64,000 nt of DNA from Candidatus Dojkabacteria bacterium (lineage in GTDB: Bacteria; Patescibacteriota; Dojkabacteria; SC72), in contig DUTP01000006.1 of NCBI GenBank assembly GCA_012842045.1, forward strand, positions 10,979 to 74,978, in the 5' to 3' direction. Both the position numbers and the translations under genes were made by a program. Of this stretch, positions 1-64,000 are shown one piece after another; position 1 is the first letter of the stretch, and each line of letters begins with the position of its first letter. The notes under the pieces are model-generated. The model saw only the letters and a list, made by a program, of their open reading frames with translations, was not told the origin of the DNA and searched no databases.

Positions 1-332
1 TATTCAAATGGTATATTGGAGAAGACTTTGTATTTGAATTTAGGATTAGGCCATTTCAAAAAATCGGTTTCAATTATCTCAATATTTTTAGATTCTATGA
101 ACTTTTTTCTTAATTCTTCAGCAAGCGTAGAATCTAATTCTATTGCTATAATTTTATTTGCTTGTTTTGATAACTCTGCTGTAATAATGCCCTTACCTGG
201 ACCAATCTCTACTACAGTATCATCCTGTCCAATATTCGTTATGGCTATCAGAGATTTTACAAACTGTGAATCATGTAGGAAGTTTTGTGAATGCCAAAGA
301 TTTTTGTTTTCAGTTCTAGTCACTTCTGTCAT
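1..332 (-). CDS. rsmA: 16S rRNA adenine dimethyltransferase KsgA/RsmA (Erm family). N-terminal part only; the C-terminus runs off the window edge.
   Basis: The reverse-strand translation from an ATG at about 330-332 reads MTEVTRTENKNLWHSQNFLHDSQFVKSLIAITNIGQDDTVVEIGPGKGIITAELSKQANKIIAIELDSTLAEEL...FSNIPFE. It carries the NFL motif, the VVEIGPGxG SAM-binding motif and an N-I-P-F motif typical of KsgA/Erm. It is absent from the ORF track because there is no in-window stop. Confidence 0.8.
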   Translation of the reverse strand, partial: MTEVTRTENKNLWHSQNFLHDSQFVKSLIAITNIGQDDTVVEIGPGKGIITAELSKQANKIIAIELDSTLAEELRKKFIESKNIEIIETDFLKWPNPKFKYKVFSNIPFE

Positions 333-344
333 AGTTTAGTGAAG

Positions 345-896
345 TTACTTCACTGAGATGTCTAAAACAAACTCTTGATCAAAAAACACTTTTTCCTCAT
401 TTTTTGTTTCTAGATAGAGGACCTTTCTTTCTCCTGGTTTAACACCAATTTCTCTAGTATATGCTTGATTATTACTATCATTTAAAACATATTTATCTTT
501 TCCAATATTTATAGCAAGATGTGTATTTCTACTATTATTAATATATCCATAGAGAAGAACACTCCTTTCTACACTTGTTTCGTTTTTTATTTCTAAGATA
601 GGTTTAGAGTAAACTTCTTTTCCCTTTCTTTTGGAAATAGTACTAGTATATTGGTACTCTCCAAAAGGTTTTTGTTCTAAAACTTCATTTTTAAAGATAT
701 TATGTATTCCTCCTACTGCTTTAATTCGTAAACCAGTATCATCACTTGTTACACCTAGGACATCTATCTGTTTATTATCTTGTGTGATAGGGGAAAGGTT
801 TATGACTGTGAGTGTAGGGATAATGAAGAGAGCTAAGAGAACGACAATAGCTAATGGTTCTAAAAGTTGTGGTAGTAGATTTTTCTTCTTTCTCAT
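345..896 (-). CDS. Hypothetical membrane-anchored or secreted protein
   Basis: 183-aa ORF with a basic N-terminus (MRKKKNLL) followed by a hydrophobic segment. I recognised no catalytic motifs. Confidence 0.45.
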   Translation of the reverse strand: MRKKKNLLPQLLEPLAIVVLLALFIIPTLTVINLSPITQDNKQIDVLGVTSDDTGLRIKAVGGIHNIFKNEVLEQKPFGEYQYTSTISKRKGKEVYSKPILEIKNETSVERSVLLYGYINNSRNTHLAINIGKDKYVLNDSNNQAYTREIGVKPGERKVLYLETKNEEKVFFDQEFVLDISVK

Positions 897-902
897 ATGC
901 TA

Positions 903-1451
903 TTAGTAAAGTTTATCCTCTCTCGGGTATATTTTATCAATTTCTGACTCATATGTCTTGATTGTTCCCCAGATAGAGAAGACAGCTAGTACTCCAGCTA
1001 GAATACCAATCCATTGGTATGTCATACCTTGTATTGTTTGTGCAACAACAATCAAGCATGCAACGACTAGAAATGAACCCCAAATGAATATCTTTAAGAA
1101 TGAAGTATCATCCTTTGTAATCCATTTAAGAATATTAAAGTTGGTAATCTTAACAATAGTTTTAGGGTTCTGTAGACTAGATTGATAAACAGATGTTTTA
1201 ATAATGAAATACAGTGTTGGTATTGCAAGACATATCACCATGAAAAGATTGGAGTAGGAGTTTACCAAGAGTGTGGTTGAAGGGTTTGTATAGTAGAGTT
1301 GAATAGAGAATATACCTCTAATCTGATTGTCTATGAAAAAATCGAGGTGATAAACCACGTTAGCAATTATTATTCCGAGTAATTTCCCAGCTATCATTAA
1401 TATAGCTGGAGTAACAGAAATTTTAAGAATCCTTCTTAACAGTTTTGACAT
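903..1451 (-). CDS. Hypothetical polytopic membrane protein
   Basis: 182 aa with 4-5 hydrophobic helices. It overlaps the rpsT 3' end by about 29 nt, so the true start may be an internal Met. Confidence 0.4.
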   Translation of the reverse strand: MSKLLRRILKISVTPAILMIAGKLLGIIIANVVYHLDFFIDNQIRGIFSIQLYYTNPSTTLLVNSYSNLFMVICLAIPTLYFIIKTSVYQSSLQNPKTIVKITNFNILKWITKDDTSFLKIFIWGSFLVVACLIVVAQTIQGMTYQWIGILAGVLAVFSIWGTIKTYESEIDKIYPREDKLY

Positions 1452-1719
1452 CTACTTGGGCAAGTTTGTTTAAATTTTTTGTAAGTCTGGATTTTATTCT
1501 ATCAGCCTTACCTTTTTTTATAACATTCTTTTTAGATGCTTTATCAAGAACTTTGTAGACATGCTTTATATTCTTTTTCCCTTCTTCTAGACTTCCTTCT
1601 TGAACTAAAGTGTTTTGCTTTTTTGTTGCCTTTTTAATTCTATTTCGAAGCCTGTCATTAATCTCTGTTCTTCGTCTAGTTGCTCTTAGATCTTTTTTAG
1701 ATGCTTTTAAATTTGGCAT
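1423..1719 (-). CDS. rpsT: 30S ribosomal protein S20
   Basis: 98 aa, MPNLKASKKDLRATRRR...NKLA. The basic, ANIKSAKKR-like N-terminus and KLA C-terminus are characteristic of S20. Confidence 0.85.
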   Translation of the reverse strand: MPNLKASKKDLRATRRRTEINDRLRNRIKKATKKQNTLVQEGSLEEGKKNIKHVYKVLDKASKKNVIKKGKADRIKSRLTKNLNKLAQVDVKTVKKDS

Positions 1720-1789
1720 TTTATTTGTAAGTATTATTTATTAATCAAGGTATTATATACATTCTTCTGCTATTTGTAAACATTAGTTT

Positions 1790-2245
1790 TTGTGTTATCC
1801 TTTTATTATGGAAAGGAGTAGGAAAGTAAAGATTTTAATGAGTGTATTTTTTATGTTTTTTCTCTTAGGTTTTGCAATTGTTTATTTATATCTAAATAGG
1901 AGTACAGAGGAGGTGTTGGGTGTGAAGGAGGATGTTAGAGAAGAGGTTATTGAGATAAATGGAGTGCCTAAGATTGTTTCTTTACCTCCTATGTTTGCTG
2001 TTGCAGGAGAACTTTATGAGTACTTTCCTAAGGTAATGGATAGTGATACGGATATCAACAGTCTGACATTGGAACTTGTATCTGCTCCAGAGTGGCTTAG
2101 TTTAGGGTTAAATAATGTTGTGAGTGGATATGTCCCAGTAGATGCTGTAGGTTATACCGTGAATTTTGTACTAAGAGTTTCTGATGGGTATAATTCATCT
2201 GATCAGGATAATTATATTTTGATAGTTGATGCAAATGAAATTTAA
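1790..2245 (+). CDS. Small membrane-anchored protein with a putative Ig-like (He_PIG/cadherin-like) domain
   Basis: N-terminal TM (VFFMFFLLGFAIVYLYL). The segment APEWLSLGLNNVVSGYVPVDAVGYTVNFVLRVSDGYNSSDQDNYILIV resembles the 'putative Ig' surface-domain consensus. The start may instead be the internal Met at about 1808. Confidence 0.45.
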   Translation: MCYPFIMERSRKVKILMSVFFMFFLLGFAIVYLYLNRSTEEVLGVKEDVREEVIEINGVPKIVSLPPMFAVAGELYEYFPKVMDSDTDINSLTLELVSAPEWLSLGLNNVVSGYVPVDAVGYTVNFVLRVSDGYNSSDQDNYILIVDANEI

Positions 2246-2642
2246 AATTTTTGGAATGTTTTTAGGTATTGCTTTAGTTATTGTTTCTATTTCAACCTTT
2301 TTATTTTTTAAGAGTAATGTTAGAAGTTATGATTCTCTTTTTGCAAAACAAGAGGGTTGTACGCCATATAATTTGTTTGTAGAAAAGGGAGATGATGATT
2401 TTTCCGTGAGAATTAGGTGGATGACGAAAGAGAAATGTGTAGGGTTTGTTCAATACGGTTTAGATAGAGATGATTTAAATAGAATAGGATTGGATGTGGA
2501 AAACATTACAAAAGCTATCGAACATGAGGTTGTGCTCAAGAAACTTTTAGCTAAAGAAAGATATTTCTTTATTATCAATTCTGATAACAAAGGTTATGCT
2601 CGAGAGGGTGCTCCATTAGAGTTTCTTTTAGAGGATCTTTAA
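2226..2642 (+). CDS. Small membrane-anchored protein with a purple-acid-phosphatase-N / FN3-like domain
   Basis: N-terminal TM. FSVRIRWMTKEKCVGFVQYG...HEVVLKKLLAKERYFFIINS matches the (R)W-T..-V-YG...H-V-L-L-P-T-Y-Y pattern of the Pur_ac_phosph_N/FN3 fold. It is paralogous to the two domains in the 43900-45915 protein. Confidence 0.45.
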   Translation: MMQMKFKIFGMFLGIALVIVSISTFLFFKSNVRSYDSLFAKQEGCTPYNLFVEKGDDDFSVRIRWMTKEKCVGFVQYGLDRDDLNRIGLDVENITKAIEHEVVLKKLLAKERYFFIINSDNKGYAREGAPLEFLLEDL

Positions 2643-4411
2643 TCTACTTTTTTATCACTTTTTTTAACAATAATTTCTTCAAAGTACTTCTTTGGTTTGA
2701 AAATCTTCCATACACCCATCTCAGCACCCTTATAAGCTTCTGATTCTACGAGTTTTTTGATGAAGATTTGTCCAAATGGCTTTGTATAAATATACCAGCC
2801 AAGGAATAAAATGAGTATACCTAAAGTTACTTGTACGATAACATTATCTAAAATACCTGCCTCTGGTGTTGCGGCTGCCTTATCTTTATCACTAGGTGCG
2901 CAGGACTGTACGACATTGATAGTAGAGGAAGCTCTTAAAGTATTTGGTGATACAGGAACTTGTTCTGGCTCTATTACAACTTCATTCGTATTCTCTCCAG
3001 TCAGGGCATTTTCTCCAGCAATCGCTTTAAATGTTAGAACCATTTGTTCTGAAGACTTTATATTCCATCCCCCTTGTACTTTCCATGCTAATTCTTCCGT
3101 GTCTCCTATTTTATTTGTCTGAATGTAGTTATCATCTGTTATTTCAATATCATTGATTTTTGTTGAGTTCTCTAAATAGAGGAAACCCAAAGGTAATTTG
3201 TTTTTAATAGATAGTATTTTTTGAGGAAGAGATGCATTATTCTTTATTGCAATAATGAACGACACTGTATTATTTGGTTGAACTCTGTCAATACACTCGG
3301 CTTCGCTGCTTATTGTTATGGCAAAGTTAGATTCGACATCTTCGTCTGATGGTTTATCAGGTTGTTCTGGAGGTAATTCAGTCTCTTTCTTTGTAAAAGT
3401 TACATTTGTAGATGCTTTCCCGAGGGAATTTTCTCCATCTAAAACTTCTGCACTGACTTTTAATTCTCCGAAATATGTATCAAATTGAGAGAAACTTAAA
3501 TTCTCTGTGTAGTTTTCATTATTGTAAAGTTCTTGTTCGAGTATTGATATATTCCCTTTGTCTTTATCTACCACAAAGCCTTTATTCATTGATAATTTGG
3601 AGAATGTGTCTCCTCCAAAGGAGAAAATTATACTTGTATTTTCACCCTCTTCTATGTTGGCAATTCTTATGGTAGCTTTTGATATCTTAGTTGTATCATC
3701 TTCTTCTATTCGTTTTTCTATTAAAAGACTTGTTACATCAGAAGAACCACTCTGTGCAACAGTGAGTAATCTTTTACAGAGTATAGAGTTAATCTTCTCT
3801 CCAGTTTCATCTTCTGCTATTGCTACTATGTCCAATGCTGGAGTTGTAAAATTAGAGAAGGTTTTTTCTATGGTGATTCCGTCTTCTGATACTGTATCTG
3901 GTTCAGCAGAAATATTGTTTAACAGGAATGTTGCGTTTTTATATGCTTTGTCAAATTTAGCGATAACTTTGATTTTATCGCTAGAGTCTATGTTTCCTGT
4001 CACAATTTTACCGGTTTCATCCGTTATTATCATCTCTGTACATCTTGTATCTTGTAATGACTGGATTGAACAGCTCAAGAAATCTTCTTGTTTTGTCGCA
4101 CTTTTAAGTTCTGTTATAGGAAGGGCACTTACTTGACATGCACTGATACAAGATTGGGTGCCCGACACTGTACTTGTTTTGAACATAAATCCTTTTCTAG
4201 GGTCACCACATTCGGGAACAACTGTAGGGTCTATGTAATAACAAGCACATTCTCTTTTTATTTCAGTTTTGACCTCTTGAGAAGGTTTTATTGCATAGAA
4301 ATATACAGCAGCTATTATTAATGCTAAACCTAAAACTCCAGCAATAATAAGAAGTGTTCTGATTAATTTGTTGGACTTTTTTGTTGTGGTAACTCTTTTA
4401 ACCTCTTCCAC
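2639..4411 (-). CDS. Large surface protein of unknown function, Cys-rich near the N-terminus, with N- and C-terminal TM segments
   Basis: 590-aa ORF. N-terminal TM (LLIIAGVLGLALIIAAVYFY), Cys-rich stretch, long Ser/Thr/Glu-rich region, C-terminal hydrophobic segment (LGILILFLGWYIY) followed by a Lys-rich tail. Confidence 0.5.
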   Translation of the reverse strand: MEEVKRVTTTKKSNKLIRTLLIIAGVLGLALIIAAVYFYAIKPSQEVKTEIKRECACYYIDPTVVPECGDPRKGFMFKTSTVSGTQSCISACQVSALPITELKSATKQEDFLSCSIQSLQDTRCTEMIITDETGKIVTGNIDSSDKIKVIAKFDKAYKNATFLLNNISAEPDTVSEDGITIEKTFSNFTTPALDIVAIAEDETGEKINSILCKRLLTVAQSGSSDVTSLLIEKRIEEDDTTKISKATIRIANIEEGENTSIIFSFGGDTFSKLSMNKGFVVDKDKGNISILEQELYNNENYTENLSFSQFDTYFGELKVSAEVLDGENSLGKASTNVTFTKKETELPPEQPDKPSDEDVESNFAITISSEAECIDRVQPNNTVSFIIAIKNNASLPQKILSIKNKLPLGFLYLENSTKINDIEITDDNYIQTNKIGDTEELAWKVQGGWNIKSSEQMVLTFKAIAGENALTGENTNEVVIEPEQVPVSPNTLRASSTINVVQSCAPSDKDKAAATPEAGILDNVIVQVTLGILILFLGWYIYTKPFGQIFIKKLVESEAYKGAEMGVWKIFKPKKYFEEIIVKKSDKKVD

Positions 4412-4498
4412 TACTTATGTGCCTTAAGTAAAATTTATAGATATCTACTTAATAGAGTTTATGTTAAGAACACTTAGGTGTCAATCTTTTATATGGTA

Positions 4499-5434
4499 CT
4501 AGAGTATTGAGGATAGTAGGGTTAATCCCAAATTAGGGTTTATTTGTCCTTTTTTAATTTGAAAATCTAGGTTTGATAGTTTGGTATATAAAGTTTTAAG
4601 TTTCTTTTTCGAATATTTTTTTGAAGAACTAATTAAAGATGGGACAGTGAAAGGGGGAACCTTTAAAGTTTTAGCAATGTTTCCAGATTCTTCTCTCTCC
4701 TCTAGGAGATATTTAGTTAAGGTGATTAGGCGTACATTTCTTGTAATCATAGAGATTATATAGTTTGCATCTACGGATTGGGAAATTAACCTTTCTAAGA
4801 TTTCTACACTGTATTTTGTGTCTCCTGTATTAATAGCGTCTATGAGATTCCAAATATCACTTTCTAAGGTGTTGGATACAAGTGAGAGAACATCTTGCCT
4901 AGTTATCGTATTGTCTTCAATTATTAATTTCATTTTTTCAATTTCATTACTACATCTCTCAGGGTCATAATTTGTTCTTTCGGCTAAAGCTCTTACGGCA
5001 TCTTTCTCGATGGTGATACCTTCCTCTTCTAATTCGTTTTTCATCCATGTTAAGAAAGTTCTTTTGTTTAGTTCTTTACTTTCTACAACCCTCTTTTCTT
5101 TATTAAAGAACTTGTAGTACTTAGTATTTGCTTTGATTTTTTGATCTTCCCAGAAGACTATTGTGTCTGATGAGGTGTTTGTTTCCAGAAGTAAGAAAAT
5201 TTCTTCAAGAAGTTTTTCTCTTTCTTTGTTTCTATATGTTCTTTTTAGTAGTAGTATCCTACTTGATGTAAAAAGAGTAGGGGATGCGAGTGTATCTATT
5301 AATACTTGGGCTGAAGTGTTCTCTGCATCAATGACAACAACTTCTGTTGTGTCATCCTTATTCTCTTTAATCTTTTGATTTACAGATTTAAGAGAAAGAT
5401 ATGTAGAATTACCATGATAGAGTATATATCTCAT
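4499..5434 (-). CDS. holA: DNA polymerase III delta subunit
   Basis: 311 aa. Overall length and pattern (LYHGN... ILLLKRTY, NEIEKMKLI, C-terminal helical domain) fit HolA. Sequence conservation in this family is weak. Confidence 0.55.
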   Translation of the reverse strand: MRYILYHGNSTYLSLKSVNQKIKENKDDTTEVVVIDAENTSAQVLIDTLASPTLFTSSRILLLKRTYRNKEREKLLEEIFLLLETNTSSDTIVFWEDQKIKANTKYYKFFNKEKRVVESKELNKRTFLTWMKNELEEEGITIEKDAVRALAERTNYDPERCSNEIEKMKLIIEDNTITRQDVLSLVSNTLESDIWNLIDAINTGDTKYSVEILERLISQSVDANYIISMITRNVRLITLTKYLLEEREESGNIAKTLKVPPFTVPSLISSSKKYSKKKLKTLYTKLSNLDFQIKKGQINPNLGLTLLSSIL

Positions 5435-5454
5435 TCTCTTACCTTAAGACTTAT

Positions 5455-6891
5455 TTAATTTCCCTCTGTTTCTGTCTTTTCTATCTCTTTGCCAAGAAGG
5501 ATTATGATTGCATCAGGATTTAGATTGTTTTTAACAAAATCAGGTTTCTCTTTGTTTTCTGTTTTAAGATATTGGGCAAAATCGTTAACACTTTCTTTGT
5601 ACTTATTATTATCAGAGTAAACATAATTACCTTCTTGATCTTTTAGTATGGATCTCGATTGTATGATATTTATATATGGATAGTGTTGTTTTATCTCCTT
5701 AACTTTTTCTGTAGTTTCTTTATAACCAATTCCAATGTCATAAACAAAGACTCTTGGATTATTTGAGTAAAGATAAGGTTTCTTCATAGCTAGTTGTATG
5801 TATTCATGTATTTTGTCATATTTTCCTAAGCCTTCTTTGGGACCAATCGCAAAGGCTCCTGATGGTACAAAGACTTTTTCTACCAGTTGTCCACCTCCTG
5901 CTAGTGGGTCTAATACAAAGGAGTATGACTTTCCATTTTCCTCATTAAACTTTTTTAGTAAGTCTAATCCTGCTTGTACGTCTGTTACTGTAAATTCTGA
6001 TATTTTAATATTGTTAACAATAGAAGAGAGCATGTCTATCAATATTTTAGGGTCATTAAGTGCATCGCTTTGAGATATTTTATTTTGTATAGCTATAATG
6101 ACCTTTTGTTGTCTTCTAGCTCTAGCATAGTCACTCCCTTCATTATTCTGCATAGAGTGTCTAGATCTTGCGTATTCTAAGGCTGTTTTTCCATCCATAA
6201 CTTGAGGTCCGGCTTGGAAACTTACTGTTTTATACTTCACACCACTTGGATATCTGTAATCAGTGAAGCTATTCTCTACATTGACATTTACACCACCTAG
6301 TGCATCTATAATTTCTTCAAATGCTTTAAAATCAACAAGAGCGTGATATTGTATTTCTAAACCTGTAACTTCTTTTACACTTCTCTTTAATCCTTCAAAA
6401 CCTCCTCCATCTTTCTGCTTTCTCTCCTCTCGTGCATATACAGAGTTGATTCTTTGAAAATGTCTTGTTTGTTTATCAACTTCTACATGGAAATCTCTTG
6501 GAATAGATATTAATTGCATATTGTTTGTTTCGTAGTTATAGGAAGCTACCATAATAGTATCCGTATTCGAGATATCATCTCCTTTTCTACTATCCACTCC
6601 AACTAAAAGCACACTTGTGTATTGCCCTTTAGAATCTTTTTCTAACTCAGGTGTTTTGTTAGAGATTAATGATGCTGCATTGAACTTAAAACCGACCTTT
6701 TCTGAAATGATATATCCCTTCCAAATGGCAAAACTAATTCCTCCTAAAAACAAAAAGAGTAAAAAGAAGATGAAGAACCTAAGAAAACCTTTTTTCTTTT
6801 TCCTAGGCTTATTTACAACAATCTCCTCTCTTGTTTTTTCAATAGGAGGTGTCTCTATATCTCCATTGTTTAAATCTATATCTAGAACCAT
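5455..6891 (-). CDS. LytR-CpsA-Psr (LCP) family cell-envelope polymer transferase
   Basis: N-terminal TM, then LLVGVDSRKGDDISNTDTIMVASYN...LISIPRDFHV, which is the canonical LCP core. Long C-terminal extension. Confidence 0.75.
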   Translation of the reverse strand: MVLDIDLNNGDIETPPIEKTREEIVVNKPRKKKKGFLRFFIFFLLFLFLGGISFAIWKGYIISEKVGFKFNAASLISNKTPELEKDSKGQYTSVLLVGVDSRKGDDISNTDTIMVASYNYETNNMQLISIPRDFHVEVDKQTRHFQRINSVYAREERKQKDGGGFEGLKRSVKEVTGLEIQYHALVDFKAFEEIIDALGGVNVNVENSFTDYRYPSGVKYKTVSFQAGPQVMDGKTALEYARSRHSMQNNEGSDYARARRQQKVIIAIQNKISQSDALNDPKILIDMLSSIVNNIKISEFTVTDVQAGLDLLKKFNEENGKSYSFVLDPLAGGGQLVEKVFVPSGAFAIGPKEGLGKYDKIHEYIQLAMKKPYLYSNNPRVFVYDIGIGYKETTEKVKEIKQHYPYINIIQSRSILKDQEGNYVYSDNNKYKESVNDFAQYLKTENKEKPDFVKNNLNPDAIIILLGKEIEKTETEGN

Positions 6892-6894
6892 ACT

Positions 6895-7917
6895 TTACTT
6901 AAGATATGTATTAATATTATTATGATGTTCTGTGAGTGTTTTTGCATATCTAGCAACACCATCTTTGCCGTGAATATAGAAATAATAGTCGGTTTCTTCA
7001 GGGTTTAGAGTTGCATCAATTGCTTGGTGTCCAGGGTTGGAGATAGGAGTTGGTGGTAAACCAATTTTCTTGTAAGAGTTGTAAGGATTATCTACTTGTA
7101 AATCTTGTTCCGTGATGACATGTTTCCAATCTTTTAGGGGATAGAGAAGTGTTGCATCTGCTTGTAGAAGCCAACCTTCCTTTATTCTTTTCTGTAGAAT
7201 TCCTGCAATAATAGGTCTGTCTTCAGAATTTCTTCCTTCTCTCTCTACAATGCTTGCCATTATGATATCTTCATATGTATATTCGTCATATTTAGCATCA
7301 ATTTTCTGTTTGAAGGTATTAACAAGTAGCTTTATAACACTCTCTGTTGTACTGTTTGGAGCAAGAGCATATTTATCAGGATAGAGAAAACCTTCTAAAT
7401 CAGTAACTTCAAAGGGAAATTCCAAGGTCTCTATGAAAGTAGTATCTGTTGTCATTGTGAGAAAACTCTCAACAGAAAAACTTGCACTCTCTGATTTCTG
7501 CAACTCTTTTGCAATTATCTCAGCTATTTCATCTTTTCTTAATCCTTCTGGAATTGTTACCCAAATATCCTGTTCTTTAGCATTTTGAAGTGTAGTGATA
7601 AGTTCCTTGATACTTAAATTTCTAGGAATAGAGTAGGTGCCAGCTTGAAGTGTTCCTTCAAGTTTGTTTAGTTTTAGATAAACTTTTGTATATGGAAGTA
7701 ATCTTTTTTGTATAAGATTCTTTTCAACTAAGTTATCTAATATTAGATTTACACTTTCTCCAGATTTAATCTGAAAAGTTACTTTCTCTGGGTTATCACT
7801 AGCGGGCTTTTCTAATGAGTTCTTGTAGTCTAGAAGAAAAATTCCTACTAAAACAAGAAATATTATAAAGAATGCTAGAAACATTTTTATTGGAGAGGTT
7901 CTATTACTTTCTCTCAT
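6895..7917 (-). CDS. mltG: Endolytic murein transglycosylase MltG (YceG-like)
   Basis: N-terminal TM. The C-terminus GLPPTPISNPGHQAIDATLNPEETDYYFYIHGKDGVARYAKTLTEHHNNI matches the MltG signature (GLPP.PI.NPG...A.L.P...DYLYFV...H.F..T..EH). Confidence 0.85.
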   Translation of the reverse strand: MRESNRTSPIKMFLAFFIIFLVLVGIFLLDYKNSLEKPASDNPEKVTFQIKSGESVNLILDNLVEKNLIQKRLLPYTKVYLKLNKLEGTLQAGTYSIPRNLSIKELITTLQNAKEQDIWVTIPEGLRKDEIAEIIAKELQKSESASFSVESFLTMTTDTTFIETLEFPFEVTDLEGFLYPDKYALAPNSTTESVIKLLVNTFKQKIDAKYDEYTYEDIIMASIVEREGRNSEDRPIIAGILQKRIKEGWLLQADATLLYPLKDWKHVITEQDLQVDNPYNSYKKIGLPPTPISNPGHQAIDATLNPEETDYYFYIHGKDGVARYAKTLTEHHNNINTYLK

Positions 7918-8368
7918 GTGGTTGTCTTAATGAGTTTAAATATTCTTGTAGAAAAACAGTGGCAGAGATACTGTCTATTTTCTTTCTACTTTTTCGGATA
8001 CTTTGTCCCGAAGATGTTAGCATACTTTGAGCAAGAGTTGTAGAGAAGCTTTCATCATATGTAATGATAGGTATTGTTGTAACATCCTTTATTTTATTTA
8101 TAAACATGTTTATTTTTTCTGTTGTTTTATTATGTTTCTCTGTAAATGCTTGTGGCATTCCTATTAACAATGTTTTTACTCCATACTCCTTTGCAGTCTC
8201 TAATATTTCTTCGATTATTTTATTGATATCTCTGTTTTTTGTTATAGAAATGGTATCAAGGGGTTGTGCAATTAACCCTTTATGGTCTGATACTGCTAAT
8301 CCAAAGTGTTTCTCTCCATAATCTATTGCTAGAATAGGGTGTTTTACTTCCATAAAATTCTTACTCAA
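7904..8368 (-). CDS. ruvX: Holliday-junction resolvase-like RNase RuvX/YqgF
   Basis: ILAIDYGEKHFGLAVSD... matches the RuvX N-terminal motif. It sits in the conserved alaS-yqgF position. The likely start is the MEVKH Met, a few codons in. Confidence 0.75.
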   Translation of the reverse strand: MSKNFMEVKHPILAIDYGEKHFGLAVSDHKGLIAQPLDTISITKNRDINKIIEEILETAKEYGVKTLLIGMPQAFTEKHNKTTEKINMFINKIKDVTTIPIITYDESFSTTLAQSMLTSSGQSIRKSRKKIDSISATVFLQEYLNSLRQPHERK

Positions 8369-10148
8369 GTATTGCTTTAATTCTTTTAACTCCAGCTCCT
8401 ACATTCTCTTGTTTAGAGATTTTAAATTTCCCCAAATCACCTATATTCTCAACATGTGGTCCATTACATATTTCAATAGAGAAGGGGTTTTCTTTTGGTC
8501 CAATATAGTAAAGTTTTACCTTCTCTCCATATTTCTCAGTAAAAGCTGCAAAAGGTACTAATTTAAGAGCTTCTCCTTTATCTACTTCTTCAAAAGTAAC
8601 ATCTAGTTTCTTCTCTATCTGTTCATTTACAAGGTCTTCTACCTCTTTAACTTGTTCTGGAGTAAGCTTTGTTTCATTTGGGAAATCAAACCTTAATCTC
8701 TCTGGAGTAATATTGCTACCTTTTTGATATACGTGTTCTCCTAGAACTTTTCTTAGAGCTGCAAGGAGTAAGTGATTTGCTGTATGGTATTTCGTAGACA
8801 TTTCCGATGTGTCTGTTAATCCTCCTTTAAACATTCCTTTAGCTGCAGTCCTAGATTTTTCTTGGTGTTCTTTTTCTGCTTGGAAGAAAAGATCTCTTTC
8901 TTCTAGTTTGACATCTTTCTCCTCTAATATTTCTTCTGTAACTTCAAGTGGTAGTCCATATGTTTCGTAGAGTATGAAGGCATCTCTTCCATTTATCTTT
9001 TCTTTCTTGTTTGTTCTTTTCTCTAATTCCCTTAGACCTTGTTCTAATGTTCTATTAAACTTTCTTTCCTCTTCTTCGATGGTGTTTAATATATATTCTC
9101 TCTTTTCTTCTAGTTTATCCCAAATATCCTTAAACTGTGTTATGCAGATATCAGCAACTTCTCTTGTAAATTCTTGTTCAATTCCAAGTTTTCTTGCGTG
9201 TCTAACAGATCTTCTAATTAGTCTTCTTAATATGTATCCTTGTTGGCTTCTTCCCGGTAAAACACCATCCATAATTATCCATGTTGCAGCTTTTATGTGA
9301 TCAACAATAATTCTTTCTGATTTTAGATTTGCTTGTTTTCTTAATGCCTGTACTTTACTTAGTATTGGTTTGTAGATATCTATTTCATATACGCTATCAA
9401 CATTCTGGAGTAGAGCAGCTAATCTTTCTAATCCACCTCCGAAATCAACATTGTGTCTACCTAGTGGTTGTATATTATCTTCTTTTTTAAGATATTCCAT
9501 AAAGACATTGTTTCCTATTTCCACGTATTTTCCACAATTACATGATACGTTACATTTCTCAGAACATTTTTCTTTTCCTGTATCGTAAAAGATTTCAGAG
9601 TCTGGTCCGCAAGGTCCTCCTGATTCTAACCCCCACCAATTTTCCTTTTTCCCAAATGGTTGTATTCTCTCATCTTCCCCAACCTTTGCATCTATATTGT
9701 ATTTTAAGAAAATCTCTTTCCATACTTCTATTGATACTGTATCTTGTGGAGCATCTTCATCTCCTTCAAATACTGATGCATATATGTTGTTTATATCTAA
9801 ACCAAGTCTTTCGACAAAGAATTCTACTGTATAGTTGATAGCTTCTTTTTTGAAGTAGGAATTCAATGACCAGTTTCCAAGCATTATAAAAGCTGTACAG
9901 TGGTATTCATCCCCAATTTCTTCAATATCTCCTGTCCTTATACATCTTTGGATATTGGCTAGTTTATCCCCTTGGGGGTGTTCCTCTCCCTGTAAGAAAG
10001 GTATTAGTGGGAACATACCTGCATTTACAAACAGTACTGACGGGTCGTTTTCGGGTACTAGTGGAGCACTTGGAATTATGGAGTGACCTTTCTCTTTAAA
10101 GAACTCCAAGTACTCTTGATATATTTTTTTGTATGAAAACTCTGACAT
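8361..10148 (-). CDS. alaS: Alanyl-tRNA synthetase, short form: catalytic, tRNA-binding and editing domains, no C-Ala domain
   Basis: N-terminus KIYQEYLEFFKEKGHSIIPSAPLVPENDPSVLFVNAGM... and the editing-domain HTANHLL...H motif. 595 aa against about 870 aa for canonical AlaRS. Confidence 0.9.
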   Translation of the reverse strand: MSEFSYKKIYQEYLEFFKEKGHSIIPSAPLVPENDPSVLFVNAGMFPLIPFLQGEEHPQGDKLANIQRCIRTGDIEEIGDEYHCTAFIMLGNWSLNSYFKKEAINYTVEFFVERLGLDINNIYASVFEGDEDAPQDTVSIEVWKEIFLKYNIDAKVGEDERIQPFGKKENWWGLESGGPCGPDSEIFYDTGKEKCSEKCNVSCNCGKYVEIGNNVFMEYLKKEDNIQPLGRHNVDFGGGLERLAALLQNVDSVYEIDIYKPILSKVQALRKQANLKSERIIVDHIKAATWIIMDGVLPGRSQQGYILRRLIRRSVRHARKLGIEQEFTREVADICITQFKDIWDKLEEKREYILNTIEEEERKFNRTLEQGLRELEKRTNKKEKINGRDAFILYETYGLPLEVTEEILEEKDVKLEERDLFFQAEKEHQEKSRTAAKGMFKGGLTDTSEMSTKYHTANHLLLAALRKVLGEHVYQKGSNITPERLRFDFPNETKLTPEQVKEVEDLVNEQIEKKLDVTFEEVDKGEALKLVPFAAFTEKYGEKVKLYYIGPKENPFSIEICNGPHVENIGDLGKFKISKQENVGAGVKRIKAILE

Positions 10149-10165
10149 ATCCAGGATTATATCAA

Positions 10166-12601
10166 TTATGCAGGTGTATTGGGAGTAGGTTGAGATTTAG
10201 CCTCTTGTGTCTTCTGCTCTTCGATCTGTGCAGCTATAGCTTGAAAAATTGCAGGGTCAGGAGCTTCAGGTTCTTGGATTTCTTCTGTTGTAGTAGGAGA
10301 CACAGGTGTGGTAGGAGTAGTGAGCACACCAGGGGTAATGTCTTCTGGTTTTCTAGTTGACTTCACATTTTTCTCTTCTTCTACGTGAGTAGGTGACAGA
10401 ACTGGTGTGGTCATAGGTGTTGGTGTAGGGATAGTACTTTCCTCTTTGGTGGTAGGTTTCTGTACGTGTACAGTTGGTTTAAATACAGGTTCTTCTTTTT
10501 TTGTTTCCTCGGCAGGTGAGGATGTAGTAGAAGGAGGTACAGGTGTTGTAGTGGGTGGAGGAGTAGGGGCTGTTTCCTTTGGTTTTGTCGCAGGCTTTTG
10601 TACATGCACAATTGGTTTAAATGTAGGTTCTTTCTCTTTCTTTTTTTCCATTAGAGTAGGTTTAGTAGTTGAAGATTTTGGAGGTATATTAGTAGAATCT
10701 TTTTGTTGGGTAGGGATGAGTTCTTCCTTTTTTTCTCCAATATCAATATCTTTAGGAGCGGTATAATTATCTTTTTGTGTTACAGTTATATTCTTCTGCT
10801 TCACAGAGTTTACTTTTTTATGTATATCCTCATTAACGGTTGGGGTTACGTATTCTTCCTCTGTGTTATCCCTCTCTGGAGTATTTCTTGTAGAATATGC
10901 AGTGGCTTTTGTTTCTAATTTGCTTCCCTTTCCCCAGATGAGAGAAATCAAGATTGGAACAGCAATTGCCACTATGATAAGTAGGAAGCCAACACCTATT
11001 ATAAAAAGAGTTCTTTTACTTATTTCCTTGCCAAAAATTTTATAAGAAGAATCTTCCTCTTCGGTACTAGAACTAATTGTAAACTCCCATGATTTTTTTA
11101 CCTCTTTTCCTGAAGAATCTTTAAATGCTATTTCTGCTCTATGTAAACCATTCTCTAAATCTTCTTCAGGTTGATAGATTAATGTATACTCTCTCTCTGA
11201 CAGCTTATTTATCTTTATATTCTCAGTAATATCTTTGTCGTCTATTTTAAAAATAATACTATCTTCTTCTATCTCGCCTTTTTCACTGCCTATGATGGTT
11301 CCTTTGATAGTTACTCTTTTGTTTGTAATCTCATCAGTGGAGGAGGGGGACATATTTGTGACTTGTGGTTCCTGAAGAATAACTAAATCTTCTATTAGGG
11401 GTTTTCGTTGTTTTATAATTGGTTCTGGAATAATAGGGATTATCTCTGTAGCTTTGGAAATGATAATTTCTGGGGAAATTCCAATTCCTGTCTTTGGAGG
11501 TTTTTGATTATCTGTTGCTTTTACTATTAACTTGTATGTTCCTTCTTCTAATCCCTCCGTTGAAATATTCCTTGTACTAGTGTTGTACGGTAGGGATTCA
11601 CCCATTTTAATCCATGTTTCTTCATCAGTTGGGTTTTTAGACATGAAGAGATCAAATATTGGGATGTGATTTAAATCTGAAACATTCCACGAAGCCTTAA
11701 ATTCACTCCCATGATTAATTCTTAGAGAGGAGAGAGGGTTTGTTATTCTAATAATGGGGGTATCATTTTCAGACTGTCCTACACTTATTACCCAAGATTG
11801 GCTTCTAACATGCTTGCTATATCCATCGTGTATGACTACGTGTGCAAGATAACTAGCAGGTTTGTCAGGAGTTCCCTTAAATGTAACTTTGAGTTTACCA
11901 TTTGCTCCATCTTCTAAAACAATATCTTTTAACCAAGTGGCCTTTGGAGTAAAAGAGTAGAAAAAATTAATTCGATCTCCATCAACATCTTTTGCGGTTA
12001 ATGTATATGAGTACTGTACTCCAGTTGTGATATTTTGACTCGGTTTTGATGAAGCTGAGGGTTCTGAGGTAAATTCTGGTGCAGAGTTGTTCTCTATAGC
12101 TCGTACTCCTTTAATATTGTATGGGCTACTGATTTTACATTGAATTTTTGCATTGGAAATAGTTTCTATACTACCTAAGATATCTACAAGACCAGATTTA
12201 GTAGGAGTTAAGACAAAAGATGTGGCTATCTGCAAAGGTGCATTCTCAAAATTTTCGGAATGAATATCACTTCCCTCGCTATCTGTAATTTTTAAATTAT
12301 TAATACCATCACTTTCGAGTTTAGCATCTACTTGGACTCTTACACTTTTCCCAATTTCAAGAGTGTACGGATTAACATTTGGTAGAGAAATGATACAAGG
12401 ATTGGCCTGACTAAGTTCTAGTTCTTCAAAAGCCTTACTTCTTGTATCTAGAGTTTTTTGTATGACACCGTACAGAACAAAGGGTAGTGAGAGTAAAAAG
12501 AAAAGCGTTGTAATTAATACAGACTTTCGTTTAGATTCTTTTGTCTTAAATTTTCTGTTAGGCATTAGACTATAATACTGTTTATTTATTGGTTTCTGCA
12601 A
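10166..12601 (-). CDS. Large surface protein: N-terminal TM, Ig-like ectodomain region, TM, then a Pro/Thr/Lys-rich repetitive tail
   Basis: 811 aa. The tail contains tandem units of about 50 aa (..EPTFKPIVHVQKPATKPKE.. / ..EPVFKPTVHVQKPTTKEE..). Confidence 0.55.
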   Translation of the reverse strand: MQKPINKQYYSLMPNRKFKTKESKRKSVLITTLFFLLSLPFVLYGVIQKTLDTRSKAFEELELSQANPCIISLPNVNPYTLEIGKSVRVQVDAKLESDGINNLKITDSEGSDIHSENFENAPLQIATSFVLTPTKSGLVDILGSIETISNAKIQCKISSPYNIKGVRAIENNSAPEFTSEPSASSKPSQNITTGVQYSYTLTAKDVDGDRINFFYSFTPKATWLKDIVLEDGANGKLKVTFKGTPDKPASYLAHVVIHDGYSKHVRSQSWVISVGQSENDTPIIRITNPLSSLRINHGSEFKASWNVSDLNHIPIFDLFMSKNPTDEETWIKMGESLPYNTSTRNISTEGLEEGTYKLIVKATDNQKPPKTGIGISPEIIISKATEIIPIIPEPIIKQRKPLIEDLVILQEPQVTNMSPSSTDEITNKRVTIKGTIIGSEKGEIEEDSIIFKIDDKDITENIKINKLSEREYTLIYQPEEDLENGLHRAEIAFKDSSGKEVKKSWEFTISSSTEEEDSSYKIFGKEISKRTLFIIGVGFLLIIVAIAVPILISLIWGKGSKLETKATAYSTRNTPERDNTEEEYVTPTVNEDIHKKVNSVKQKNITVTQKDNYTAPKDIDIGEKKEELIPTQQKDSTNIPPKSSTTKPTLMEKKKEKEPTFKPIVHVQKPATKPKETAPTPPPTTTPVPPSTTSSPAEETKKEEPVFKPTVHVQKPTTKEESTIPTPTPMTTPVLSPTHVEEEKNVKSTRKPEDITPGVLTTPTTPVSPTTTEEIQEPEAPDPAIFQAIAAQIEEQKTQEAKSQPTPNTPA
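10407..10700. repeat. Tandem in-frame DNA repeat of about 150 bp (2 copies) encoding the PT/K-rich tail repeats of the 10166-12601 protein
   Basis: Near-identical blocks ...ggtttctgtacgtgtacagttggtttaaatacaggttcttc... and ...ggcttttgtacatgcacaattggtttaaatgtaggttctttc... Confidence 0.7.
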
Positions 12602-13988
12602 GTTTTGAATTTATAGTAGTTTCTGTTTTCTTAAGAGTTGAAGTTACATCCCTGTTTCTTTCTGCTATTTCCGAGATAGCATCTTCGATAGAAGCTCTTA
12701 CAAAGTTTTCGTCCCCCCATTGCCATGACCTCATATATGGTGCCATTTTTGCTATTGCGTCTATATACGCTTTTCCCTTCATTTCATCTCCAAGTTCTGC
12801 GATGGAGTATGGTTCTCCAAATGCTCTCTGTCCAATACTAACTGAATTAGAGAACATTTTTAATTGTTGCTCTTTCTGTGTCATAAAATCAATAAACTTC
12901 CATGCTAACTCTGTGTTTCCGGCATTCTTACTTACAGCTTCGCCCCAATATGTTGCATAATATACTTCTTCCTTATTAGCTTCTAATTGTGGTAGGGGAG
13001 TTGTACCAAATTCAATGTTTGGAGCTGCTATTATAATGTCAAAGACTCTCCAGCTTGGAGCAATCATCATAGCTAATTTGCCCTGGAAGAACATTTCTAA
13101 ATCTTGTGGCAGACTCGTATCCCATGTACCATTTTGCCCTCTAGCAAAACTAGTATACGTTTCAAAAGCACTAACAGCTTTTGAGTTGTTTAATGAAATA
13201 CTGGTTCTTGTTTCGTCCATAAGTTCTGCTCCCTCAAGAAGAAGTAGGTATGCGATAATTTCTGAAGAGTGTTTAATGTTTCTTGAAACTCCCATTGCCA
13301 ATCCAGACTGTATAATTCTCTTGTTTTCATCTCTAATTGTTAGGTCATGAGCAAGCTTTACAAAAGAATCCCAGTCGCTTGGAGGTTTTTGTATATTAGC
13401 CTTTTTGAGGATTTGTTTGTTGTAATAGACCATGAGTCCATCAATACCTAAAGGAATAGCATATATTTTCCCGTCTTTTGCTGTAAAGTCGGCCAATGAC
13501 GTTGGATAGAATTTCTCCGCATAATCTTCTCTACTCATAATACTTGATGGAAGGGGAGCAAGATATTTGTAATATTTTGGTAACCATGTGTTATGTATTT
13601 TAAAGATATCTGGTGCTGGCTCAGAAGTCGAAACAGTTTGTTGTAATCTAGTATATATTCGAGATTCATAGTTAGAAAGACTCTGTTTGGAATAGTTGAT
13701 CTTTACTCCCGGATTGGCTTCCTCAAATTCATCTATGATTGGTTGCATGGTTTCCGCACTTTCCCATAGGCCCCAATATGTTAAAGTTTTTGAAGTACCA
13801 GAAGTTGGTGGAGTAGGTGCAGGTGAAGTGGTTTCTGTATTATTTACAGGTCCCGGTTGTACCACATTGCTCTTTTGTTTTTTCATTAGAAGTAATACCA
13901 CCATTATTATAAATAGGAGTAATGCAACTGCCCCAGCTATAATTAAGGGAAGCTTCTTTTTATCTGCTAATATATCTTTCAAACTCAT
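12582..13988 (-). CDS. Extracellular solute-binding protein, ABC family 1 (sugar-type), membrane-anchored
   Basis: N-terminal TM. The mature part (TLTYWGLWESAETMQPIIDEFEEANPGVKINYSKQS...) matches the SBP_bac_1 architecture. No permease or ATPase genes are adjacent. Confidence 0.7.
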   Translation of the reverse strand: MSLKDILADKKKLPLIIAGAVALLLFIIMVVLLLMKKQKSNVVQPGPVNNTETTSPAPTPPTSGTSKTLTYWGLWESAETMQPIIDEFEEANPGVKINYSKQSLSNYESRIYTRLQQTVSTSEPAPDIFKIHNTWLPKYYKYLAPLPSSIMSREDYAEKFYPTSLADFTAKDGKIYAIPLGIDGLMVYYNKQILKKANIQKPPSDWDSFVKLAHDLTIRDENKRIIQSGLAMGVSRNIKHSSEIIAYLLLLEGAELMDETRTSISLNNSKAVSAFETYTSFARGQNGTWDTSLPQDLEMFFQGKLAMMIAPSWRVFDIIIAAPNIEFGTTPLPQLEANKEEVYYATYWGEAVSKNAGNTELAWKFIDFMTQKEQQLKMFSNSVSIGQRAFGEPYSIAELGDEMKGKAYIDAIAKMAPYMRSWQWGDENFVRASIEDAISEIAERNRDVTSTLKKTETTINSKLAETNK

Positions 13989-14006
13989 TTTATTGTAAAA
14001 ATAAAC

Positions 14007-14801
14007 TTAAATTTTTCGCTCAGCTGTTACAATTAGTCTTTTAGTTCCAATACCGAGAGGCCAGCAAGTCATTAGAGTTATAGTCTCCTTGTTTCTAGAA
14101 TGCTTTAGTACGGAAAAATCAGTAGCTTCTACAATCTTTTTACTTCTAACTATGTACTTAAGATTAGAATCATCCCTCTTTATTACAATCTCCTGTCCTA
14201 TATCTATCCCATCCAATCTCGAAAATATCGTTTCTGGGTAATCCTTGTGCCGACTAAAAAAAGCTTCTACTGCACTATGTCCATAGATAAAGGAATTGCC
14301 ACCATCTCCAGGTACAGGTGTTCCTTTGAAATGGGCTACACCACTCTTAAGGTATTTGTTGTAAACTTCTTCATTGGAACTCTCTACATTTGGTGATATT
14401 TTGATGTTTTTAATACCAATACTTTCTATGGTAATATACATGTTTTTGTTATACTGCTCATCAACCTTTATAGGGACTTGTTTGTTGGTTTTAGCATTGT
14501 ATACAGTGGCAGCGCCAAGGACACCAAGTTGTTCAGATAGATTTGCAAAGTAGCTTCTGCCTGGGTCATAGTATGCGAACTCGTTCTCAACATATTTCTT
14601 GTATGCTTCTGGTACGGGCTCAGCTTTGATCTCTACTCGTTTCTGTGCAACTACACCATCAAGATATGAATGTAGAAGAGGAATCACTTGGCTTGCAATT
14701 ACAGCCAGACCTGAGAAAGAGAGTATCAATGATACTGCGAGTCTTGTATTTTTAACTTTTTTGACACTTTCCGTATCAATATTCCATCTATTATTATCCA
14801 T
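14007..14801 (-). CDS. Sortase-family transpeptidase
   Basis: N-terminal TM. Catalytic His in NSFIYGHSA, Cys in ITLMTCWP (TLxTC) and Arg in KRLIVTAE match the sortase His-Cys-Arg triad spacing. Confidence 0.75.
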   Translation of the reverse strand: MDNNRWNIDTESVKKVKNTRLAVSLILSFSGLAVIASQVIPLLHSYLDGVVAQKRVEIKAEPVPEAYKKYVENEFAYYDPGRSYFANLSEQLGVLGAATVYNAKTNKQVPIKVDEQYNKNMYITIESIGIKNIKISPNVESSNEEVYNKYLKSGVAHFKGTPVPGDGGNSFIYGHSAVEAFFSRHKDYPETIFSRLDGIDIGQEIVIKRDDSNLKYIVRSKKIVEATDFSVLKHSRNKETITLMTCWPLGIGTKRLIVTAERKI

Positions 14802-14865
14802 GTATCCATATTAGCAGATTTTTACTAATGGTGGAAACTTTAAGAGAAAGAAATTGAAATTTGTG

Positions 14866-14892
14866 GTAGCAATTGGCTTGATTGTCTGCTAA
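14866..14892 (+). promoter_or_regulatory. CIRCE-like inverted repeat (GTAGCA-N15-TGCTAA) 13 nt upstream of dnaJ
   Basis: gGTAGCAATTggcttgattGTCTGCTAAaa against the CIRCE consensus TTAGCACTC-N9-GAGTGCTAA. The core IR TTAGCA-N15-TGCTAA has one mismatch. A near-identical element lies upstream of groES. Confidence 0.5.
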
Positions 14893-14904
14893 AATATTTC
14901 AGTT

Positions 14905-16002
14905 ATGGAAAAAAGAGATTACTATGAAGTCTTAGGAGTGAGTAAAGATGCATCTGCTTCTGAGATAAAAAAGGCATACAGAAAATTGGTGAAGAAGTAT
15001 CATCCTGATACTAATAAAGAATCTGGTGCTGAGGAAAAATTTAAGGAGGTACAGGAAGCATACGAGGTGCTTTCTGATGATTCCAAGAGGAGTGCTTACG
15101 ACACCTATGGACATGCAGGGACAGCAGGATTTAGTTCTGGAACTTCTGGTGGAGGGTATACAGATTTTGGAGGTACTCCTTTTGATATGGGGGATATTTT
15201 CAGTACTATCTTTGGTGGAAATATGGGAGGTGGTTTTGGATTTGATTTTGGTACAGGAGGCAGGACTGCAGCTAGTAATGCTGGCTCAGACATTCGTTAC
15301 AGAATTAGATTGAAATTTCTTGAGGCAATGGAAGGTGGTGAATTTAAGGTAAGGATTACTAGAGACCATGCTTGCGGAAAATGTGAAGGTAGTGGAAGTA
15401 AGGATGGTAAGCAGAAAGTATGTCCTGTTTGTAATGGAAGTGGGCAAGAACAGCAAGTTAGAAATACATTTCTTGGACAGATGGCAGTAATGAGTACATG
15501 TTCTAAATGTCATGGTACTGGTTCTGTTGTTGAAGACCCATGTAGTGAATGTAAAGGTTCTGGAATTAAAACAGAGCAAGAGGAGATGAAAATCAAAGTG
15601 CCTGCGGGAGCATATGATGGTATGGTTTTAAGATTTAGAGGTGGTGGAAATACTGGAAGAAATGGAGGAAGTACTGGTGATTTGTATATTGAGATTGAAG
15701 TTGAGACTTCTATCGAATTTGAGAGGAGAGGAAATGATATCTATTCTGAAACTAGCATACCTGTATATACTGCAGTTCTAGGTGGAGTTATATCAGTTTC
15801 AACTATATTTGAAGATGTTAAACTTAAAATTCCTAAAGGTACACAGTCATCAACGATATTTAAGATAAAAGGGAAAGGTGCATATATTCTAGGTTCTCAG
15901 GATTCAAGAGGAGACCATTATGTTAGGGTAAACATTGATATCCCAACGAGATTAAGTAGGGAAGAGAAGAAACTTTGGGAGGAGCTATCAGAGATTAACT
16001 AG
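14905..16002 (+). CDS. dnaJ: Chaperone DnaJ
   Basis: J-domain ([31 protein letters not shown]), Gly/Phe-rich linker, four CxxCxGxG zinc-finger repeats, C-terminal substrate-binding domains. Confidence 0.95.
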
Positions 16003-16028
16003 ATGTCATGTATTGATAAATAAAAATT

Positions 16029-16057
16029 TTGACCTACTTGTTTGATTGTGATATACT
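16029..16057 (+). promoter_or_regulatory. Near-consensus sigma70-type promoter (TTGACC-17-TATACT) in the dnaJ-nusA spacer
   Basis: TTGACC at about 16029-16034, 17-nt spacer, TATACT at about 16052-16057. Confidence 0.5.
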
Positions 16058-16082
16058 GGTAGCGGAAAGTAATACGAAGGAA

Positions 16083-16110
16083 AGGGTGAGGATAAAACTC
16101 ACCTTTTTTT
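16083..16110 (+). terminator. Intrinsic terminator/attenuator hairpin (GGGTGAG-loop-CTCACC + T7) about 25 nt downstream of the promoter and about 45 nt upstream of nusA
   Basis: aaGGGTGAGgataaaaCTCACCttttttt. It may terminate dnaJ transcripts and/or act as a nusA leader attenuator. Confidence 0.6.
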
Positions 16111-16154
16111 CAATATATTGATTTTAAAGAAATAAATTTTAATAAAATAAATTT

Positions 16155-17318
16155 ATGTCAATGACATCAGAATTCATTACAGCAATTAATCAAATAGCAG
16201 CAGAAAGAGGAATAGACAAAGAAGAGATTTTTGTTGCTCTTGAAGAAGCTATCTTGGTTGCATACAAAAAAGAGAAATATGGTTTGAATATGCCGGAGGA
16301 AGAAGAACTTGCTAATTGGTCTGTTGAGCTTAGTAGGGAGAGTGGTGAGTTTAAATTGATAGCTACTAAAGAAGTTGTTAAGAAGGTTAAAAACAAAGAG
16401 AGGGAGATCTCAATATCTGAGGCAGAATTAATCTCTCCTAATATTGAGGTAGGTGATTCAGTACAGATAGAGATGCCTGCTGAAGATTTTGGTAGAATTG
16501 CAGCTCAAACAGCAAAGCAAGTTATCTTGCAAAAGATAAGAGAATCTGAGAAAGAAGCAGTTATCAGTGAATACAGTGATAAAGTTGGAGAAATCTTTAC
16601 AGCACTTATGCAAAGAATGCAGAAAGGTCAGGTTGTGTTTGAGATTGGAAAAGCAACTGCATACATGCCTCAGGAAGAGCAGATATCTAATGAGTTCTAT
16701 AGATTAGGTGAAAGATATAAGGTTTTACTTAAGGATATTGTAGATTCTCAAATGGTTGTTTCAAGATCAGATTCTAATTTTTTGGTAGGACTTTTTAAAC
16801 TTGAGGTTCCAGAGATAGAAAGCGGTGTGATAGAAGTAAAAGCCATTGCAAGAGAGGCTGGCTCTAGGAGTAAAGTTGCTGTTAGCTCAAATCAAGAAGG
16901 TATAGATCCAATTGGTTCATGTGTAGGACAGAGGGGAGTTAGAATTGCAAATGTAATGAATGAGCTTGGTGAAGAGAAGATTGACATTATAGAATGGAAT
17001 GAGGATTTAGAGAAGTTTGTAGAGAACTCATTAAGTCCAGCAAAAATAGATGATGTGAAGATAGATGGAGATACAGCAGTTGTTACAGTACCTAATGACC
17101 AACTTTCATTAGCTATTGGTAGAGAGGGTCAAAATGTAAGATTGGCATGGAAACTTACTGGAGTTAAGATAGATATTGTACCAGCAGATCCAGAAGCTTT
17201 AGAAGAAGAGCAAAAAGAGGATAAAAAGGAAGAAGTCGAAAAAACTGAAGAGGACAAAGAAGAAATTACAGAAGAAACAGTAGAAGAGAGTACTGATGAA
17301 ACAGCAAAGGAAGAGTAA
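16155..17318 (+). CDS. nusA: Transcription termination/antitermination factor NusA
   Basis: N-terminal domain, S1 and two KH domains (IGSCVGQRGVRIANVMNELGEEKIDII...), acidic C-terminal tail. Confidence 0.9.
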   Translation: MSMTSEFITAINQIAAERGIDKEEIFVALEEAILVAYKKEKYGLNMPEEEELANWSVELSRESGEFKLIATKEVVKKVKNKEREISISEAELISPNIEVGDSVQIEMPAEDFGRIAAQTAKQVILQKIRESEKEAVISEYSDKVGEIFTALMQRMQKGQVVFEIGKATAYMPQEEQISNEFYRLGERYKVLLKDIVDSQMVVSRSDSNFLVGLFKLEVPEIESGVIEVKAIAREAGSRSKVAVSSNQEGIDPIGSCVGQRGVRIANVMNELGEEKIDIIEWNEDLEKFVENSLSPAKIDDVKIDGDTAVVTVPNDQLSLAIGREGQNVRLAWKLTGVKIDIVPADPEALEEEQKEDKKEEVEKTEEDKEEITEETVEESTDETAKEE

Positions 17319-17339
17319 TTTAATACTTTTAAATACAAC

Positions 17340-18902
17340 ATGGCAAGAAGTGGTAAAAAAATACAACAGAAGAAAAAAACAAGGACGCCAATTGTTACAA
17401 TTCTTGGGCATGTTGATCATGGAAAGACCTCAATTCTTGATAAGATAAGAGAGGCAGATGTTCAAAGCTCAGAGGCTGGTGGAATAACTCAAAAGGTTTC
17501 AGTTTTTACTGTAAATATTCCTAAAACAGAACAAGAAATTACATTTGTAGATACTCCTGGTCATGAAGCTTTTGACTTAATGAGAACAAGAGGTGGAAGT
17601 ATTGCAGATATAGTTCTTTTAGTAGTTGCTGCAAATGATGGAGTTCAGCCACAAACTAAAGAATCGATAGATATAATTAAAGAATCTACAGCAAAACCAA
17701 TAGTTGTAATTAATAAGGTAGACTTACCTGATATAGACTTAGAAAAGGTTAAGCGAGAGGTTACCAATGCAGGTCTACAGTTAGAGGGTTTTGGAGGTAA
17801 TGTCCCAGTTATTGAAGTTTCAGCAAGAACAGGGAAAGGAATATTAGAACTTTTAGATTTAATACTCCTTGTTGCTGAAGTTGAAGGTTTAAGAGAAGAT
17901 ATTAAATTACCTAAAGGAGTTTTGGGTAAAGCTTTTGTTTTGGAATCAGTAAAGGATGAATTCAAAGGCAATGTTTCCTCAATTGTTTTAGTGCAGGGTA
18001 ACATCTGTGAAGGGAATTGGTTTGGATACAAGGTAAATGAAAAACTGTATATAGAAAAGATTAAAGGTTTAATCACAGAAGAAGACCAAAAACTTTGTAC
18101 TGTAGAATGTGGTTGTGGTGGTAAAGTAATAGGTCTTTCACACTTACTAGAACTAGGAACAACAGGATTTATTCTCTCTACTAACAACATTAAACTCTTA
18201 GAATCAGTAATTAAGACAAAAGAAGAAGAGGAAAAAGAAGAAACAACAGAAGAAACAGAGATGAATATAGAGGACTTTTTCTTTGGTTCTGATGTAGAGG
18301 AAGAAGGAGAGAAACTAAAAGTTATAGTTAAGAGTTCTTCAGAGGGTTCTTTAGAAGCTATTAAAAATACACTAAGTCAAATTGTAGAAGATGACTATTC
18401 TGTAGACATAGTTGATTCTGGTGTCGGTAATATTACTCTTAGAGATGTTGAATTCGCTGAACTATCTAAGGCGATAGTTCTTGGCTTTGAAGTACAGGTA
18501 GAACCTGGTGTTGCAGATTATGCGAAAAAGAAGAAAGTTTTAGTTAAAACATATGATGTTATCTATAGAATCTTTGAAGAGATAGAAGAAGCTCTAGCAG
18601 TTCTCTCTTTACCAGAAGAAACAGAGGAAGAGATAGGTAGTGCTAAAATTAAAGCGATATTCACTCTGTCTGATGGTAGCAAGGTATTAGGTAGTAAGGT
18701 AGAAAAGGGGATGATGAAGAGAGATTGTAAGGTATATATTGTTAGAGATGATGAGATTGTAGGAGAAAGTAAGATTAAAAGTCTAAGGATTAATAAAGAT
18801 CAGGTTAATGAAGTAAAAAATGGTTTTGAATGTGGCATCCAACTGTTTGAAGAAGTAGATGCAATAGAAGGTGATAGCATCTTCTGTTATAAAAAGGTTT
18901 AG
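17340..18902 (+). CDS. infB: Translation initiation factor IF-2, minimal form without the long N-terminal extension
   Basis: G-domain (ILGHVDHGKTSILD, DTPGHEAF, NKVD), domain II and the C-terminal fMet-tRNA-binding domain. 520 aa. Confidence 0.9.
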   Translation: MARSGKKIQQKKKTRTPIVTILGHVDHGKTSILDKIREADVQSSEAGGITQKVSVFTVNIPKTEQEITFVDTPGHEAFDLMRTRGGSIADIVLLVVAANDGVQPQTKESIDIIKESTAKPIVVINKVDLPDIDLEKVKREVTNAGLQLEGFGGNVPVIEVSARTGKGILELLDLILLVAEVEGLREDIKLPKGVLGKAFVLESVKDEFKGNVSSIVLVQGNICEGNWFGYKVNEKLYIEKIKGLITEEDQKLCTVECGCGGKVIGLSHLLELGTTGFILSTNNIKLLESVIKTKEEEEKEETTEETEMNIEDFFFGSDVEEEGEKLKVIVKSSSEGSLEAIKNTLSQIVEDDYSVDIVDSGVGNITLRDVEFAELSKAIVLGFEVQVEPGVADYAKKKKVLVKTYDVIYRIFEEIEEALAVLSLPEETEEEIGSAKIKAIFTLSDGSKVLGSKVEKGMMKRDCKVYIVRDDEIVGESKIKSLRINKDQVNEVKNGFECGIQLFEEVDAIEGDSIFCYKKV

Positions 18903-18968
18903 TTCTAACTACTATTTTTCTAAGAAATGGAGTATTCTTTAGGTAGATAAATTTTAATCTGCCCAATT

Positions 18969-20393
18969 ATGCAACTTCAGTATCTTAAATTAGGTGACCA
19001 AGAAGTTTTTAATGGTCAATTTCTTTTAGCTGTATATAGAATTAGAGGAAAGGAAGGTATTCCCTTAGATGATATTGCAACAGAAGTCGCTGCAGAATCT
19101 TCAACTGGTTCGAATGTAAGAATTAAAGTAGCAACTCCATATTCTGAGAGTATGAATGCTAGGGTATATAGAATAGATGAAGCAAAAAATTTAGTTTGGA
19201 TAGCTTACCCTTGGAGAATTTTCGATAGAGGAGGTAATGTTCAGAATATAATTACTTTTCTTGCTGGTAATGTCTTTGGTATGTCTTCTTTAGAAGAGTG
19301 TAAGCTTCTAGATGTGTATTTCCCACCACAAATGTTAGTTCACTATGAAGGACCAAGTTATACAATCAAAGAGATGAAAGAATATCTTAATATTGATAAT
19401 AGGCCAGTATTAGGAACTATTATAAAACCAAAGATAGGTTTAACATCATCAGAATATGCAGAACTTTGTTATGACTTCTGGAGTGGTGGTGGTGATTTTG
19501 TCAAAAATGATGAACCTCAAGCAGATCAGGACTTCGCACCATTTGATTTTATGGTTAGAGATGTTAGATATGCTATGGATAGAGTTGAAAAGGAAACAGG
19601 TAAGACAAAAGTTCACTCCTTTAATATCTCTTCTGCGGATTATGACACTATGATAGAGAGGGCTGAACTTATAAGGTCTACAATGAAACCAGGGAGTTAT
19701 GCTTTCCTAATCGATGGTATAACTGCAGGTTGGATGGCTGTACAAACAATTAGGAGAAGGTATCCTGATGTATTCTTACACTTCCATAGAGCAGGTCATG
19801 GAGCTTTTACTAGAGAAGAAACACCTTTTGGCTTTACAGTCCCTGTGCTTACTAAATTTGCTAGGCTAGCTGGTGCTTCTGGTATCCATACTGGTACGGC
19901 TGCTGTCGGTAAAATGGCCGGTTCACCTAAAGAAGATATTATGGCTGCAAATCATGCTTTAAGACTTTTTTCTAAAGGAGACTTCTTTAATCAAATATGG
20001 GCAGAGATACCAGAAAAGGATGCTGATTTAGTAAAAGCAATAGAGATGGAAGAAAAAGGAGAAGACTATGAAGATCTTGGTTTGTGGAGAATTACCAAAA
20101 AGACTTGTCCAATAATCTCAGGAGGTCTTAATCCCACTCTAATTGGTGAATTTTTAGACATAATTGGAACTCGAGACTTCATTACAACAATGGGTGGAGG
20201 TGTGCATTCTCATCCAATGGGTACTAAATCAGGAGCAACAGCCGTATTACAAGCATACGAAGCATGGGAGAAGAAAATTCCTCTTGAAGAGTATGCAAAA
20301 GAGAAAGAAGAGTTAAGGGTAGCAATTGATTTCTTTGGGAAAAAGAAAGTGCATGCTCAAAACGAATCTGATGATGACAAGGATATTCACTAG
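18969..20393 (+). CDS. rbcL: Ribulose-1,5-bisphosphate carboxylase large subunit, form II/III (archaeal/CPR-type)
   Basis: Active-site motifs are present: IIKPKIGL (KPK), GGGDFVKNDE (carbamylated Lys), LHFHRAGHGAF, MGGGVHSHP. 474 aa, no small-subunit gene adjacent. Confidence 0.85.
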   Translation: MQLQYLKLGDQEVFNGQFLLAVYRIRGKEGIPLDDIATEVAAESSTGSNVRIKVATPYSESMNARVYRIDEAKNLVWIAYPWRIFDRGGNVQNIITFLAGNVFGMSSLEECKLLDVYFPPQMLVHYEGPSYTIKEMKEYLNIDNRPVLGTIIKPKIGLTSSEYAELCYDFWSGGGDFVKNDEPQADQDFAPFDFMVRDVRYAMDRVEKETGKTKVHSFNISSADYDTMIERAELIRSTMKPGSYAFLIDGITAGWMAVQTIRRRYPDVFLHFHRAGHGAFTREETPFGFTVPVLTKFARLAGASGIHTGTAAVGKMAGSPKEDIMAANHALRLFSKGDFFNQIWAEIPEKDADLVKAIEMEEKGEDYEDLGLWRITKKTCPIISGGLNPTLIGEFLDIIGTRDFITTMGGGVHSHPMGTKSGATAVLQAYEAWEKKIPLEEYAKEKEELRVAIDFFGKKKVHAQNESDDDKDIH

Positions 20394-20411
20394 TACATAG
20401 TTTTTCTGTAC

Positions 20412-20441
20412 TTGTATATTTCTACATCTTTGTGTTACAAT
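20412..20441 (+). promoter_or_regulatory. Putative groESL promoter (TTGTAT-18-TGTTACAAT, extended -10)
   Basis: cTTGTATatttctacatctttgTGtTACAATcg immediately upstream of the CIRCE-like element. Confidence 0.4.
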
Positions 20442-20443
20442 CG

Positions 20444-20470
20444 TTAGCAATCGTTAAATTTATCTGCTAA
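20444..20470 (+). promoter_or_regulatory. CIRCE-like operator (TTAGCAATC-N9-ATCTGCTAA) abutting the groES start
   Basis: TTAGCA-N15-TGCTAA is an exact core inverted repeat. The left arm matches 8 of 9 CIRCE positions. Confidence 0.55.
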
Positions 20471-20776
20471 ATGTATATGGCAAAAGATGTCAAAATCAGA
20501 CCATTAGGTCATAGAGTATTAGTTTCTCCAGATGCATTTGAGGAAACAACAAAAGGTGGTTTACTTTTACCTCCTTCATCAGCAGATGACCAGACCCCAG
20601 AAACAGGAGTAATTGTTAAGTTGGGAGAAGGGAAAGTTGATGGTAAAGAAGTAACATTCGATGTAAAAGTTGGAGACAGAGTATACTTTAAAAAATATTC
20701 ACCAGATAAGTTGGAAATAGATGGAGAGAAGTATCTTCTCTTAGATGCAGGTGATATTTTAGCAACTATTAAATAG
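20471..20776 (+). CDS. groES: Co-chaperonin GroES
   Basis: ...[13 protein letters not shown]...GGLLLP...GVIVKLGEG...VGDRVYF... The true start is probably the second ATG (about 20477, [10 protein letters not shown]), because the first ATG touches the CIRCE arm. Confidence 0.9.
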
Positions 20777-20811
20777 TTATTTTAGAATCTAAATTATTAT
20801 CTTTTACAAAT

Positions 20812-22440
20812 ATGGCAAAATCAATAATATATAACGAACAAGCTAGAAGAGCTTTAAAGGAAGGTGTTGACACTATTTCAGATGCAGTTAAAGTAACTCT
20901 TGGTCCTAAAGGGAGAAATATTGCAATAGCAAAATCATTTGGTTCTCAAGTTGTTACAAAAGACGGTGTTACAGTTGCAAAAGAGATAGAAGAGAAAGAT
21001 CCTTTTAAGAATGTTGGTGTGGAGATGATTAAAGAAGCATCCAGTAGAGTGAATGACTTAGCTGGAGATGGTACAACAACAGTAACAGTATTAGCACAGG
21101 CAATAGCAGGTGTTGGTTTTAAAAATGTTACTGCTGGAGCAAACCCTATTTCTCTTAAGAGGGGACTAGATAAAGCAACAGATGTTGTACTAGAAGAACT
21201 ATCAAAGAAGGCTAAAAAGATTTCAAGTAAGGAAGAAATAGCACAAGTTGCAACAATATCAACCAATAATGATTCAGATTTAGGTGAGATGATAGCAGGG
21301 GTGTTTGAGAAGGTAGGAAAAGATGGAGTTATCACAGTAGAAGAAGCTAAAGGTTTTAAAGATGAAGTTGAATATACTGAAGGTATGGAGTTTGATAATG
21401 GATATGTTAGTCCTTACTTTGTAAACAATGCAGAAACTCTAGAAGCTGTTATGGATAATCCTTACATCTTCATTACAGATAAGAAACTATCTAACTTACA
21501 AGATATTCAAGCTATTGCAGAAAAGGTATTAGGTGCTGCAGATAGACCTCTTGTTATTATTGCAGAAGAGATTGAAAATCAGGCATTAGCAACATTAGTA
21601 GTTAACAAGTTAAGAGGAACATTAGATGTTGTAGCAGTAAAAGCACCTGGTTTTGGAGATAGGAAGAAAGAGATGTTGAAGGACTTAGCAGTACTAACAG
21701 GAGCAGATTTTGTATCTGAGGAATTAGGTAAGACACTAGAGTCTGTTGATTTAATAGATTTAGGTTCTGCTAAGAAAGTCATTGTTACTAAAGAGAAAAC
21801 AATCATTGTAGAAGGTAAGGGTGAGAAAAAGAATTTAGAGGATAGAATTAAAGAGATAAAAGCTCAGATTGAGAATACTACATCTGAATATGACAAAGAA
21901 AAGTTACAAGAGAGATTAGCAAAACTTGCAGGTGGTGTTGCAGTTATCAAAGTAGGTGCAGCATCTGAAGTAGAAGCTAAGGAAAAGAAGATGAGAATAG
22001 AGGATGCTCTTAATGCAACTAGAGCTGCAATAGAAGAAGGTGTAGTAGCTGGTGGTGGTTTGGCTCTTCATAATGCGAAGAAGGTTTTGGATAAAGTTAA
22101 ATTGGAAGATGCAGAGGAGCAGTTAGGAGTAGAGATACTTAGATCTGTTCTCAGTGAACCTCTTAAGCAAATAGTTGAAAATGCTGGTGAGGATGGTGCT
22201 GTAATAGCTTCTAAATGTGAAGGTAGTACAGGATATAATGCAAAGACAGGTGAATTTGTAGATATGATTAAAGAAGGTATCATCGACCCAGTTAAAGTTA
22301 CAAGACTTGTTCTAACAAATGCAGTATCTGTTGCTTCAATGTTAATAACTACAGAAGCAGTAGTAGCAGACATCCCTGAAGAGAAAGGTCATAATCATGC
22401 AGAAGATATGAATGCAGGAGCTATTCCAGGAATGATGTAA
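20812..22440 (+). CDS. groL: Chaperonin GroEL
   Basis: [20 protein letters not shown]...[15 protein letters not shown]..., full-length 542 aa with a C-terminal Gly/Met tail. Confidence 0.95.
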
Positions 22441-22457
22441 GGTGAAATAAAAAGATT

Positions 22458-22485
22458 GGGGTGAGACTATCTTTAGTCTTACCCT
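22458..22485. terminator. 11-bp-stem hairpin between the convergent groEL and XRE/S24 genes. A T-tract follows on the minus strand only.
   Basis: GGGTGAGACTAtctttTAGTCTTACCC (one G-U pair). The minus-strand downstream sequence reads aatcttttTattt. Confidence 0.5.
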
Positions 22486-22487
22486 AA

Positions 22488-23009
22488 TCAAACAAACCTA
22501 ACCTCTTGAGCTAACACTTTTCCTACAAGACCAATTGTATTACCTCTATGTACAACTATCTCTAAATTTCCATCAGTGTTTGTTAAGACTTTATCACCAC
22601 TCTTTATATCAGTCTTAGAAGATACAAAGATACATCCATGGCTTCCGTCTACAATACTCATATCAACTGCAAAAACATCCATATCAATATCTTTTACCCA
22701 ATCAGGTGCAGGATAGAATGTATATGTTTTTCCTTTTACAAAATCTCCATTTTCTGGAATTGATGTAAAGAGAGGTATTCTGTTAGAACTATATATAACC
22801 TCTTGCTGGTTATCTCTTAATAAATCAGTAGGATGAATATCTAGTACATCTGCTAACTTTGTAAGCTGATTCATAGGTGAACTTTTACCAGTCTCATATC
22901 TAGAAATCATTTCCCAAGTTTTGCCAATCTTGTCACCTAACTCCCTTTGGGTAAGGTCTTTTCTAACCCTATACATTCTAATGTTTTCTCCAATGTGTTT
23001 ATTTTTCAT
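22488..23009 (-). CDS. XRE-family HTH plus peptidase S24 (LexA/CI-like) self-cleaving repressor
   Basis: N-terminal HTH_XRE (IGENIRMYRVRKDLTQRELGDKIGKTWEMISRYETGKSSP). C-terminal S24-like domain with FAVDMSIV (Ser) and a downstream Lys (IKSGDKVL). The stop codon is TGA. Confidence 0.6.
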   Translation of the reverse strand: MKNKHIGENIRMYRVRKDLTQRELGDKIGKTWEMISRYETGKSSPMNQLTKLADVLDIHPTDLLRDNQQEVIYSSNRIPLFTSIPENGDFVKGKTYTFYPAPDWVKDIDMDVFAVDMSIVDGSHGCIFVSSKTDIKSGDKVLTNTDGNLEIVVHRGNTIGLVGKVLAQEVRFV

Positions 23010-23253
23010 ATATATAGATTTTAATTACATATATAAATTGTTGGAATAGAGGGTTGTTTCTCAAATATGAAATATTGTTTCGCATTGTAATCGTTCTGTA
23101 AGAAATTAGTGATATTCTCTAAATATGGAAAATGACAAAATAAAAGAAAAAATATTTTTAATACAGAAGTATTTTAAAATTATGAAAGAGTCTTCTCTTA
23201 CTAATCAGTGGGAGTTATACAGAGTTGCACACAAAGCAATGTTAGAAGAAAGT

Positions 23254-23730
23254 TTAAAGTTGCAAAAACTTCTTTCTAAGAACAATCTTTAACCAATTAT
23301 CTTTCAACCACTGCTCTGACTTTTGTTGCTCATCTAGTAAACCTCTCAAAGCAAGCTCTTTATTCACAATATTACCTTGATGAGGCTTATCAAACTTTTT
23401 TGTTAGTGGAGATTGAAATCCATGAGCATAGTGGCATAGTTCATGTGCGATTGTTGCTCTTAGTACAAACTCAGGAATAACATCATGTTGAAAAAATCTA
23501 GTAAGTGTTATTACTGTAATACTCTTATCATCCTGTACTTCATACTCATCCATCTTATTCTTCAATAAACTCTTTATCTTCGTTCTCTTATTTGCTAGTT
23601 TAATACTTCCTAACTGTCTTGTTGAATATTTTCCAAACTTAATTAAAACAAGATTCTTTCTGGGTATATCTGGAAAATGGTTCTCCCAAAGATCGTACAA
23701 TATATTTTCTAAAAATTCTTCATCTCTCAT
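23254..23730 (-). CDS. Putative zinc metallopeptidase, ImmA/IrrE (M78)-like or SprT-like
   Basis: Single HExxH motif in the context RATIAHELCHYAHGF, which resembles the M78 consensus (..laHElgHlllh). 158 aa, no TM. Confidence 0.45.
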   Translation of the reverse strand: MRDEEFLENILYDLWENHFPDIPRKNLVLIKFGKYSTRQLGSIKLANKRTKIKSLLKNKMDEYEVQDDKSITVITLTRFFQHDVIPEFVLRATIAHELCHYAHGFQSPLTKKFDKPHQGNIVNKELALRGLLDEQQKSEQWLKDNWLKIVLRKKFLQL

Positions 23731-23748
23731 TCATTCTTCCTCTTTCTC

Positions 23749-25584
23749 ATGCTATTATATCTTATAATGGATACGAAAAAAGGAAAGCAATTTAAGACAT
23801 TACTAAAAGTTCTCAAATTTATTTATGGCAACTATACTGTACTTGCAGTCTCTAGAGATTTTCTCTTTCTCTTTAGTACAGCCGCCGAAATCTATGGAAT
23901 CTCTGTATTAGGTAAATTCATAGATGCCACTACTAAGATACTTTTAGAATGGAACTCTTTTGATTTTAAGAGTTTCCTTACAAGTGATTCTTTTAAATAT
24001 CTCTTTTTAATATTTATCCTTTGGGCTGTCACTCATATATGTAATCAAATAAGAGGGTATCTCTATGTTGTGATATATGAAAAAACTTGGAGTACTACTC
24101 AATCAATGATAATTGGCAAAGTTGCAAACTCTAATCTTCAGGATGTTGAGAAAAAGGATTTTCAAGATAAAGTGGCTTTTGCTCCTGCATATTCGATTGA
24201 AAGGATAATAGATGTTTATGACAACTTCTCTGTGTTAATAAGTAATACCGTTAGGTTAATATCTGCTTTTGTATTGATAACTCAAAGTGTTGGTGTCTCT
24301 GCCCTGCTTCTTGCTCTTTTTGTATTGCCTGAAGCTTTTTTCATTCATGGTGAGAGAAGGGATATAAAGGAGTTTAGAGACAATTCTATTGGAAAACTAA
24401 GGTTTCTTGCATATGTACAAGATCTTGCTTTAACAATTTCAAACTTTTTGGAATTAAGAGTAAATAATATATTTTCTTTTCTTAAGAGAAGATACGATGA
24501 GGAGTATGACGAATATCTAAATAAGTATTTCATTGGACAATACAGTTTTTTCAAAAGCAGAGCTGGTTTAGGTGTTTTTAGTCAATTTTTGAAATATATC
24601 TATGTAGTATATGTACTAGCAATTTCTGTTCTTAAAAAATATTCCTTTGGTCAGTTTAAAGCACTTTTTGATTATGTAGATGTAGCATTTAATAGTACAT
24701 CCAAAATTACTGACTCTGTATCAATAATCATTATCAATCTCGAATACATTGATGAGTTTTTTGATTTGATAGAGTATGAAGGTTTTGGAGATAGGTATCA
24801 GGGTAAGATTAAACTAGGGAAAAACACGCCACTACTTGAGTTTAAGAACTTAAATTTTGCATATCCAGATGACCCTTCTGTTACAGTTCTGAAAAATATA
24901 AGCATGAAAGTAGAACCGGGAGAGAAAATTGCAATCTTAGGTTCTGATGGCTCTGGTAAGAGTACTTTGGTGAAAATTCTTACAGGCTTGTATGGTGTAG
25001 TTGATGGGGGATATTTCTTGGATGGGAATAGTACAAGAGAATTGGCAAGAGGGGAATTGAAAAAAAAGATAGCAGTAGTACTTCAAGAATTCATAGATTA
25101 TCACTTTAGTTTGAAAGAAAATATTGTAATTTCAGGACAGAGGAAAAATGTTGATAATGCTTTGTATGCGAATGTTTCTAAAATTGCTCAGGTCGACAGA
25201 TTCAAGAAGAGTGTTGGTTTAGATGATGCCTCTTTGTTAGGTAAAACTTTTGCCTCTGGAAAGGAACTCTCTCCTGGTTATTGGCAAAGATTGGCTATTA
25301 GTAGGATGCTTTACAGAAACAGACAATTATTCATTATGGATGAACCTTTTACATATATAGATGATGTCTCTGCAGAGAGAATATTAGATGGTATATTAAA
25401 ATTCTTAGGAGAGGAGAGGTCGCTAATATATATTACAAGAAGTATCAGGATGTTGAAGAAGTTTGATAGGATATATTATCTGCATAAGGGTAGTATTGTT
25501 GAATCTGGTAGTTGGGAAGAATTAATAAAAAAGAAAGGTAAGTTGTACAAAGAGTTTTTGTTACAAGATGAATCTATAGAATAA
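23749..25584 (+). CDS. ABC transporter, fused permease/ATP-binding protein (exporter type)
   Basis: N-terminal multi-TM domain. Walker A (LGSDGSGKST), signature-like (LSPGYWQRLAISR), Walker B (LFIMDEPFTYID). Confidence 0.8.
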   Translation: MLLYLIMDTKKGKQFKTLLKVLKFIYGNYTVLAVSRDFLFLFSTAAEIYGISVLGKFIDATTKILLEWNSFDFKSFLTSDSFKYLFLIFILWAVTHICNQIRGYLYVVIYEKTWSTTQSMIIGKVANSNLQDVEKKDFQDKVAFAPAYSIERIIDVYDNFSVLISNTVRLISAFVLITQSVGVSALLLALFVLPEAFFIHGERRDIKEFRDNSIGKLRFLAYVQDLALTISNFLELRVNNIFSFLKRRYDEEYDEYLNKYFIGQYSFFKSRAGLGVFSQFLKYIYVVYVLAISVLKKYSFGQFKALFDYVDVAFNSTSKITDSVSIIIINLEYIDEFFDLIEYEGFGDRYQGKIKLGKNTPLLEFKNLNFAYPDDPSVTVLKNISMKVEPGEKIAILGSDGSGKSTLVKILTGLYGVVDGGYFLDGNSTRELARGELKKKIAVVLQEFIDYHFSLKENIVISGQRKNVDNALYANVSKIAQVDRFKKSVGLDDASLLGKTFASGKELSPGYWQRLAISRMLYRNRQLFIMDEPFTYIDDVSAERILDGILKFLGEERSLIYITRSIRMLKKFDRIYYLHKGSIVESGSWEELIKKKGKLYKEFLLQDESIE

Positions 25585-25601
25585 TTGGAATATAATAAAG
25601 C

Positions 25602-26459
25602 ATGGAAATATTAAATGGAAAAGAGGTTGCGCAGAAGATTTTAGATAGTATTGCTTCAGAAGTAAGTATTTTGAGGCAACAGGGAAAAAGAATTCCAAGA
25701 ATAGATATGATTTTGGTCGGTACTGATTATGCTAGTCAAAAATATGTAAGATTTAAAGAGGTTGTTGCTAAGGAAATTGGGGTTATGGGTTGGGTGCATC
25801 GTATGCCAGAGAGTGTAAATACTTTGGATATAGTTAGCTTAGTTGACACTTTAAATAAGGATAGAACAGTAGATGGCTTTATGATCCAACTTCCACTTCC
25901 TTCTCATGTTGATAAGTCATTAATTCTAAGAACAATAGATCCCAAAAAGGATGTTGATGGTCTTACCCCAACTAATCTAGGGAAACTTTTTCAAAAAGAC
26001 GGTCTAGCTATTCCTCCTGCTACACCATTGGGTATTTTGAAGTTGTTAGATGCATATAATATAAGTTTGTTAGGAAAAAGGGTTGTAATTTTGGGTGCAA
26101 GTACCATTGTAGGTAAACCTCTTGCTGCTATGATGTTGGAGAGAAATGCTACTGTAACTATATGTAATTCGAAAACAGTTGAGATTGCAGATGTTGCTAG
26201 AGAAGCGGATATTCTAGTTAGTGCGACAGGAAAGCCTCTGTTTGTAAAAGGAGATTTTCTAAAAAAAGATTGTATTGTAATTGATGTGGGTTCGAATAAA
26301 CATCCTGAGACTGGTAAATTAGTAGGGGATGTTGATTGGGAATCTGTAAAGGGTATACCTTCTTACATCACACCCGTACCTGGTGGTGTTGGCCCAATGA
26401 CTTTAGCTTGCTTGATGCTTAATTTAATGCATTGTTATAAAAATGAAGGGGAAAAATAG
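25602..26459 (+). CDS. folD: Bifunctional methylene-THF dehydrogenase/methenyl-THF cyclohydrolase
   Basis: [57 protein letters not shown]. Confidence 0.9.
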
Positions 26460-27666
26460 TGTAAAAGACTTAATTGAGGAAGAGAAGAAGAGGCAGAAGG
26501 GTGGTTTGGAGTTGATAGCTTCGGAGAACTATGTTTCTGAGGATGTCTTGGAATGTATGGGTTCTATTCTTACTAATAAATATTCAGAAGGTTATCCTGG
26601 TAAAAGGTATTACAATGGGAATGAATATATTGATCAGATAGAGCTTTTAGCTATTTCAAGAGCTAAGGAACTTTTTGGTGCTGAACATGTTAATGTTCAA
26701 CCTTACTCTGGTTCTCCTGCTAATTTAGCAGTTCATTTTGCTCTTTTAGAAGCTGGTGATAGAACTTTAGGAATGTCTTTAGATGCAGGTGGGCATTTGA
26801 CACATGGTTTTAAGGTTTCAATTTCAGGTAAGTATTATGATTCTGCTAATTATGGTTTAGATGATAAGGGATATATTGATTATGATGCTGTTTTGCGAAT
26901 AGCGAAGGAACATAAACCAAAGTTGATTTGGGCTGGTTTTTCTGCATATTCTAGAATTGTAGATTGGAAGAGATTTAGAGAAATAGCTGATGAGGTTGGT
27001 GCGTATTTTGTTGCTGATATTGCTCATGTTGCAGGTTTGGTAGCTGGTGGTGTTTATCCTTCTCCTGTACCCTTTGCAGATGTTGTTACAACAACTACAC
27101 ATAAGACATTGAGAGGTCCTAGAGGTGCAATGATTCTATGTAAAGAGGATTTTGCTCAGAGAATAGATAAAGCTGTTTTTCCTGGATTACAAGGAGGTCC
27201 GCATAATCATACTATTGCAGGTATAGCTACTGCTCTTGGTGAGGCAAGTACTGATGAGTTTAAAGATTATGCAAAGCAGGTTGTAAAAAATGCTCAAGTG
27301 TTATCTGAAGAGTTAAAGAAATATGGCTATGATATAGTATCAGGAGGTACAGACAATCATCTTTTCTTAATGGATGTAACTTCTGCAGGTTTATCTGGAG
27401 GGGAGGCTGGAAATCTTTTAGAAAAAGCTAATATTACTGTAAACAAGAATGCTATTCCTAATGATACAAGGAAACCTTGGGATCCATCTGGGATTAGAAT
27501 TGGAACTCCTGCTTTAACAACTAGAGGTATGAAGGAGGATGAGATGGTAAAAGTAGCTGAATATATTAACTCTGTACTTAGGAGTAAGGGAGAAGATGAG
27601 GTTCAGAAGATTAAAAAAGAAGTTGAGTCTTTTGCAAATAAATTTAAAATACCTGGAATAAAATAA
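26443..27666 (+). CDS. glyA: Serine hydroxymethyltransferase
   Basis: [20 protein letters not shown]...[17 protein letters not shown]...[14 protein letters not shown] (PLP Lys). Overlaps the folD end by 17 nt. Confidence 0.95.
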
Positions 27667-27667
27667 T

Positions 27668-29263
27668 ATGAAAATGGTCTTTCATAAAAATTTAAATATT
27701 GCTACTGTTAGGTCTAATTCCTCATGGAATAAGTTTGTAGTACATACTCTTTTACAGAACACATCTAGTAAGCAACCTTCAATTAATGCATATTTAGCTG
27801 CAAGATATAGTAGGTCTTCAGACTCAATTTTGGATATAGCTTCAGAAGTTATGGGTAAAGGTGTTGATGCAGCTGAGAGGTTGGAGAAGATTTTTGCAGG
27901 ATATGGGCACAAGTCAGTAGGGGATATGGCAGATCTTTTTGTATGTATTGAAAACATTCCTATGTATATGGCAATGAAACTTTTCTATATGAATTCGGTT
28001 GTTTCTGGTCAGGAGAGGTCTACTAGATATCAAGATTTTTCTAATCCTCAGTTTGTTAGAATTCCAGAAGAGGTTTGTAGTTCTGTGGAAGTAAGGAAGG
28101 AATATGATAGGTTGATTTTAAAACAAATGAATGATTATAGAGAATTGAAGAATCCTACTAGTGAGGCTTTAGCTAAGTTTTTTAAGATTAACGAAGAGAG
28201 TCCCCAAGAAGTATCAGCTCTTAAATCTCGCAGTTTTGATACACTAAGGTATTTGCTTCCTTATGGTCTTGATACGAGTGCTGCATATTTGATGTCGGCA
28301 AGAAATTGGTCTGAGAATATTAGTTATCTTTGTTCTGGTAGTAGTATTGTGGGTGAGGAGGTTTCTTCTTTGCTTCTTAATCTCCTTGGCGATTCTGATT
28401 TGGAAGCTAGGGGGTATATACGAGAAGCAGATGGATTGATAAGACATACAGAGGCAAATTGTTCTAGAGCTACTTCTACGCAGGAGATTTTGGAGTATAT
28501 GGGTAAGAGGTTAGATAGAAAACAAGAATTTGATATTGGTCTGAATGATATGGAGACAGTTAAAGTGAGTTATTCTCCAGAGTTTTCTGAATGTTTAGTC
28601 TCTCATTATGAGGCGTTATTGAATCCTTTAGGTTCAGCGTCGGAATATGAGTTTTCAGAGGAGGATCAGGAGGAGATAGGGGAGATTCTGTTTGAGAATC
28701 ATAATCATCATAATCAATTAGGAAATATTGGTCAGAGTGGAGCTGTTAAGATAGAGGGTTTTAGTTCTCTTGGTGTATTAAAGGATTTGAACAGGCATAG
28801 AAGTTTTGAAAGGTTTATTCCGCTATTTCATGATGAGATAGATATGGATCAGGAGTTAGACAGAAGAAGTGATGAATGCTTCTATCTCTGTAATTATCTA
28901 GACCTTGCTCCTTTGAAATCTTTGAGACAGGAGTATGTTAATAGATTAGTAGAAACATATGATGCAATAAAAGAGTGGAGGCAAAGTGCAAAAAAGAGTA
29001 TGTCTTTGGATGTTTGCAATGAGTTTACAAAATATTTGTTGCCTCATGCTCATGCTACTAGATACATTTTCTATGCATCTTTTGATGATTTACAATATAC
29101 CATAAATCTTAGAGTAAGGAATGGTGGACATATAGCATATAGAACATTGGTTTATGAATGGCTGAGGAAGCTATATGAGAAGGATGCTATTTGGGGAGGA
29201 TTATTGAAAAGAATAATCACTCCATCTGTTAGTGATAAGGGTCAGTTTGTTGATAGATCCTAA
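27668..29263 (+). CDS. ThyX-like (Thy1 family) protein, possible flavin-dependent thymidylate synthase, long two-lobed form. Tentative.
   Basis: The N-terminal half, GHKSVGDMADLFVCIENIPMYMAMKLFYMNSVVSGQERSTRY, aligns to ThyX motif H.SV.EH..FTF.I...SRA...QL.RHR..S...QSQRY but has YMN in place of RHR. The C-terminal half carries an RHR (LNRHRSFERF). It starts 1 nt after glyA. Confidence 0.4.
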   Translation: MKMVFHKNLNIATVRSNSSWNKFVVHTLLQNTSSKQPSINAYLAARYSRSSDSILDIASEVMGKGVDAAERLEKIFAGYGHKSVGDMADLFVCIENIPMYMAMKLFYMNSVVSGQERSTRYQDFSNPQFVRIPEEVCSSVEVRKEYDRLILKQMNDYRELKNPTSEALAKFFKINEESPQEVSALKSRSFDTLRYLLPYGLDTSAAYLMSARNWSENISYLCSGSSIVGEEVSSLLLNLLGDSDLEARGYIREADGLIRHTEANCSRATSTQEILEYMGKRLDRKQEFDIGLNDMETVKVSYSPEFSECLVSHYEALLNPLGSASEYEFSEEDQEEIGEILFENHNHHNQLGNIGQSGAVKIEGFSSLGVLKDLNRHRSFERFIPLFHDEIDMDQELDRRSDECFYLCNYLDLAPLKSLRQEYVNRLVETYDAIKEWRQSAKKSMSLDVCNEFTKYLLPHAHATRYIFYASFDDLQYTINLRVRNGGHIAYRTLVYEWLRKLYEKDAIWGGLLKRIITPSVSDKGQFVDRS

Positions 29264-29274
29264 ATTCCTTACAT

Positions 29275-30900
29275 CTACATTACAGGTGTTGGTGGTGTAG
29301 GAGGAGTATTTAGATTGTCTTGTGTAGGCTGCTGTATAGGTGGTATATTTCCTGAATTGTCTAAGTTGTCTGTAAGTAGAGTTTCTGCTTGTGAAAATGC
29401 ACTTGTGTCTCCAGGAGGGACATTGCCTATCTGTGGAGCTTGAATAGGTTCTTGAGTATTTCCCAAATCAAATATTTGATCTGTTTGTTGATTTGGATTT
29501 TGTGGTACGGTCTCTGCTTGTGGGAAAGCACCTGTGTCTACTGGTGACATATTACCTACTTCCTGAAAATCGGTTACAGGTGGTGGAGTTTGAACGGGTT
29601 CTTGGGTATACCCCAAATCAACGGCTTGATTTGCTTGTTGGTCTGTGTTTTCAATTGGAACTTGTGGCACTATTTCTGGTTGTGAAAATGCACCTGTATC
29701 TATTGGTGGTATATTTGCTACTTCTTGAACATCGGTTACAAGTGGTGGAGTTTGAATAGGTTCTTGAGTATTTCCCAAATCAAATATTTGATCTGTTTGT
29801 TCTACTGTGTTTTCAACTTGCGGTATAATCTCTGGCTGTGGACCTGTTTCTACTTGTGGTGCAACATTGGTATCTAAATTCCCATTACCATCAATAGGTG
29901 ATGTAGAACCAATGTTTGGTAAAGTATCCTCTGTGATATTAGCCTGATAATTGTCAGCGATATCAGATGTCAATCCAGCTGAAAGGGTTGAATTTCCCTC
30001 TGCTATAGATGTGTTTGTTTCTGTATCACTTTTCTCTCTATCTAGAAGTTCTTGCAAATCAGAATTCTCGGAGATAGTATTCTCCTGCGTTGTTGTTTCT
30101 GATGGAGGGGTTACGTCTACTGGTTTAATAATCTCATCTAATGTCTTTTTTGCAGGTGATTCTCCAACTTGATCTTGTAAAGGTTCTGTTGCAGCTTTTG
30201 CTTCAGCATTAACAATTGTAGTTGAAGCTGGAACATCGGCTAATACTACATCGTCTTTCTTCTTTGTAATAGAAAAAACAATTATGCCAACCAGAGAAAC
30301 TCCTGCTACTCCAAGGAGGACATATGCAAGAGTTTTCTTCAAATTACTACTCTCTTCTGTTTTTCCAGTTGTTTCTTTGCCAGTATTAGATATAGGGATA
30401 GGAGTTTCCCCCTCTGTGTCATCTGTTTTCACAAGGTCTTCTTCTCCAGTGTCAGTAGGTGTGTCATCATTGTTAGCTTCGTTTTTACTACCTACATTTA
30501 CAGTCTCACTTATACTTAATCCTCCAATTTGTGACTGTTCTTCTAATACTGTAAAAGTGTACTCGTCAGAAGTTGTACTAAACTCTATCTTTGCGAGGGT
30601 ACCGTCTAGAATGGTGTCTTGTGTCATTGTACATATAATTTCTACAAGGAGCCCATTCGGAGAAGAAGAAAAAGTGCTACAAAAACCATCTCCTTCTTCT
30701 ATATTTGAAATACTTACTCCTTCTGAAACTTCTAAAGCAACTTTAATACTTTTAGTCTTTTCCCCTTTAGTATCGATATTTACTAAGATCTGTTTTTTAT
30801 CTCCTACAGGACTATCCTGAAGTTCTATATTTGCCGCCATAGACGGAATAGGAGTTATTAAAAGTATTAAGAAAGCGTAAAAAAGAGAAACAAGTTTCAT
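29275..30900 (-). CDS. Surface protein: signal peptide, ectodomain, central TM, C-terminal three 53-aa tandem repeats and a PT tail
   Basis: 541 aa. N-terminus MKLVSLFYAFLILLITPIPSMA. TM LAYVLLGVAGVSLVGIIVFSIT followed by KKKDD. Repeat unit DQIFDLGNTQEPIQTPPLVTDVQEVANIPPIDTGAFSQPEIVPQV. Confidence 0.55.
   Translation of the reverse strand: MKLVSLFYAFLILLITPIPSMAANIELQDSPVGDKKQILVNIDTKGEKTKSIKVALEVSEGVSISNIEEGDGFCSTFSSSPNGLLVEIICTMTQDTILDGTLAKIEFSTTSDEYTFTVLEEQSQIGGLSISETVNVGSKNEANNDDTPTDTGEEDLVKTDDTEGETPIPISNTGKETTGKTEESSNLKKTLAYVLLGVAGVSLVGIIVFSITKKKDDVVLADVPASTTIVNAEAKAATEPLQDQVGESPAKKTLDEIIKPVDVTPPSETTTQENTISENSDLQELLDREKSDTETNTSIAEGNSTLSAGLTSDIADNYQANITEDTLPNIGSTSPIDGNGNLDTNVAPQVETGPQPEIIPQVENTVEQTDQIFDLGNTQEPIQTPPLVTDVQEVANIPPIDTGAFSQPEIVPQVPIENTDQQANQAVDLGYTQEPVQTPPPVTDFQEVGNMSPVDTGAFPQAETVPQNPNQQTDQIFDLGNTQEPIQAPQIGNVPPGDTSAFSQAETLLTDNLDNSGNIPPIQQPTQDNLNTPPTPPTPVM
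29390..29860. repeat. Three tandem in-frame repeats of about 157 bp inside the 29275-30900 gene
   Basis: ttcttgagtatttcccaaatcaaatatttgatctgtttg occurs at about 29447 and 29762, with a diverged copy at about 29604. Confidence 0.7.
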
Positions 30901-31029
30901 TTTTAAGGCAGTTTAATTTAGTTGTTATTAGAATATCATTGTGAATGCAGTATGTCAAAGGTTAAAAATGTGTTATAACACTAGTAACAGTTGACATCTA
31001 GCTTGTTGGTATAGTAAAATACATGCATG

Positions 31030-31058
31030 TTGACAGGAAATCCCTTGTAATTATTAAT
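31030..31058 (+). promoter_or_regulatory. Putative rpsO promoter (TTGACA at about 31030, AT-rich -10 region)
   Basis: catgTTGACAggaaatcccttgtaattattaatatttaat lies 25-50 nt upstream of rpsO. Confidence 0.4.
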
Positions 31059-31082
31059 ATTTAATGATAGCCTGTACAGATT

Positions 31083-31346
31083 ATGGCACTAACTAAAGAA
31101 GAAAAAGCTAAAGTGGTAAAGCAATTTGAGCTTCATGAAGGAGACACTGGTTCCCCGGAAGTTCAGATAGCTCTACTTAGTAAACAGATTGAAGATTTGA
31201 GCGAGCATTTGAAGGTTCATAAGAAGGATAACCACTCAAGAAGAGGTTTGCTTCAGTTAGTTGGTAAGAGAAGGAGATTACTCCAGTATCTAAAAGAAAA
31301 CGAAATAGAAAGGCATGATGCTTTAGTTAAAAAGCTCAAATTATAG
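31083..31346 (+). CDS. rpsO: 30S ribosomal protein S15
   Basis: [57 protein letters not shown]... Confidence 0.95.
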
Positions 31347-31354
31347 AGCTTTTT
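31329..31354 (+). terminator. Hairpin (AAAAAGCTC-N8-GAGCTTTTT) overlapping the rpsO stop codon, with a U-rich tail. Attenuator between rpsO and pnp.
   Basis: aaaaagctcAAATTATAgagctttttacctttcccctttctttg. An rpsO-pnp intergenic terminator is a widely conserved arrangement. Confidence 0.55.
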
Positions 31355-31452
31355 ACCTTTCCCCTTTCTTTGTAAATACTTTCCCATTAGAATACATATG
31401 TCTTAAGTTTTTATAGACATTCTTTTGTAGATAAATTTAATAATTAATATAA

Positions 31453-33531
31453 ATGTTATACAAAGAAATTAAACATGAGTTTGAGATTGATGGTAGAAAA
31501 TGTTCTTTTGAAACAGGCAAACTAGCACTCAAATCAGAGTCATCTATTCTAGCAAAGATGGGTGATACGGTAATTACTGTAAATGTAAATACCAAACCTT
31601 TATCAGGAGAGATGGACTATTTCCCACTTTCAGTGGAATATATTGAGAAGTTTTATGCTTCTGGTAAAATCAGTGGTTCCAGGTTTGTTAAGAGAGAGAG
31701 GTTTCCCAGTGATGATGCAATCTTAAAAGCTAGGATGATTGATAGGGCAATTAGACCAAGGTTTCCACATGACTACAAGAACGAAGTCAGTGTTATTGTT
31801 ACTGTTATGTCATATGATGAAGAGAATGATCCTGCACTTTTAGCTATTAATGCAGTTTCAGTTGCTTTGATGGCGTCCTCAGCACCATTTGAAGGTCCTC
31901 TTGGTGCTGTAAGATTAGGTTTGGAAGGAGAGAATATTGTAAGTGTGTATAAAGCGATGGATTTGACTTCTGATGAAGAGAAGATGAATTATGTTGTTGC
32001 TGGTGATGGAGAAGTGTTTACTATGATAGATGCAGGTGTGCATATTGTTCCAGAAGAGAAGTTGTTAGAAGGTATGGAGAAATCTCTTGAAATGATGAGT
32101 AAATGGATTAAGCCTCAAGAAGATTTCTTAGCAAAGTTAGAGAATATAGATAAAACATATGAAGCTAAAGCTCTTTCAGGAGAAGTGATAGAAGAAGTTC
32201 GAGGTGTTCTTAGTGAGGAAGAGATTAGGAAAAACTTAGAATCAGGAGATTCTAATCTTCATACAGCTAGCAAGGAGAAATTATATACAGAGTTTGAAGG
32301 GAAATATGCTAAGGCTGATATTAATGAGGCTTATGAATTCTTGCAAAGAGAGATGTTGAGAAAAATTGTATTAACAGAAAATAAAAGAGTTGATGGTAGA
32401 GCAATGGATGAGATTAGAGAGATGGCCACAGAGGTTGATTTATTACCAAGAGTTCATGGGTCAGCTCTGTTCACTAGAGGTGTTACTCAGACATTGACGA
32501 TTGCTACTCTTGGAAGTTTAAGAGATGTGAAGTTGGTTGATGATATGGAAGGAGAGAGAGAGCAGAGGTATATGCACTTCTATAATGATTTACCATTTGC
32601 ATATGGTGATGTAGATAGAGTGAGATTAATGCCAAGTAGACGAGCTATTGGACACGGTATGTTAGCTGAGAAAGCTCTTTGGCCAGTAATTCCTTCAGAG
32701 GAAGAATTCCCATATACAATGTTAGTAATGAGTGAAATACAGGGAGAAAATGGCTCAAGTTCAATGGCTTCAGCTTGTGGTTCTTCTATGGCTTTAATGG
32801 CTGCAGGAGTTCCAATTAAGGATGTTGTAGGAGGAATTGCTTGTGGTTTAGTTACTGGTGAGGAAGGAGAGTTTAAAGTGTTAACAGATATGCAAGGAGT
32901 TGAAGATTTCTATGGTGATATGGACTTCAAAATTACAGGTACATTAGAAGGTGTTACTGCAGTACAGATGGATACCAAGACAAAAGGATTGAGTATGGAA
33001 GTTGTAAGGCAGACATTTGCACAATCTAAAGAAGCTCGACAAGTTGTAATTGCTAAGATTAAAGAAGCAATTGCCGAACCAAGAGAAGAGATGTCTCAAT
33101 ATGCACCACGAGTTGTACAGATTAAAGTACCAACAGACAAGATTGGTGAAATAATTGGTCCTGGAGGTAAGAATATTAGAGAGCTTTCTGAAAAAACAGG
33201 AGCAGAGATCGAGATAGAAGAGGATGGTACTGTAAATATATATAGTACATCAAAAGAATCTATAGATGCGGCATCAAAAGCGATTGGGGGGTACAACTTT
33301 GTACCAGAGGTTGGAGAGATTTATGAAGGTAAAGTAGCTTCTATTATGCCTTACGGCGCTTTTGTAGATCTTGCTCCAAATATCTCAGGTCTTTTGCATG
33401 TATCAGAGATGGCAGACAAATTTATAAAAGATGTCCGAGAATATGTTAACGAAGGAGATGTTCTTAAGGTAAAAATTATTGGTATTGATAAGATGGGTAA
33501 AATTAAGTTGAGTATAAAAGGTGTTAAGTAA
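31453..33531 (+). CDS. pnp: Polyribonucleotide nucleotidyltransferase (PNPase)
   Basis: Two RNase PH-like domains plus C-terminal KH (VPTDKIGEIIGPGGKNIRELSEKTGA) and S1 (GEIYEGKVASIMPYGAFVDL) domains. 692 aa. Confidence 0.95.
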   Translation: MLYKEIKHEFEIDGRKCSFETGKLALKSESSILAKMGDTVITVNVNTKPLSGEMDYFPLSVEYIEKFYASGKISGSRFVKRERFPSDDAILKARMIDRAIRPRFPHDYKNEVSVIVTVMSYDEENDPALLAINAVSVALMASSAPFEGPLGAVRLGLEGENIVSVYKAMDLTSDEEKMNYVVAGDGEVFTMIDAGVHIVPEEKLLEGMEKSLEMMSKWIKPQEDFLAKLENIDKTYEAKALSGEVIEEVRGVLSEEEIRKNLESGDSNLHTASKEKLYTEFEGKYAKADINEAYEFLQREMLRKIVLTENKRVDGRAMDEIREMATEVDLLPRVHGSALFTRGVTQTLTIATLGSLRDVKLVDDMEGEREQRYMHFYNDLPFAYGDVDRVRLMPSRRAIGHGMLAEKALWPVIPSEEEFPYTMLVMSEIQGENGSSSMASACGSSMALMAAGVPIKDVVGGIACGLVTGEEGEFKVLTDMQGVEDFYGDMDFKITGTLEGVTAVQMDTKTKGLSMEVVRQTFAQSKEARQVVIAKIKEAIAEPREEMSQYAPRVVQIKVPTDKIGEIIGPGGKNIRELSEKTGAEIEIEEDGTVNIYSTSKESIDAASKAIGGYNFVPEVGEIYEGKVASIMPYGAFVDLAPNISGLLHVSEMADKFIKDVREYVNEGDVLKVKIIGIDKMGKIKLSIKGVK

Positions 33532-33563
33532 ATTTTAACATCTCTTTGTGCTAATATCTTAGT

Positions 33564-34115
33564 ATGAAAGACATACTAGTACATACATGCTGTGCAGATT
33601 GTCTGTTGAATACAGTTCAATATTTAGTCAAAAATGAGCAAATTACTTCTCATGACTCTATTACTATCTTTTTCTACAATCCCAATATACACCCAAGGTC
33701 AGAGTATTTAGAGAGATTAAAAGCTTTAAAAGAAATTCTTCCTAAAGTAGAAGAGCACATTAAAACCAAATTAGTGATTCCCAACTACTCACCAAAAGAA
33801 TATTTCTCTAAGGTTTTACCTGTTAGTACAAAAGTGGGGGAGAGATGTATACATTGTTGGGAGTTAAGGCTTAAAGCTCTTTTTGATTATGCAAAAACAA
33901 ACAGGTTTCAGTATGTAACAACAACTTTACTGACAAGTCATTATCAAAACAGAAAGAAAATTGTAGAGATAGGGAGTGCCTTAGAAAAGGAATACAAAAT
34001 TACTTTTTTAAAAGTAGATCATTTATGTAATGCAAAACATAAAGGTTTTTACAAACAGAACTATTGTGGTTGTTGTTTCTCGCTTGTAGAGAAATATCTT
34101 GATAAGAATATATAA
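33564..34115 (+). CDS. queH: Epoxyqueuosine reductase QueH (DUF208)
   Basis: MKDILVHTCCADC...FFYNPNIHPRSEYLERL matches the QueH consensus (LLLHSCCAPC...FYNPNIHP.EEY..R). Confidence 0.7.
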   Translation: MKDILVHTCCADCLLNTVQYLVKNEQITSHDSITIFFYNPNIHPRSEYLERLKALKEILPKVEEHIKTKLVIPNYSPKEYFSKVLPVSTKVGERCIHCWELRLKALFDYAKTNRFQYVTTTLLTSHYQNRKKIVEIGSALEKEYKITFLKVDHLCNAKHKGFYKQNYCGCCFSLVEKYLDKNI

Positions 34116-34134
34116 ATTTGTGAGCTAAAAAGGT

Positions 34135-34254
34135 ATGAAATATTTTTGGATAGGTGTACTAAGTTTCCCTGTACTATTATTAATCTTATTAGTTATATCT
34201 AAAATTCTACCCAGCAAGGATATAGATGATAATCCAGAAGATGAAGAGGAATAG
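34135..34254 (+). CDS. Possible 39-aa small membrane peptide (TM plus acidic tail) upstream of the response regulator. Speculative.
   Basis: MKYFWIGVLSFPVLLLILLVISKILPSKDIDDNPEDEEE. It is not in the ORF track because it is shorter than 60 aa. No homology support. Confidence 0.2.
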   Translation: MKYFWIGVLSFPVLLLILLVISKILPSKDIDDNPEDEEE

Positions 34255-34317
34255 TTTCTATACTTTTACTGTTTTGAAACCTTCTTGTAAGAAATCTAAG
34301 TTACTATCTTCATAGAC

Positions 34318-34995
34318 ATGAAAAGACAGAAAGTTTTAATTGTTGAAGATAATGCTACCTTAGTTCATATGTTGCAACGTTTTTTTGATGGTTTAGGGTT
34401 TGATAGTGACTATGCATATACAGGTAAACAGTTTACACAGAGATTGAGAGAAGAACATTACGTTTTAATTATTGTTGATATTATGCTACCGGACACTTCA
34501 GGGTTTAACATTATTAAGAAAATTCGTAGGTTTAACAAGGAGAAACCAATTATTGTAATAACGACAGATGAAGAAATAGAGAGCCAAATAAAATCTTTTA
34601 AGGAAGGGGCAAGTCTTTTTCATAAAAAGCCAATCGAATACACTTTACTTCGGGAACAGGTATTCAATTTATTGAGAAAGGATAGTGTTGATGTGGAAAA
34701 GGAGATAGGAGAACTTGTTATAAACTTGAATAGTAGGACAGTGAAGAAGGGAAATAAGGATATATCTTTGACATGTTTAGAGTTTGCTATGTTGGAGGTT
34801 TTAATTAATAACGCCAAAAGTATATTAAGTAGAGAAGCCATTATTTCCCTACTTGATGAAGATGGTTGTGAAAAGGAATTAACAAGTGTTGATACCATAG
34901 TTTGTAGGATAAGGAAGAAATTAGGGGAAGAGATTCAAGATAGTATCATTGAAACAGTAAGAGGTGTTGGTTACAGGATTCGTTCAGGAATATAG
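34318..34995 (+). CDS. Two-component response regulator, OmpR/PhoB family
   Basis: Receiver domain (KVLIVEDN..., IIVDIMLPDTSG, ...KKP) and C-terminal winged-helix (ETVRGVGYRI). Confidence 0.85.
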   Translation: MKRQKVLIVEDNATLVHMLQRFFDGLGFDSDYAYTGKQFTQRLREEHYVLIIVDIMLPDTSGFNIIKKIRRFNKEKPIIVITTDEEIESQIKSFKEGASLFHKKPIEYTLLREQVFNLLRKDSVDVEKEIGELVINLNSRTVKKGNKDISLTCLEFAMLEVLINNAKSILSREAIISLLDEDGCEKELTSVDTIVCRIRKKLGEEIQDSIIETVRGVGYRIRSGI

Positions 34996-36060
34996 TAGGA
35001 AATACAGTGAAACCGTGTTCTTTCCGTCTTTCTCTTTTTTAATCTTCATATATCCATTAAAAACTTCTTTAATTGAATCTTCAACAAAAGCTAACCCTGT
35101 ACTAATATACTTACACTTTCTTGATATGAAGTATCTCTCTTGACAGACCTCAATGATATCAGGATTTATTCCCTTACCAGTATCACTAATATCAATAACA
35201 AAATATTTTCCCTCTGTTCTTGTTGTAATAAATATCTTCTTATCTTTTTCCCTTTTCTCTAACTCTTCTAAAGCATTAAGAAAAATATTCCCAACAATCC
35301 TAAGAAAAGTACTTCTATTTCCTTGTAGTATTTTCTTTCTGGTATACTTCTCAATAACAGTGATTTCAGCACGACTTATTCTATGCTTGGATAATGAAAT
35401 AATTGATTTTACACATTCCTCAGCATTGAATTTCTCAAAATTATATTGACAAGAATAGTCCTTCATTAAAAAATTAGTACTATTTAACATCTCTACGATT
35501 TGGTTTACTGCATTGTCAATATCATTAAAAATCTCTCTATATTCCTTTTTTGTTAAAGCATCTCTTTTCATGAATTCACATCCAAGAGAAAGGACACTCA
35601 CAGGTGTACTCACATCATGGATTAAAGATCTAGCTATTTTACCCAACAATCTGTTTGCATGTTCATGTTTAGCTGTAATTATTAAATTCTCTCTTTTTTC
35701 TCGAAAAAGGGTAATATTCTTAAATATGAAGATGATAAATCTGAGAAGCAAGGTTAGTATTGCAAAGAAGTAAAAGAAAGTTAGAAAGTAATATTGTGGA
35801 AATCTTTTCACAAAAATTAGAACAGGAATGTAACAGAAGAACAGAAACAGAGTTAATACTAACAGTAAAATTCTTGTTGAGTGTTTTCTTAAAGAGACAT
35901 ATGCCAAAGTAAAAACAACAGAAGCGATTAGAAAAATTAATGCGAAACTCTTTTCTGAGACAAGAATACCTACTAGGATAAGGGCCAGAAATCCAATACT
36001 AAAGAAAGAATCTGTAAGTTTTTGGAGGTTTTGGTCTAATCTTTCTTTTGAGGACAACAT
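34984..36060 (-). CDS. Sensor histidine kinase (membrane)
   Basis: N-terminal TM helices, H-box (ARSLIHDVSTPVSVL), HATPase_c motifs (NIFLNALEE, ISDTGKGI, GLAFV). The stop codon is TGA. The 3' end overlaps the response-regulator 3' end by 12 nt (convergent). Confidence 0.75.
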   Translation of the reverse strand: MLSSKERLDQNLQKLTDSFFSIGFLALILVGILVSEKSFALIFLIASVVFTLAYVSLRKHSTRILLLVLTLFLFFCYIPVLIFVKRFPQYYFLTFFYFFAILTLLLRFIIFIFKNITLFREKRENLIITAKHEHANRLLGKIARSLIHDVSTPVSVLSLGCEFMKRDALTKKEYREIFNDIDNAVNQIVEMLNSTNFLMKDYSCQYNFEKFNAEECVKSIISLSKHRISRAEITVIEKYTRKKILQGNRSTFLRIVGNIFLNALEELEKREKDKKIFITTRTEGKYFVIDISDTGKGINPDIIEVCQERYFISRKCKYISTGLAFVEDSIKEVFNGYMKIKKEKDGKNTVSLYFLLYS

Positions 36061-36153
36061 TGAGTGCAGGTCTTTAGATTAACTTGGACTTATATAAATA
36101 ATATACTCCTTTTGTTTCAATTTCCTTACAAAAATGTGTGATATAATTGTGCT

Positions 36154-36627
36154 ATGTCAAAACCTTTAAGAATATTAACAATTGATAACAAAAAAGATGA
36201 AGAGGTCTTAAGGACTCCAAGCAAAGATGTTGCTTTGGAAGAGATTGGGAGTACAGATTTTGAAGCCTTTTTAGAGAAATTACTTTTGACAGCAAAATTA
36301 AGTGAGGAGCCAGCTGGTGGAATTGCAGCACCTCAGGTTGGTGTGAATAAAAACATATTTTTCTTACTCAATTATGACACGAATGAATGGGAAGTTTTTA
36401 TTAATCCAGAAGTTGAACCTGTTGGTTTTGTAAAAACGAGTATAGAAGAATCATGCCTCAGTGTTCCCAATGTAGAAGAGGAGGTACAGAGATATAAAAA
36501 TATTAGAATTAAATATTTAGATAGAGAAGGTAAAAAACATACTAGGAAATATAAGGATCTCAACGCTGTAACCATACAACATGAAAAAGATCATTTAGAT
36601 GGTATACTGTTTATAGATAGAATATAA
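36154..36627 (+). CDS. def: Peptide deformylase
   Basis: GGIAAPQVGVNKNIFF (motif 1), EESCLSVPN (motif 2), QHEKDHLDGILF (motif 3). Confidence 0.9.
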   Translation: MSKPLRILTIDNKKDEEVLRTPSKDVALEEIGSTDFEAFLEKLLLTAKLSEEPAGGIAAPQVGVNKNIFFLLNYDTNEWEVFINPEVEPVGFVKTSIEESCLSVPNVEEEVQRYKNIRIKYLDREGKKHTRKYKDLNAVTIQHEKDHLDGILFIDRI

Positions 36628-36644
36628 TTTTTTTACAATCTGCC

Positions 36645-37739
36645 TTGATGAAAACATTTTTTAAAAGAATAATCACAATTACATTATTTGTTGTACTATT
36701 TGCATCTTTTGCATCTTCTCAATCTTTTGCAGAAGAGACTGTGGAGAAGAAATCAGTAAATAAAGTTGAAAGTTCTTCTGGTTTAAAGCAATTGGATATG
36801 ACAATTCCTGATATAACAGATAATCCTAGTTTTATCCTAACATTTAAAGATCCTTCAGAGAAGAAAGAAGGTGTTCATCTTAAGATAAATGGTAAAGATT
36901 CAGAAGTCATAACTAGTCCGTATACTTTACCTGCTCTTAGTATTGGTAATCATGTCCTTTCTTTTAAATTTGTAGATGAGTATGGCTTAACACAAACTTT
37001 TGAGGAAGAAATTATAATAATTCCAAGAGCCCCAATTTTAAATACTCCAATTAAGAATGTTGATGATATTACGATTTCCGGGTCAGCATTGGCAGGCTCA
37101 GAAGTGGTATTAATTATTAGTTCTAATCAAAAAATGTTTACTAGAATTGCAGAGGTTGATAAGGATGGTCTTTGGAGTGTACAGATAGTAGAGGAGATGC
37201 CAGAAGATATATATTCATTCTCTGCATTTACAAGGAAATATGGTTACGCTAGTAATTTAGCTGATGCTTTAACACTTGATCTTACTGGAGTTAAGCCTGT
37301 TGTTAGTGAGAATTCTAAGGAAAAAATTCATTTTGCATTTAAAGATATTACTAAGAATAATATCAATGAGGTTTTTAGTGGAAATGTAGATCTTTTAGTA
37401 CTCGTAGGAAGTTTGTTTCTAATAGGTCTCCTTCTCGGTTTTTTGTTTTCCTCTTTGATTAAGAAAAGGAAAGAAAACAAAGTAATAAATGAGGTTTCTA
37501 AGACTTTAGAGAAACCAGTTGTTGGAGAGGAAAAACCTTTGACTTTACTAGAGAAATTAAAAGATAAAACTGTAAATATTGAGAATCCTGTAGAAGAAGA
37601 GAAAGAACCTAAAGAGAAACCAGTAAAGAAAAATGAGAAAGAGAACAAAGGAGAAAAAATTGTTACTAAGATAGATTTCTTGAAAAACTATCAAGAACAT
37701 GACCCTGATGATGATAGAGGTAAAGAGAAAAAGAAGTAG
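36645..37739 (+). CDS. Surface protein: signal peptide, beta-rich ectodomain, TM, Lys/Glu-rich tail
   Basis: 364 aa. MMKTFFKRIITITLFVVLFASFASSQSFA; TM LVLVGSLFLIGLLLGFLFSSL followed by IKKRKENK; KE-rich tail. Confidence 0.5.
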   Translation: MMKTFFKRIITITLFVVLFASFASSQSFAEETVEKKSVNKVESSSGLKQLDMTIPDITDNPSFILTFKDPSEKKEGVHLKINGKDSEVITSPYTLPALSIGNHVLSFKFVDEYGLTQTFEEEIIIIPRAPILNTPIKNVDDITISGSALAGSEVVLIISSNQKMFTRIAEVDKDGLWSVQIVEEMPEDIYSFSAFTRKYGYASNLADALTLDLTGVKPVVSENSKEKIHFAFKDITKNNINEVFSGNVDLLVLVGSLFLIGLLLGFLFSSLIKKRKENKVINEVSKTLEKPVVGEEKPLTLLEKLKDKTVNIENPVEEEKEPKEKPVKKNEKENKGEKIVTKIDFLKNYQEHDPDDDRGKEKKK

Positions 37740-37769
37740 GATATGGTAAAATCCTAGTTGTCCAGATAA

Positions 37770-37853
37770 GCCAAAGTGGTGGAATTGGCAGACACGCTAC
37801 ATTCAGGATGTAGTCCTAGAAATAGGGTGGGGGTTCAACTCCCCCCTTTGGCA
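37770..37853 (+). tRNA. tRNA-Leu (anticodon CAG), type II with a long variable arm
   Basis: Acceptor GCCAAAG/CTTTGGC with discriminator A. D-arm TGGTGGAATTGGCAGACACG. Anticodon stem CTACA/TGTAG with loop TTCAGGA. Variable arm TCCTAGAAATAGGGT. T-arm GGGGG-TTCAACT-CCCCC. No encoded CCA. Confidence 0.8.
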
Positions 37854-37863
37854 CTCTGGTTTT

Positions 37864-39639
37864 TTATTCCCAAGTCCATTCTTCTATATTATGAAATCTG
37901 TCATATGCGTGATTTATGCTTTCTAAATCTAGTCCTTCTAGATTATCTTTAGTAATATATTCAAAAACAGGGGTGTATAGGAATATAGCAGGAGCATCTG
38001 CAACTAAATACTTCTGGAATAAATCATATTTCTGTTTCCTAGTATTTCTATTATTACTCTGTCTTCCTTCTTCTAGAAGAATATCGACTCTATCATACTC
38101 ATATCCAGAGAGATTAAGGTCAGGATAATTAATCTTAAGTGAATGCCAGAGATTGTATTGGTCTGGGTCAGTACTTGTCTCAACTTCATATAACAACATC
38201 TCAAAATTCCTAGTGGAAATGGCTTCTTGTGTAATTTGCTCATATGACATTCCTACAGGTTTTATAAAGACTCCTTCTTTTGCATAATAATCTACTAGAA
38301 GACTAACTAGTCTGTTGTTACTATCATTCTCAAAATATGTGATAGAGAAAGAAAAAATATTCCCATCAGGGTCTTCATAATACCCACTATTCTCATTCCT
38401 CTTGTAATGAAGAGAATTTAAAGTTTCCTCAGCCTTTTGTGGATTGTAAGAAAGATAATCAATATCTCTATTATAAAACCAAGAATCTTCAGGTATAGGA
38501 CCATTTAAAATATCTCCACCTATATTGTACTCTTCAATTAAATCATCTTTGTTTAACAGTGTACTTAAAACAACTCTAACCTTCTTATCTTTCAAAGAAT
38601 CTTTTCTTGTATTTAGAAATATAATTCTCTCTCGGTCTGTGATATGTAGCAAGTGTTTTTCATATCCAGAATATTCTTCAGTATATTTACTAGCTTCTCT
38701 GTCCCATGAACCAATTGCATCTAAATCACCAATTCTAAAAGCATTCTCTAAAGCTTTAGAATCAGGATATATCTTAAATACAATCTCCTTTATCTCAGGA
38801 TTATATTTGTCATACTTATTATCTCTAAGAACAACGCTACCTGTATCAATTTTAACTAACTCATACTTTCCACTTCCCATCGGCTTCTTTGAGAATGGAT
38901 CAAATGCAATCTTTGATACACTAACCTCTTCTAACTTTGATTTTGGAATTATTGCAATAGAAACTGCACGGAAGAATAGGGGATTAGCTTCTTTTGTTTT
39001 AAATCGAATGGTTTGTTCATCAATTTTTTCTACTTCAACATTACTAAAAGCTGAACCAACAGAGTCAAAACTTTCTTTCTCTGACAGTGCTATTGCAGTA
39101 TTAAATGTAAAAAGTACATCATCAACTGTTAATCTTGTACCATCATGCCAGTAAGAAGTATCATCTATCACAAAATCATAAACCAAACCTTTTTCTTTTA
39201 TTTCCCAACTCTTAGCAACACCTGGAGAGGGTTCTCCATTCTTATCTATATATATGAAATTCTCAAAGACTAAGCTTCTAATGGATCTCTCTATATAGTT
39301 GTTTGTAACAAATAGAGGGTTTAATGTATTAACACTTCCTACAACACCTTCTACGAATGTGTCTTTTTTAATATGCCTTGAAAATTTCTGTTTTACAGTA
39401 TCAGATTGTAGAAGCATTACAAAAAGGAAAACCAGAAGACCAAAGATTATAATATAGCTAAGAGGTATTAGTTTTTTGTAAAGAGTTTTGAGAAATATTG
39501 GATAATTCCAAAAAATATCTCTGATATCGAATTTCTTCTCAGAGGGAGAGTCTTTTACTTTGAAGTCTATATCTTCCAGAGCATCTTGTATAGAAGATAT
39601 TCCTTTTGAAGATATGTCTGCTTTCTTTTCCTTCTTCAT
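37864..39639 (-). CDS. Extracellular solute-binding protein, ABC family 5 (peptide/nickel type), membrane-anchored
   Basis: N-terminal TM. 591 aa with the length and pattern of family-5 SBPs (OppA/DppA-like). No transporter partner genes adjacent. Confidence 0.6.
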   Translation of the reverse strand: MKKEKKADISSKGISSIQDALEDIDFKVKDSPSEKKFDIRDIFWNYPIFLKTLYKKLIPLSYIIIFGLLVFLFVMLLQSDTVKQKFSRHIKKDTFVEGVVGSVNTLNPLFVTNNYIERSIRSLVFENFIYIDKNGEPSPGVAKSWEIKEKGLVYDFVIDDTSYWHDGTRLTVDDVLFTFNTAIALSEKESFDSVGSAFSNVEVEKIDEQTIRFKTKEANPLFFRAVSIAIIPKSKLEEVSVSKIAFDPFSKKPMGSGKYELVKIDTGSVVLRDNKYDKYNPEIKEIVFKIYPDSKALENAFRIGDLDAIGSWDREASKYTEEYSGYEKHLLHITDRERIIFLNTRKDSLKDKKVRVVLSTLLNKDDLIEEYNIGGDILNGPIPEDSWFYNRDIDYLSYNPQKAEETLNSLHYKRNENSGYYEDPDGNIFSFSITYFENDSNNRLVSLLVDYYAKEGVFIKPVGMSYEQITQEAISTRNFEMLLYEVETSTDPDQYNLWHSLKINYPDLNLSGYEYDRVDILLEEGRQSNNRNTRKQKYDLFQKYLVADAPAIFLYTPVFEYITKDNLEGLDLESINHAYDRFHNIEEWTWE

Positions 39640-39661
39640 ATGCAGTAAGTGAAATTATCTA

Positions 39662-39883
39662 CTACTTAGAAGATATTTTTAAGATGAGAAGAGATAGAAC
39701 AACTAAAACTAATATCAATACTATTGTAAAGTAGTAGAGAAACTTTTCTAAACCTCTTTTTGTTCTAAATATCTCTCCGCCACCTCCAAACATTTGACCT
39801 AGTCCTTCAGCTCTATTCTGCAAAAGAACACTAGCTACTAGTAAGCAACAGACAACTATTTGTAATATTAGTAATCCTTTCAT
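39662..39883 (-). CDS. secG: Preprotein translocase subunit SecG
   Basis: 73 aa with two TM helices flanking a Gly-rich loop (LGQMFGGGGEIFRTKRGLEKFL). Confidence 0.7.
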   Translation of the reverse strand: MKGLLILQIVVCCLLVASVLLQNRAEGLGQMFGGGGEIFRTKRGLEKFLYYFTIVLILVLVVLSLLILKISSK

Positions 39884-39910
39884 GGGAGATATTATACACT
39901 AAAACTTTAA

Positions 39911-40321
39911 TTATTGCTTCCTATCAAGCTCTTTGTAAACAGACATAAGGAAAGAAGATAGGAAGGATACTAATACAATAGATACTATTGGAGGTGCTGT
40001 AAACTTCTTGATTTCTAAACTCCCAGCCCTTAAGCCTTCGAATACAAAATCATTAATTGCGAAATCAACCATAAACATTTTCATTAAGTAGAGGACTCCT
40101 GTTAGTAGTAGTGTCCCCATTACTAAGAATGTTAGGAAGTTACACTTTATTGTTAAGAAATTAAGGATAGGGCATGTTACGAGCAATGCTAAACCTCCTG
40201 CTAGTAAGACAATGAAGAGATATATAGGGGATGAAGGTAGATGGATGTTTGCTTGGAATAGTGATAACAAGAAATAGAATACTAACATACTAACAAAAAC
40301 TAATTTTGTACCCTCTTTCAT
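39911..40321 (-). CDS. Small 4-TM membrane protein, DUF360 / phage-holin-4-like
   Basis: 136 aa with four hydrophobic helices. The central part resembles the DUF360 pattern (..lP..lT.G...lv.n.l.l.l.a.l..gF.v.G...a). Confidence 0.3.
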   Translation of the reverse strand: MKEGTKLVFVSMLVFYFLLSLFQANIHLPSSPIYLFIVLLAGGLALLVTCPILNFLTIKCNFLTFLVMGTLLLTGVLYLMKMFMVDFAINDFVFEGLRAGSLEIKKFTAPPIVSIVLVSFLSSFLMSVYKELDRKQ

Positions 40322-40416
40322 TTTCAGAAATATTTAATTAAGTTCTCTACAAACAAGAATACTATGTTTTAGTGAGAATTACAAAAGAGAGGTAATATTT
40401 CTGATTTAGTATATAA

Positions 40417-41445
40417 TTGAATATGTTTAATGAAATGACAGATAAAAAAGAAAACGAAAACTCTTTAGATTCATATACTCTTGATGAACTCAAAAGTGTT
40501 AGTTTGCCCACAAACTTAGCACTACATGCTCATCCTATCCAAGTAGAAGAAGGGAAGAGTGAGTACTCTAAGACAATGGAGAATCTAGGAGAAGTTGTTA
40601 GTGAGTTAAATCGAAGATTGGGTGATGAAAAATGTGCATTTGGAGGTAGCATGGCTATGTATCTTCTTTGGAATAATCTAATGAAAGAAGATAGTAGCAT
40701 TGATATAAAAGACAGATTAAATGAAAGAATAAGGGGAGGAAAGAATGATTATGACTTAATGCTTGAGTCTGGGAGGAAGAATAGTGTAATGGAGAAATTG
40801 GGATTTAAGGATTCTGATATGAAGTTAGAAAGAGGACTTGTTGCTAATCATATGGTAGACATTCTCCATCGTCCAGAGAAGAGAAGTTTCCCAAACGAGA
40901 AGATTATCATAAAAGAACAAGAGTTCTATGTCCAAAATCCTTACGATAGTTTGTTTGAAAAACTAACTGCTCTTGCATATCCTCAGATTGATGATTCAGG
41001 TAATGAAAGACCGAAAGAATTAAAATGGGGTGTAGATGCAAAGTTATACAAATTGTATTTACAGCTTTCTGATAAAATAAGTGAAGATGAATTGAATGAA
41101 AAGCTTGCAGAATTATGGCCAAAGTATAAGGAGGAAACAAGAGAAGTTAGAGCAAAAGAAACAGCATTGGAAATGGACTCAGGGAAGAGTGCAAAAGATA
41201 TAATTGCAAATATGTTTAAAATGCCTTTCTCTTCTGATGAGGAGTTGATATTAAAAGCTCAAGAATTGTATCCAAATGTACCAACAGATTTAATTGTTGA
41301 TTTGATAGGTTCTGTGGATAAGGAATCTTTTGTTGAGAACATAATGAGGGTGTTTAAGATTATGGATAAAGAATCAGATTCTTACTCAGAGATGCATAGT
41401 AAGGCAGAGGAGAATTATAGTGTGATTTCGTTGGAGGAAAATTAG
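40417..41445 (+). CDS. Hypothetical cytoplasmic protein, possible nucleotidyltransferase fold
   Basis: 342 aa, no TM. GGS...SIDIKD...NDYDLML loosely resembles a polymerase-beta-like NTase GS/[DE]h[DE]h motif pair, but the spacing is non-canonical. Confidence 0.3.
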   Translation: MNMFNEMTDKKENENSLDSYTLDELKSVSLPTNLALHAHPIQVEEGKSEYSKTMENLGEVVSELNRRLGDEKCAFGGSMAMYLLWNNLMKEDSSIDIKDRLNERIRGGKNDYDLMLESGRKNSVMEKLGFKDSDMKLERGLVANHMVDILHRPEKRSFPNEKIIIKEQEFYVQNPYDSLFEKLTALAYPQIDDSGNERPKELKWGVDAKLYKLYLQLSDKISEDELNEKLAELWPKYKEETREVRAKETALEMDSGKSAKDIIANMFKMPFSSDEELILKAQELYPNVPTDLIVDLIGSVDKESFVENIMRVFKIMDKESDSYSEMHSKAEENYSVISLEEN

Positions 41446-41466
41446 TATATCTCGTTTTTTTTGAAG

Positions 41467-41533
41467 TGTCCGATTTTTGCGGACAGTTTGTGTTTTCAGT
41501 TGTCCGATTTTAACGGACAGCTGTTTTTTTATT
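41467..41533 (+). terminator. Two tandem GC-rich hairpins (TGTCCG-N7-CGGACA, two copies), the second followed by T7. Terminator for the 40417-41445 gene.
   Basis: gTGTCCGatttttgCGGACAgtttgtgttttcagtTGTCCGattttaaCGGACAgctgtttttttatt. Two further hairpins follow: AGTTGGTGA-N7-TCACCAACT at about 41571-41595 and GTACG-N7-CGTAC near 41610. Confidence 0.6.
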
Positions 41534-41639
41534 AGAAGAGCGATTAATAAGGCATAAAGTTGTCTTTTTAAGTTGGTGATAATTTGTCACCAACTGCATT
41601 GTGTGAACTGTACGATATTTTCGTACATCTCGTTTTTAC

Positions 41640-42671
41640 TTACTCCTTAGATATTTTCGCAATAAAGAAACCCATCATCATCTTGTTAGGAACAATCCTA
41701 ATGGCATTCTTTACTTGCTTATCATAAACATTACCACTCCATTTTCTAATACCAGGTTTAATAAAATCTTCTAACTCTGGCATTGATTTAACAATTTCAT
41801 CTTTAAGTTCAATCTTCTCTACTTTTGCATTTGGGAATGTTTTCAAGAGGTGAGTAAGTACTCCTTCATTCTCTTCCGGCTCTAATGTACAAGTAGAGTA
41901 AACCATATAACTACCATGTTTCAATGTCTTAAAAGCAGAAATAACTAGCTCCTTTTGAATAAACACACTTCTTTTCACCTTATCCATACTCCAGAATCTC
42001 AAAGGCTTAGGACCTTTGAAATATATCAAACCCTCACCACTACATGGAGCATCTAAAAGAACCTTGTCAAAATATACAGGATATTTCTGTCCAAATTCTT
42101 TACCATCACTAAGTGTAACCTTTGCTTTAGCACCGAACTGATCTACAACACTCTGAAGGTCAGAAATCCTGTTCATATCAATATCATTTGCAATTATATT
42201 GGCATTGTTACTTACCATATCAGCAATATGTGTAGTCTTACTACCAGGAGCAGCACACATATCTAATATTTTCTCATTCTTCTTTGGATCTAATATCAAT
42301 GTAGCTAAAATACTAGAAAGATTCTGAATGTAATACTTACCATCATCATACAACTCTGTTTGAGAAACCTCTGCCTTATCCTTATTCATTACAAAATATG
42401 TGTTCTCTGACCAAGGAATCTCCTCAAGCTCATATCCTCTTCCTAGTAGCTCCTTCTTTGTTTCTTCAACATCACCCATTAATGAATTTAACCTAATTGT
42501 TGTAATTGGTCGTTGTGAGAATATCCAAGGCACTTTTCCCTTAGGCACCATCAAAATACTAGCCATTCTTGAAACAAAAACATCATCTTTTGTGTAGAAC
42601 CTATCCCTAATAGGTCTGTGTGTAAAAGCATCTCTTTTCTTTTTGTAACTAGATCGTTTTCTCTTCTTCAT
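41640..42671 (-). CDS. rRNA/tRNA cytosine-C5 methyltransferase, NOL1/NOP2/Sun (RsmB/RsmF) family
   Basis: SAM-binding motif ILDMCAAPGSKTTHIADM, catalytic Cys motifs (LLDAPCSGEG, VYSTCTLEPEENE). Confidence 0.8.
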   Translation of the reverse strand: MKKRKRSSYKKKRDAFTHRPIRDRFYTKDDVFVSRMASILMVPKGKVPWIFSQRPITTIRLNSLMGDVEETKKELLGRGYELEEIPWSENTYFVMNKDKAEVSQTELYDDGKYYIQNLSSILATLILDPKKNEKILDMCAAPGSKTTHIADMVSNNANIIANDIDMNRISDLQSVVDQFGAKAKVTLSDGKEFGQKYPVYFDKVLLDAPCSGEGLIYFKGPKPLRFWSMDKVKRSVFIQKELVISAFKTLKHGSYMVYSTCTLEPEENEGVLTHLLKTFPNAKVEKIELKDEIVKSMPELEDFIKPGIRKWSGNVYDKQVKNAIRIVPNKMMMGFFIAKISKE

Positions 42672-42673
42672 GG

Positions 42674-43411
42674 CTATAGTTCTCCTTTAAGGTATTTAAC
42701 AATACTACCAATTACTAATCCTGTTGTCTCTGTTCTTAATATATTTCCTTTTAACTTAATAAATTCGAAATTTAGTTCTTTAAAAATTTCTAAATCTGAG
42801 ATATCCCATCCTCTCTCTGGACCAATTGCAACTATTACTGGTCTCTCAATATTAGCCTTCTTTAAAATATCTTGTAAATATTTAGCATCATGAACTTCTG
42901 TAGCTAAACAAATTTTTACAGAATCTTTTGGGAAGTTGTAATTAACTAATTCTTTAATTCGTAAGGGTCTCTCAATTATAGTAGGAAATATATTTCTAGA
43001 TTGTTCTGTTGCATCTCTTACTAACTTGTTCCAATATCCAGTATCTTTAATAGCTTTGTTCTTCTTTTTTAGTGAATACTTAGATTCAACAGGTATTATC
43101 TTCTCAATTCCTATCTCTACACTTTTTTCAATGAAGAAGTTAAACTTTGTATCATTACTTAGTGATTGAATAATTGTAATATCAGGGATATGTTCGGATT
43201 CTCTTCCACCTAAATCCTCAATAATTTGTACTTCAACAGAAGCAGGTAGGATATCAGATATTTGTGCAAGGAATCTTCTCTCATATGTCTCTATTTCAAT
43301 GTAGTCTTCTATTTTCAACTTCCCTTCTTCAATGATATTTCTACTATCTGAATCAGAAAGATATGTAATATCTTCAACAGAGAGTTTGTGTTTTACAAAG
43401 AATTTTTGCAT
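42674..43411 (-). CDS. rsmE: 16S rRNA (uracil1498-N3)-methyltransferase RsmE
   Basis: N-terminal PUA-like domain. C-terminal SPOUT domain with VIVAIGPERGWDISDLEIF (GPEGG-type motif). Confidence 0.7.
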   Translation of the reverse strand: MQKFFVKHKLSVEDITYLSDSDSRNIIEEGKLKIEDYIEIETYERRFLAQISDILPASVEVQIIEDLGGRESEHIPDITIIQSLSNDTKFNFFIEKSVEIGIEKIIPVESKYSLKKKNKAIKDTGYWNKLVRDATEQSRNIFPTIIERPLRIKELVNYNFPKDSVKICLATEVHDAKYLQDILKKANIERPVIVAIGPERGWDISDLEIFKELNFEFIKLKGNILRTETTGLVIGSIVKYLKGEL

Positions 43412-43553
43412 GTCTAATTATACCTCACTATCACCTGATGTGGTATTGTAACTTTGTTGGTCAGAACTTGACTTCACTAAGATAATCTAGTTATATATTT
43501 ATATAAACAGTAGTATTACTGTTTGTTCAGATTAAATTAAGTTAGTAGAAAAT

Positions 43554-43835
43554 ATGGAAACAATACCACCACTGTTTTGGATGCTAATAGTTACTCTTCT
43601 AACAGGGTTACTGTCTTTCATTCTCTATCAAATAGGGATGTTCATAAAAGAGAGCCGAAATACGTTGAAAAATGTAGATAGTATGGTAAGTGATGCTAAT
43701 TCTATAGTGTCCACAGTAAAGGGGACAGTTGAGGAGGTCAATGATGCGATAATAAAGCCAATAAGAGGCATTGGTGCTGGTATGTCTGCAATTAGTGGTT
43801 TTCTTTCTGGTTTGAGGGGAGATAGGGAAGAATAG
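43554..43835 (+). CDS. Small membrane-anchored protein (DUF948-like: TM plus helical region)
   Basis: 93 aa. N-terminal TM (LFWMLIVTLLTGLLSFILY), then a helical, Gly/Ala-rich C-terminus. Confidence 0.4.
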   Translation: METIPPLFWMLIVTLLTGLLSFILYQIGMFIKESRNTLKNVDSMVSDANSIVSTVKGTVEEVNDAIIKPIRGIGAGMSAISGFLSGLRGDREE

Positions 43836-43899
43836 AGAATATTCTTTTTTGTGAATAGAGAGATTGTAATATCACCTATTTCTAGGTATCATAGTCTTA

Positions 43900-45915
43900 A
43901 TGAAAGTAGCTTATTTACCTCAGGTAAAAAGAAAGAAGAATATTATCCTAATTATACTTGCGTTAGCACTTCCTCTTTTAGTGTTTGCTGTATATCAGGT
44001 TGTAGAGTGGAGGTCCAGAGCTTCTGGGAATCAGGCGCCAAAGAACGTAGTCATTAGTAGTATTACTCGGAGTCAGTTCGTTATATCATGGACGACAGAT
44101 GGTAAGGCTAACGGTTCTGTAGTTTTACTTGACGATGGTGAGAGAGGTAAAGTGTATGTCGACCAAAGAGGAAGTTCTAAAAGATACTATACTCATCGTG
44201 TAGAACTTTCAAATCTATCTCCAAATACAGTGTACAAGTTTTTAATAAAGTCTGAGAATAAGGAATATGCATCTAGTGAAGGTAAAGAATTAGTTTTTAA
44301 AACTCCAGCTCATACACCTATTCCGACTCCAAAACTTGCGTATGGGAAAATAGACACTACATCAAAAAATGATGTTCTAGTATATATACTTTTGAGTGAT
44401 AAAAGCTCATATCCTGTGTCTACAGTATTATCTAGTACCAATGAATGGACTGTAGATCTCTTTCCTCTTCTAAAGATATTAGGTATGGAGAGAATTGAAG
44501 TTGGAGATGATACAAAATTAACGGTACTTGCTACTGATGGAAGAGGTAGAGGTGGTGTTTTGGAAGGTAGCTTTTCAACACTTTTTCATAGTACTGGAGC
44601 ATTGAAAGAAACATATGTTTTAGGATTAGATGAAGGAAAGGATATATACCCATATATTCCAGCGGAAGCAAAATTGGCAATAGGCTATCCTCCTGCAGAT
44701 GGTACATGTTGGTATTTTGATAGAGGTGTTTGTAAGGAAACAACTAATTGTTCTGTTCCGAAGAGATATTTAACAAAGGAATTGTGTGAGAGTGCTAATC
44801 TAGATGATCCTTATGACCCAGATCCTAGAGATCCTGACCCTTACGATCCGGACCCCAGAGATCCAAATGATCCTTACGATCCAGATTCTAGAGATCCTAA
44901 TGACCCAGATAATCCCGACTATCCTCCTGACTATGAATTTACAAATAGGCAGTATAGGATAATATACAGTCTTAGGTGGACTGATTTAGTACCCACATCA
45001 CAGTCAGAGGGAGGTGTTAGTACTGGAGCAAAGAGTGTAAGGGTGGTGGATATAAGTGACACTGGCTTTACAGTGCTGTGGAGAACAAGAGAGAAAGAAG
45101 AGGGGTATTTGAAATATGGAACTTCTCTTGGAGGATTAAATAATGTTGCATCAGACAGGAGGGATGGTGAACTTGTAAGGGGAGAGCACTATTTGCACAT
45201 AGTTGAAGTGTCTAAGCTTCAACCTGAAACAAAATATTATTTTAACGTTGTATCAGGGAAAGAAACATACACAAATGACGGTGCTGGTTTTACTGCGACA
45301 ACGTTTAAAACGATAGACAAGGCAGGTAATTTCTTCAGTTTAATAGGGGAACTAACTGGTATGCCAGAACATAAAGAAGTGATATTAATCTCTCATATAA
45401 AGGATGGTGATAACAAAGGTACTAAAGGAACAAGTACATCTGTTTCCTCTCTTGTGAATGAGGATGGAAGCTGGGGGATAACAATCTCAAATATGAGGAC
45501 TGAGGATGGAAGTGACTACTTTAAACATACGGTAGGTGATGATTTAATAATCGAACCATATACAACTTTTAGTTCAGCACAAGAAAAGATAAGTATGGAC
45601 GGAATAGATTTGAAAGATATTGTAATAGGCTTAGAAGAAGGTGATTCTCCAAAATCAATAAAGAAAGTATTAGCACCAAGATTGCAAAACTATGGAATAA
45701 CAGGTTCTGCTCAACCTCTTGCTCCTACATCTGGGTCTCCAGAGTCGAGTGGGAATTCTGACACATACTCTGGTGAAACTCCAAACACAGGAGTTTTAGA
45801 TTCTTTCTGGGGTGTTTTGCTTATATCAGTCTCTCTTTTAGGTGGTGGTGTGGTATTATATTTTTCTTTAAGGAAAAAAGATAAAAAGAGTGCTAAAATG
45901 AAAAGCAGTCTTTAA
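43900..45915 (+). CDS. Large surface protein: N-terminal TM anchor, two PAP-N/FN3-like domains, Asp-Pro repeat linker, C-terminal sorting-signal-like tail
   Basis: 671 aa. Domains FVISWTTDGKANGSVVLL...HRVELSNLSPNTVYKFLI and FTVLWRTREKEEGYLKYG...HIVEVSKLQPETKYYFNV. Asp-Pro repeat DPYDPDPRDPDPYDPDPRDPNDPYDPDSRDPNDPDNPDYPPDY. C-terminus ...SGETPNTGVLDSFWGVLLISVSLLGGGVVLYFSLRKKDKKSAKMKSSL. Confidence 0.55.
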   Translation: MKVAYLPQVKRKKNIILIILALALPLLVFAVYQVVEWRSRASGNQAPKNVVISSITRSQFVISWTTDGKANGSVVLLDDGERGKVYVDQRGSSKRYYTHRVELSNLSPNTVYKFLIKSENKEYASSEGKELVFKTPAHTPIPTPKLAYGKIDTTSKNDVLVYILLSDKSSYPVSTVLSSTNEWTVDLFPLLKILGMERIEVGDDTKLTVLATDGRGRGGVLEGSFSTLFHSTGALKETYVLGLDEGKDIYPYIPAEAKLAIGYPPADGTCWYFDRGVCKETTNCSVPKRYLTKELCESANLDDPYDPDPRDPDPYDPDPRDPNDPYDPDSRDPNDPDNPDYPPDYEFTNRQYRIIYSLRWTDLVPTSQSEGGVSTGAKSVRVVDISDTGFTVLWRTREKEEGYLKYGTSLGGLNNVASDRRDGELVRGEHYLHIVEVSKLQPETKYYFNVVSGKETYTNDGAGFTATTFKTIDKAGNFFSLIGELTGMPEHKEVILISHIKDGDNKGTKGTSTSVSSLVNEDGSWGITISNMRTEDGSDYFKHTVGDDLIIEPYTTFSSAQEKISMDGIDLKDIVIGLEEGDSPKSIKKVLAPRLQNYGITGSAQPLAPTSGSPESSGNSDTYSGETPNTGVLDSFWGVLLISVSLLGGGVVLYFSLRKKDKKSAKMKSSL

Positions 45916-45940
45916 TTAATTGAATATAATTAGAGGATAA

Positions 45941-47398
45941 ATGAATAAAGGAAGAAAAAATAAAAAAGCATTGATACTTCTAATAGTCTTGTGCCTTTTT
46001 TCATTTTTTGTTGTAAAAGCTACAAAAAAGATGGAAAGAGATTTAGAGCCGAAAAAGGAAATAACAAGTGAAGTTTTGGAGTGTTCTACATGTGGGGAAT
46101 CTAGTAGTTTAGAAGAAAACTTGGAAGAGGATTTAACAGAAAATATTTTGTTAGTAGATAAAGCGGATACAATTGATATTACAGATATGGTATTGGGTAC
46201 GGATTCGGGTGGGGGGAGAATCTCTTGTAGGGGCTTAGAAAAAAACCCCTCTCTTAAATCCTTAAGGTATGTGTGTTCTACTGAGAATGCAGGTAATGTG
46301 TCGTTTATTCTTCCTCCTGAAATTAGAGATTCTGGGGGAGCAGCTGTACTGACTAGGGGGTTGACAGAATTTAAGATTACGAAAATAACCTATCCTCTCG
46401 CTTTTGGTCTTGGTCAATATAGGTATATAGATAGTAACAAACAGATTAGGAAAAAATCTCCTGATTATAGGTCCAATGGTCAGCAAATAGATACAGCATA
46501 TGTGTCGAAAACATTGGCACCTAATGAAGTAGATGACTTTGAAGAAAATATTTCTGGTACTGTTAAAAAAGCTTTTGAAGTAGAGGCTAAAGTTGATCTT
46601 AAATCAACAGCTAATACAAAGGATGAAAGTGGAAATTCTAGAATGTATATTGTTGAGAATATCGAAGGAGATCCTGAGTGTATGTTTAAAGATCAAAAAT
46701 GCTCAACTATACCTGAATTTGCAGTTTCAGATTACAACATCGGGAAATCGAATCGTATAGCTTACTATGCTGGCTATGACAGTGGGCAAATTCCTGGTGG
46801 TGATGAGATACTAAATGAAATTGATATGGATGATGTTCCTGTAGAGAAGGAGTGTTTAGTTGAAGGAGAAGACTACAAGGCAATAAGTAAAGGTAAAAAA
46901 ATTCTTTGCAACGATACTGCTTTATCTGTTCTTTGGGCTACTTTTAAGGAGTCTTTTTCTTCTAGTGAGATTGAAGCTTGTCGTCCAATGGGTTATTGTG
47001 AAAGAGCAAAAAAGGTTGCGATAAAGATGACTCCTATATTTGGCGAACCAGATGAATGTACAAAAGACTTATGTGCAAATGCATTTCTCTCTCAAACATA
47101 TAGGCAAACGCTTTCTCCTGCAGAATCTATAGAGACGAGTACAGTAAATCCTGATAAACGAAAAAGTATAATGTTTTTTGTTGCTACAGATTGCTCAGTT
47201 TTGGTGGATTTAAAGACTGTAGATGTATATTGTCTTTGGGATGCATCTCCAACACTTTTAAACTATAATCTACAAGCAAAGGACAAGTCTCCTAATCAGG
47301 AAGACTTTCCTTGGAACTTTAATCGTTATTGGGCTAGTGTGTCAGGAGCAATAAACTGGTCTGATGAGAATGGTTATAAAATAGGAAACGAACATTAA
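45941..47398 (+). CDS. Cys-rich membrane-anchored extracellular protein, unknown function
   Basis: 485 aa, N-terminal TM (ALILLIVLCLFSFFVV), about 20 Cys spread over the ectodomain. Confidence 0.5.
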   Translation: MNKGRKNKKALILLIVLCLFSFFVVKATKKMERDLEPKKEITSEVLECSTCGESSSLEENLEEDLTENILLVDKADTIDITDMVLGTDSGGGRISCRGLEKNPSLKSLRYVCSTENAGNVSFILPPEIRDSGGAAVLTRGLTEFKITKITYPLAFGLGQYRYIDSNKQIRKKSPDYRSNGQQIDTAYVSKTLAPNEVDDFEENISGTVKKAFEVEAKVDLKSTANTKDESGNSRMYIVENIEGDPECMFKDQKCSTIPEFAVSDYNIGKSNRIAYYAGYDSGQIPGGDEILNEIDMDDVPVEKECLVEGEDYKAISKGKKILCNDTALSVLWATFKESFSSSEIEACRPMGYCERAKKVAIKMTPIFGEPDECTKDLCANAFLSQTYRQTLSPAESIETSTVNPDKRKSIMFFVATDCSVLVDLKTVDVYCLWDASPTLLNYNLQAKDKSPNQEDFPWNFNRYWASVSGAINWSDENGYKIGNEH

Positions 47399-47414
47399 AT
47401 TAATATCTTTTAAA

Positions 47415-48746
47415 ATGAAAAAAACATTAAACATTCTTCTCTTTATAATTCTTCTCTTTGCTTTTTCTCCATTTGCAATATTTGCTCAAGAAGAAGAGGA
47501 AGCTGAAGAAAGTGAAAAGATAGATAAAAATATAGTATATATGGAATCTGTAGAACTCTCAGACACTCTTAGTGAGAACGAAACAAAAGCAGAAAATGTA
47601 GAGAGAGGTTCCATGAAAACTATAGCAGGGATGTCTCTGAGTCTCTTTATGTCGGCTTGTCCAGATTGTTTCGAAGGAGAACTACCAGAAGAATTAGAAG
47701 GGAGAGGTTTAACAAATATAGTAGATGGGCAAATAGCTAAACTGTTTAATAATCAACCGCGAGTAGATCTAGTTGCTCACCTAGCAGATGAATGGGTGCC
47801 AGGGTACAAGCATGTAGGTGATAGTGTATATGCAGGTGGTTTTGGTGACTTAGAAGAAACAAAGATAGCAGGTCTTTGGACTAAAACTAGAAATATAGCG
47901 TATCTTGGTTATGTGGTAATTATGATTATTGTAGGCTTTATGATAATGTTCAGAAACAAGATAGGAGGACAGGTAATGGTTACAGTTAGTAACTCCATTC
48001 CTAGGATTGTTGTTTCCCTCATTCTGGTTACATTTAGTTTTGGGATAATCGGGTTGATTATAGACTTTGGTGGTGTAGTAAGATCCATTATTGATAGTAT
48101 TTACTTTGGTGGAGAGTCAGGTATAGATGTTCATAATCCTTTCTTTCTAGTAGGAGGGTTTCTTGGGAGAAATGAAGGTACAGCAATAACCAGTGCTTTG
48201 GGAATTGCTGGTATAGTTATTATGATTGTTAAAACCTTCAACCCTCTTGGTCTCTTGTTATCACTTATGGGGCTAGTCGTTCTATGTGTAGTACTTTGGG
48301 GTGCTATAAAACTTTGGATAACACTCCTAAAATCTTACTTTGGAATGCTAATTAATATTGTAACAGCTCCACTTGCGATTCTTTTTGGTTCTTTACCAGG
48401 CAATGAGGCTTCTTTGTTTAATGTATTTAAATCTGCTCTTAGAAATGTTCTTGCATTTCCACTTGCTTATGCCATTGTTAATCTTCCATATGTATTAGAA
48501 GATCAAGGTGTCGTATTGTCTTTTCCTGAAACTTTAGTCCATGCATCGACAGATGATACAACTTTCCTACCTAATCTCTTAATTGAGATAGCCAAAGTAA
48601 TGGCAATATATGCAGCAGCTGCAGCTCCAGAAATATTAAAAGCAATTATCCCTGCTACAGGATCTAAAGCAGGAGAGGAGATTGGCAAAGCATTGAAGGA
48701 GAATGTGTCGAAAACACCGTTAATAGGGGGACTATTTAAGTCTTAG
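47415..48746 (+). CDS. Polytopic membrane protein with a cleavable signal peptide, VirB6/TrbL-like topology. Tentative.
   Basis: Signal peptide MKKTLNILLFIILLFAFSPFAIFAQ. Acidic periplasmic segment of about 150 aa. 5-6 Gly/small-residue-rich TM helices. Short C-terminal tail. Confidence 0.45.
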   Translation: MKKTLNILLFIILLFAFSPFAIFAQEEEEAEESEKIDKNIVYMESVELSDTLSENETKAENVERGSMKTIAGMSLSLFMSACPDCFEGELPEELEGRGLTNIVDGQIAKLFNNQPRVDLVAHLADEWVPGYKHVGDSVYAGGFGDLEETKIAGLWTKTRNIAYLGYVVIMIIVGFMIMFRNKIGGQVMVTVSNSIPRIVVSLILVTFSFGIIGLIIDFGGVVRSIIDSIYFGGESGIDVHNPFFLVGGFLGRNEGTAITSALGIAGIVIMIVKTFNPLGLLLSLMGLVVLCVVLWGAIKLWITLLKSYFGMLINIVTAPLAILFGSLPGNEASLFNVFKSALRNVLAFPLAYAIVNLPYVLEDQGVVLSFPETLVHASTDDTTFLPNLLIEIAKVMAIYAAAAAPEILKAIIPATGSKAGEEIGKALKENVSKTPLIGGLFKS

Positions 48747-48777
48747 TTTAGGTTATAAAAACATTTAGGGAAACAAT

Positions 48778-51411
48778 ATGTCAAAGGATCAGTATCAGGG
48801 GGCATTAGATTCTATCTTCAATTTCATCTTTACAGAATCTAAGAAGCCTGCTAACAAGGTGAAACCGGTAAAAGTTACAGGTGTTGATGGTAGCAATGAA
48901 TTTATGGATGCAGTTGCAGCCGTGTTGGAGAACCCCTTACTTTTTGTTAATGATACTACCAAAAATGCATTTGAAGGTTTAATTAATCCAGACATAGCAA
49001 CTGTGGACCTAGGTCCTAATGAGAAAGTCAAGCTATCTCTGAAAGATGTTGGTAGTGTGTTAAAAGGAGATACCTCTTTTATAGATAAACAGCTTAAGAA
49101 ACTAGAAGCTAATCGTAAAAAAGGAACCCTAGAATGGGCAGGAGAAGAACTCTCGAATATAGTGGCAACAGCATGGGCTAAAGAACATGGTCTTGATATT
49201 ACAACCCGAGATGCCCTCATGAATATGTCTAAATCGGCAGATGCAGGCGGTCTTAGAGACTTAAATACCTCAGCTCTCAGTAAAGCCTTAGCAGAAGAAT
49301 TACTGGCCCGAGGAGTAAATTTCGATAATATGCAAGAAAGTGCTTTCAAGGCAGCCTTTGGAGAGAAAGAAGGAGGTCTCATCTACAGCTCTTTACAGAA
49401 GGTAGTAAAAGAATACAAAGAAGCACAAACCACTGGAAGAAGTACGAAGGAGATTTTAGATTCAATAGATAATAATCATTACACAATCCTCTATCCAGTC
49501 TTTCAGAGTAAATACATGGAAGAAAAGGCGGAGGAGGAAGAAGAGAAAGGAGATGAAGAGAAAGCCAAGTACTATCAACAAGCACAAAGAGCGATAGATA
49601 TATATACACAGGGCTCTCTTAGAGATAGATACCTCCAAAGAATGCAATTTAAACTTCAACAAGAAGAAAGAGAGATACGTGATTTATTAGCATCCGGCAA
49701 ACCAGTAAGCAGAGAGAGAATTAATAATATGAGAAGAGAAGCTAGTCGAATGCGGGCAGAGATCCGTATCTTAAAAGGTCATGATCTGGCTAGGAGATTT
49801 GGTAAATGGGAAGGACATTACAAATCAGTTAAAGGTTTGTATGAACAAACAACAGGAGGTCAACTCCTCCCTGCAATTCTAACAGGAGACTTCTTTGACC
49901 CTAGAAAGAATACAGTATGGGGTCTTCAACCTACTCAAGAGATGGATTTCAAGTATGGTAATTTTCTTGTAGATGATAAAGATGGTTTTATTAAGATTAA
50001 AATAGCTAAAATATATGATGAAGTAGAGGTAGATGAATCAGGCAAGGTTATAGAAGGTAAAGGTGTTAGAGGTCCTCTAGGAAGAAAGGTTAAAACCCTA
50101 AGAGTCCCCTCCAGAAGCCTAAGCAAAGCATACAATCAAATGATGACTGACATTTACTATCTAACTCCAGCAGTTCTTGTTAGAACTTTAGGTACAGGTG
50201 AAAGATTTGCATACAAGGCACATAGGCAAGTAGAAAACTTCTTGGATAAATATAAACATCTGTTTCCTAATCTAGACTTAGAAAAACTCTTCGGTCCTGA
50301 TGGTGAAAACTACCTTGTTACATTCTCCAACCTAGAAGATTTTGCTAAATTAGAAGAGTTCTTTAGGAAAAATAAAAGACTTAGAACACTGGCATATAAC
50401 TTTGGGGTTCTTGATAGGACTAAGAGAAAAATAACAAAATTTTTACGGGAAAAAATAGATCATTGGTTTGGAGCATTAAGAGGTTCTCTAGGTAATTGGT
50501 TACTTAAGAGAATACAGGGTCCAGGGGCTAAAAACCTGATAGAGCAATGGATGAAGAAAGGGGCATTTAAAGTACTGATAGAAGGTATAAAGATGAGTAT
50601 TAAGACAGCTCTTGGTATTACAACTTCTACATGGGGACTTATTGTTAGCTTTGTAATAGATAGGTTTGCTGATATAGCACGTAGCATAGGTGAGAAGGCA
50701 CTAAGTCCCATATTAAAAATTATTTTTACAGTGATAATCTTTACATTGGTGGGAATAATAGGTCTTGGAACCTTGTCTCTCACCTCTTTATATATGAATA
50801 CGAGAAATATGTATTCTCATGTAGCACCAAAGGATGTGATTGTAGGAGATGCTGATTTAGATATAGCATCTTCCTCTCCTTTGCCTTGGGATTGGGATGG
50901 TGACCTTGATGATATACCTGTTCCTGAAGATTGTAATCAAATATTTGAGTTTGCCGCTGGTATCTTAGGTATTTTTGATGTTCCTTTACAATGTACATCA
51001 TATTCGGATAGTACTTGGTGTATAGCTACAAGGAAAGCTATTCAGTGTGATTGTAGTAAGGTGTGTTCTTCGAATCCTCAAGCTGTTTTTTGGCTTGCTA
51101 CACACGAATATATTCATATCTTACAATATAGAGGACCTATAGGTTATGGGCCAAATCCCAAAATATCAGAATGGGGTGCTGACTATTTATCTAAGAATGG
51201 AGGTGCCTATATGTGTCAGTCTGAGTGGGGTTATCTGAGAGCTACAGAAATAGGGGAAGCTATTATGAATGCATATCCTGGTATTTGTACAAGAGCAGAA
51301 CTCAGATTTATAGCACTCCGACAAAAAGCATCTGGACCTTGTTATCGGTTACTTGATAGAGGGATCTCTTATTGTAAACTTGGTGATTGGATTGTTTATG
51401 GAAGTGGTTAA
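48778..51411 (+). CDS. Giant 877-aa protein: soluble N-terminal region with coiled-coil, TM segment(s), C-terminal Cys-rich domain with an HExxH (zincin-like) motif
   Basis: No signal peptide. Coiled-coil and charged region (EEKAEEEEEKGDEEKAKYYQQAQRAID...RMRAEIRILKG). Strong TM (ILKIIFTVIIFTLVGIIGLGTLSL). C-terminal approximately 200 aa carry about 14 Cys and the motif FWLATHEYIHILQY. The 5' portion looks locally GC-richer, and a 195-aa antisense ORF runs at 48795-49382. Confidence 0.55.
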   Translation: MSKDQYQGALDSIFNFIFTESKKPANKVKPVKVTGVDGSNEFMDAVAAVLENPLLFVNDTTKNAFEGLINPDIATVDLGPNEKVKLSLKDVGSVLKGDTSFIDKQLKKLEANRKKGTLEWAGEELSNIVATAWAKEHGLDITTRDALMNMSKSADAGGLRDLNTSALSKALAEELLARGVNFDNMQESAFKAAFGEKEGGLIYSSLQKVVKEYKEAQTTGRSTKEILDSIDNNHYTILYPVFQSKYMEEKAEEEEEKGDEEKAKYYQQAQRAIDIYTQGSLRDRYLQRMQFKLQQEEREIRDLLASGKPVSRERINNMRREASRMRAEIRILKGHDLARRFGKWEGHYKSVKGLYEQTTGGQLLPAILTGDFFDPRKNTVWGLQPTQEMDFKYGNFLVDDKDGFIKIKIAKIYDEVEVDESGKVIEGKGVRGPLGRKVKTLRVPSRSLSKAYNQMMTDIYYLTPAVLVRTLGTGERFAYKAHRQVENFLDKYKHLFPNLDLEKLFGPDGENYLVTFSNLEDFAKLEEFFRKNKRLRTLAYNFGVLDRTKRKITKFLREKIDHWFGALRGSLGNWLLKRIQGPGAKNLIEQWMKKGAFKVLIEGIKMSIKTALGITTSTWGLIVSFVIDRFADIARSIGEKALSPILKIIFTVIIFTLVGIIGLGTLSLTSLYMNTRNMYSHVAPKDVIVGDADLDIASSSPLPWDWDGDLDDIPVPEDCNQIFEFAAGILGIFDVPLQCTSYSDSTWCIATRKAIQCDCSKVCSSNPQAVFWLATHEYIHILQYRGPIGYGPNPKISEWGADYLSKNGGAYMCQSEWGYLRATEIGEAIMNAYPGICTRAELRFIALRQKASGPCYRLLDRGISYCKLGDWIVYGSG

Positions 51412-52405
51412 AAATTTTTTTAAAAAATATAAGAAGTATATTCTAATAGGTTTAGCTGTTGGTTTAACTGTTGGACTGATTGCTTTTTGGGAAGTTAAAT
51501 CTCGAAGTGAAATCGGAGCCGACCCCAAAAATAAAGAGCTTCTCTCTCCTTTTTGGGACTTATTAGATCATCCAACCTTGTCACTACCTTCTGATATTGT
51601 AATATATACGGAAGAAGAGATTCCTGTGTATGACATTCTGCCCTACAAAGGGAATGTTTTAAAGATAATTCAGAAGTTTGATGAAAATATAGAGATAACA
51701 TCTGACACTTCCAACCTTATAGAAACAGAAAACATCTTAGCCTCATATACTGAAAATGTGGGAGTTTTAGAGGTATATTTAAAAACCCATGCTTTCACAT
51801 TTACAGTGAAAAATAACCAGGATGTTTCTAATCTAATTAAAGGTATCTTTGGGTATGAAACAAATCAAGAAAGTATTGTCATGAAAAGGATAGAAGAAAA
51901 TATTATTTTTCAAGGGAGATACTTAGTAGAAAGCTCTTCGAAGGAAGAGTTTGGTTCTATGCAGATAGACTCTTACGCCTACAGAATTGAAACAGAAAAA
52001 GATGGTAGTGTTAAACGAATAGTTATATTGCTATACAATAACAACAGTATTAATACGTATTCAGTTTATCCTCCTGTAAGTATTAGGGAAGGACTTAAAA
52101 AAGGAAATGCCTACTATACAAAACCCCTATATCAGGATTTTGATAAAGAGGATTTTTCGGGGTTGGAATTTCTTAAATATTTTTCCAGAACAAAATCGGT
52201 TTCTGTTAGGAAGACTAGTAAAGTATATATTTTACCAGACTACAATTATTCCTATCTGTACCCAACATATGTTATAGAAGGGGATGCTAAATTAGAAGAC
52301 TTTCTTGGTAATTCTCATATTGGGGAATCGTTAATATATGTATTGGCAATAGATTCGCAATATCTCAAAAAGAGTGTAGAAGAACTCGAGCCTATCTCGA
52401 ATTAA
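51353..52405 (+). CDS. Membrane-anchored protein of unknown function
   Basis: 350 aa. N-terminal TM (ILIGLAVGLTVGLIAFW). It overlaps the upstream gene, so the likely start is the internal MEVVKN Met at about 51398. Confidence 0.45.
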   Translation: MIEGSLIVNLVIGLFMEVVKNFFKKYKKYILIGLAVGLTVGLIAFWEVKSRSEIGADPKNKELLSPFWDLLDHPTLSLPSDIVIYTEEEIPVYDILPYKGNVLKIIQKFDENIEITSDTSNLIETENILASYTENVGVLEVYLKTHAFTFTVKNNQDVSNLIKGIFGYETNQESIVMKRIEENIIFQGRYLVESSSKEEFGSMQIDSYAYRIETEKDGSVKRIVILLYNNNSINTYSVYPPVSIREGLKKGNAYYTKPLYQDFDKEDFSGLEFLKYFSRTKSVSVRKTSKVYILPDYNYSYLYPTYVIEGDAKLEDFLGNSHIGESLIYVLAIDSQYLKKSVEELEPISN

Positions 52406-52536
52406 ACAAAATTTCGGAAAAAGACAGAGAATATACAGTACCAGCATTGGTTTTTCTGAATGCTATAGATCCGAAATACATTGAAACTGAAACAGAAAAG
52501 TAGAAAAATAAAAACATACAGTGTACAATCAAGTAT

Positions 52537-53712
52537 ATGAAATTATTTAAAAGAACAATAATTACTCTCTTACTATTTCTGCTCTCCACAACAGGTGCTT
52601 TCGCTCTTACGTCTTTTTCTGCTACAACTCTTCAATTTGACACGAGCCTAACTGAAGGAGCTGATCAGGTATATACAACTCCGGAGAAAATATATATATC
52701 ACAAATTACAACAAAGTCAGAACAGCTATCTCAAGACCCTGAACTTTGGGTTAAATCCCTCTACTATTACTATATCACTAGACTCTACATTCCTGACTTA
52801 CCATACACATATCTGCTTGATGAGAATGGAATAATATATCAGGGAAAAACAGGGGGACTAGGGGCTAATTTACAGGAAAATGATCTTGATAATGCTGTTT
52901 TAGTGGGGTACTTATCGAACACTCCTACTCTGACGGTAAGAGCAGAAACCTCTTTGATAGAGATGGTTGGTGAGATAGCTCATGCGTGGGGTATCTCAAC
53001 AGTTAAACCTGTAAAAGTAAATATTATAAAGGAAGAAAATAAAATGTCTGGGATAAAGATAACGGATGCTCCTTTTGAATTTACAACAGCTATTAACAAC
53101 CTTTTCAAGGATTGGAAGGGATACACAGAAGAAAACCTTAACTACAAAGCTACGATAGAGGAGGTCATTGCGCCTATGGAGTCTGAAATAGGTAGTAGAG
53201 TGACAGTAAAAGTGAAAATTACAAATGAGAATGACTTTCCATGGTTTACCGATAGAGATCCAATATATGTTTCTACAAAAGATGGAAAGGAAAGTTCCCT
53301 TGCTATAAATCAACTCTGGCCTAGTTTTAGTAAACCAGTAGAGATATCTGATAGAAGTATAAAGCCAAAAGAGACATTTGAAATTGGCTTCGAGATTGAA
53401 GCAAAAGTTCTTACAGGAGAAGTCTTCCAGACCTTTGTTTTACAAAAAGTAGATGGGGAGCCATTTGAAGGCTCAGAGTTTGAGGTGAAGTTCGATGTTG
53501 TGAAAGGTGATAAGACTCTTGTACAGGTAGTATCCCCAGAGTTTGGGTTTGTAAATGTTCGTAAATGTAGATGGGCAAGTTGTGAGATTTTAGATAGCCC
53601 AAAGGAAGGCACCATATTCATTCTCTTGGGTGAAGAAGCAGGTTGGTACAAGATACAATATGCACCTGGAGTAGAAGGGTGGGCAATGCTTAGATATTTT
53701 AAGAAAATATAA
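52537..53712 (+). CDS. Secreted protein with a degenerate PGRP/amidase_2-like domain and a C-terminal SH3b domain
   Basis: Signal peptide MKLFKRTIITLLLFLLSTTGAFA. YTYLLDENGIIYQGKTGGLGANLQENDLDNAVLVGYLSN...PTLTVRAETSLIEMVGEIAHAWGI resembles the amidase_2 core, but the Zn-ligand His residues are not evident. The C-terminus GFVNVRKCRWASCEILDSPKEGTIFILLGEEAGWYKIQ is SH3b-like. Confidence 0.35.
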   Translation: MKLFKRTIITLLLFLLSTTGAFALTSFSATTLQFDTSLTEGADQVYTTPEKIYISQITTKSEQLSQDPELWVKSLYYYYITRLYIPDLPYTYLLDENGIIYQGKTGGLGANLQENDLDNAVLVGYLSNTPTLTVRAETSLIEMVGEIAHAWGISTVKPVKVNIIKEENKMSGIKITDAPFEFTTAINNLFKDWKGYTEENLNYKATIEEVIAPMESEIGSRVTVKVKITNENDFPWFTDRDPIYVSTKDGKESSLAINQLWPSFSKPVEISDRSIKPKETFEIGFEIEAKVLTGEVFQTFVLQKVDGEPFEGSEFEVKFDVVKGDKTLVQVVSPEFGFVNVRKCRWASCEILDSPKEGTIFILLGEEAGWYKIQYAPGVEGWAMLRYFKKI

Positions 53713-53725
53713 ATATTCAGTAGAA

Positions 53726-55732
53726 ATGGTTACCAATGATATTCTTAAGGGGTTAAATCCCCAACAAAAGAAAGCTGTTATGTGTACAGAAGGACCACTT
53801 CTAGTTTTTGCTGGTGCAGGGTCTGGGAAGACCAGAGTGATTACAAACAGAATTGCATATTTAGTTAGTGATAAAAACGTATCACCAACCAATATTCTTG
53901 CTGTTACGTTTACTAAAAAAGCAGCAGGAGAAATGCAGGAAAGAGTTGAAGAAATACTGAAAGATATTGGAATGCTTAAGAAAGGGGTTCCTACAATTGG
54001 GACATTCCATTCTATTGGAGCAATGATATTAAGACAAAATGCTAAAGCAGTTGGTTTAGATAATAACTTCTCTATTTATGACTCAGATGATTCTGATAAT
54101 ATGATAAAAGATTTATTAATAGAAAGAGATATTGATATAAAACAGATAAAACCTAAATCAGTATCATACTTAATTAGTAATGCTAAAAATCAGATGATTT
54201 CCCCTGAAAATTTCTCTAACTACTTCTACGGTTTTATTGAAGATACAGTTGCTGAAATCTATCCTCTCTATCAAAAACAACTTCAAGCTCAAAATGCTGT
54301 AGACTTTGGAGATTTACTCTATCTAACAGTTAAACTTTTACAAGAAAATGAAGATATTAAGGAAAAGTATCAGGATAAATACAAATATCTATTAATAGAT
54401 GAATACCAAGACACAAATGAAGTGCAATACAAATTTGCAAAACTACTCTCTGAAAAACATCAAAACATATGTGTAGTAGGCGATGATGACCAAGGAATAT
54501 ATGCATGGAGGGGTGCAAATATCAAAAATATACAATCATTTGAAGATGATTTTGAAAAGGTAAATGTTGTTAAACTTGAACAAAACTACAGATCTACTAA
54601 GAATGTAATACAAGCTGCAATAAGTGTAATACAACAAAATAATAGTAGGGTGGACAAAGTTCTTTGGACAGACAATAGTGAAGGAGAAAAAATCACAATA
54701 TATCAAGCTATGGATCAAGAAGATGAAGCTGAATATGTTGTAAATAATGCAAAACTTCTCCAACAAAGGGGTGTTCCTTTAAAGAATATGGCTGTACTAT
54801 ACAGAACAAACTATCAATCAAGAGCAATAGAAGAAGCTCTACTTAAATTAGGACTCCCTTACAAATTAGTAGGAGGATTTAGATTCTATGAAAGGAAAGA
54901 AATTAAAGATATCATTAGTTATCTCAGATTCTGCTTTAACCAGAAAGATGAATTAAGTCTAGATAGAATATTGAATACTCCACCAAGAAAGATAGGTCCA
55001 AAAGCTAAGGCAGAGCTATATTCATTCGCGAAAGAAGCAGGTTTAACTTTAGGCGAGTTTATCATAGGTGCATATCTTGTTGATAATAAAGAATTCATAG
55101 AGAAAGTAAACATAGAGGAAGGAAAAACAATAGAGATTGGGGAGATTAAAGAGAAGTGGAGTAAGTATCAATCTGTTATTACTCTGTTTGGTAACCTTTT
55201 CTTCTTTGCGAAAAGTACAAATCTTTTACAATTGATAGATACCATAGTAGAAAGAACTGGATATATACAATGGTTTGATGATGGTACAGAAGAGGCTCTA
55301 ATGAAGAAAGAGAATATAATGGAGTTAAAAAGTGTGGCATCGTCATATTCAAGTAAATATGGAGAGAAAAGTTTAGAGGTATTTCTAAATGAAATTAATC
55401 TGATAGAACAAGAACAGGATAAAAACCAAGATGGAACTGGTAATTATATTAATCTAATGACACTACACTCATCAAAAGGTCTTGAATTTGACTATGTATT
55501 TATGGTTGGAGTTGAAGAAGGTTTATTACCACACTCAAGGTCATTTTTAGAAGAAGATGATTTGGAAGAAGAGAGAAGGTTGTGTTATGTAGGGATTACA
55601 AGAGCAAAACAGAAGTTATTTATCTCATTTGCAGAAAAAAGGATAACTAGAGAAGGATTCTCGTCGCAAATACCGTCAAGATTCTTAGGGGAAATACCAC
55701 AAGATATTTGTGAATATTATAGTTACAAATAA
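53726..55732 (+). CDS. pcrA: ATP-dependent DNA helicase, UvrD/PcrA family
   Basis: LNPQQKKAVMCTEGPLLVFAGAGSGKTRVITNRIAYL (motifs Q and I), DEYQDTN (II), the remaining helicase motifs, and C-terminal GITRAK. Confidence 0.9.
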   Translation: MVTNDILKGLNPQQKKAVMCTEGPLLVFAGAGSGKTRVITNRIAYLVSDKNVSPTNILAVTFTKKAAGEMQERVEEILKDIGMLKKGVPTIGTFHSIGAMILRQNAKAVGLDNNFSIYDSDDSDNMIKDLLIERDIDIKQIKPKSVSYLISNAKNQMISPENFSNYFYGFIEDTVAEIYPLYQKQLQAQNAVDFGDLLYLTVKLLQENEDIKEKYQDKYKYLLIDEYQDTNEVQYKFAKLLSEKHQNICVVGDDDQGIYAWRGANIKNIQSFEDDFEKVNVVKLEQNYRSTKNVIQAAISVIQQNNSRVDKVLWTDNSEGEKITIYQAMDQEDEAEYVVNNAKLLQQRGVPLKNMAVLYRTNYQSRAIEEALLKLGLPYKLVGGFRFYERKEIKDIISYLRFCFNQKDELSLDRILNTPPRKIGPKAKAELYSFAKEAGLTLGEFIIGAYLVDNKEFIEKVNIEEGKTIEIGEIKEKWSKYQSVITLFGNLFFFAKSTNLLQLIDTIVERTGYIQWFDDGTEEALMKKENIMELKSVASSYSSKYGEKSLEVFLNEINLIEQEQDKNQDGTGNYINLMTLHSSKGLEFDYVFMVGVEEGLLPHSRSFLEEDDLEEERRLCYVGITRAKQKLFISFAEKRITREGFSSQIPSRFLGEIPQDICEYYSYK

Positions 55733-56703
55733 CCACATACATATCTGTGGCTAAGTTCTTTTTTGTAAGTATTGACATACTGTTTGTAAACACCTGGCCA
55801 CATCTTTGCAGGATCAGCGCATCCTCTTATTTTTTCTAATGTTCTCTTGATTTGTGCGTGTCCTTCAAAAATATTATCTGTGGGATATTGTTTGTACCAT
55901 AAACATGGATTCCACTGGAAAAGTCCTTTGTGGAAGCCCTTGTTTCTTTCTGCATTACAACCAGATTCTTTTTCCATTGTAAATTTCAGCCATTCCTTTT
56001 CCTCTTCTGTTGCATTAATCTTGTCAACTTCTGATTTCCAATATGGACAATTGAATCCAATCTGAGGAACAGAGTCTGGAGGATGTATACCACCAGAGAG
56101 AGAAATAATCTCTTTTACAGGTTGTTTAATAATCTCTTCACTTACAACTTTTTCAGAAATATATTCTCCATCGAGAAAATATTTTTCAATTGTTTGCACT
56201 TTTCTTCCTGTCTCGCCTTTTTGTGCAATTCTCTTTTCAGTCATACTTGCACATAGGGATTCTCCTTCTGTAACAGTCTCAAATGGGACAGTCACAAAAA
56301 CCTGAGAAATCTCTGTTACATATGTCTGAATTGTAATATAGCTCTCTTTGTATAATCTATCTATCGGAGAATTAGATAGAATTCTATTCTTACTCCCAAG
56401 AGGATATCCGAGCTCTAGAAGAGTTTCTGTAGTACTGATGCCTCTTGTTAAATATGTGACAATATCCGAATTGTAAGAAACAGTCATAACTTTGATCCTA
56501 CCATCAGAGGTATCTTGAATACCAAGAACATCCATAAGAGCTTCTCTGTTTTCTCTCTCTACTTCCGTAAATACATCTCTGTATATATCTCCGAAATGTT
56601 TGGTACTTACAGTATTTGCAAACCAAAACATGATAAGAAACAGCAATAAATAGAATACCTTTTTTCTAGACATAGTAATCAATTCTATCATACAAAAAAA
56701 CAT
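55723..56703 (-). CDS. Secreted G5-domain protein with a C-terminal Rpf-like (lysozyme-fold) transglycosylase domain; DUF348-G5-Rpf architecture
   Basis: N-terminal TM or signal peptide. DUF348-like DGRIKVMTVSYNSDIVTYL. G5-like ...VPFETVTEGESL...KGETGRKVQTIEKYFLDGEYISEKVV. The C-terminus EKESGCNAERNKGFHKGLFQWNPCLW resembles the Rpf motif (CESGGNW...GGLQF..TW) with a catalytic Glu. Confidence 0.45.
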   Translation of the reverse strand: MFFCMIELITMSRKKVFYLLLFLIMFWFANTVSTKHFGDIYRDVFTEVERENREALMDVLGIQDTSDGRIKVMTVSYNSDIVTYLTRGISTTETLLELGYPLGSKNRILSNSPIDRLYKESYITIQTYVTEISQVFVTVPFETVTEGESLCASMTEKRIAQKGETGRKVQTIEKYFLDGEYISEKVVSEEIIKQPVKEIISLSGGIHPPDSVPQIGFNCPYWKSEVDKINATEEEKEWLKFTMEKESGCNAERNKGFHKGLFQWNPCLWYKQYPTDNIFEGHAQIKRTLEKIRGCADPAKMWPGVYKQYVNTYKKELSHRYVCGYL

Positions 56704-56737
56704 TTGACATAAATATCTTCCTCATCTATATTCAATT

Positions 56738-58186
56738 ATGCGAAAAAATGTAAAAAAGTTCCTTCCATGGCTAATTCTCTTAACGATACTTGTTGGTGCA
56801 GTCATATGGTATATATTAGACAGGAGGGTTTCGGATACACAGCAACAAGCATATGGAGAGAAGATAAAGGAAGCTGAACTGAATCTAAATGGTAAAAATT
56901 ATTCAACAGCATTAAACAAATATTATGATGCAACGGAGATCATTCCTCATGAACTTAAAGCCTATTCTGGCATTGTAAATGCTCTTCTTCTTAAAAACAG
57001 AAAAGAAGATGCTCTCGCAATAACTAGAGAAGCTACAAGAGCTCTTTCGTCAAATCAGAGATCAAACCTCTATTTATCTATAGGGGATGTGTACTTTGAA
57101 GAAGGAAACTATGAAAAAGCAAAAGAAGTTTATCAAGAAGGTTTAAGTTTAGGTGTTACAAATCCTGCGCTAGAATTAGCATTAGGGAAGTCTCTTCTTA
57201 ATGTAGGAATGTTCAAAGAAGGTAGAAGATTAATAGAAGAAAATCAATATACAGGGGAAGAAGAAATAGAGGCTAATCTAATTCTCTCATATATCTATGC
57301 AATTGAAGGTATAGATAAAGCAAAAAAGCAGATTAGTGCTGTTACTCCATCTGAGAGGTGGAATCACTTCTATGATGAATTTGATACAACTTTGAAATCA
57401 TTAGATCAAGATCTTAAATTTAATGTTGTAAAACTTGCTAGAGTATATATTAATAGTGGATATCCTTACCTTGCGATACAGGTATTACAGAAGGATGGTG
57501 TTGATATTTCACAATACTTAGAGGGGAAATATTTCTTAGGAAGAGCTTATCTAGATGCTGGTCAGTATGACAAGGCAATAACGGAGTTGGATGCTGCACT
57601 AAGTCTTGGAGGTATGGAATCTGAAATTTTCTGGACAAAAGCTAGGGCTTCATATGCTAAAAATGATTTAGAGGCTAGCATTACAAACTATTCTAGAGCT
57701 ATTGATAGTGCGGGAAAACAGATTCCTGAAGATTTGCTCAAAGAATATGTACATATGTTGTTAGATAACAAACAGAATCTTAAAGCTTCAGAGGTGATTA
57801 AACTGTCTTTAATATCGTCTGAAGAAGCATATATTTACTTATTAGGATTAGAGGTTAGTTCTACTCTCTCTGAAGCAGCAAAGATAGAATATTATATGAA
57901 TCAATTAACCAAATTTGAATTGACAGAGGATCAAGAAAAAGAATACCTCTATTGGCAAGCAAAACTATTTATAGAAAAAGGAGAGGTTGAAAATGCGAAA
58001 GTTACTTTAGAAAAATTATTATCATTAGACAAGTTTAATCCTAAATACCACTTTTTGTTAAGTAAAGTGAAAATTAAGGAAACTGATGTGGAAGGGGCTA
58101 AAATGTCATTAGAAAAGTGCATCGAGTGTGATTTGGATAATGTGGTAACAGAAGAAGCTCTCCAGTTATTGTCTAATCTTAAATAG
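56738..58186 (+). CDS. Membrane-anchored tetratricopeptide-repeat protein
   Basis: N-terminal TM (FLPWLILLTILVGAVIWYIL), then multiple TPR-like 34-aa units (AYSGIVNALLLKN..., LYLSIGDVYFEEGNYEKAKEVYQEGL...). Confidence 0.6.
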   Translation: MRKNVKKFLPWLILLTILVGAVIWYILDRRVSDTQQQAYGEKIKEAELNLNGKNYSTALNKYYDATEIIPHELKAYSGIVNALLLKNRKEDALAITREATRALSSNQRSNLYLSIGDVYFEEGNYEKAKEVYQEGLSLGVTNPALELALGKSLLNVGMFKEGRRLIEENQYTGEEEIEANLILSYIYAIEGIDKAKKQISAVTPSERWNHFYDEFDTTLKSLDQDLKFNVVKLARVYINSGYPYLAIQVLQKDGVDISQYLEGKYFLGRAYLDAGQYDKAITELDAALSLGGMESEIFWTKARASYAKNDLEASITNYSRAIDSAGKQIPEDLLKEYVHMLLDNKQNLKASEVIKLSLISSEEAYIYLLGLEVSSTLSEAAKIEYYMNQLTKFELTEDQEKEYLYWQAKLFIEKGEVENAKVTLEKLLSLDKFNPKYHFLLSKVKIKETDVEGAKMSLEKCIECDLDNVVTEEALQLLSNLK

Positions 58187-58197
58187 TTTTGTATAAT
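58169..58197 (+). promoter_or_regulatory. Putative fusA promoter (TTGTCT-17-TATAAT)
   Basis: TTGTCTaatcttaaatagttttgTATAAT lies about 60 nt upstream of the fusA ATG, spanning the TPR-gene stop. Confidence 0.4.
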
Positions 58198-58258
58198 CGC
58201 CATTGCGAAGGTAGTTTATTCCCCTTCATTTAATATGCTAATTTAATTACAATTTAAT

Positions 58259-60361
58259 ATGGATAAAAATACATACAATGTTAAGATGCCTTTAGACCAG
58301 ATTAGAAATATTGGTATCATTGCACACATAGATGCAGGAAAAACTACAACAACAGAAAGACTTTTGTACTTTACAGGACAGGTTCATAAGATTGGAGAAA
58401 CACACGAAGGTGAAGCAACTACAGACTTCATGGAACAGGAACAAGAGAGAGGTATTACTATTATGTCTGCAGCAGTTACATGTTTCTGGCCATACAATGG
58501 AGAGGATCACAGAATTAACATCATTGACACACCAGGGCATGTAGACTTTACAGCAGAGGTTGAGAGATCTCTTAGAGTTCTAGATGGTGCAGTAGTTATT
58601 TTTGATGGAAGAAAAGGAGTAGAACCACAGTCTGAAACAGTTTGGAGACAGGCAAATAAATATCATGTACCAAGAATTTGTTTTATGAATAAAATTAACC
58701 TCATTGGAGGTAACTTTGATCATAGCTTCCAAACAATTAAGGATAGGTTGAGCAATAAGGCAGTTGCAGTTACATACCCAATCGGAAAAGAGCAAGACCT
58801 ACATGGTTTCGTAGATTTGGTAAAGATGAAAGCTTACAAATATGAAGGTATTGACACCCCAGATTTGATTGAAATTCCAATACCTGAAGATATAAAAGAT
58901 AAAGTTGAAGAGTTGAGAAACATTTTAGTAGAAGCATTAGCAGAACAGGATGATGATTTAATGGAGAAATACTTTGCAGGAGAGGAATTTAAAGAAGAGG
59001 AACTCTATGCAGCTTTAAGAAAGGGAACACTAGCAGAGAATATTTTCCCAGTATTGGGTGGTGATACTAGAACAGCAATGGCTAAGACACTTTTAGACTA
59101 CATTACAATCTGTTTGCCATCGCCTTTAGATGTTCCTGCAGTAATGGGGGTAAATCCAAAGACAGGTGAAGAAGAAGAGAGAAAAGCAGAAGAGACAGAA
59201 CCATTCTCTGCATTAGTCTTTAAAATTGTTAATGACCCTCATGTTGGAAATCTTTCATACTTTAGAGTGTATTCTGGGAAGATTGATTCGGGTTCATATG
59301 TTTTGAACTCCACAAAAAATATCAAAGAGAGGGCAAGTAGACTTATCTTAATGCATGCAGATGACAGGGAAGAGGTTACCTCTTTGAGAGTTGGAGATAT
59401 TGGTGCAATTGTAGGTCTTAAGGACTCTGTAACAGGAGACACACTCTGTGATGAGAAAAATCCAATCATTCTTGAACAGATTCAGTTTGCAGAGCCAGTT
59501 GTATCGCAAGCTATTGAACCAGCAACAAAATCAGATGAAGAGAAGATGTCAGAAGCTTTAGCAAGATTTGTTAAGGAAGACCCAACATTTAGAGTGAGTT
59601 CGAATCATGAGACGGGTCAGACAATTATCTCAGGTATGGGTGAGCTTCACCTAGATATCATTGTTGATAGAATGAAAAGAGAGTTTAATGTAGCTGCAAA
59701 TGTTGGTAAGCCACAGGTTGCATACAAAGAGACTATTAAGAGTAATGTAGAACAAGTCGAAGGACGATATGTTAAACAGTCTGGTGGAAAAGGTCAGTAT
59801 GGTCACTGTTGGTTGAAGTTAGAACCAAATGAAAAAGGTAAAGGGTTTGAGTTTGTTAATGATGTTAAGGGAGGAGCAATTCCAAGAGAGTTTATCCCAG
59901 CAATCCAAAAGGGTGTAGAGGAAGCTATGAAGTCTGGTGTGACTGCTGGGTATCCAGTAGTTGATATCAAAGTATCTGTCTATGATGGTTCCTATCATGA
60001 TGTTGACTCATCTGAAGCTGCATTTAAGATTGCAGGTTCTATGGCATTCAAAGAAGGTATGAGATTAGGAGATCCAATTCTACTCGAACCAATCATGAAG
60101 GTTGATGTTGATACACCTGATGAGTATATGGGAGATGTCACAGGTTCACTTAGTAGTAAGAGGGGTCAGATTCAGGGAACTGAGAGTTTGGGTAGTGGTA
60201 TTAACAGAATTACAGCATTTGTACCATTAGCAGAACTGTTTGGATATACAAATGAGTTGAGATCCATTACTAGTGGGAGAGGTTCGTCTACAATGGAACC
60301 TGCACACTATGCGGAGGTTCCAAAAAATATTGCAGAGGAAATTGCAGGAAAGCAGGTGTAA
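58259..60361 (+). CDS. fusA: Elongation factor G
   Basis: [35 protein letters not shown]-motifs. Domains II-V. 700 aa. Confidence 0.95.
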
Positions 60362-60370
60362 GTATCTGAA

Positions 60371-60405
60371 AGAACCTCTAGTAGTTAAGTGTTACTAGAG
60401 GTTCT
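60371..60405. terminator. Perfect 13-bp inverted repeat (AGAACCTCTAGTA-N9-TACTAGAGGTTCT) between the convergent fusA and HAD genes. Bidirectional terminator candidate.
   Basis: Seen directly in the sequence. The right arm overlaps the last codons of the minus-strand HAD gene. Confidence 0.55.
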
Positions 60406-61026
60406 TATTAACTCTTCAATCTCTAAAATATCTTCAATAATATAATCAGGAGTAAAACTATCACTAGTTCTTCCACTTTTAAGCCAAATAGTCTTCATAT
60501 TAAATCTTGCTCCTGTTATCAAATCTTCTATATCATCATCAACAAAGAAAATTTGTTTAGGGTCTGCATTTGGAAATTTCTTTATCAATATGTCGTATAA
60601 TCCAGGTTTTGGTTTCTTAATTTTATAATCCCCACTAAAAATAATTTCATCAAAAATATCTCTTAAGTTAAATTTCTGTACCAAATAGTATCCCCATTCA
60701 GAAGGTATGTTAGATAGAATTGCTAATCTGGAATCTTTCTTCATTCTTGTTGCCATTTCTAACACACCCATCTTAAAAAGAATTTTACTTAGGAATCTTT
60801 CCTCAAAATCCTCGTAGTTTGCAACTCCAATATTATTCCAGAAAGTACTCTTTGAGATTCTACTAACTTGGTAGTTCCAATATTCCCTTCGAATCAAATT
60901 AATACTTTTGTTTGGAATCATAAGGTGTAGTATTTGTGATATTAGATGTGGATTAGACGTTAATGTCCCAATCATATCGAAAATGACTAATCTCTCCTTT
61001 TCATTATCTTTGTTGCTTTCTTCCAT
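60385..61026 (-). CDS. HAD-superfamily hydrolase
   Basis: Motif I LVIFDMIGTL (DxxGTL-like), motif IV FFVDDDIEDL. 213 aa. Confidence 0.7.
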   Translation of the reverse strand: MEESNKDNEKERLVIFDMIGTLTSNPHLISQILHLMIPNKSINLIRREYWNYQVSRISKSTFWNNIGVANYEDFEERFLSKILFKMGVLEMATRMKKDSRLAILSNIPSEWGYYLVQKFNLRDIFDEIIFSGDYKIKKPKPGLYDILIKKFPNADPKQIFFVDDDIEDLITGARFNMKTIWLKSGRTSDSFTPDYIIEDILEIEELIRTSSNT

Positions 61027-61139
61027 ATTTTGTTTGTCCTAAGTTTAACTATTTAAAGTATATATGAAGAGTGGGGATATTGGTACTTTGCTTTTCTTTG
61101 GTATAATCTCTGAATTAAATAATCAAACATTACAAACGA

Positions 61140-61970
61140 ATGAAAAAGAAACAAAACGATTTAAAAAGTTCTGAGCTACTTTCTCTCTTACAAGAAGGTA
61201 AGGTACAAGAATTCTTTGATGAACTAGGAAAAATAATTGAGACATTTGGTGAAGACATTAAAAACTTCAATCTTGATGATTGGGCTGTTAAATATTCTAG
61301 AGGGAAAGAACAACAAGCTATTAATACTGCTATTACAGGGAAAGCGGAAGAAAAAGCTAAAGAATGGATATGTCCAAGAATACCTGATTGGGTTCATCCT
61401 GATCATTTAACAGTACTAGGGTATATTGGTATGGTAATTACAGCATTGGGTTTTGTTTTTGGATTCGTGAATAGGTGGTACATACTTTTAATACCATTTG
61501 GTCTGCTAGTTAACTGGTTTGGAGATTCTTTTGATGGAAGTATTGCAAGATATAGAAAGAAAACTAGACCTAAGTATGGCTATTATATTGATAAAATAGT
61601 AGATGCTGTTGCAGTTGTCACTTTAGCATTAGGTGTCGGTCTTTCAGGCTTTATTAAGATAGAGATTGCTCTCCTTTTCGCATGTATCTACCTGGCCTTA
61701 ATGTCCCATGTTGATTTGGTTACTCATGTGCAAGGACAGAATAGGAATGCATTTGGATTATTTGGTCCAACAGAGATTAGGATAGTGGGAGTATTGTTCT
61801 CCATATATATGTTTTTCTCAAAAGTTCATTATTTCGATGTTTATAAATATACAATAACTCAGTATGATATTGCGTTGTTTGCTATAACTGTGATAATGGC
61901 TGGTGTACTCTTTGTGTCTATTCTCAAAAAAGGTGTTGAACTCCATAAAATTGATACTAAGGATTGGTAG
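61140..61970 (+). CDS. CDP-alcohol phosphatidyltransferase family protein
   Basis: Signature D-x2-DG-x2-AR-x8-G-x3-D-x3-D present as GDSFDGSIARYRKKTRPKYGYYIDKIVDAV. Multiple TM helices. Confidence 0.75.
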   Translation: MKKKQNDLKSSELLSLLQEGKVQEFFDELGKIIETFGEDIKNFNLDDWAVKYSRGKEQQAINTAITGKAEEKAKEWICPRIPDWVHPDHLTVLGYIGMVITALGFVFGFVNRWYILLIPFGLLVNWFGDSFDGSIARYRKKTRPKYGYYIDKIVDAVAVVTLALGVGLSGFIKIEIALLFACIYLALMSHVDLVTHVQGQNRNAFGLFGPTEIRIVGVLFSIYMFFSKVHYFDVYKYTITQYDIALFAITVIMAGVLFVSILKKGVELHKIDTKDW

Positions 61971-62125
61971 CAACTTAATAGGTCTGGCCAGTTATTGGCT
62001 TATATAAGATAGGGCTTGCATTAGTTGTAACTTTTTGATAATATTCATCGCAGGTTCTCTATTGAACCTCAAGATAATCAAAGGTATTAAATAATATAAA
62101 TAATTAAATTTTTAAAAATATATTT

Positions 62126-63304
62126 ATGGCAGGCGAATTTACAAGAACAAAGCCACACATGAATATCGGAACCCTTGGTCATATCGATCACGGTAAGACA
62201 ACATTGGTTAAAGGTATTCTAACAACATTCTCTCCTGATAAAGAGGATACAGCAAAGATGATCGACAAGCTGGATAAAGATCCAGAAGCAAGATCAAAGG
62301 CAATTACAATTGCACCAGCACATGTAGAATTTGAAACTGAAGATAGACACTATGCATTAGTAGACTGTCCAGGTCACAAAGACTACATTAAGAATATGAT
62401 TACAGGTGCAGCACAGATGGATGGTGCTATTTTAGTTATCTCATCCAGCGACGGTGCTATGCCTCAAACAAAGGAGCATATTCTTCTTGCAAAGCAGGTT
62501 GGTGTTCCAAAGATGGTTGTTTTTATCAACAAGTTTAAGGATGCAGATCCAGAGCTTTTAGATTTGATTAAAGCAGATGTTCAAGACCTTTTAAAGAAGT
62601 ATGGTTTTGATGAGAATTGCCCAATCATTGAAGGAGATGCTCTTAAGGCTTCACAGGGCGAAGAGGAAGGTGCAAGTGGAATTAGAGATCTTATGAAAGC
62701 AGTAGAAGAATATATTCCAGTTCCAGAAAGAGATATTGACAAACCATTCTTGATGCCTATTGAAGATGTCTTCTCAATTGAAGGTAGGGGTACAGTAGTA
62801 ACAGGAAGAATTGAAAGAGGTAAGATTAAGGTTGGTGAGGAAGTAGATGTATTAGGAATGGGTAGAAAGACTCAGAAGACAGCTGTTACAGGTGTTGAGA
62901 TGTTTAACAAAGCACTTAACGAGGGTCAGGCAGGAGATAATGTTGGTGTTCTACTTAGAGGTTTAAAGAGAGAGGATGTGCAGAGAGGGCAAGCATTAGC
63001 TGCACCAGGAACTGTAAGTACTCATACAGACTTCAAAGCAGAGGTCTATGTGTTAAGTAAAGAGGAAGGTGGAAGACACTCACCATTTGTATCTGGTTAC
63101 AAACCACAGTTCTACATCAAGACTGCTGATGTAACAGGAGAAGTTGTCTTACCAGAGGGTACAGAGATGGTTGCTCCAGGAGACAATACAGAGTTTACAG
63201 TAAAGTTGATATCTCCAGTTGCAATTGAGAAAGGTTTCTCCTTTGCAATTAGAGAAGGTGGTCAGACAGTAGGTCAAGGTATTGTAACTGAGATTTTGAA
63301 GTAA
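62126..63304 (+). CDS. tuf: Elongation factor Tu
   Basis: [22 protein letters not shown]. Full-length 392 aa. Confidence 0.95.
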
Positions 63305-63314
63305 GGGTTTTGTC

Positions 63315-63340
63315 GTAGAGGGTGGGTGACCACCCTCTAC
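63315..63340 (+). terminator. GC-rich 11-bp-stem hairpin (GTAGAGGGTGG-GTGA-CCACCCTCTAC) downstream of tuf, with a weak U-tract
   Basis: Perfect palindrome seen in the sequence, followed by atgtaatatttaattt. Confidence 0.5.
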
Positions 63341-63371
63341 ATGTAATATTTAATTTAGCTCTTTTGAAAGA

Positions 63372-63683
63372 ATGGCAAACGAAAGTCCAAGAATTAGAGT
63401 AAAACTACGGGGGTATGATTCTTCTGTAGTTGACAGGTCTGCAAAAAGTATAATAGAAACAGCTATTAGTACAGGTGCTAAAGTTGCAGGACCAATTCCT
63501 CTTCCAACTAAAAAGAGGAAGGTTGCAGTAAATAGATCACCATTTATTTATAAGAGCTCAATTGAACATTTTGAGATAAACACTCATAAAAGAGTGATAG
63601 ATATAATTGATCCTACTCCCAAAACGATCGATGCTTTGCAGCATTTAGAGATGCCTGCAGGTGTAGATATTGGGATTCAGTAA
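63372..63683 (+). CDS. rpsJ: 30S ribosomal protein S10
   Basis: [25 protein letters not shown]... Confidence 0.95.
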
Positions 63684-63699
63684 TAGTTAATTAATAAAA

Positions 63700-64000
63700 A
63701 TGAAGGCATTAATAGGAACAAAAAAAGGTATGACAAGAGTGTTTGTGGATGACAAGGTTGTCCCAGTAACTGTTGTCGATGTGTCAGACTGTATATTGTC
63801 CTTTATTGAGCCTGAAGGTTTTGAGTTAGGGTTAGGTGAGAAGAAGAATCCTACGAAAGCAATGGCTGGTAGGTATGCAAATGCAAAGAAAGTTCCTGCA
63901 CAAACTTCGTACTTCAAGGGGATATTGGAGGGAGAAGTACAGATAGGAGATGAGGTAAAACCTGAAATCTTTTCCTCTGGAGACAAAGTAGTTGTAAGAG
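63700..64000 (+). CDS. rplC: 50S ribosomal protein L3; N-terminal part, continues past the window end
   Basis: MKALIGTKKGMTRVFVDDKVVPVTVVD... runs to the window edge. The minus-strand ORF 63687-63986 is its antisense shadow. Confidence 0.9.
   Translation, partial: MKALIGTKKGMTRVFVDDKVVPVTVVDVSDCILSFIEPEGFELGLGEKKNPTKAMAGRYANAKKVPAQTSYFKGILEGEVQIGDEVKPEIFSSGDKVVVR

Follow-up and report, generated by a model that had tools for sequence, protein, structure and literature searches.

The minigluzincins abylysin, projannalysin and selecase (PDB 4jiu, 4jix and 4qhf) are archaeal proteins from Pyrococcus abyssi and Methanocaldococcus jannaschii whose solved chains comprise about 105-112 residues. 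They are the top Foldseek matches of the C-terminal HExxH domain of an 877-aa protein encoded by Candidatus Dojkabacteria, with which they share a small β-sheet, an active-site helix containing the HExxH motif and a next helix that carries a (here putative) glutamate ligand; these are weak matches (E 0.026-0.8, query TM 0.31-0.38, 12-17% identity). Unlike the minigluzincins, the Dojkabacteria domain is about 165-180 residues long, has extra C-terminal helices, four conserved cysteines, an invariant Q three residues past the second His and an EWGA motif, and is predicted to be an extracytoplasmic part of a membrane protein. A zinc-binding HExxH motif is also found in PF13699 (eCIS_core, formerly DUF4157), a toxin-associated family of putative metallopeptidases which in mycobacteria is encoded beside the wall hydrolase gene ripC (PMC8213781, PMC12067865). 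DUF4157 occurs either N-terminally in toxins or in genes next to them within contractile-injection loci, whereas the HExxH domain is C-terminal and extracytoplasmic, and the window harbours no contractile-injection locus; nine of 46 aligned HExxH domains match PF13699 weakly, none at the Pfam threshold (best E 0.037). The M9 clostridial collagenases (ColH, ColG and ColT) resemble the domain in the active-site helix, which reads LFRHEYTHYLQ in ColH and LFRHELxHxxQ in the domain consensus, but this likeness spans only 24 residues, is not significant (E 0.09) and is not accompanied by any M9 collagenase among the fold matches.

In terms of architecture, one close counterpart is the group of multi-domain peptidoglycan hydrolases from monoderm conjugation systems (PrgK, TraG of pIP501 and VirB1-like proteins), which are membrane-anchored and whose genes adjoin those of polytopic membrane proteins. 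These proteins have an N-terminal TM anchor and are not known to contain anything like the 640-residue cytoplasmic scaffold predicted for the 877-aa protein. In monoderm VirB1, SLT occurs together with CHAP, and VirB1 homologues of Patescibacteria can have further domains for wall metabolism, for example Peptidase_M23 and LysM (PMC12102498). The 877-aa family similarly bears M23 or CHAP modules, but virB4 and virD4 are not found near the gene and its terminal zincin module is not known from conjugation systems. In polymorphic toxin systems the junction motif is often conserved and the immunity gene lies directly downstream, a layout mirrored here by a YSHVAP motif and a co-varying downstream gene. 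Both have a constant N-terminal part and variable C-terminal enzymatic domains that are replaced by recombination (CdiA-CT/CdiI, Rhs, LXG; Zhang et al. 2012, PMC3482391). In contrast to these toxins, the 877-aa protein is membrane-embedded with a large cytoplasmic part and no recognised trafficking or secretion domain, orphan cassettes are absent from its locus, and the downstream protein is of considerable size and retains distant similarity across types; any toxicity or immunity function is putative. Finally, phage tape-measure proteins that include a wall-hydrolase domain (T5 Pb2, for example) are long and helical and have hydrophobic segments towards the C-terminal side followed by an M23-type or other muralytic domain. 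The 877-aa locus differs in having no phage genes nearby and in belonging to the core genome, with conserved synteny amid housekeeping genes in every lineage examined, and none of the PHROG families searched matches the N-terminal 680 residues of the protein.

The 877-aa protein is encoded at positions 48778-51411 of the window, the whole stretch of 64,000 nucleotides analysed here, on the forward strand like every gene and protein feature below unless stated otherwise. The ORF list agrees with the first-pass annotation on this gene, which has 14 full-length homologues and which an exact-sequence look-up identifies as HHX99715.1 / UniRef100_A0A832QEM7 from Candidatus Dojkabacteria bacterium, an ultra-small organism that is uncultured; the sole deposited label of the protein and its relatives is 'hypothetical protein'. 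The explanation favoured here, held with moderate confidence, is that of a protein which crosses the membrane once, has a helical scaffold in the cytoplasm and presents an exchangeable cell-wall peptidase module paired with a cognate membrane-anchored partner. About 640 Cys-free, mostly helical residues would remain in the cytoplasm, one helix would span the membrane and a module of about 180 residues would be displayed on the outside. This outer module is interchangeable within the family, being mostly a Peptidase_M23 domain, once CHAP and in this case a probable gluzincin-type domain, and since it is placed exactly where known peptidoglycan peptidases sit, the HExxH module may cleave cell-wall peptides, either of the cell's own wall or of that of a host. 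The module and the downstream gene were brought in together by replacement of a 1.56-kb cassette, and the downstream extracytoplasmic, membrane-anchored protein, whose sequence type tracks the module type, may bind the module as its cognate partner.

The N-terminus is not hydrophobic and the protein therefore has no signal peptide, as previously annotated. Residues 1-60 (48778-48957) are strongly conserved, with the family consensus …SVFDFIFTESKKPPxKxKPVKVTG… and with S12, F16, F18, E20, K23, K27, K29, P30, G35, E51, P53, V57 and N58 invariant across 15 sequences, and may represent a cytoplasmic interaction segment. The region formerly described as coiled-coil (residues 241-345, 49498-49812) is highly charged, D, E, K and R accounting for 43% of its residues, and long helices are predicted at residues 232-256, 260-277, 279-306 and 312-359 with a pLDDT of about 70-87 in a full-length model that is otherwise poor (pLDDT 50), which counts against the favoured explanation. 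The sole strong hydrophobic segment, ILKIIFTVIIFTLVGIIGLGTLSL (residues 645-668, Kyte-Doolittle up to 2.67), belongs to a transmembrane helix of residues 645-672 (50710-50793) with a Hessa-scale sum of -2.7, and the corresponding sums range from -1.4 to -4.3 in all 15 family members. A weakly hydrophobic segment at residues 608-628 (50599-50661; Kyte-Doolittle 1.29, Hessa-scale sum +4.5) is matched in 12 of 14 homologues by segments with sums of +1.0 to +6.8, lacks a counterpart in the remaining two, and is probably a membrane-associated helix, not an autonomous TM. The charges flanking the transmembrane helix obey the positive-inside rule, and all cysteines of the protein lie C-terminal of it at positions 719-866; they number 10, fewer than the 14 or so first counted in the C-terminal domain, and the chance of a Cys-free stretch of 718 residues is about 0.004 at the overall Cys frequency of the window. 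The one robust TM, the flanking charges and the cysteine placement bear out the proposed topology, with a large N-terminal portion on the inner side of the membrane and the Cys-rich domain on the outer side, a topology which is drawn from hydropathy scales (Kyte-Doolittle and Hessa) rather than from a dedicated predictor and is to that extent a weak point of the favoured explanation. The conserved backbone ends at the juxtamembrane motif YSHVAP (residues 679-684, 50812-50829), in which H681 and P684 are invariant in 15 sequences, and between module types the similarity stops shortly past it.

The Cys-rich domain that follows spans residues 701-877 (50878-51408). The zincin motif originally noticed is present as FWLATHEYIHILQY (residues 771-784), with HEYIH (H776, E777 and H780; 51103-51117) as the proposed zinc-binding and catalytic motif followed by Q783, and all four of these residues are invariant in 46 of 46 aligned domains, in support of the zincin assignment. 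In the EWGA motif (E798-A801, 51169-51180) the first three residues do not vary and A801 reaches a conservation of at least 90%, and E798 is proposed to be the third zinc ligand on the 'glutamate helix' of gluzincins. The signature of the domain is thus HExxHxxQ, 13-20 residues and then EWGA(D/E)Y; C757, Y811, C837 and C855 are also invariant in the 46 relatives, and a fourth conserved cysteine is retained in at least 90%. A profile search of 1.84 billion representative proteins recovered 74 relatives, in which the domain is C-terminal in all cases and every match covering the motif region retains HExxH. The AlphaFold2 model built from the 46-sequence alignment (pLDDT 90.0, pTM 0.87) predicts a confident gluzincin-like core in which a three-stranded sheet precedes a long helix (67-85) with HExxH and a second helix (94-104) with E798 and EWGA. 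Foldseek places the minigluzincins abylysin, selecase and jannalysin first among PDB structures with a probability of 0.96-1.0, the best match having an E of 0.026 and a TM of 0.38/0.60, ahead of thermolysin-like, M48, SprT-type and PprI-type zincins. No Pfam family is matched at threshold and none of the known peptidoglycan-hydrolase families is matched either. The module is probably an unclassified gluzincin-type zinc-metallopeptidase domain stabilised by disulfides.

These neighbours bear on the substrate. The domain could be a protease of proteins, which processes or sheds surface proteins such as those encoded upstream or cleaves host surface proteins, with the downstream protein as its substrate, chaperone or pro-domain-like inhibitor. 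All structural neighbours, namely minigluzincins, thermolysin-like ProA, M48/BepA, Spartan and PprI, cut proteins or peptides, and both the collagenase-like active-site helix and the lack of a match to a peptidoglycan-hydrolase family are in keeping with such an activity; the nature of these neighbours, the weakness of the matches and the lack of a peptidoglycan-hydrolase match also tell against the favoured explanation. Against it, the domain takes the place that M23 and CHAP modules have in other members with this backbone, and it is elsewhere fused to NlpC/P60 and SLT (P0074) and to a GDSL/SGNH hydrolase (P0059). As M23 and CHAP are themselves peptidases acting on wall peptides, a zincin that cleaves peptide bonds fits a role in the wall equally well, and a protein substrate is considered improbable.

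The 14 homologues have the N-terminal 680 residues or so in common and differ in their C-termini, which consist of Peptidase_M23, CHAP or the HExxH domain. M23 (Pfam PF01551, with PHROG endolysin and metallo-endopeptidase matches) is found in most family members and CHAP in one; P0014 and P0045 align collinearly over about 990 residues, after which one has CHAP and the other the HExxH domain. The module of the window arrived by replacement of a 1.56-kb cassette, as is evident from blastn comparison with a sister genome (L003). Window positions 43310-50870 are 98.6% identical to L003 1-7546 and positions 52430-53286 are 99.1% identical to L003 9113-9969, while the 1,559 bp between them (50871-52429), comprising the module from residue 698 or so and the entire downstream gene, have no blastn match to L003, where 1,566 bp encoding a Peptidase_M23 module and a different downstream gene are found instead. 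The M23 type is carried by 11 of the 12 near-full-length alleles in the 90% cluster, and no known relative exceeds 37% identity to the cassette of the window. The segment exchanged is therefore the 3' end of the gene with its downstream neighbour, not the 5' part for which horizontal acquisition had been suggested.

The downstream gene (51398-52405, with the start codon taken from the deposited protein HHX99716.1) overlaps the stop codon of the 877-aa gene by 14 nt and encodes a protein of 335 aa with an N-terminal TM anchor and an ectodomain of about 300 aa. This type A protein is the sole member of its 90% cluster, is homologous to the downstream proteins of the HExxH loci L001, L006 and L012 (E 1e-17 to 1e-45) and has marginal similarity to those of M23 loci (E 6e-6 to 1e-2). 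Downstream of HExxH the protein is of type A in four of four loci (L001, L006, L012 and the window), downstream of M23 it is of type B in three of three (L003, L004 and L008), and the single CHAP locus, L002, has a different protein of 163 aa. This co-variation suggests that the type A protein is a cognate partner which binds the HExxH module and most likely inhibits or regulates it; against the favoured explanation, the sample of eight loci is small, an inhibitor of this size would be unusual, types A and B appear to be distant homologues and no partner gene lies next to the genes of archaeal proteins bearing the HExxH domain.

A possible but less likely explanation for this arrangement is that of a polymorphic effector with its immunity protein, in which the module is a weapon or feeding tool directed at the wall of a host or competitor, working either tethered to the surface or after release near the conserved HVAP junction, and the downstream protein shields the wall of the producer. 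If so, the cassette exchange would reflect arms-race or host-range selection. The conserved backbone with variable enzymatic C-termini, the junction motif at which it ends, the joint replacement of module and next gene between genomes that are 98.6-99.1% identical, the strict co-variation at eight loci, the divergence of the cassette and isolation of the partner in its cluster, and the weak resemblance of nine domains to a toxin-associated family all speak for such a system, and DPANN archaea, in which fusions of the domain to NlpC/P60 and SLT occur, would not require an immunity protein and have none adjacent. Patescibacteria are moreover thought to be broadly host-dependent, with the few cultivated strains growing with a host (PMC12102498), and secreted wall hydrolases of Vampirococcus have been proposed to attack the host wall (PMC8080830). 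However, the stretch between the membrane and the domain is only about 45 residues long, so that a tethered enzyme could hardly reach past the wall of its own producer, and no secretion or trafficking domain is recognised. The 640-residue cytoplasmic scaffold is unlike known toxin delivery modules, each genome has a single copy and lacks orphan cassettes of module and partner downstream, the synteny of the locus amid housekeeping genes is universal, and the distant conservation of the partner between types is at odds with typical immunity proteins, which are unrelated; killing or release is a prediction only.

The genes around the exchanged cassette form a tight cluster with gaps of 16-31 nt. 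It starts with a 671-aa surface protein (43900-45915) with two FN3-type domains (Pfam fn3 9.5e-12, Pur_ac_phosph_N 8.6e-18), whose translation ends in TPNTG, a hydrophobic stretch and a basic tail and thus resembles a sortase sorting signal. It is followed by a 485-aa protein with a hydrophobic N-terminus and no Pfam match (45941-47398), which has counterparts of 477-508 aa at the same position in L002, L003, L004, L006 and L008, and by a polytopic membrane protein of 443 aa (47415-48746), the most conserved gene of the locus with 48-67% identity across six loci and more than 200 homologues, nearly all from Dojkabacteria and all 'hypothetical' where named; this protein matches nothing in Pfam or PDB. 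Just beyond the cassette, in the part that is 99.1% identical to L003 from 52430 onward, lies the gene of a conserved 391-aa protein (52537-53712) with a C-terminal bacterial SH3 domain (Pfam SH3_3 5.5e-5, below the gathering score), which is syntenic in L001, L004 and L008.

The order of a polytopic membrane protein, a hydrolase and an N-terminally anchored ectodomain protein in this tight cluster with its 14-nt overlap would also suit a wall-opening subunit of a larger envelope-spanning apparatus, for instance the VirB1-like hydrolase of a monoderm-type type IV secretion system with the upstream polytopic protein as VirB6-like and the downstream protein as VirB8/TcpC-like, or alternatively an apparatus that assembles the sortase-anchored surface protein encoded upstream. 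The size of the partner and the distant homology of types A and B fit a structural subunit as well, and FN3 and SH3 surface proteins are encoded in the cluster. Monoderm T4SS hydrolases are multi-domain, VirB1 homologues are often unlinked from virB4, and few VirB6 homologues are found in Microgenomatia, a scarcity that the authors explain by extreme divergence (PMC12102498). An apparatus of this kind is nonetheless unlikely, as Pfam detects no VirB4, VirD4 or other secretion ATPase among the 33 of the window's larger ORFs that were scanned and none is present in the flanks of related loci. Furthermore, neither the polytopic protein nor the partner matches a TrbL/VirB6 or TcpC/VirB8 profile in Pfam or anything among PDB sequences, known VirB1-like proteins lack a large cytoplasmic domain, and replacement between near-identical genomes is not expected of a structural subunit.

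Four loci share the synteny from RsmB-RsmE to UvrD, a G5 protein, a TPR protein and EF-G, and three others contain the locus itself; the 5' part of the 877-aa gene is kept in this housekeeping context across Dojkabacteria down to 29% identity. By sequence comparison, the gene appears to be part of the core genome of Candidatus Dojkabacteria and the locus to be vertically inherited. The first-pass annotation had instead regarded the gene, and its 5' part in particular, as locally atypical and possibly foreign, with an antisense ORF as the signal of recent acquisition. The first 605 nt do have a GC content of 0.40, at the 96.7th percentile of 605-nt windows, but eight other regions including DnaJ, RuBisCO, PNPase, EF-G and EF-Tu reach the same value, and the excess is located at codon position 1 (0.535) and therefore reflects amino-acid composition. 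The whole gene is not anomalous either (GC 0.376 against a gene mean of 0.343, sd 0.026; GC3 0.265 against 0.249, sd 0.034), and its codon-usage divergence of 0.101 is the lowest among 47 genes. Together with the 98.6% identity to the sister genome and the fate of the antisense ORF, this rules out the 5' part as foreign DNA, a reading which retains almost no credibility. The antisense ORF (48795-49382, reverse strand, 195 aa) exists and exceeds the length found in codon-shuffled versions of the gene (P = 0.005), but is absent from the orthologues at L004, L001, L006, L008 and L002, its occurrence being confined to the window and the near-identical L003, and is judged spurious; antisense ORFs of 178-209 aa occur in five of the 47 genes.

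The gene at 48778-51411 (+) encodes a real protein of 877 amino acids, as the first-pass annotation had proposed, which is deposited as HHX99715.1 (UniRef100_A0A832QEM7), a 'hypothetical protein' on a 752,854-bp Candidatus Dojkabacteria contig. Its N-terminus is hydrophilic, in keeping with the missing signal peptide noted from the sequence, and the strong transmembrane helix proposed there (ILKIIFTVIIFTLVGIIGLGTLSL) corresponds to residues 645-668, the sole strongly hydrophobic stretch of the protein (Kyte-Doolittle up to 2.67, Hessa-scale sum -2.7). A segment located N-terminally of this helix, at residues 608-628, is only borderline hydrophobic (Kyte-Doolittle 1.29, Hessa sum +4.5), and its counterparts in the homologues likewise have a Hessa sum above zero. 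We read the protein as crossing the membrane once, with the N-terminus and some 640 residues in the cytoplasm and the C-terminus outside the cell. The highly charged segment described earlier is found at residues 241-345, which are 43% charged and predicted to be helical, and the HExxH motif (FWLATHEYIHILQY) is located at residues 771-784. The number of cysteines had been put at about 14; there are exactly 10, all within residues 719-866, and their complete absence from residues 1-718 has a probability of about 0.004 at the window-wide cysteine frequency of 0.0078. The N-terminal 680 residues have no match in Pfam, NCBIfam, PHROGs or PDB sequences, a profile of this scaffold yields at most coiled-coil noise against PDB sequences, and the full-length AlphaFold model is poor (pLDDT 50). 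An FtsEX-type coiled-coil hydrolase reminiscent of PcsB, EnvC or CwlO was ruled out because the helical part lies on the cytoplasmic side and is not preceded by a signal peptide.

Fourteen homologues share the first 680 or so residues, the common part closing with an invariant motif in juxtamembrane position, (Y/F)xH(V/I)xP; beyond it the sequences diverge. Most of them end in a cysteine-containing Peptidase_M23 domain, as called from precomputed PF01551 matches and, for the homologue P0007, from PHROG endolysin and metallo-endopeptidase matches. The C-terminus of P0014 is a CHAP domain, while the HExxH domain ends both the window protein and its homologue P0003, the two being 30% identical over 182 residues (E 4e-16). 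P0014 and a further protein, P0045, are collinear for approximately 990 residues and then carry CHAP in one and the HExxH domain in the other, and the switch between M23 and HExxH is seen even inside a single 90%-identity cluster. P0014 and P0045 also have in common, between the transmembrane helix and the terminal module (CHAP or HExxH), some 300 residues (690-960 and 720-990, respectively) that form a Cys-rich middle domain and contain …GIPCEIIMGIHYMEGG…. This middle domain has no match in Pfam or PDB sequences, and a 'lysozyme-like' guess made from the motif has been withdrawn.

The main new result is a cassette swap at the 3' end of the gene. Window positions 43310-50870 are 98.6% identical to positions 1-7546 of L003, a near-identical contig from a sister genome, and positions 52430-53286 are 99.1% identical to L003 9113-9969; between these, similarity is undetectable over 1,559 bp of the window (50871-52429) and 1,566 bp of L003 (7547-9112). 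The left breakpoint falls at about residue 698, which is 14 residues past HVAP, and the right breakpoint in the spacer preceding the SH3 gene, and the exchanged unit therefore consists of the enzymatic module and the entire downstream gene. The 90%-identity cluster holds 11 near-full-length alleles with M23, and within it HExxH occurs only in this genome. No known relative exceeds 37% identity to the incoming module, the downstream protein of the window stands alone in its 90% cluster, and the GC content of the cassette (0.346) is unremarkable.

The exchange thus lies at the 3' end of the gene and not at the 5' end, where an atypical composition had been taken to be compatible with horizontal acquisition. 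A comparison of GC and codon usage across 47 genes of the window shows the target to be unremarkable, with a whole-gene GC of 0.376 against a mean of 0.343 (sd 0.026), a GC3 of 0.265 against 0.249 (sd 0.034) and a codon-usage divergence from the rest of the window (0.101) that is the lowest of all 47. The first 605 nt do have a GC of 0.40, the 96.7th percentile of 605-nt windows, but this excess sits at codon position 1 and is equalled in eight other regions, for example in the dnaJ, RuBisCO, PNPase, EF-G and EF-Tu genes. Acquisition of the 5' part from elsewhere fails on codon usage, on the near-identity to L003 and on these regions of equal GC. The 195-aa antisense ORF exceeds the length found in codon-shuffled copies of the gene (P = 0.005), and antisense ORFs of 178-209 aa are carried by 5/47 window genes, including those at 2639-4411, 17340-18902, 29275-30900 and 37864-39639; long antisense ORFs recur in this AT-rich genome and do not single out the target. 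The 195-aa ORF is missing from the orthologous genes of the related loci L004, L001, L006, L008 and L002, and a genuine antisense gene was judged spurious since the ORF is not kept in orthologues.

The gene that travels with the module (51398-52405 (+), directly after the target) encodes HHX99716.1, a TM-anchored protein of 335 residues. The downstream proteins of HExxH loci (the window, L001, L006 and L012; type A) are mutually homologous with E 1e-17 to 1e-45, those of M23 loci (L003, L004 and L008; type B) form a second group with E 1e-45 to 1e-145, and the CHAP locus L002 has an unrelated downstream protein of 163 residues, such that the type of partner follows the type of module in all eight loci. 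Types A and B resemble each other only marginally, for the most part within their C-terminal 40-170 residues (E 6e-6 to 1e-2). Both types share an N-terminal TM anchor, which places the bulk of the protein on the enzyme's side of the membrane, and the partner profile finds coiled-coil noise or no match among PDB sequences. We read the downstream protein as the module's cognate binding partner, most likely an inhibitor or a regulator; its joint exchange between near-identical genomes nominates it for such a specific role, and the natural swap supplies matched and mismatched pairs of enzyme and partner. The M23-type protein P0008 is identical on two contigs (downstream region, L009 8598-9587 and L008 8555-9583), of which one has an intact partner gene of 342 aa and the other only a gene call of 172 aa at this position, which could be a disrupted gene or an assembly error.

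With only the C-terminal domain as the query, a word-indexed search for homologues returned nothing, and relatives were found only by an exhaustive search of 1.84 billion representative proteins with a two-sequence profile. This retrieved 74 relatives, 45 of them at E <=1e-10, in all of which the domain is C-terminal, and HExxH is present in every match that covers this part of it. H776, E777 and H780 are invariant in 46/46 aligned domains, as are C757, Q783, E798, W799, G800, Y811, C837 and C855, and L737, C748, L773 and A801 are at least 90% conserved. The invariant E798, part of an EWGA motif and a candidate for the third zinc ligand, follows the second histidine by 13-20 residues. AlphaFold2 supplied with the 46-sequence alignment gives a confident model of residues 701-877 (pLDDT 90.0, pTM 0.87), in which HExxH lies in helix 67-85 and E798 in helix 94-104. 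The model runs from a helix through three short strands, the long HExxH helix and the EWGA helix to a β-hairpin and a final set of three helices, an arrangement like that of a gluzincin core. The earlier suggestion of a zincin is thus supported by conservation and a confident model; the zinc-ligand geometry and the disulfide pairing we infer. Foldseek against the PDB places the minigluzincins abylysin, selecase and jannalysin at the top (probability 0.96-1.0), as weak matches with E 0.026-0.8 and TM 0.31-0.38 on the query, followed by the thermolysin-like ProA, M48 peptidases including BepA, Spartan and PprI, and a fold search of viral models gave weak SprT-like and M48-like matches.

None of the 46 domains reaches a Pfam threshold, and the domain constitutes a family that Pfam leaves unclassified. 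Sub-threshold matches to PF13699 (eCIS_core, formerly DUF4157) occur in 9/46 relatives (best E 0.037), the window domain has no match to PF13699 even at E up to 10, and the domain profile touches only the active-site helix of M9 collagenase among PDB sequences (LFRHEYTHYLQ, E 0.09). DUF4157 is an HExxH domain of unknown role which is associated with contractile-injection toxins and which in mycobacteria is encoded adjoining the wall hydrolase gene ripC (PMC8213781, PMC12067865). PF13699 is N-terminal in toxins or located inside contractile-injection loci (PMC8213781), whereas the domain described here is C-terminal, and no sheath, tube or baseplate gene was detected among 33 of the larger window ORFs scanned against Pfam. 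The N-terminal scaffold is also present in 49/75 proteins with the HExxH domain. Other carriers are N-terminally TM-anchored proteins some 470 residues long, P0074, which fuses the domain to NlpC/P60 and SLT, and P0059, which fuses it to a GDSL/SGNH hydrolase. P0074 and P0060 sit among archaeal genes (RadA/Rad51, RPA, GatD; loci L010 5001-8537 and L011 5001-6458) and P0077 comes from a Woesearchaeota archaeon MAG; CPR bacteria and DPANN archaea therefore both possess the domain. In the archaeal contexts (L010, L011, P0077) it is either fused to NlpC/P60 and SLT or borne by the TM-anchored proteins of about 470 residues, and the downstream region lacks a partner-like gene.

The target belongs to a tight cluster on the (+) strand, which opens with an FN3 surface protein (43900-45915) and a 485-aa protein (45941-47398), continues with a polytopic membrane protein directly before the target (47415-48746) and closes, after the partner, with the 391-aa SH3 protein (52537-53712). 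RsmB and RsmE border the cluster at one end, and UvrD, a G5 protein, a TPR protein and EF-G at the opposite end. Both flanks (RsmB-RsmE; UvrD, a G5 or G5-sized gene, TPR) recur in L001 and L002, only the downstream flank is visible in L004, L006 and L008, and L003 shows the locus genes. Orthologues of the target are 38% (L001), 29% (L002) and 73% (L004) identical. This synteny implies a core locus passed on by vertical inheritance. The surrounding genes have housekeeping and envelope functions and keep their synteny across the class, and a prophage tape-measure protein was ruled out by the lack of any PHROG match for the target and of phage context. Searches of Pfam, NCBIfam and PHROGs with the target and its neighbours left the target, the polytopic protein, a Cys-rich protein and the partner without matches, and a promoter and terminator scan performed no better than on shuffled sequence. 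The left border of the locus varies: in L001 an inserted PIN-domain pair (971-1749) separates RsmE from the first FN3 gene, in L006 a KilA-N gene (266-1141) occupies this position, and several loci have extra FN3 or PurAcPhosph_N genes. The FN3 protein has a long Asp/Pro-rich linker (DPYDPDPRDP…) and a C-terminus in which TPNTG is followed by a hydrophobic stretch and a KK-rich tail, resembling a sortase sorting signal; 29 kb away, at 14007-14801 (-), the window encodes a sortase (Pfam Sortase 1.6e-23). The SH3 protein contains LPYTYLLDENGIIYQGKTGG, which we take to resemble the core motif of amidase_2/PGRP-type peptidoglycan-binding domains, and a Pfam scan of this protein reported no domain of that type. 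The G5-domain protein (55723-56703 (-), Pfam G5 2.5e-10) contains …GFHKGLFQWNPCLWY… in its C-terminus, presumably similar to transglycosylase motifs of the resuscitation-promoting-factor type, and may be another wall enzyme adjoining the locus.

The outer module would be a zinc metallopeptidase that replaces the M23 and CHAP wall peptidases, and since it stands in for these its most likely substrates are wall peptides. No family of demonstrated muralytic activity is homologous to the HExxH domain, and its most likely assignment as a putative wall hydrolase is based on the place it takes, equivalent to that of M23 and CHAP, and on the fusions to NlpC/P60, SLT and GDSL. A tether of only about 45 residues makes the wall of the producing cell the more likely site of action, and cleavage there could serve growth, division or the assembly of surface structures encoded in the same cluster. 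The main rival explanation is a module directed at a host or a competitor. It is retained because cassettes that behave in this way are the hallmark of polymorphic effector-immunity pairs (PMC3482391), because the Patescibacteria in culture grow together with a host organism (PMC12102498) and because a weapon role has been proposed for wall hydrolases of Vampirococcus (PMC8080830). Like polymorphic toxins, close relatives of the target combine a conserved N-terminal region with unrelated alternative C-termini (M23, CHAP, HExxH), and the C-terminal domain and downstream gene are swapped jointly and co-vary. Polymorphic toxins, however, have a recognised N-terminal secretion or trafficking domain, of which Pfam, NCBIfam, PHROGs and the PDB reveal none in the scaffold, and the target has an internal TM helix with the N-terminus inside.

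That the target is the hydrolase of a type IV secretion-like apparatus is possible but finds no support in the data. Unlinked VirB1-like hydrolases do occur in Patescibacteria (PMC12102498). As for linkage of the target to T4SS genes, no virB4, coupling protein or other T4SS gene was found by Pfam among 33 of the larger window ORFs, nor any T4SS gene within 10 kb in L001, L002 and L004. The lack of a nearby ATPase and of any VirB6- or VirB8-like signal argues against this role (PMC12102498). The polytopic neighbour, which has more than 200 homologues, nearly all from Dojkabacteria and all of the named ones 'hypothetical', shows no VirB6/TrbL signal in a six-orthologue profile and has no match in PDB sequences or Pfam (best E 1.4, T4SS_pilin, one member).

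We rate the target as a probable modular membrane-anchored wall hydrolase, a known kind of protein, with polymorphic-cassette behaviour and built around a domain family that Pfam leaves unclassified. How uncultured ultra-small CPR bacteria build or remodel their envelope or attack that of a host is largely unknown, and most of their envelope proteins are annotated 'hypothetical'; the invariant HExxHxxQ…EWGA site offers a direct handle for testing zinc-dependent wall cleavage. The class-wide scaffold joins a large cytoplasmic domain to an exchangeable enzyme outside, an arrangement suggestive of control over wall cleavage from within the cell. It is a bolder and rather unlikely proposition that the domain defines a new CPR/DPANN family of wall-acting, extracytoplasmic and disulfide-stabilised gluzincins which in Dojkabacteria are swappable warheads on the scaffold, each exchanged jointly with its cognate, membrane-anchored neutralising protein. 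If true, this would be a polymorphic effector-immunity system of new architecture, by which ultra-small episymbionts breach or remodel the walls of hosts or rivals with a warhead tuned to the wall chemistry of the target, and if the enzymes do act on host walls, the module type could mark host range. Elsewhere in the window, a gene for the RuBisCO large subunit is located at 18969-20393 (+) (Pfam RuBisCO_large 2.2e-86) in this genome of about 0.75 Mb and lends support to the taxonomic assignment; RuBisCO forms are reported from CPR lineages including WS6/Dojkabacteria, and the window gene fits that part of the published account (PMC5113843).
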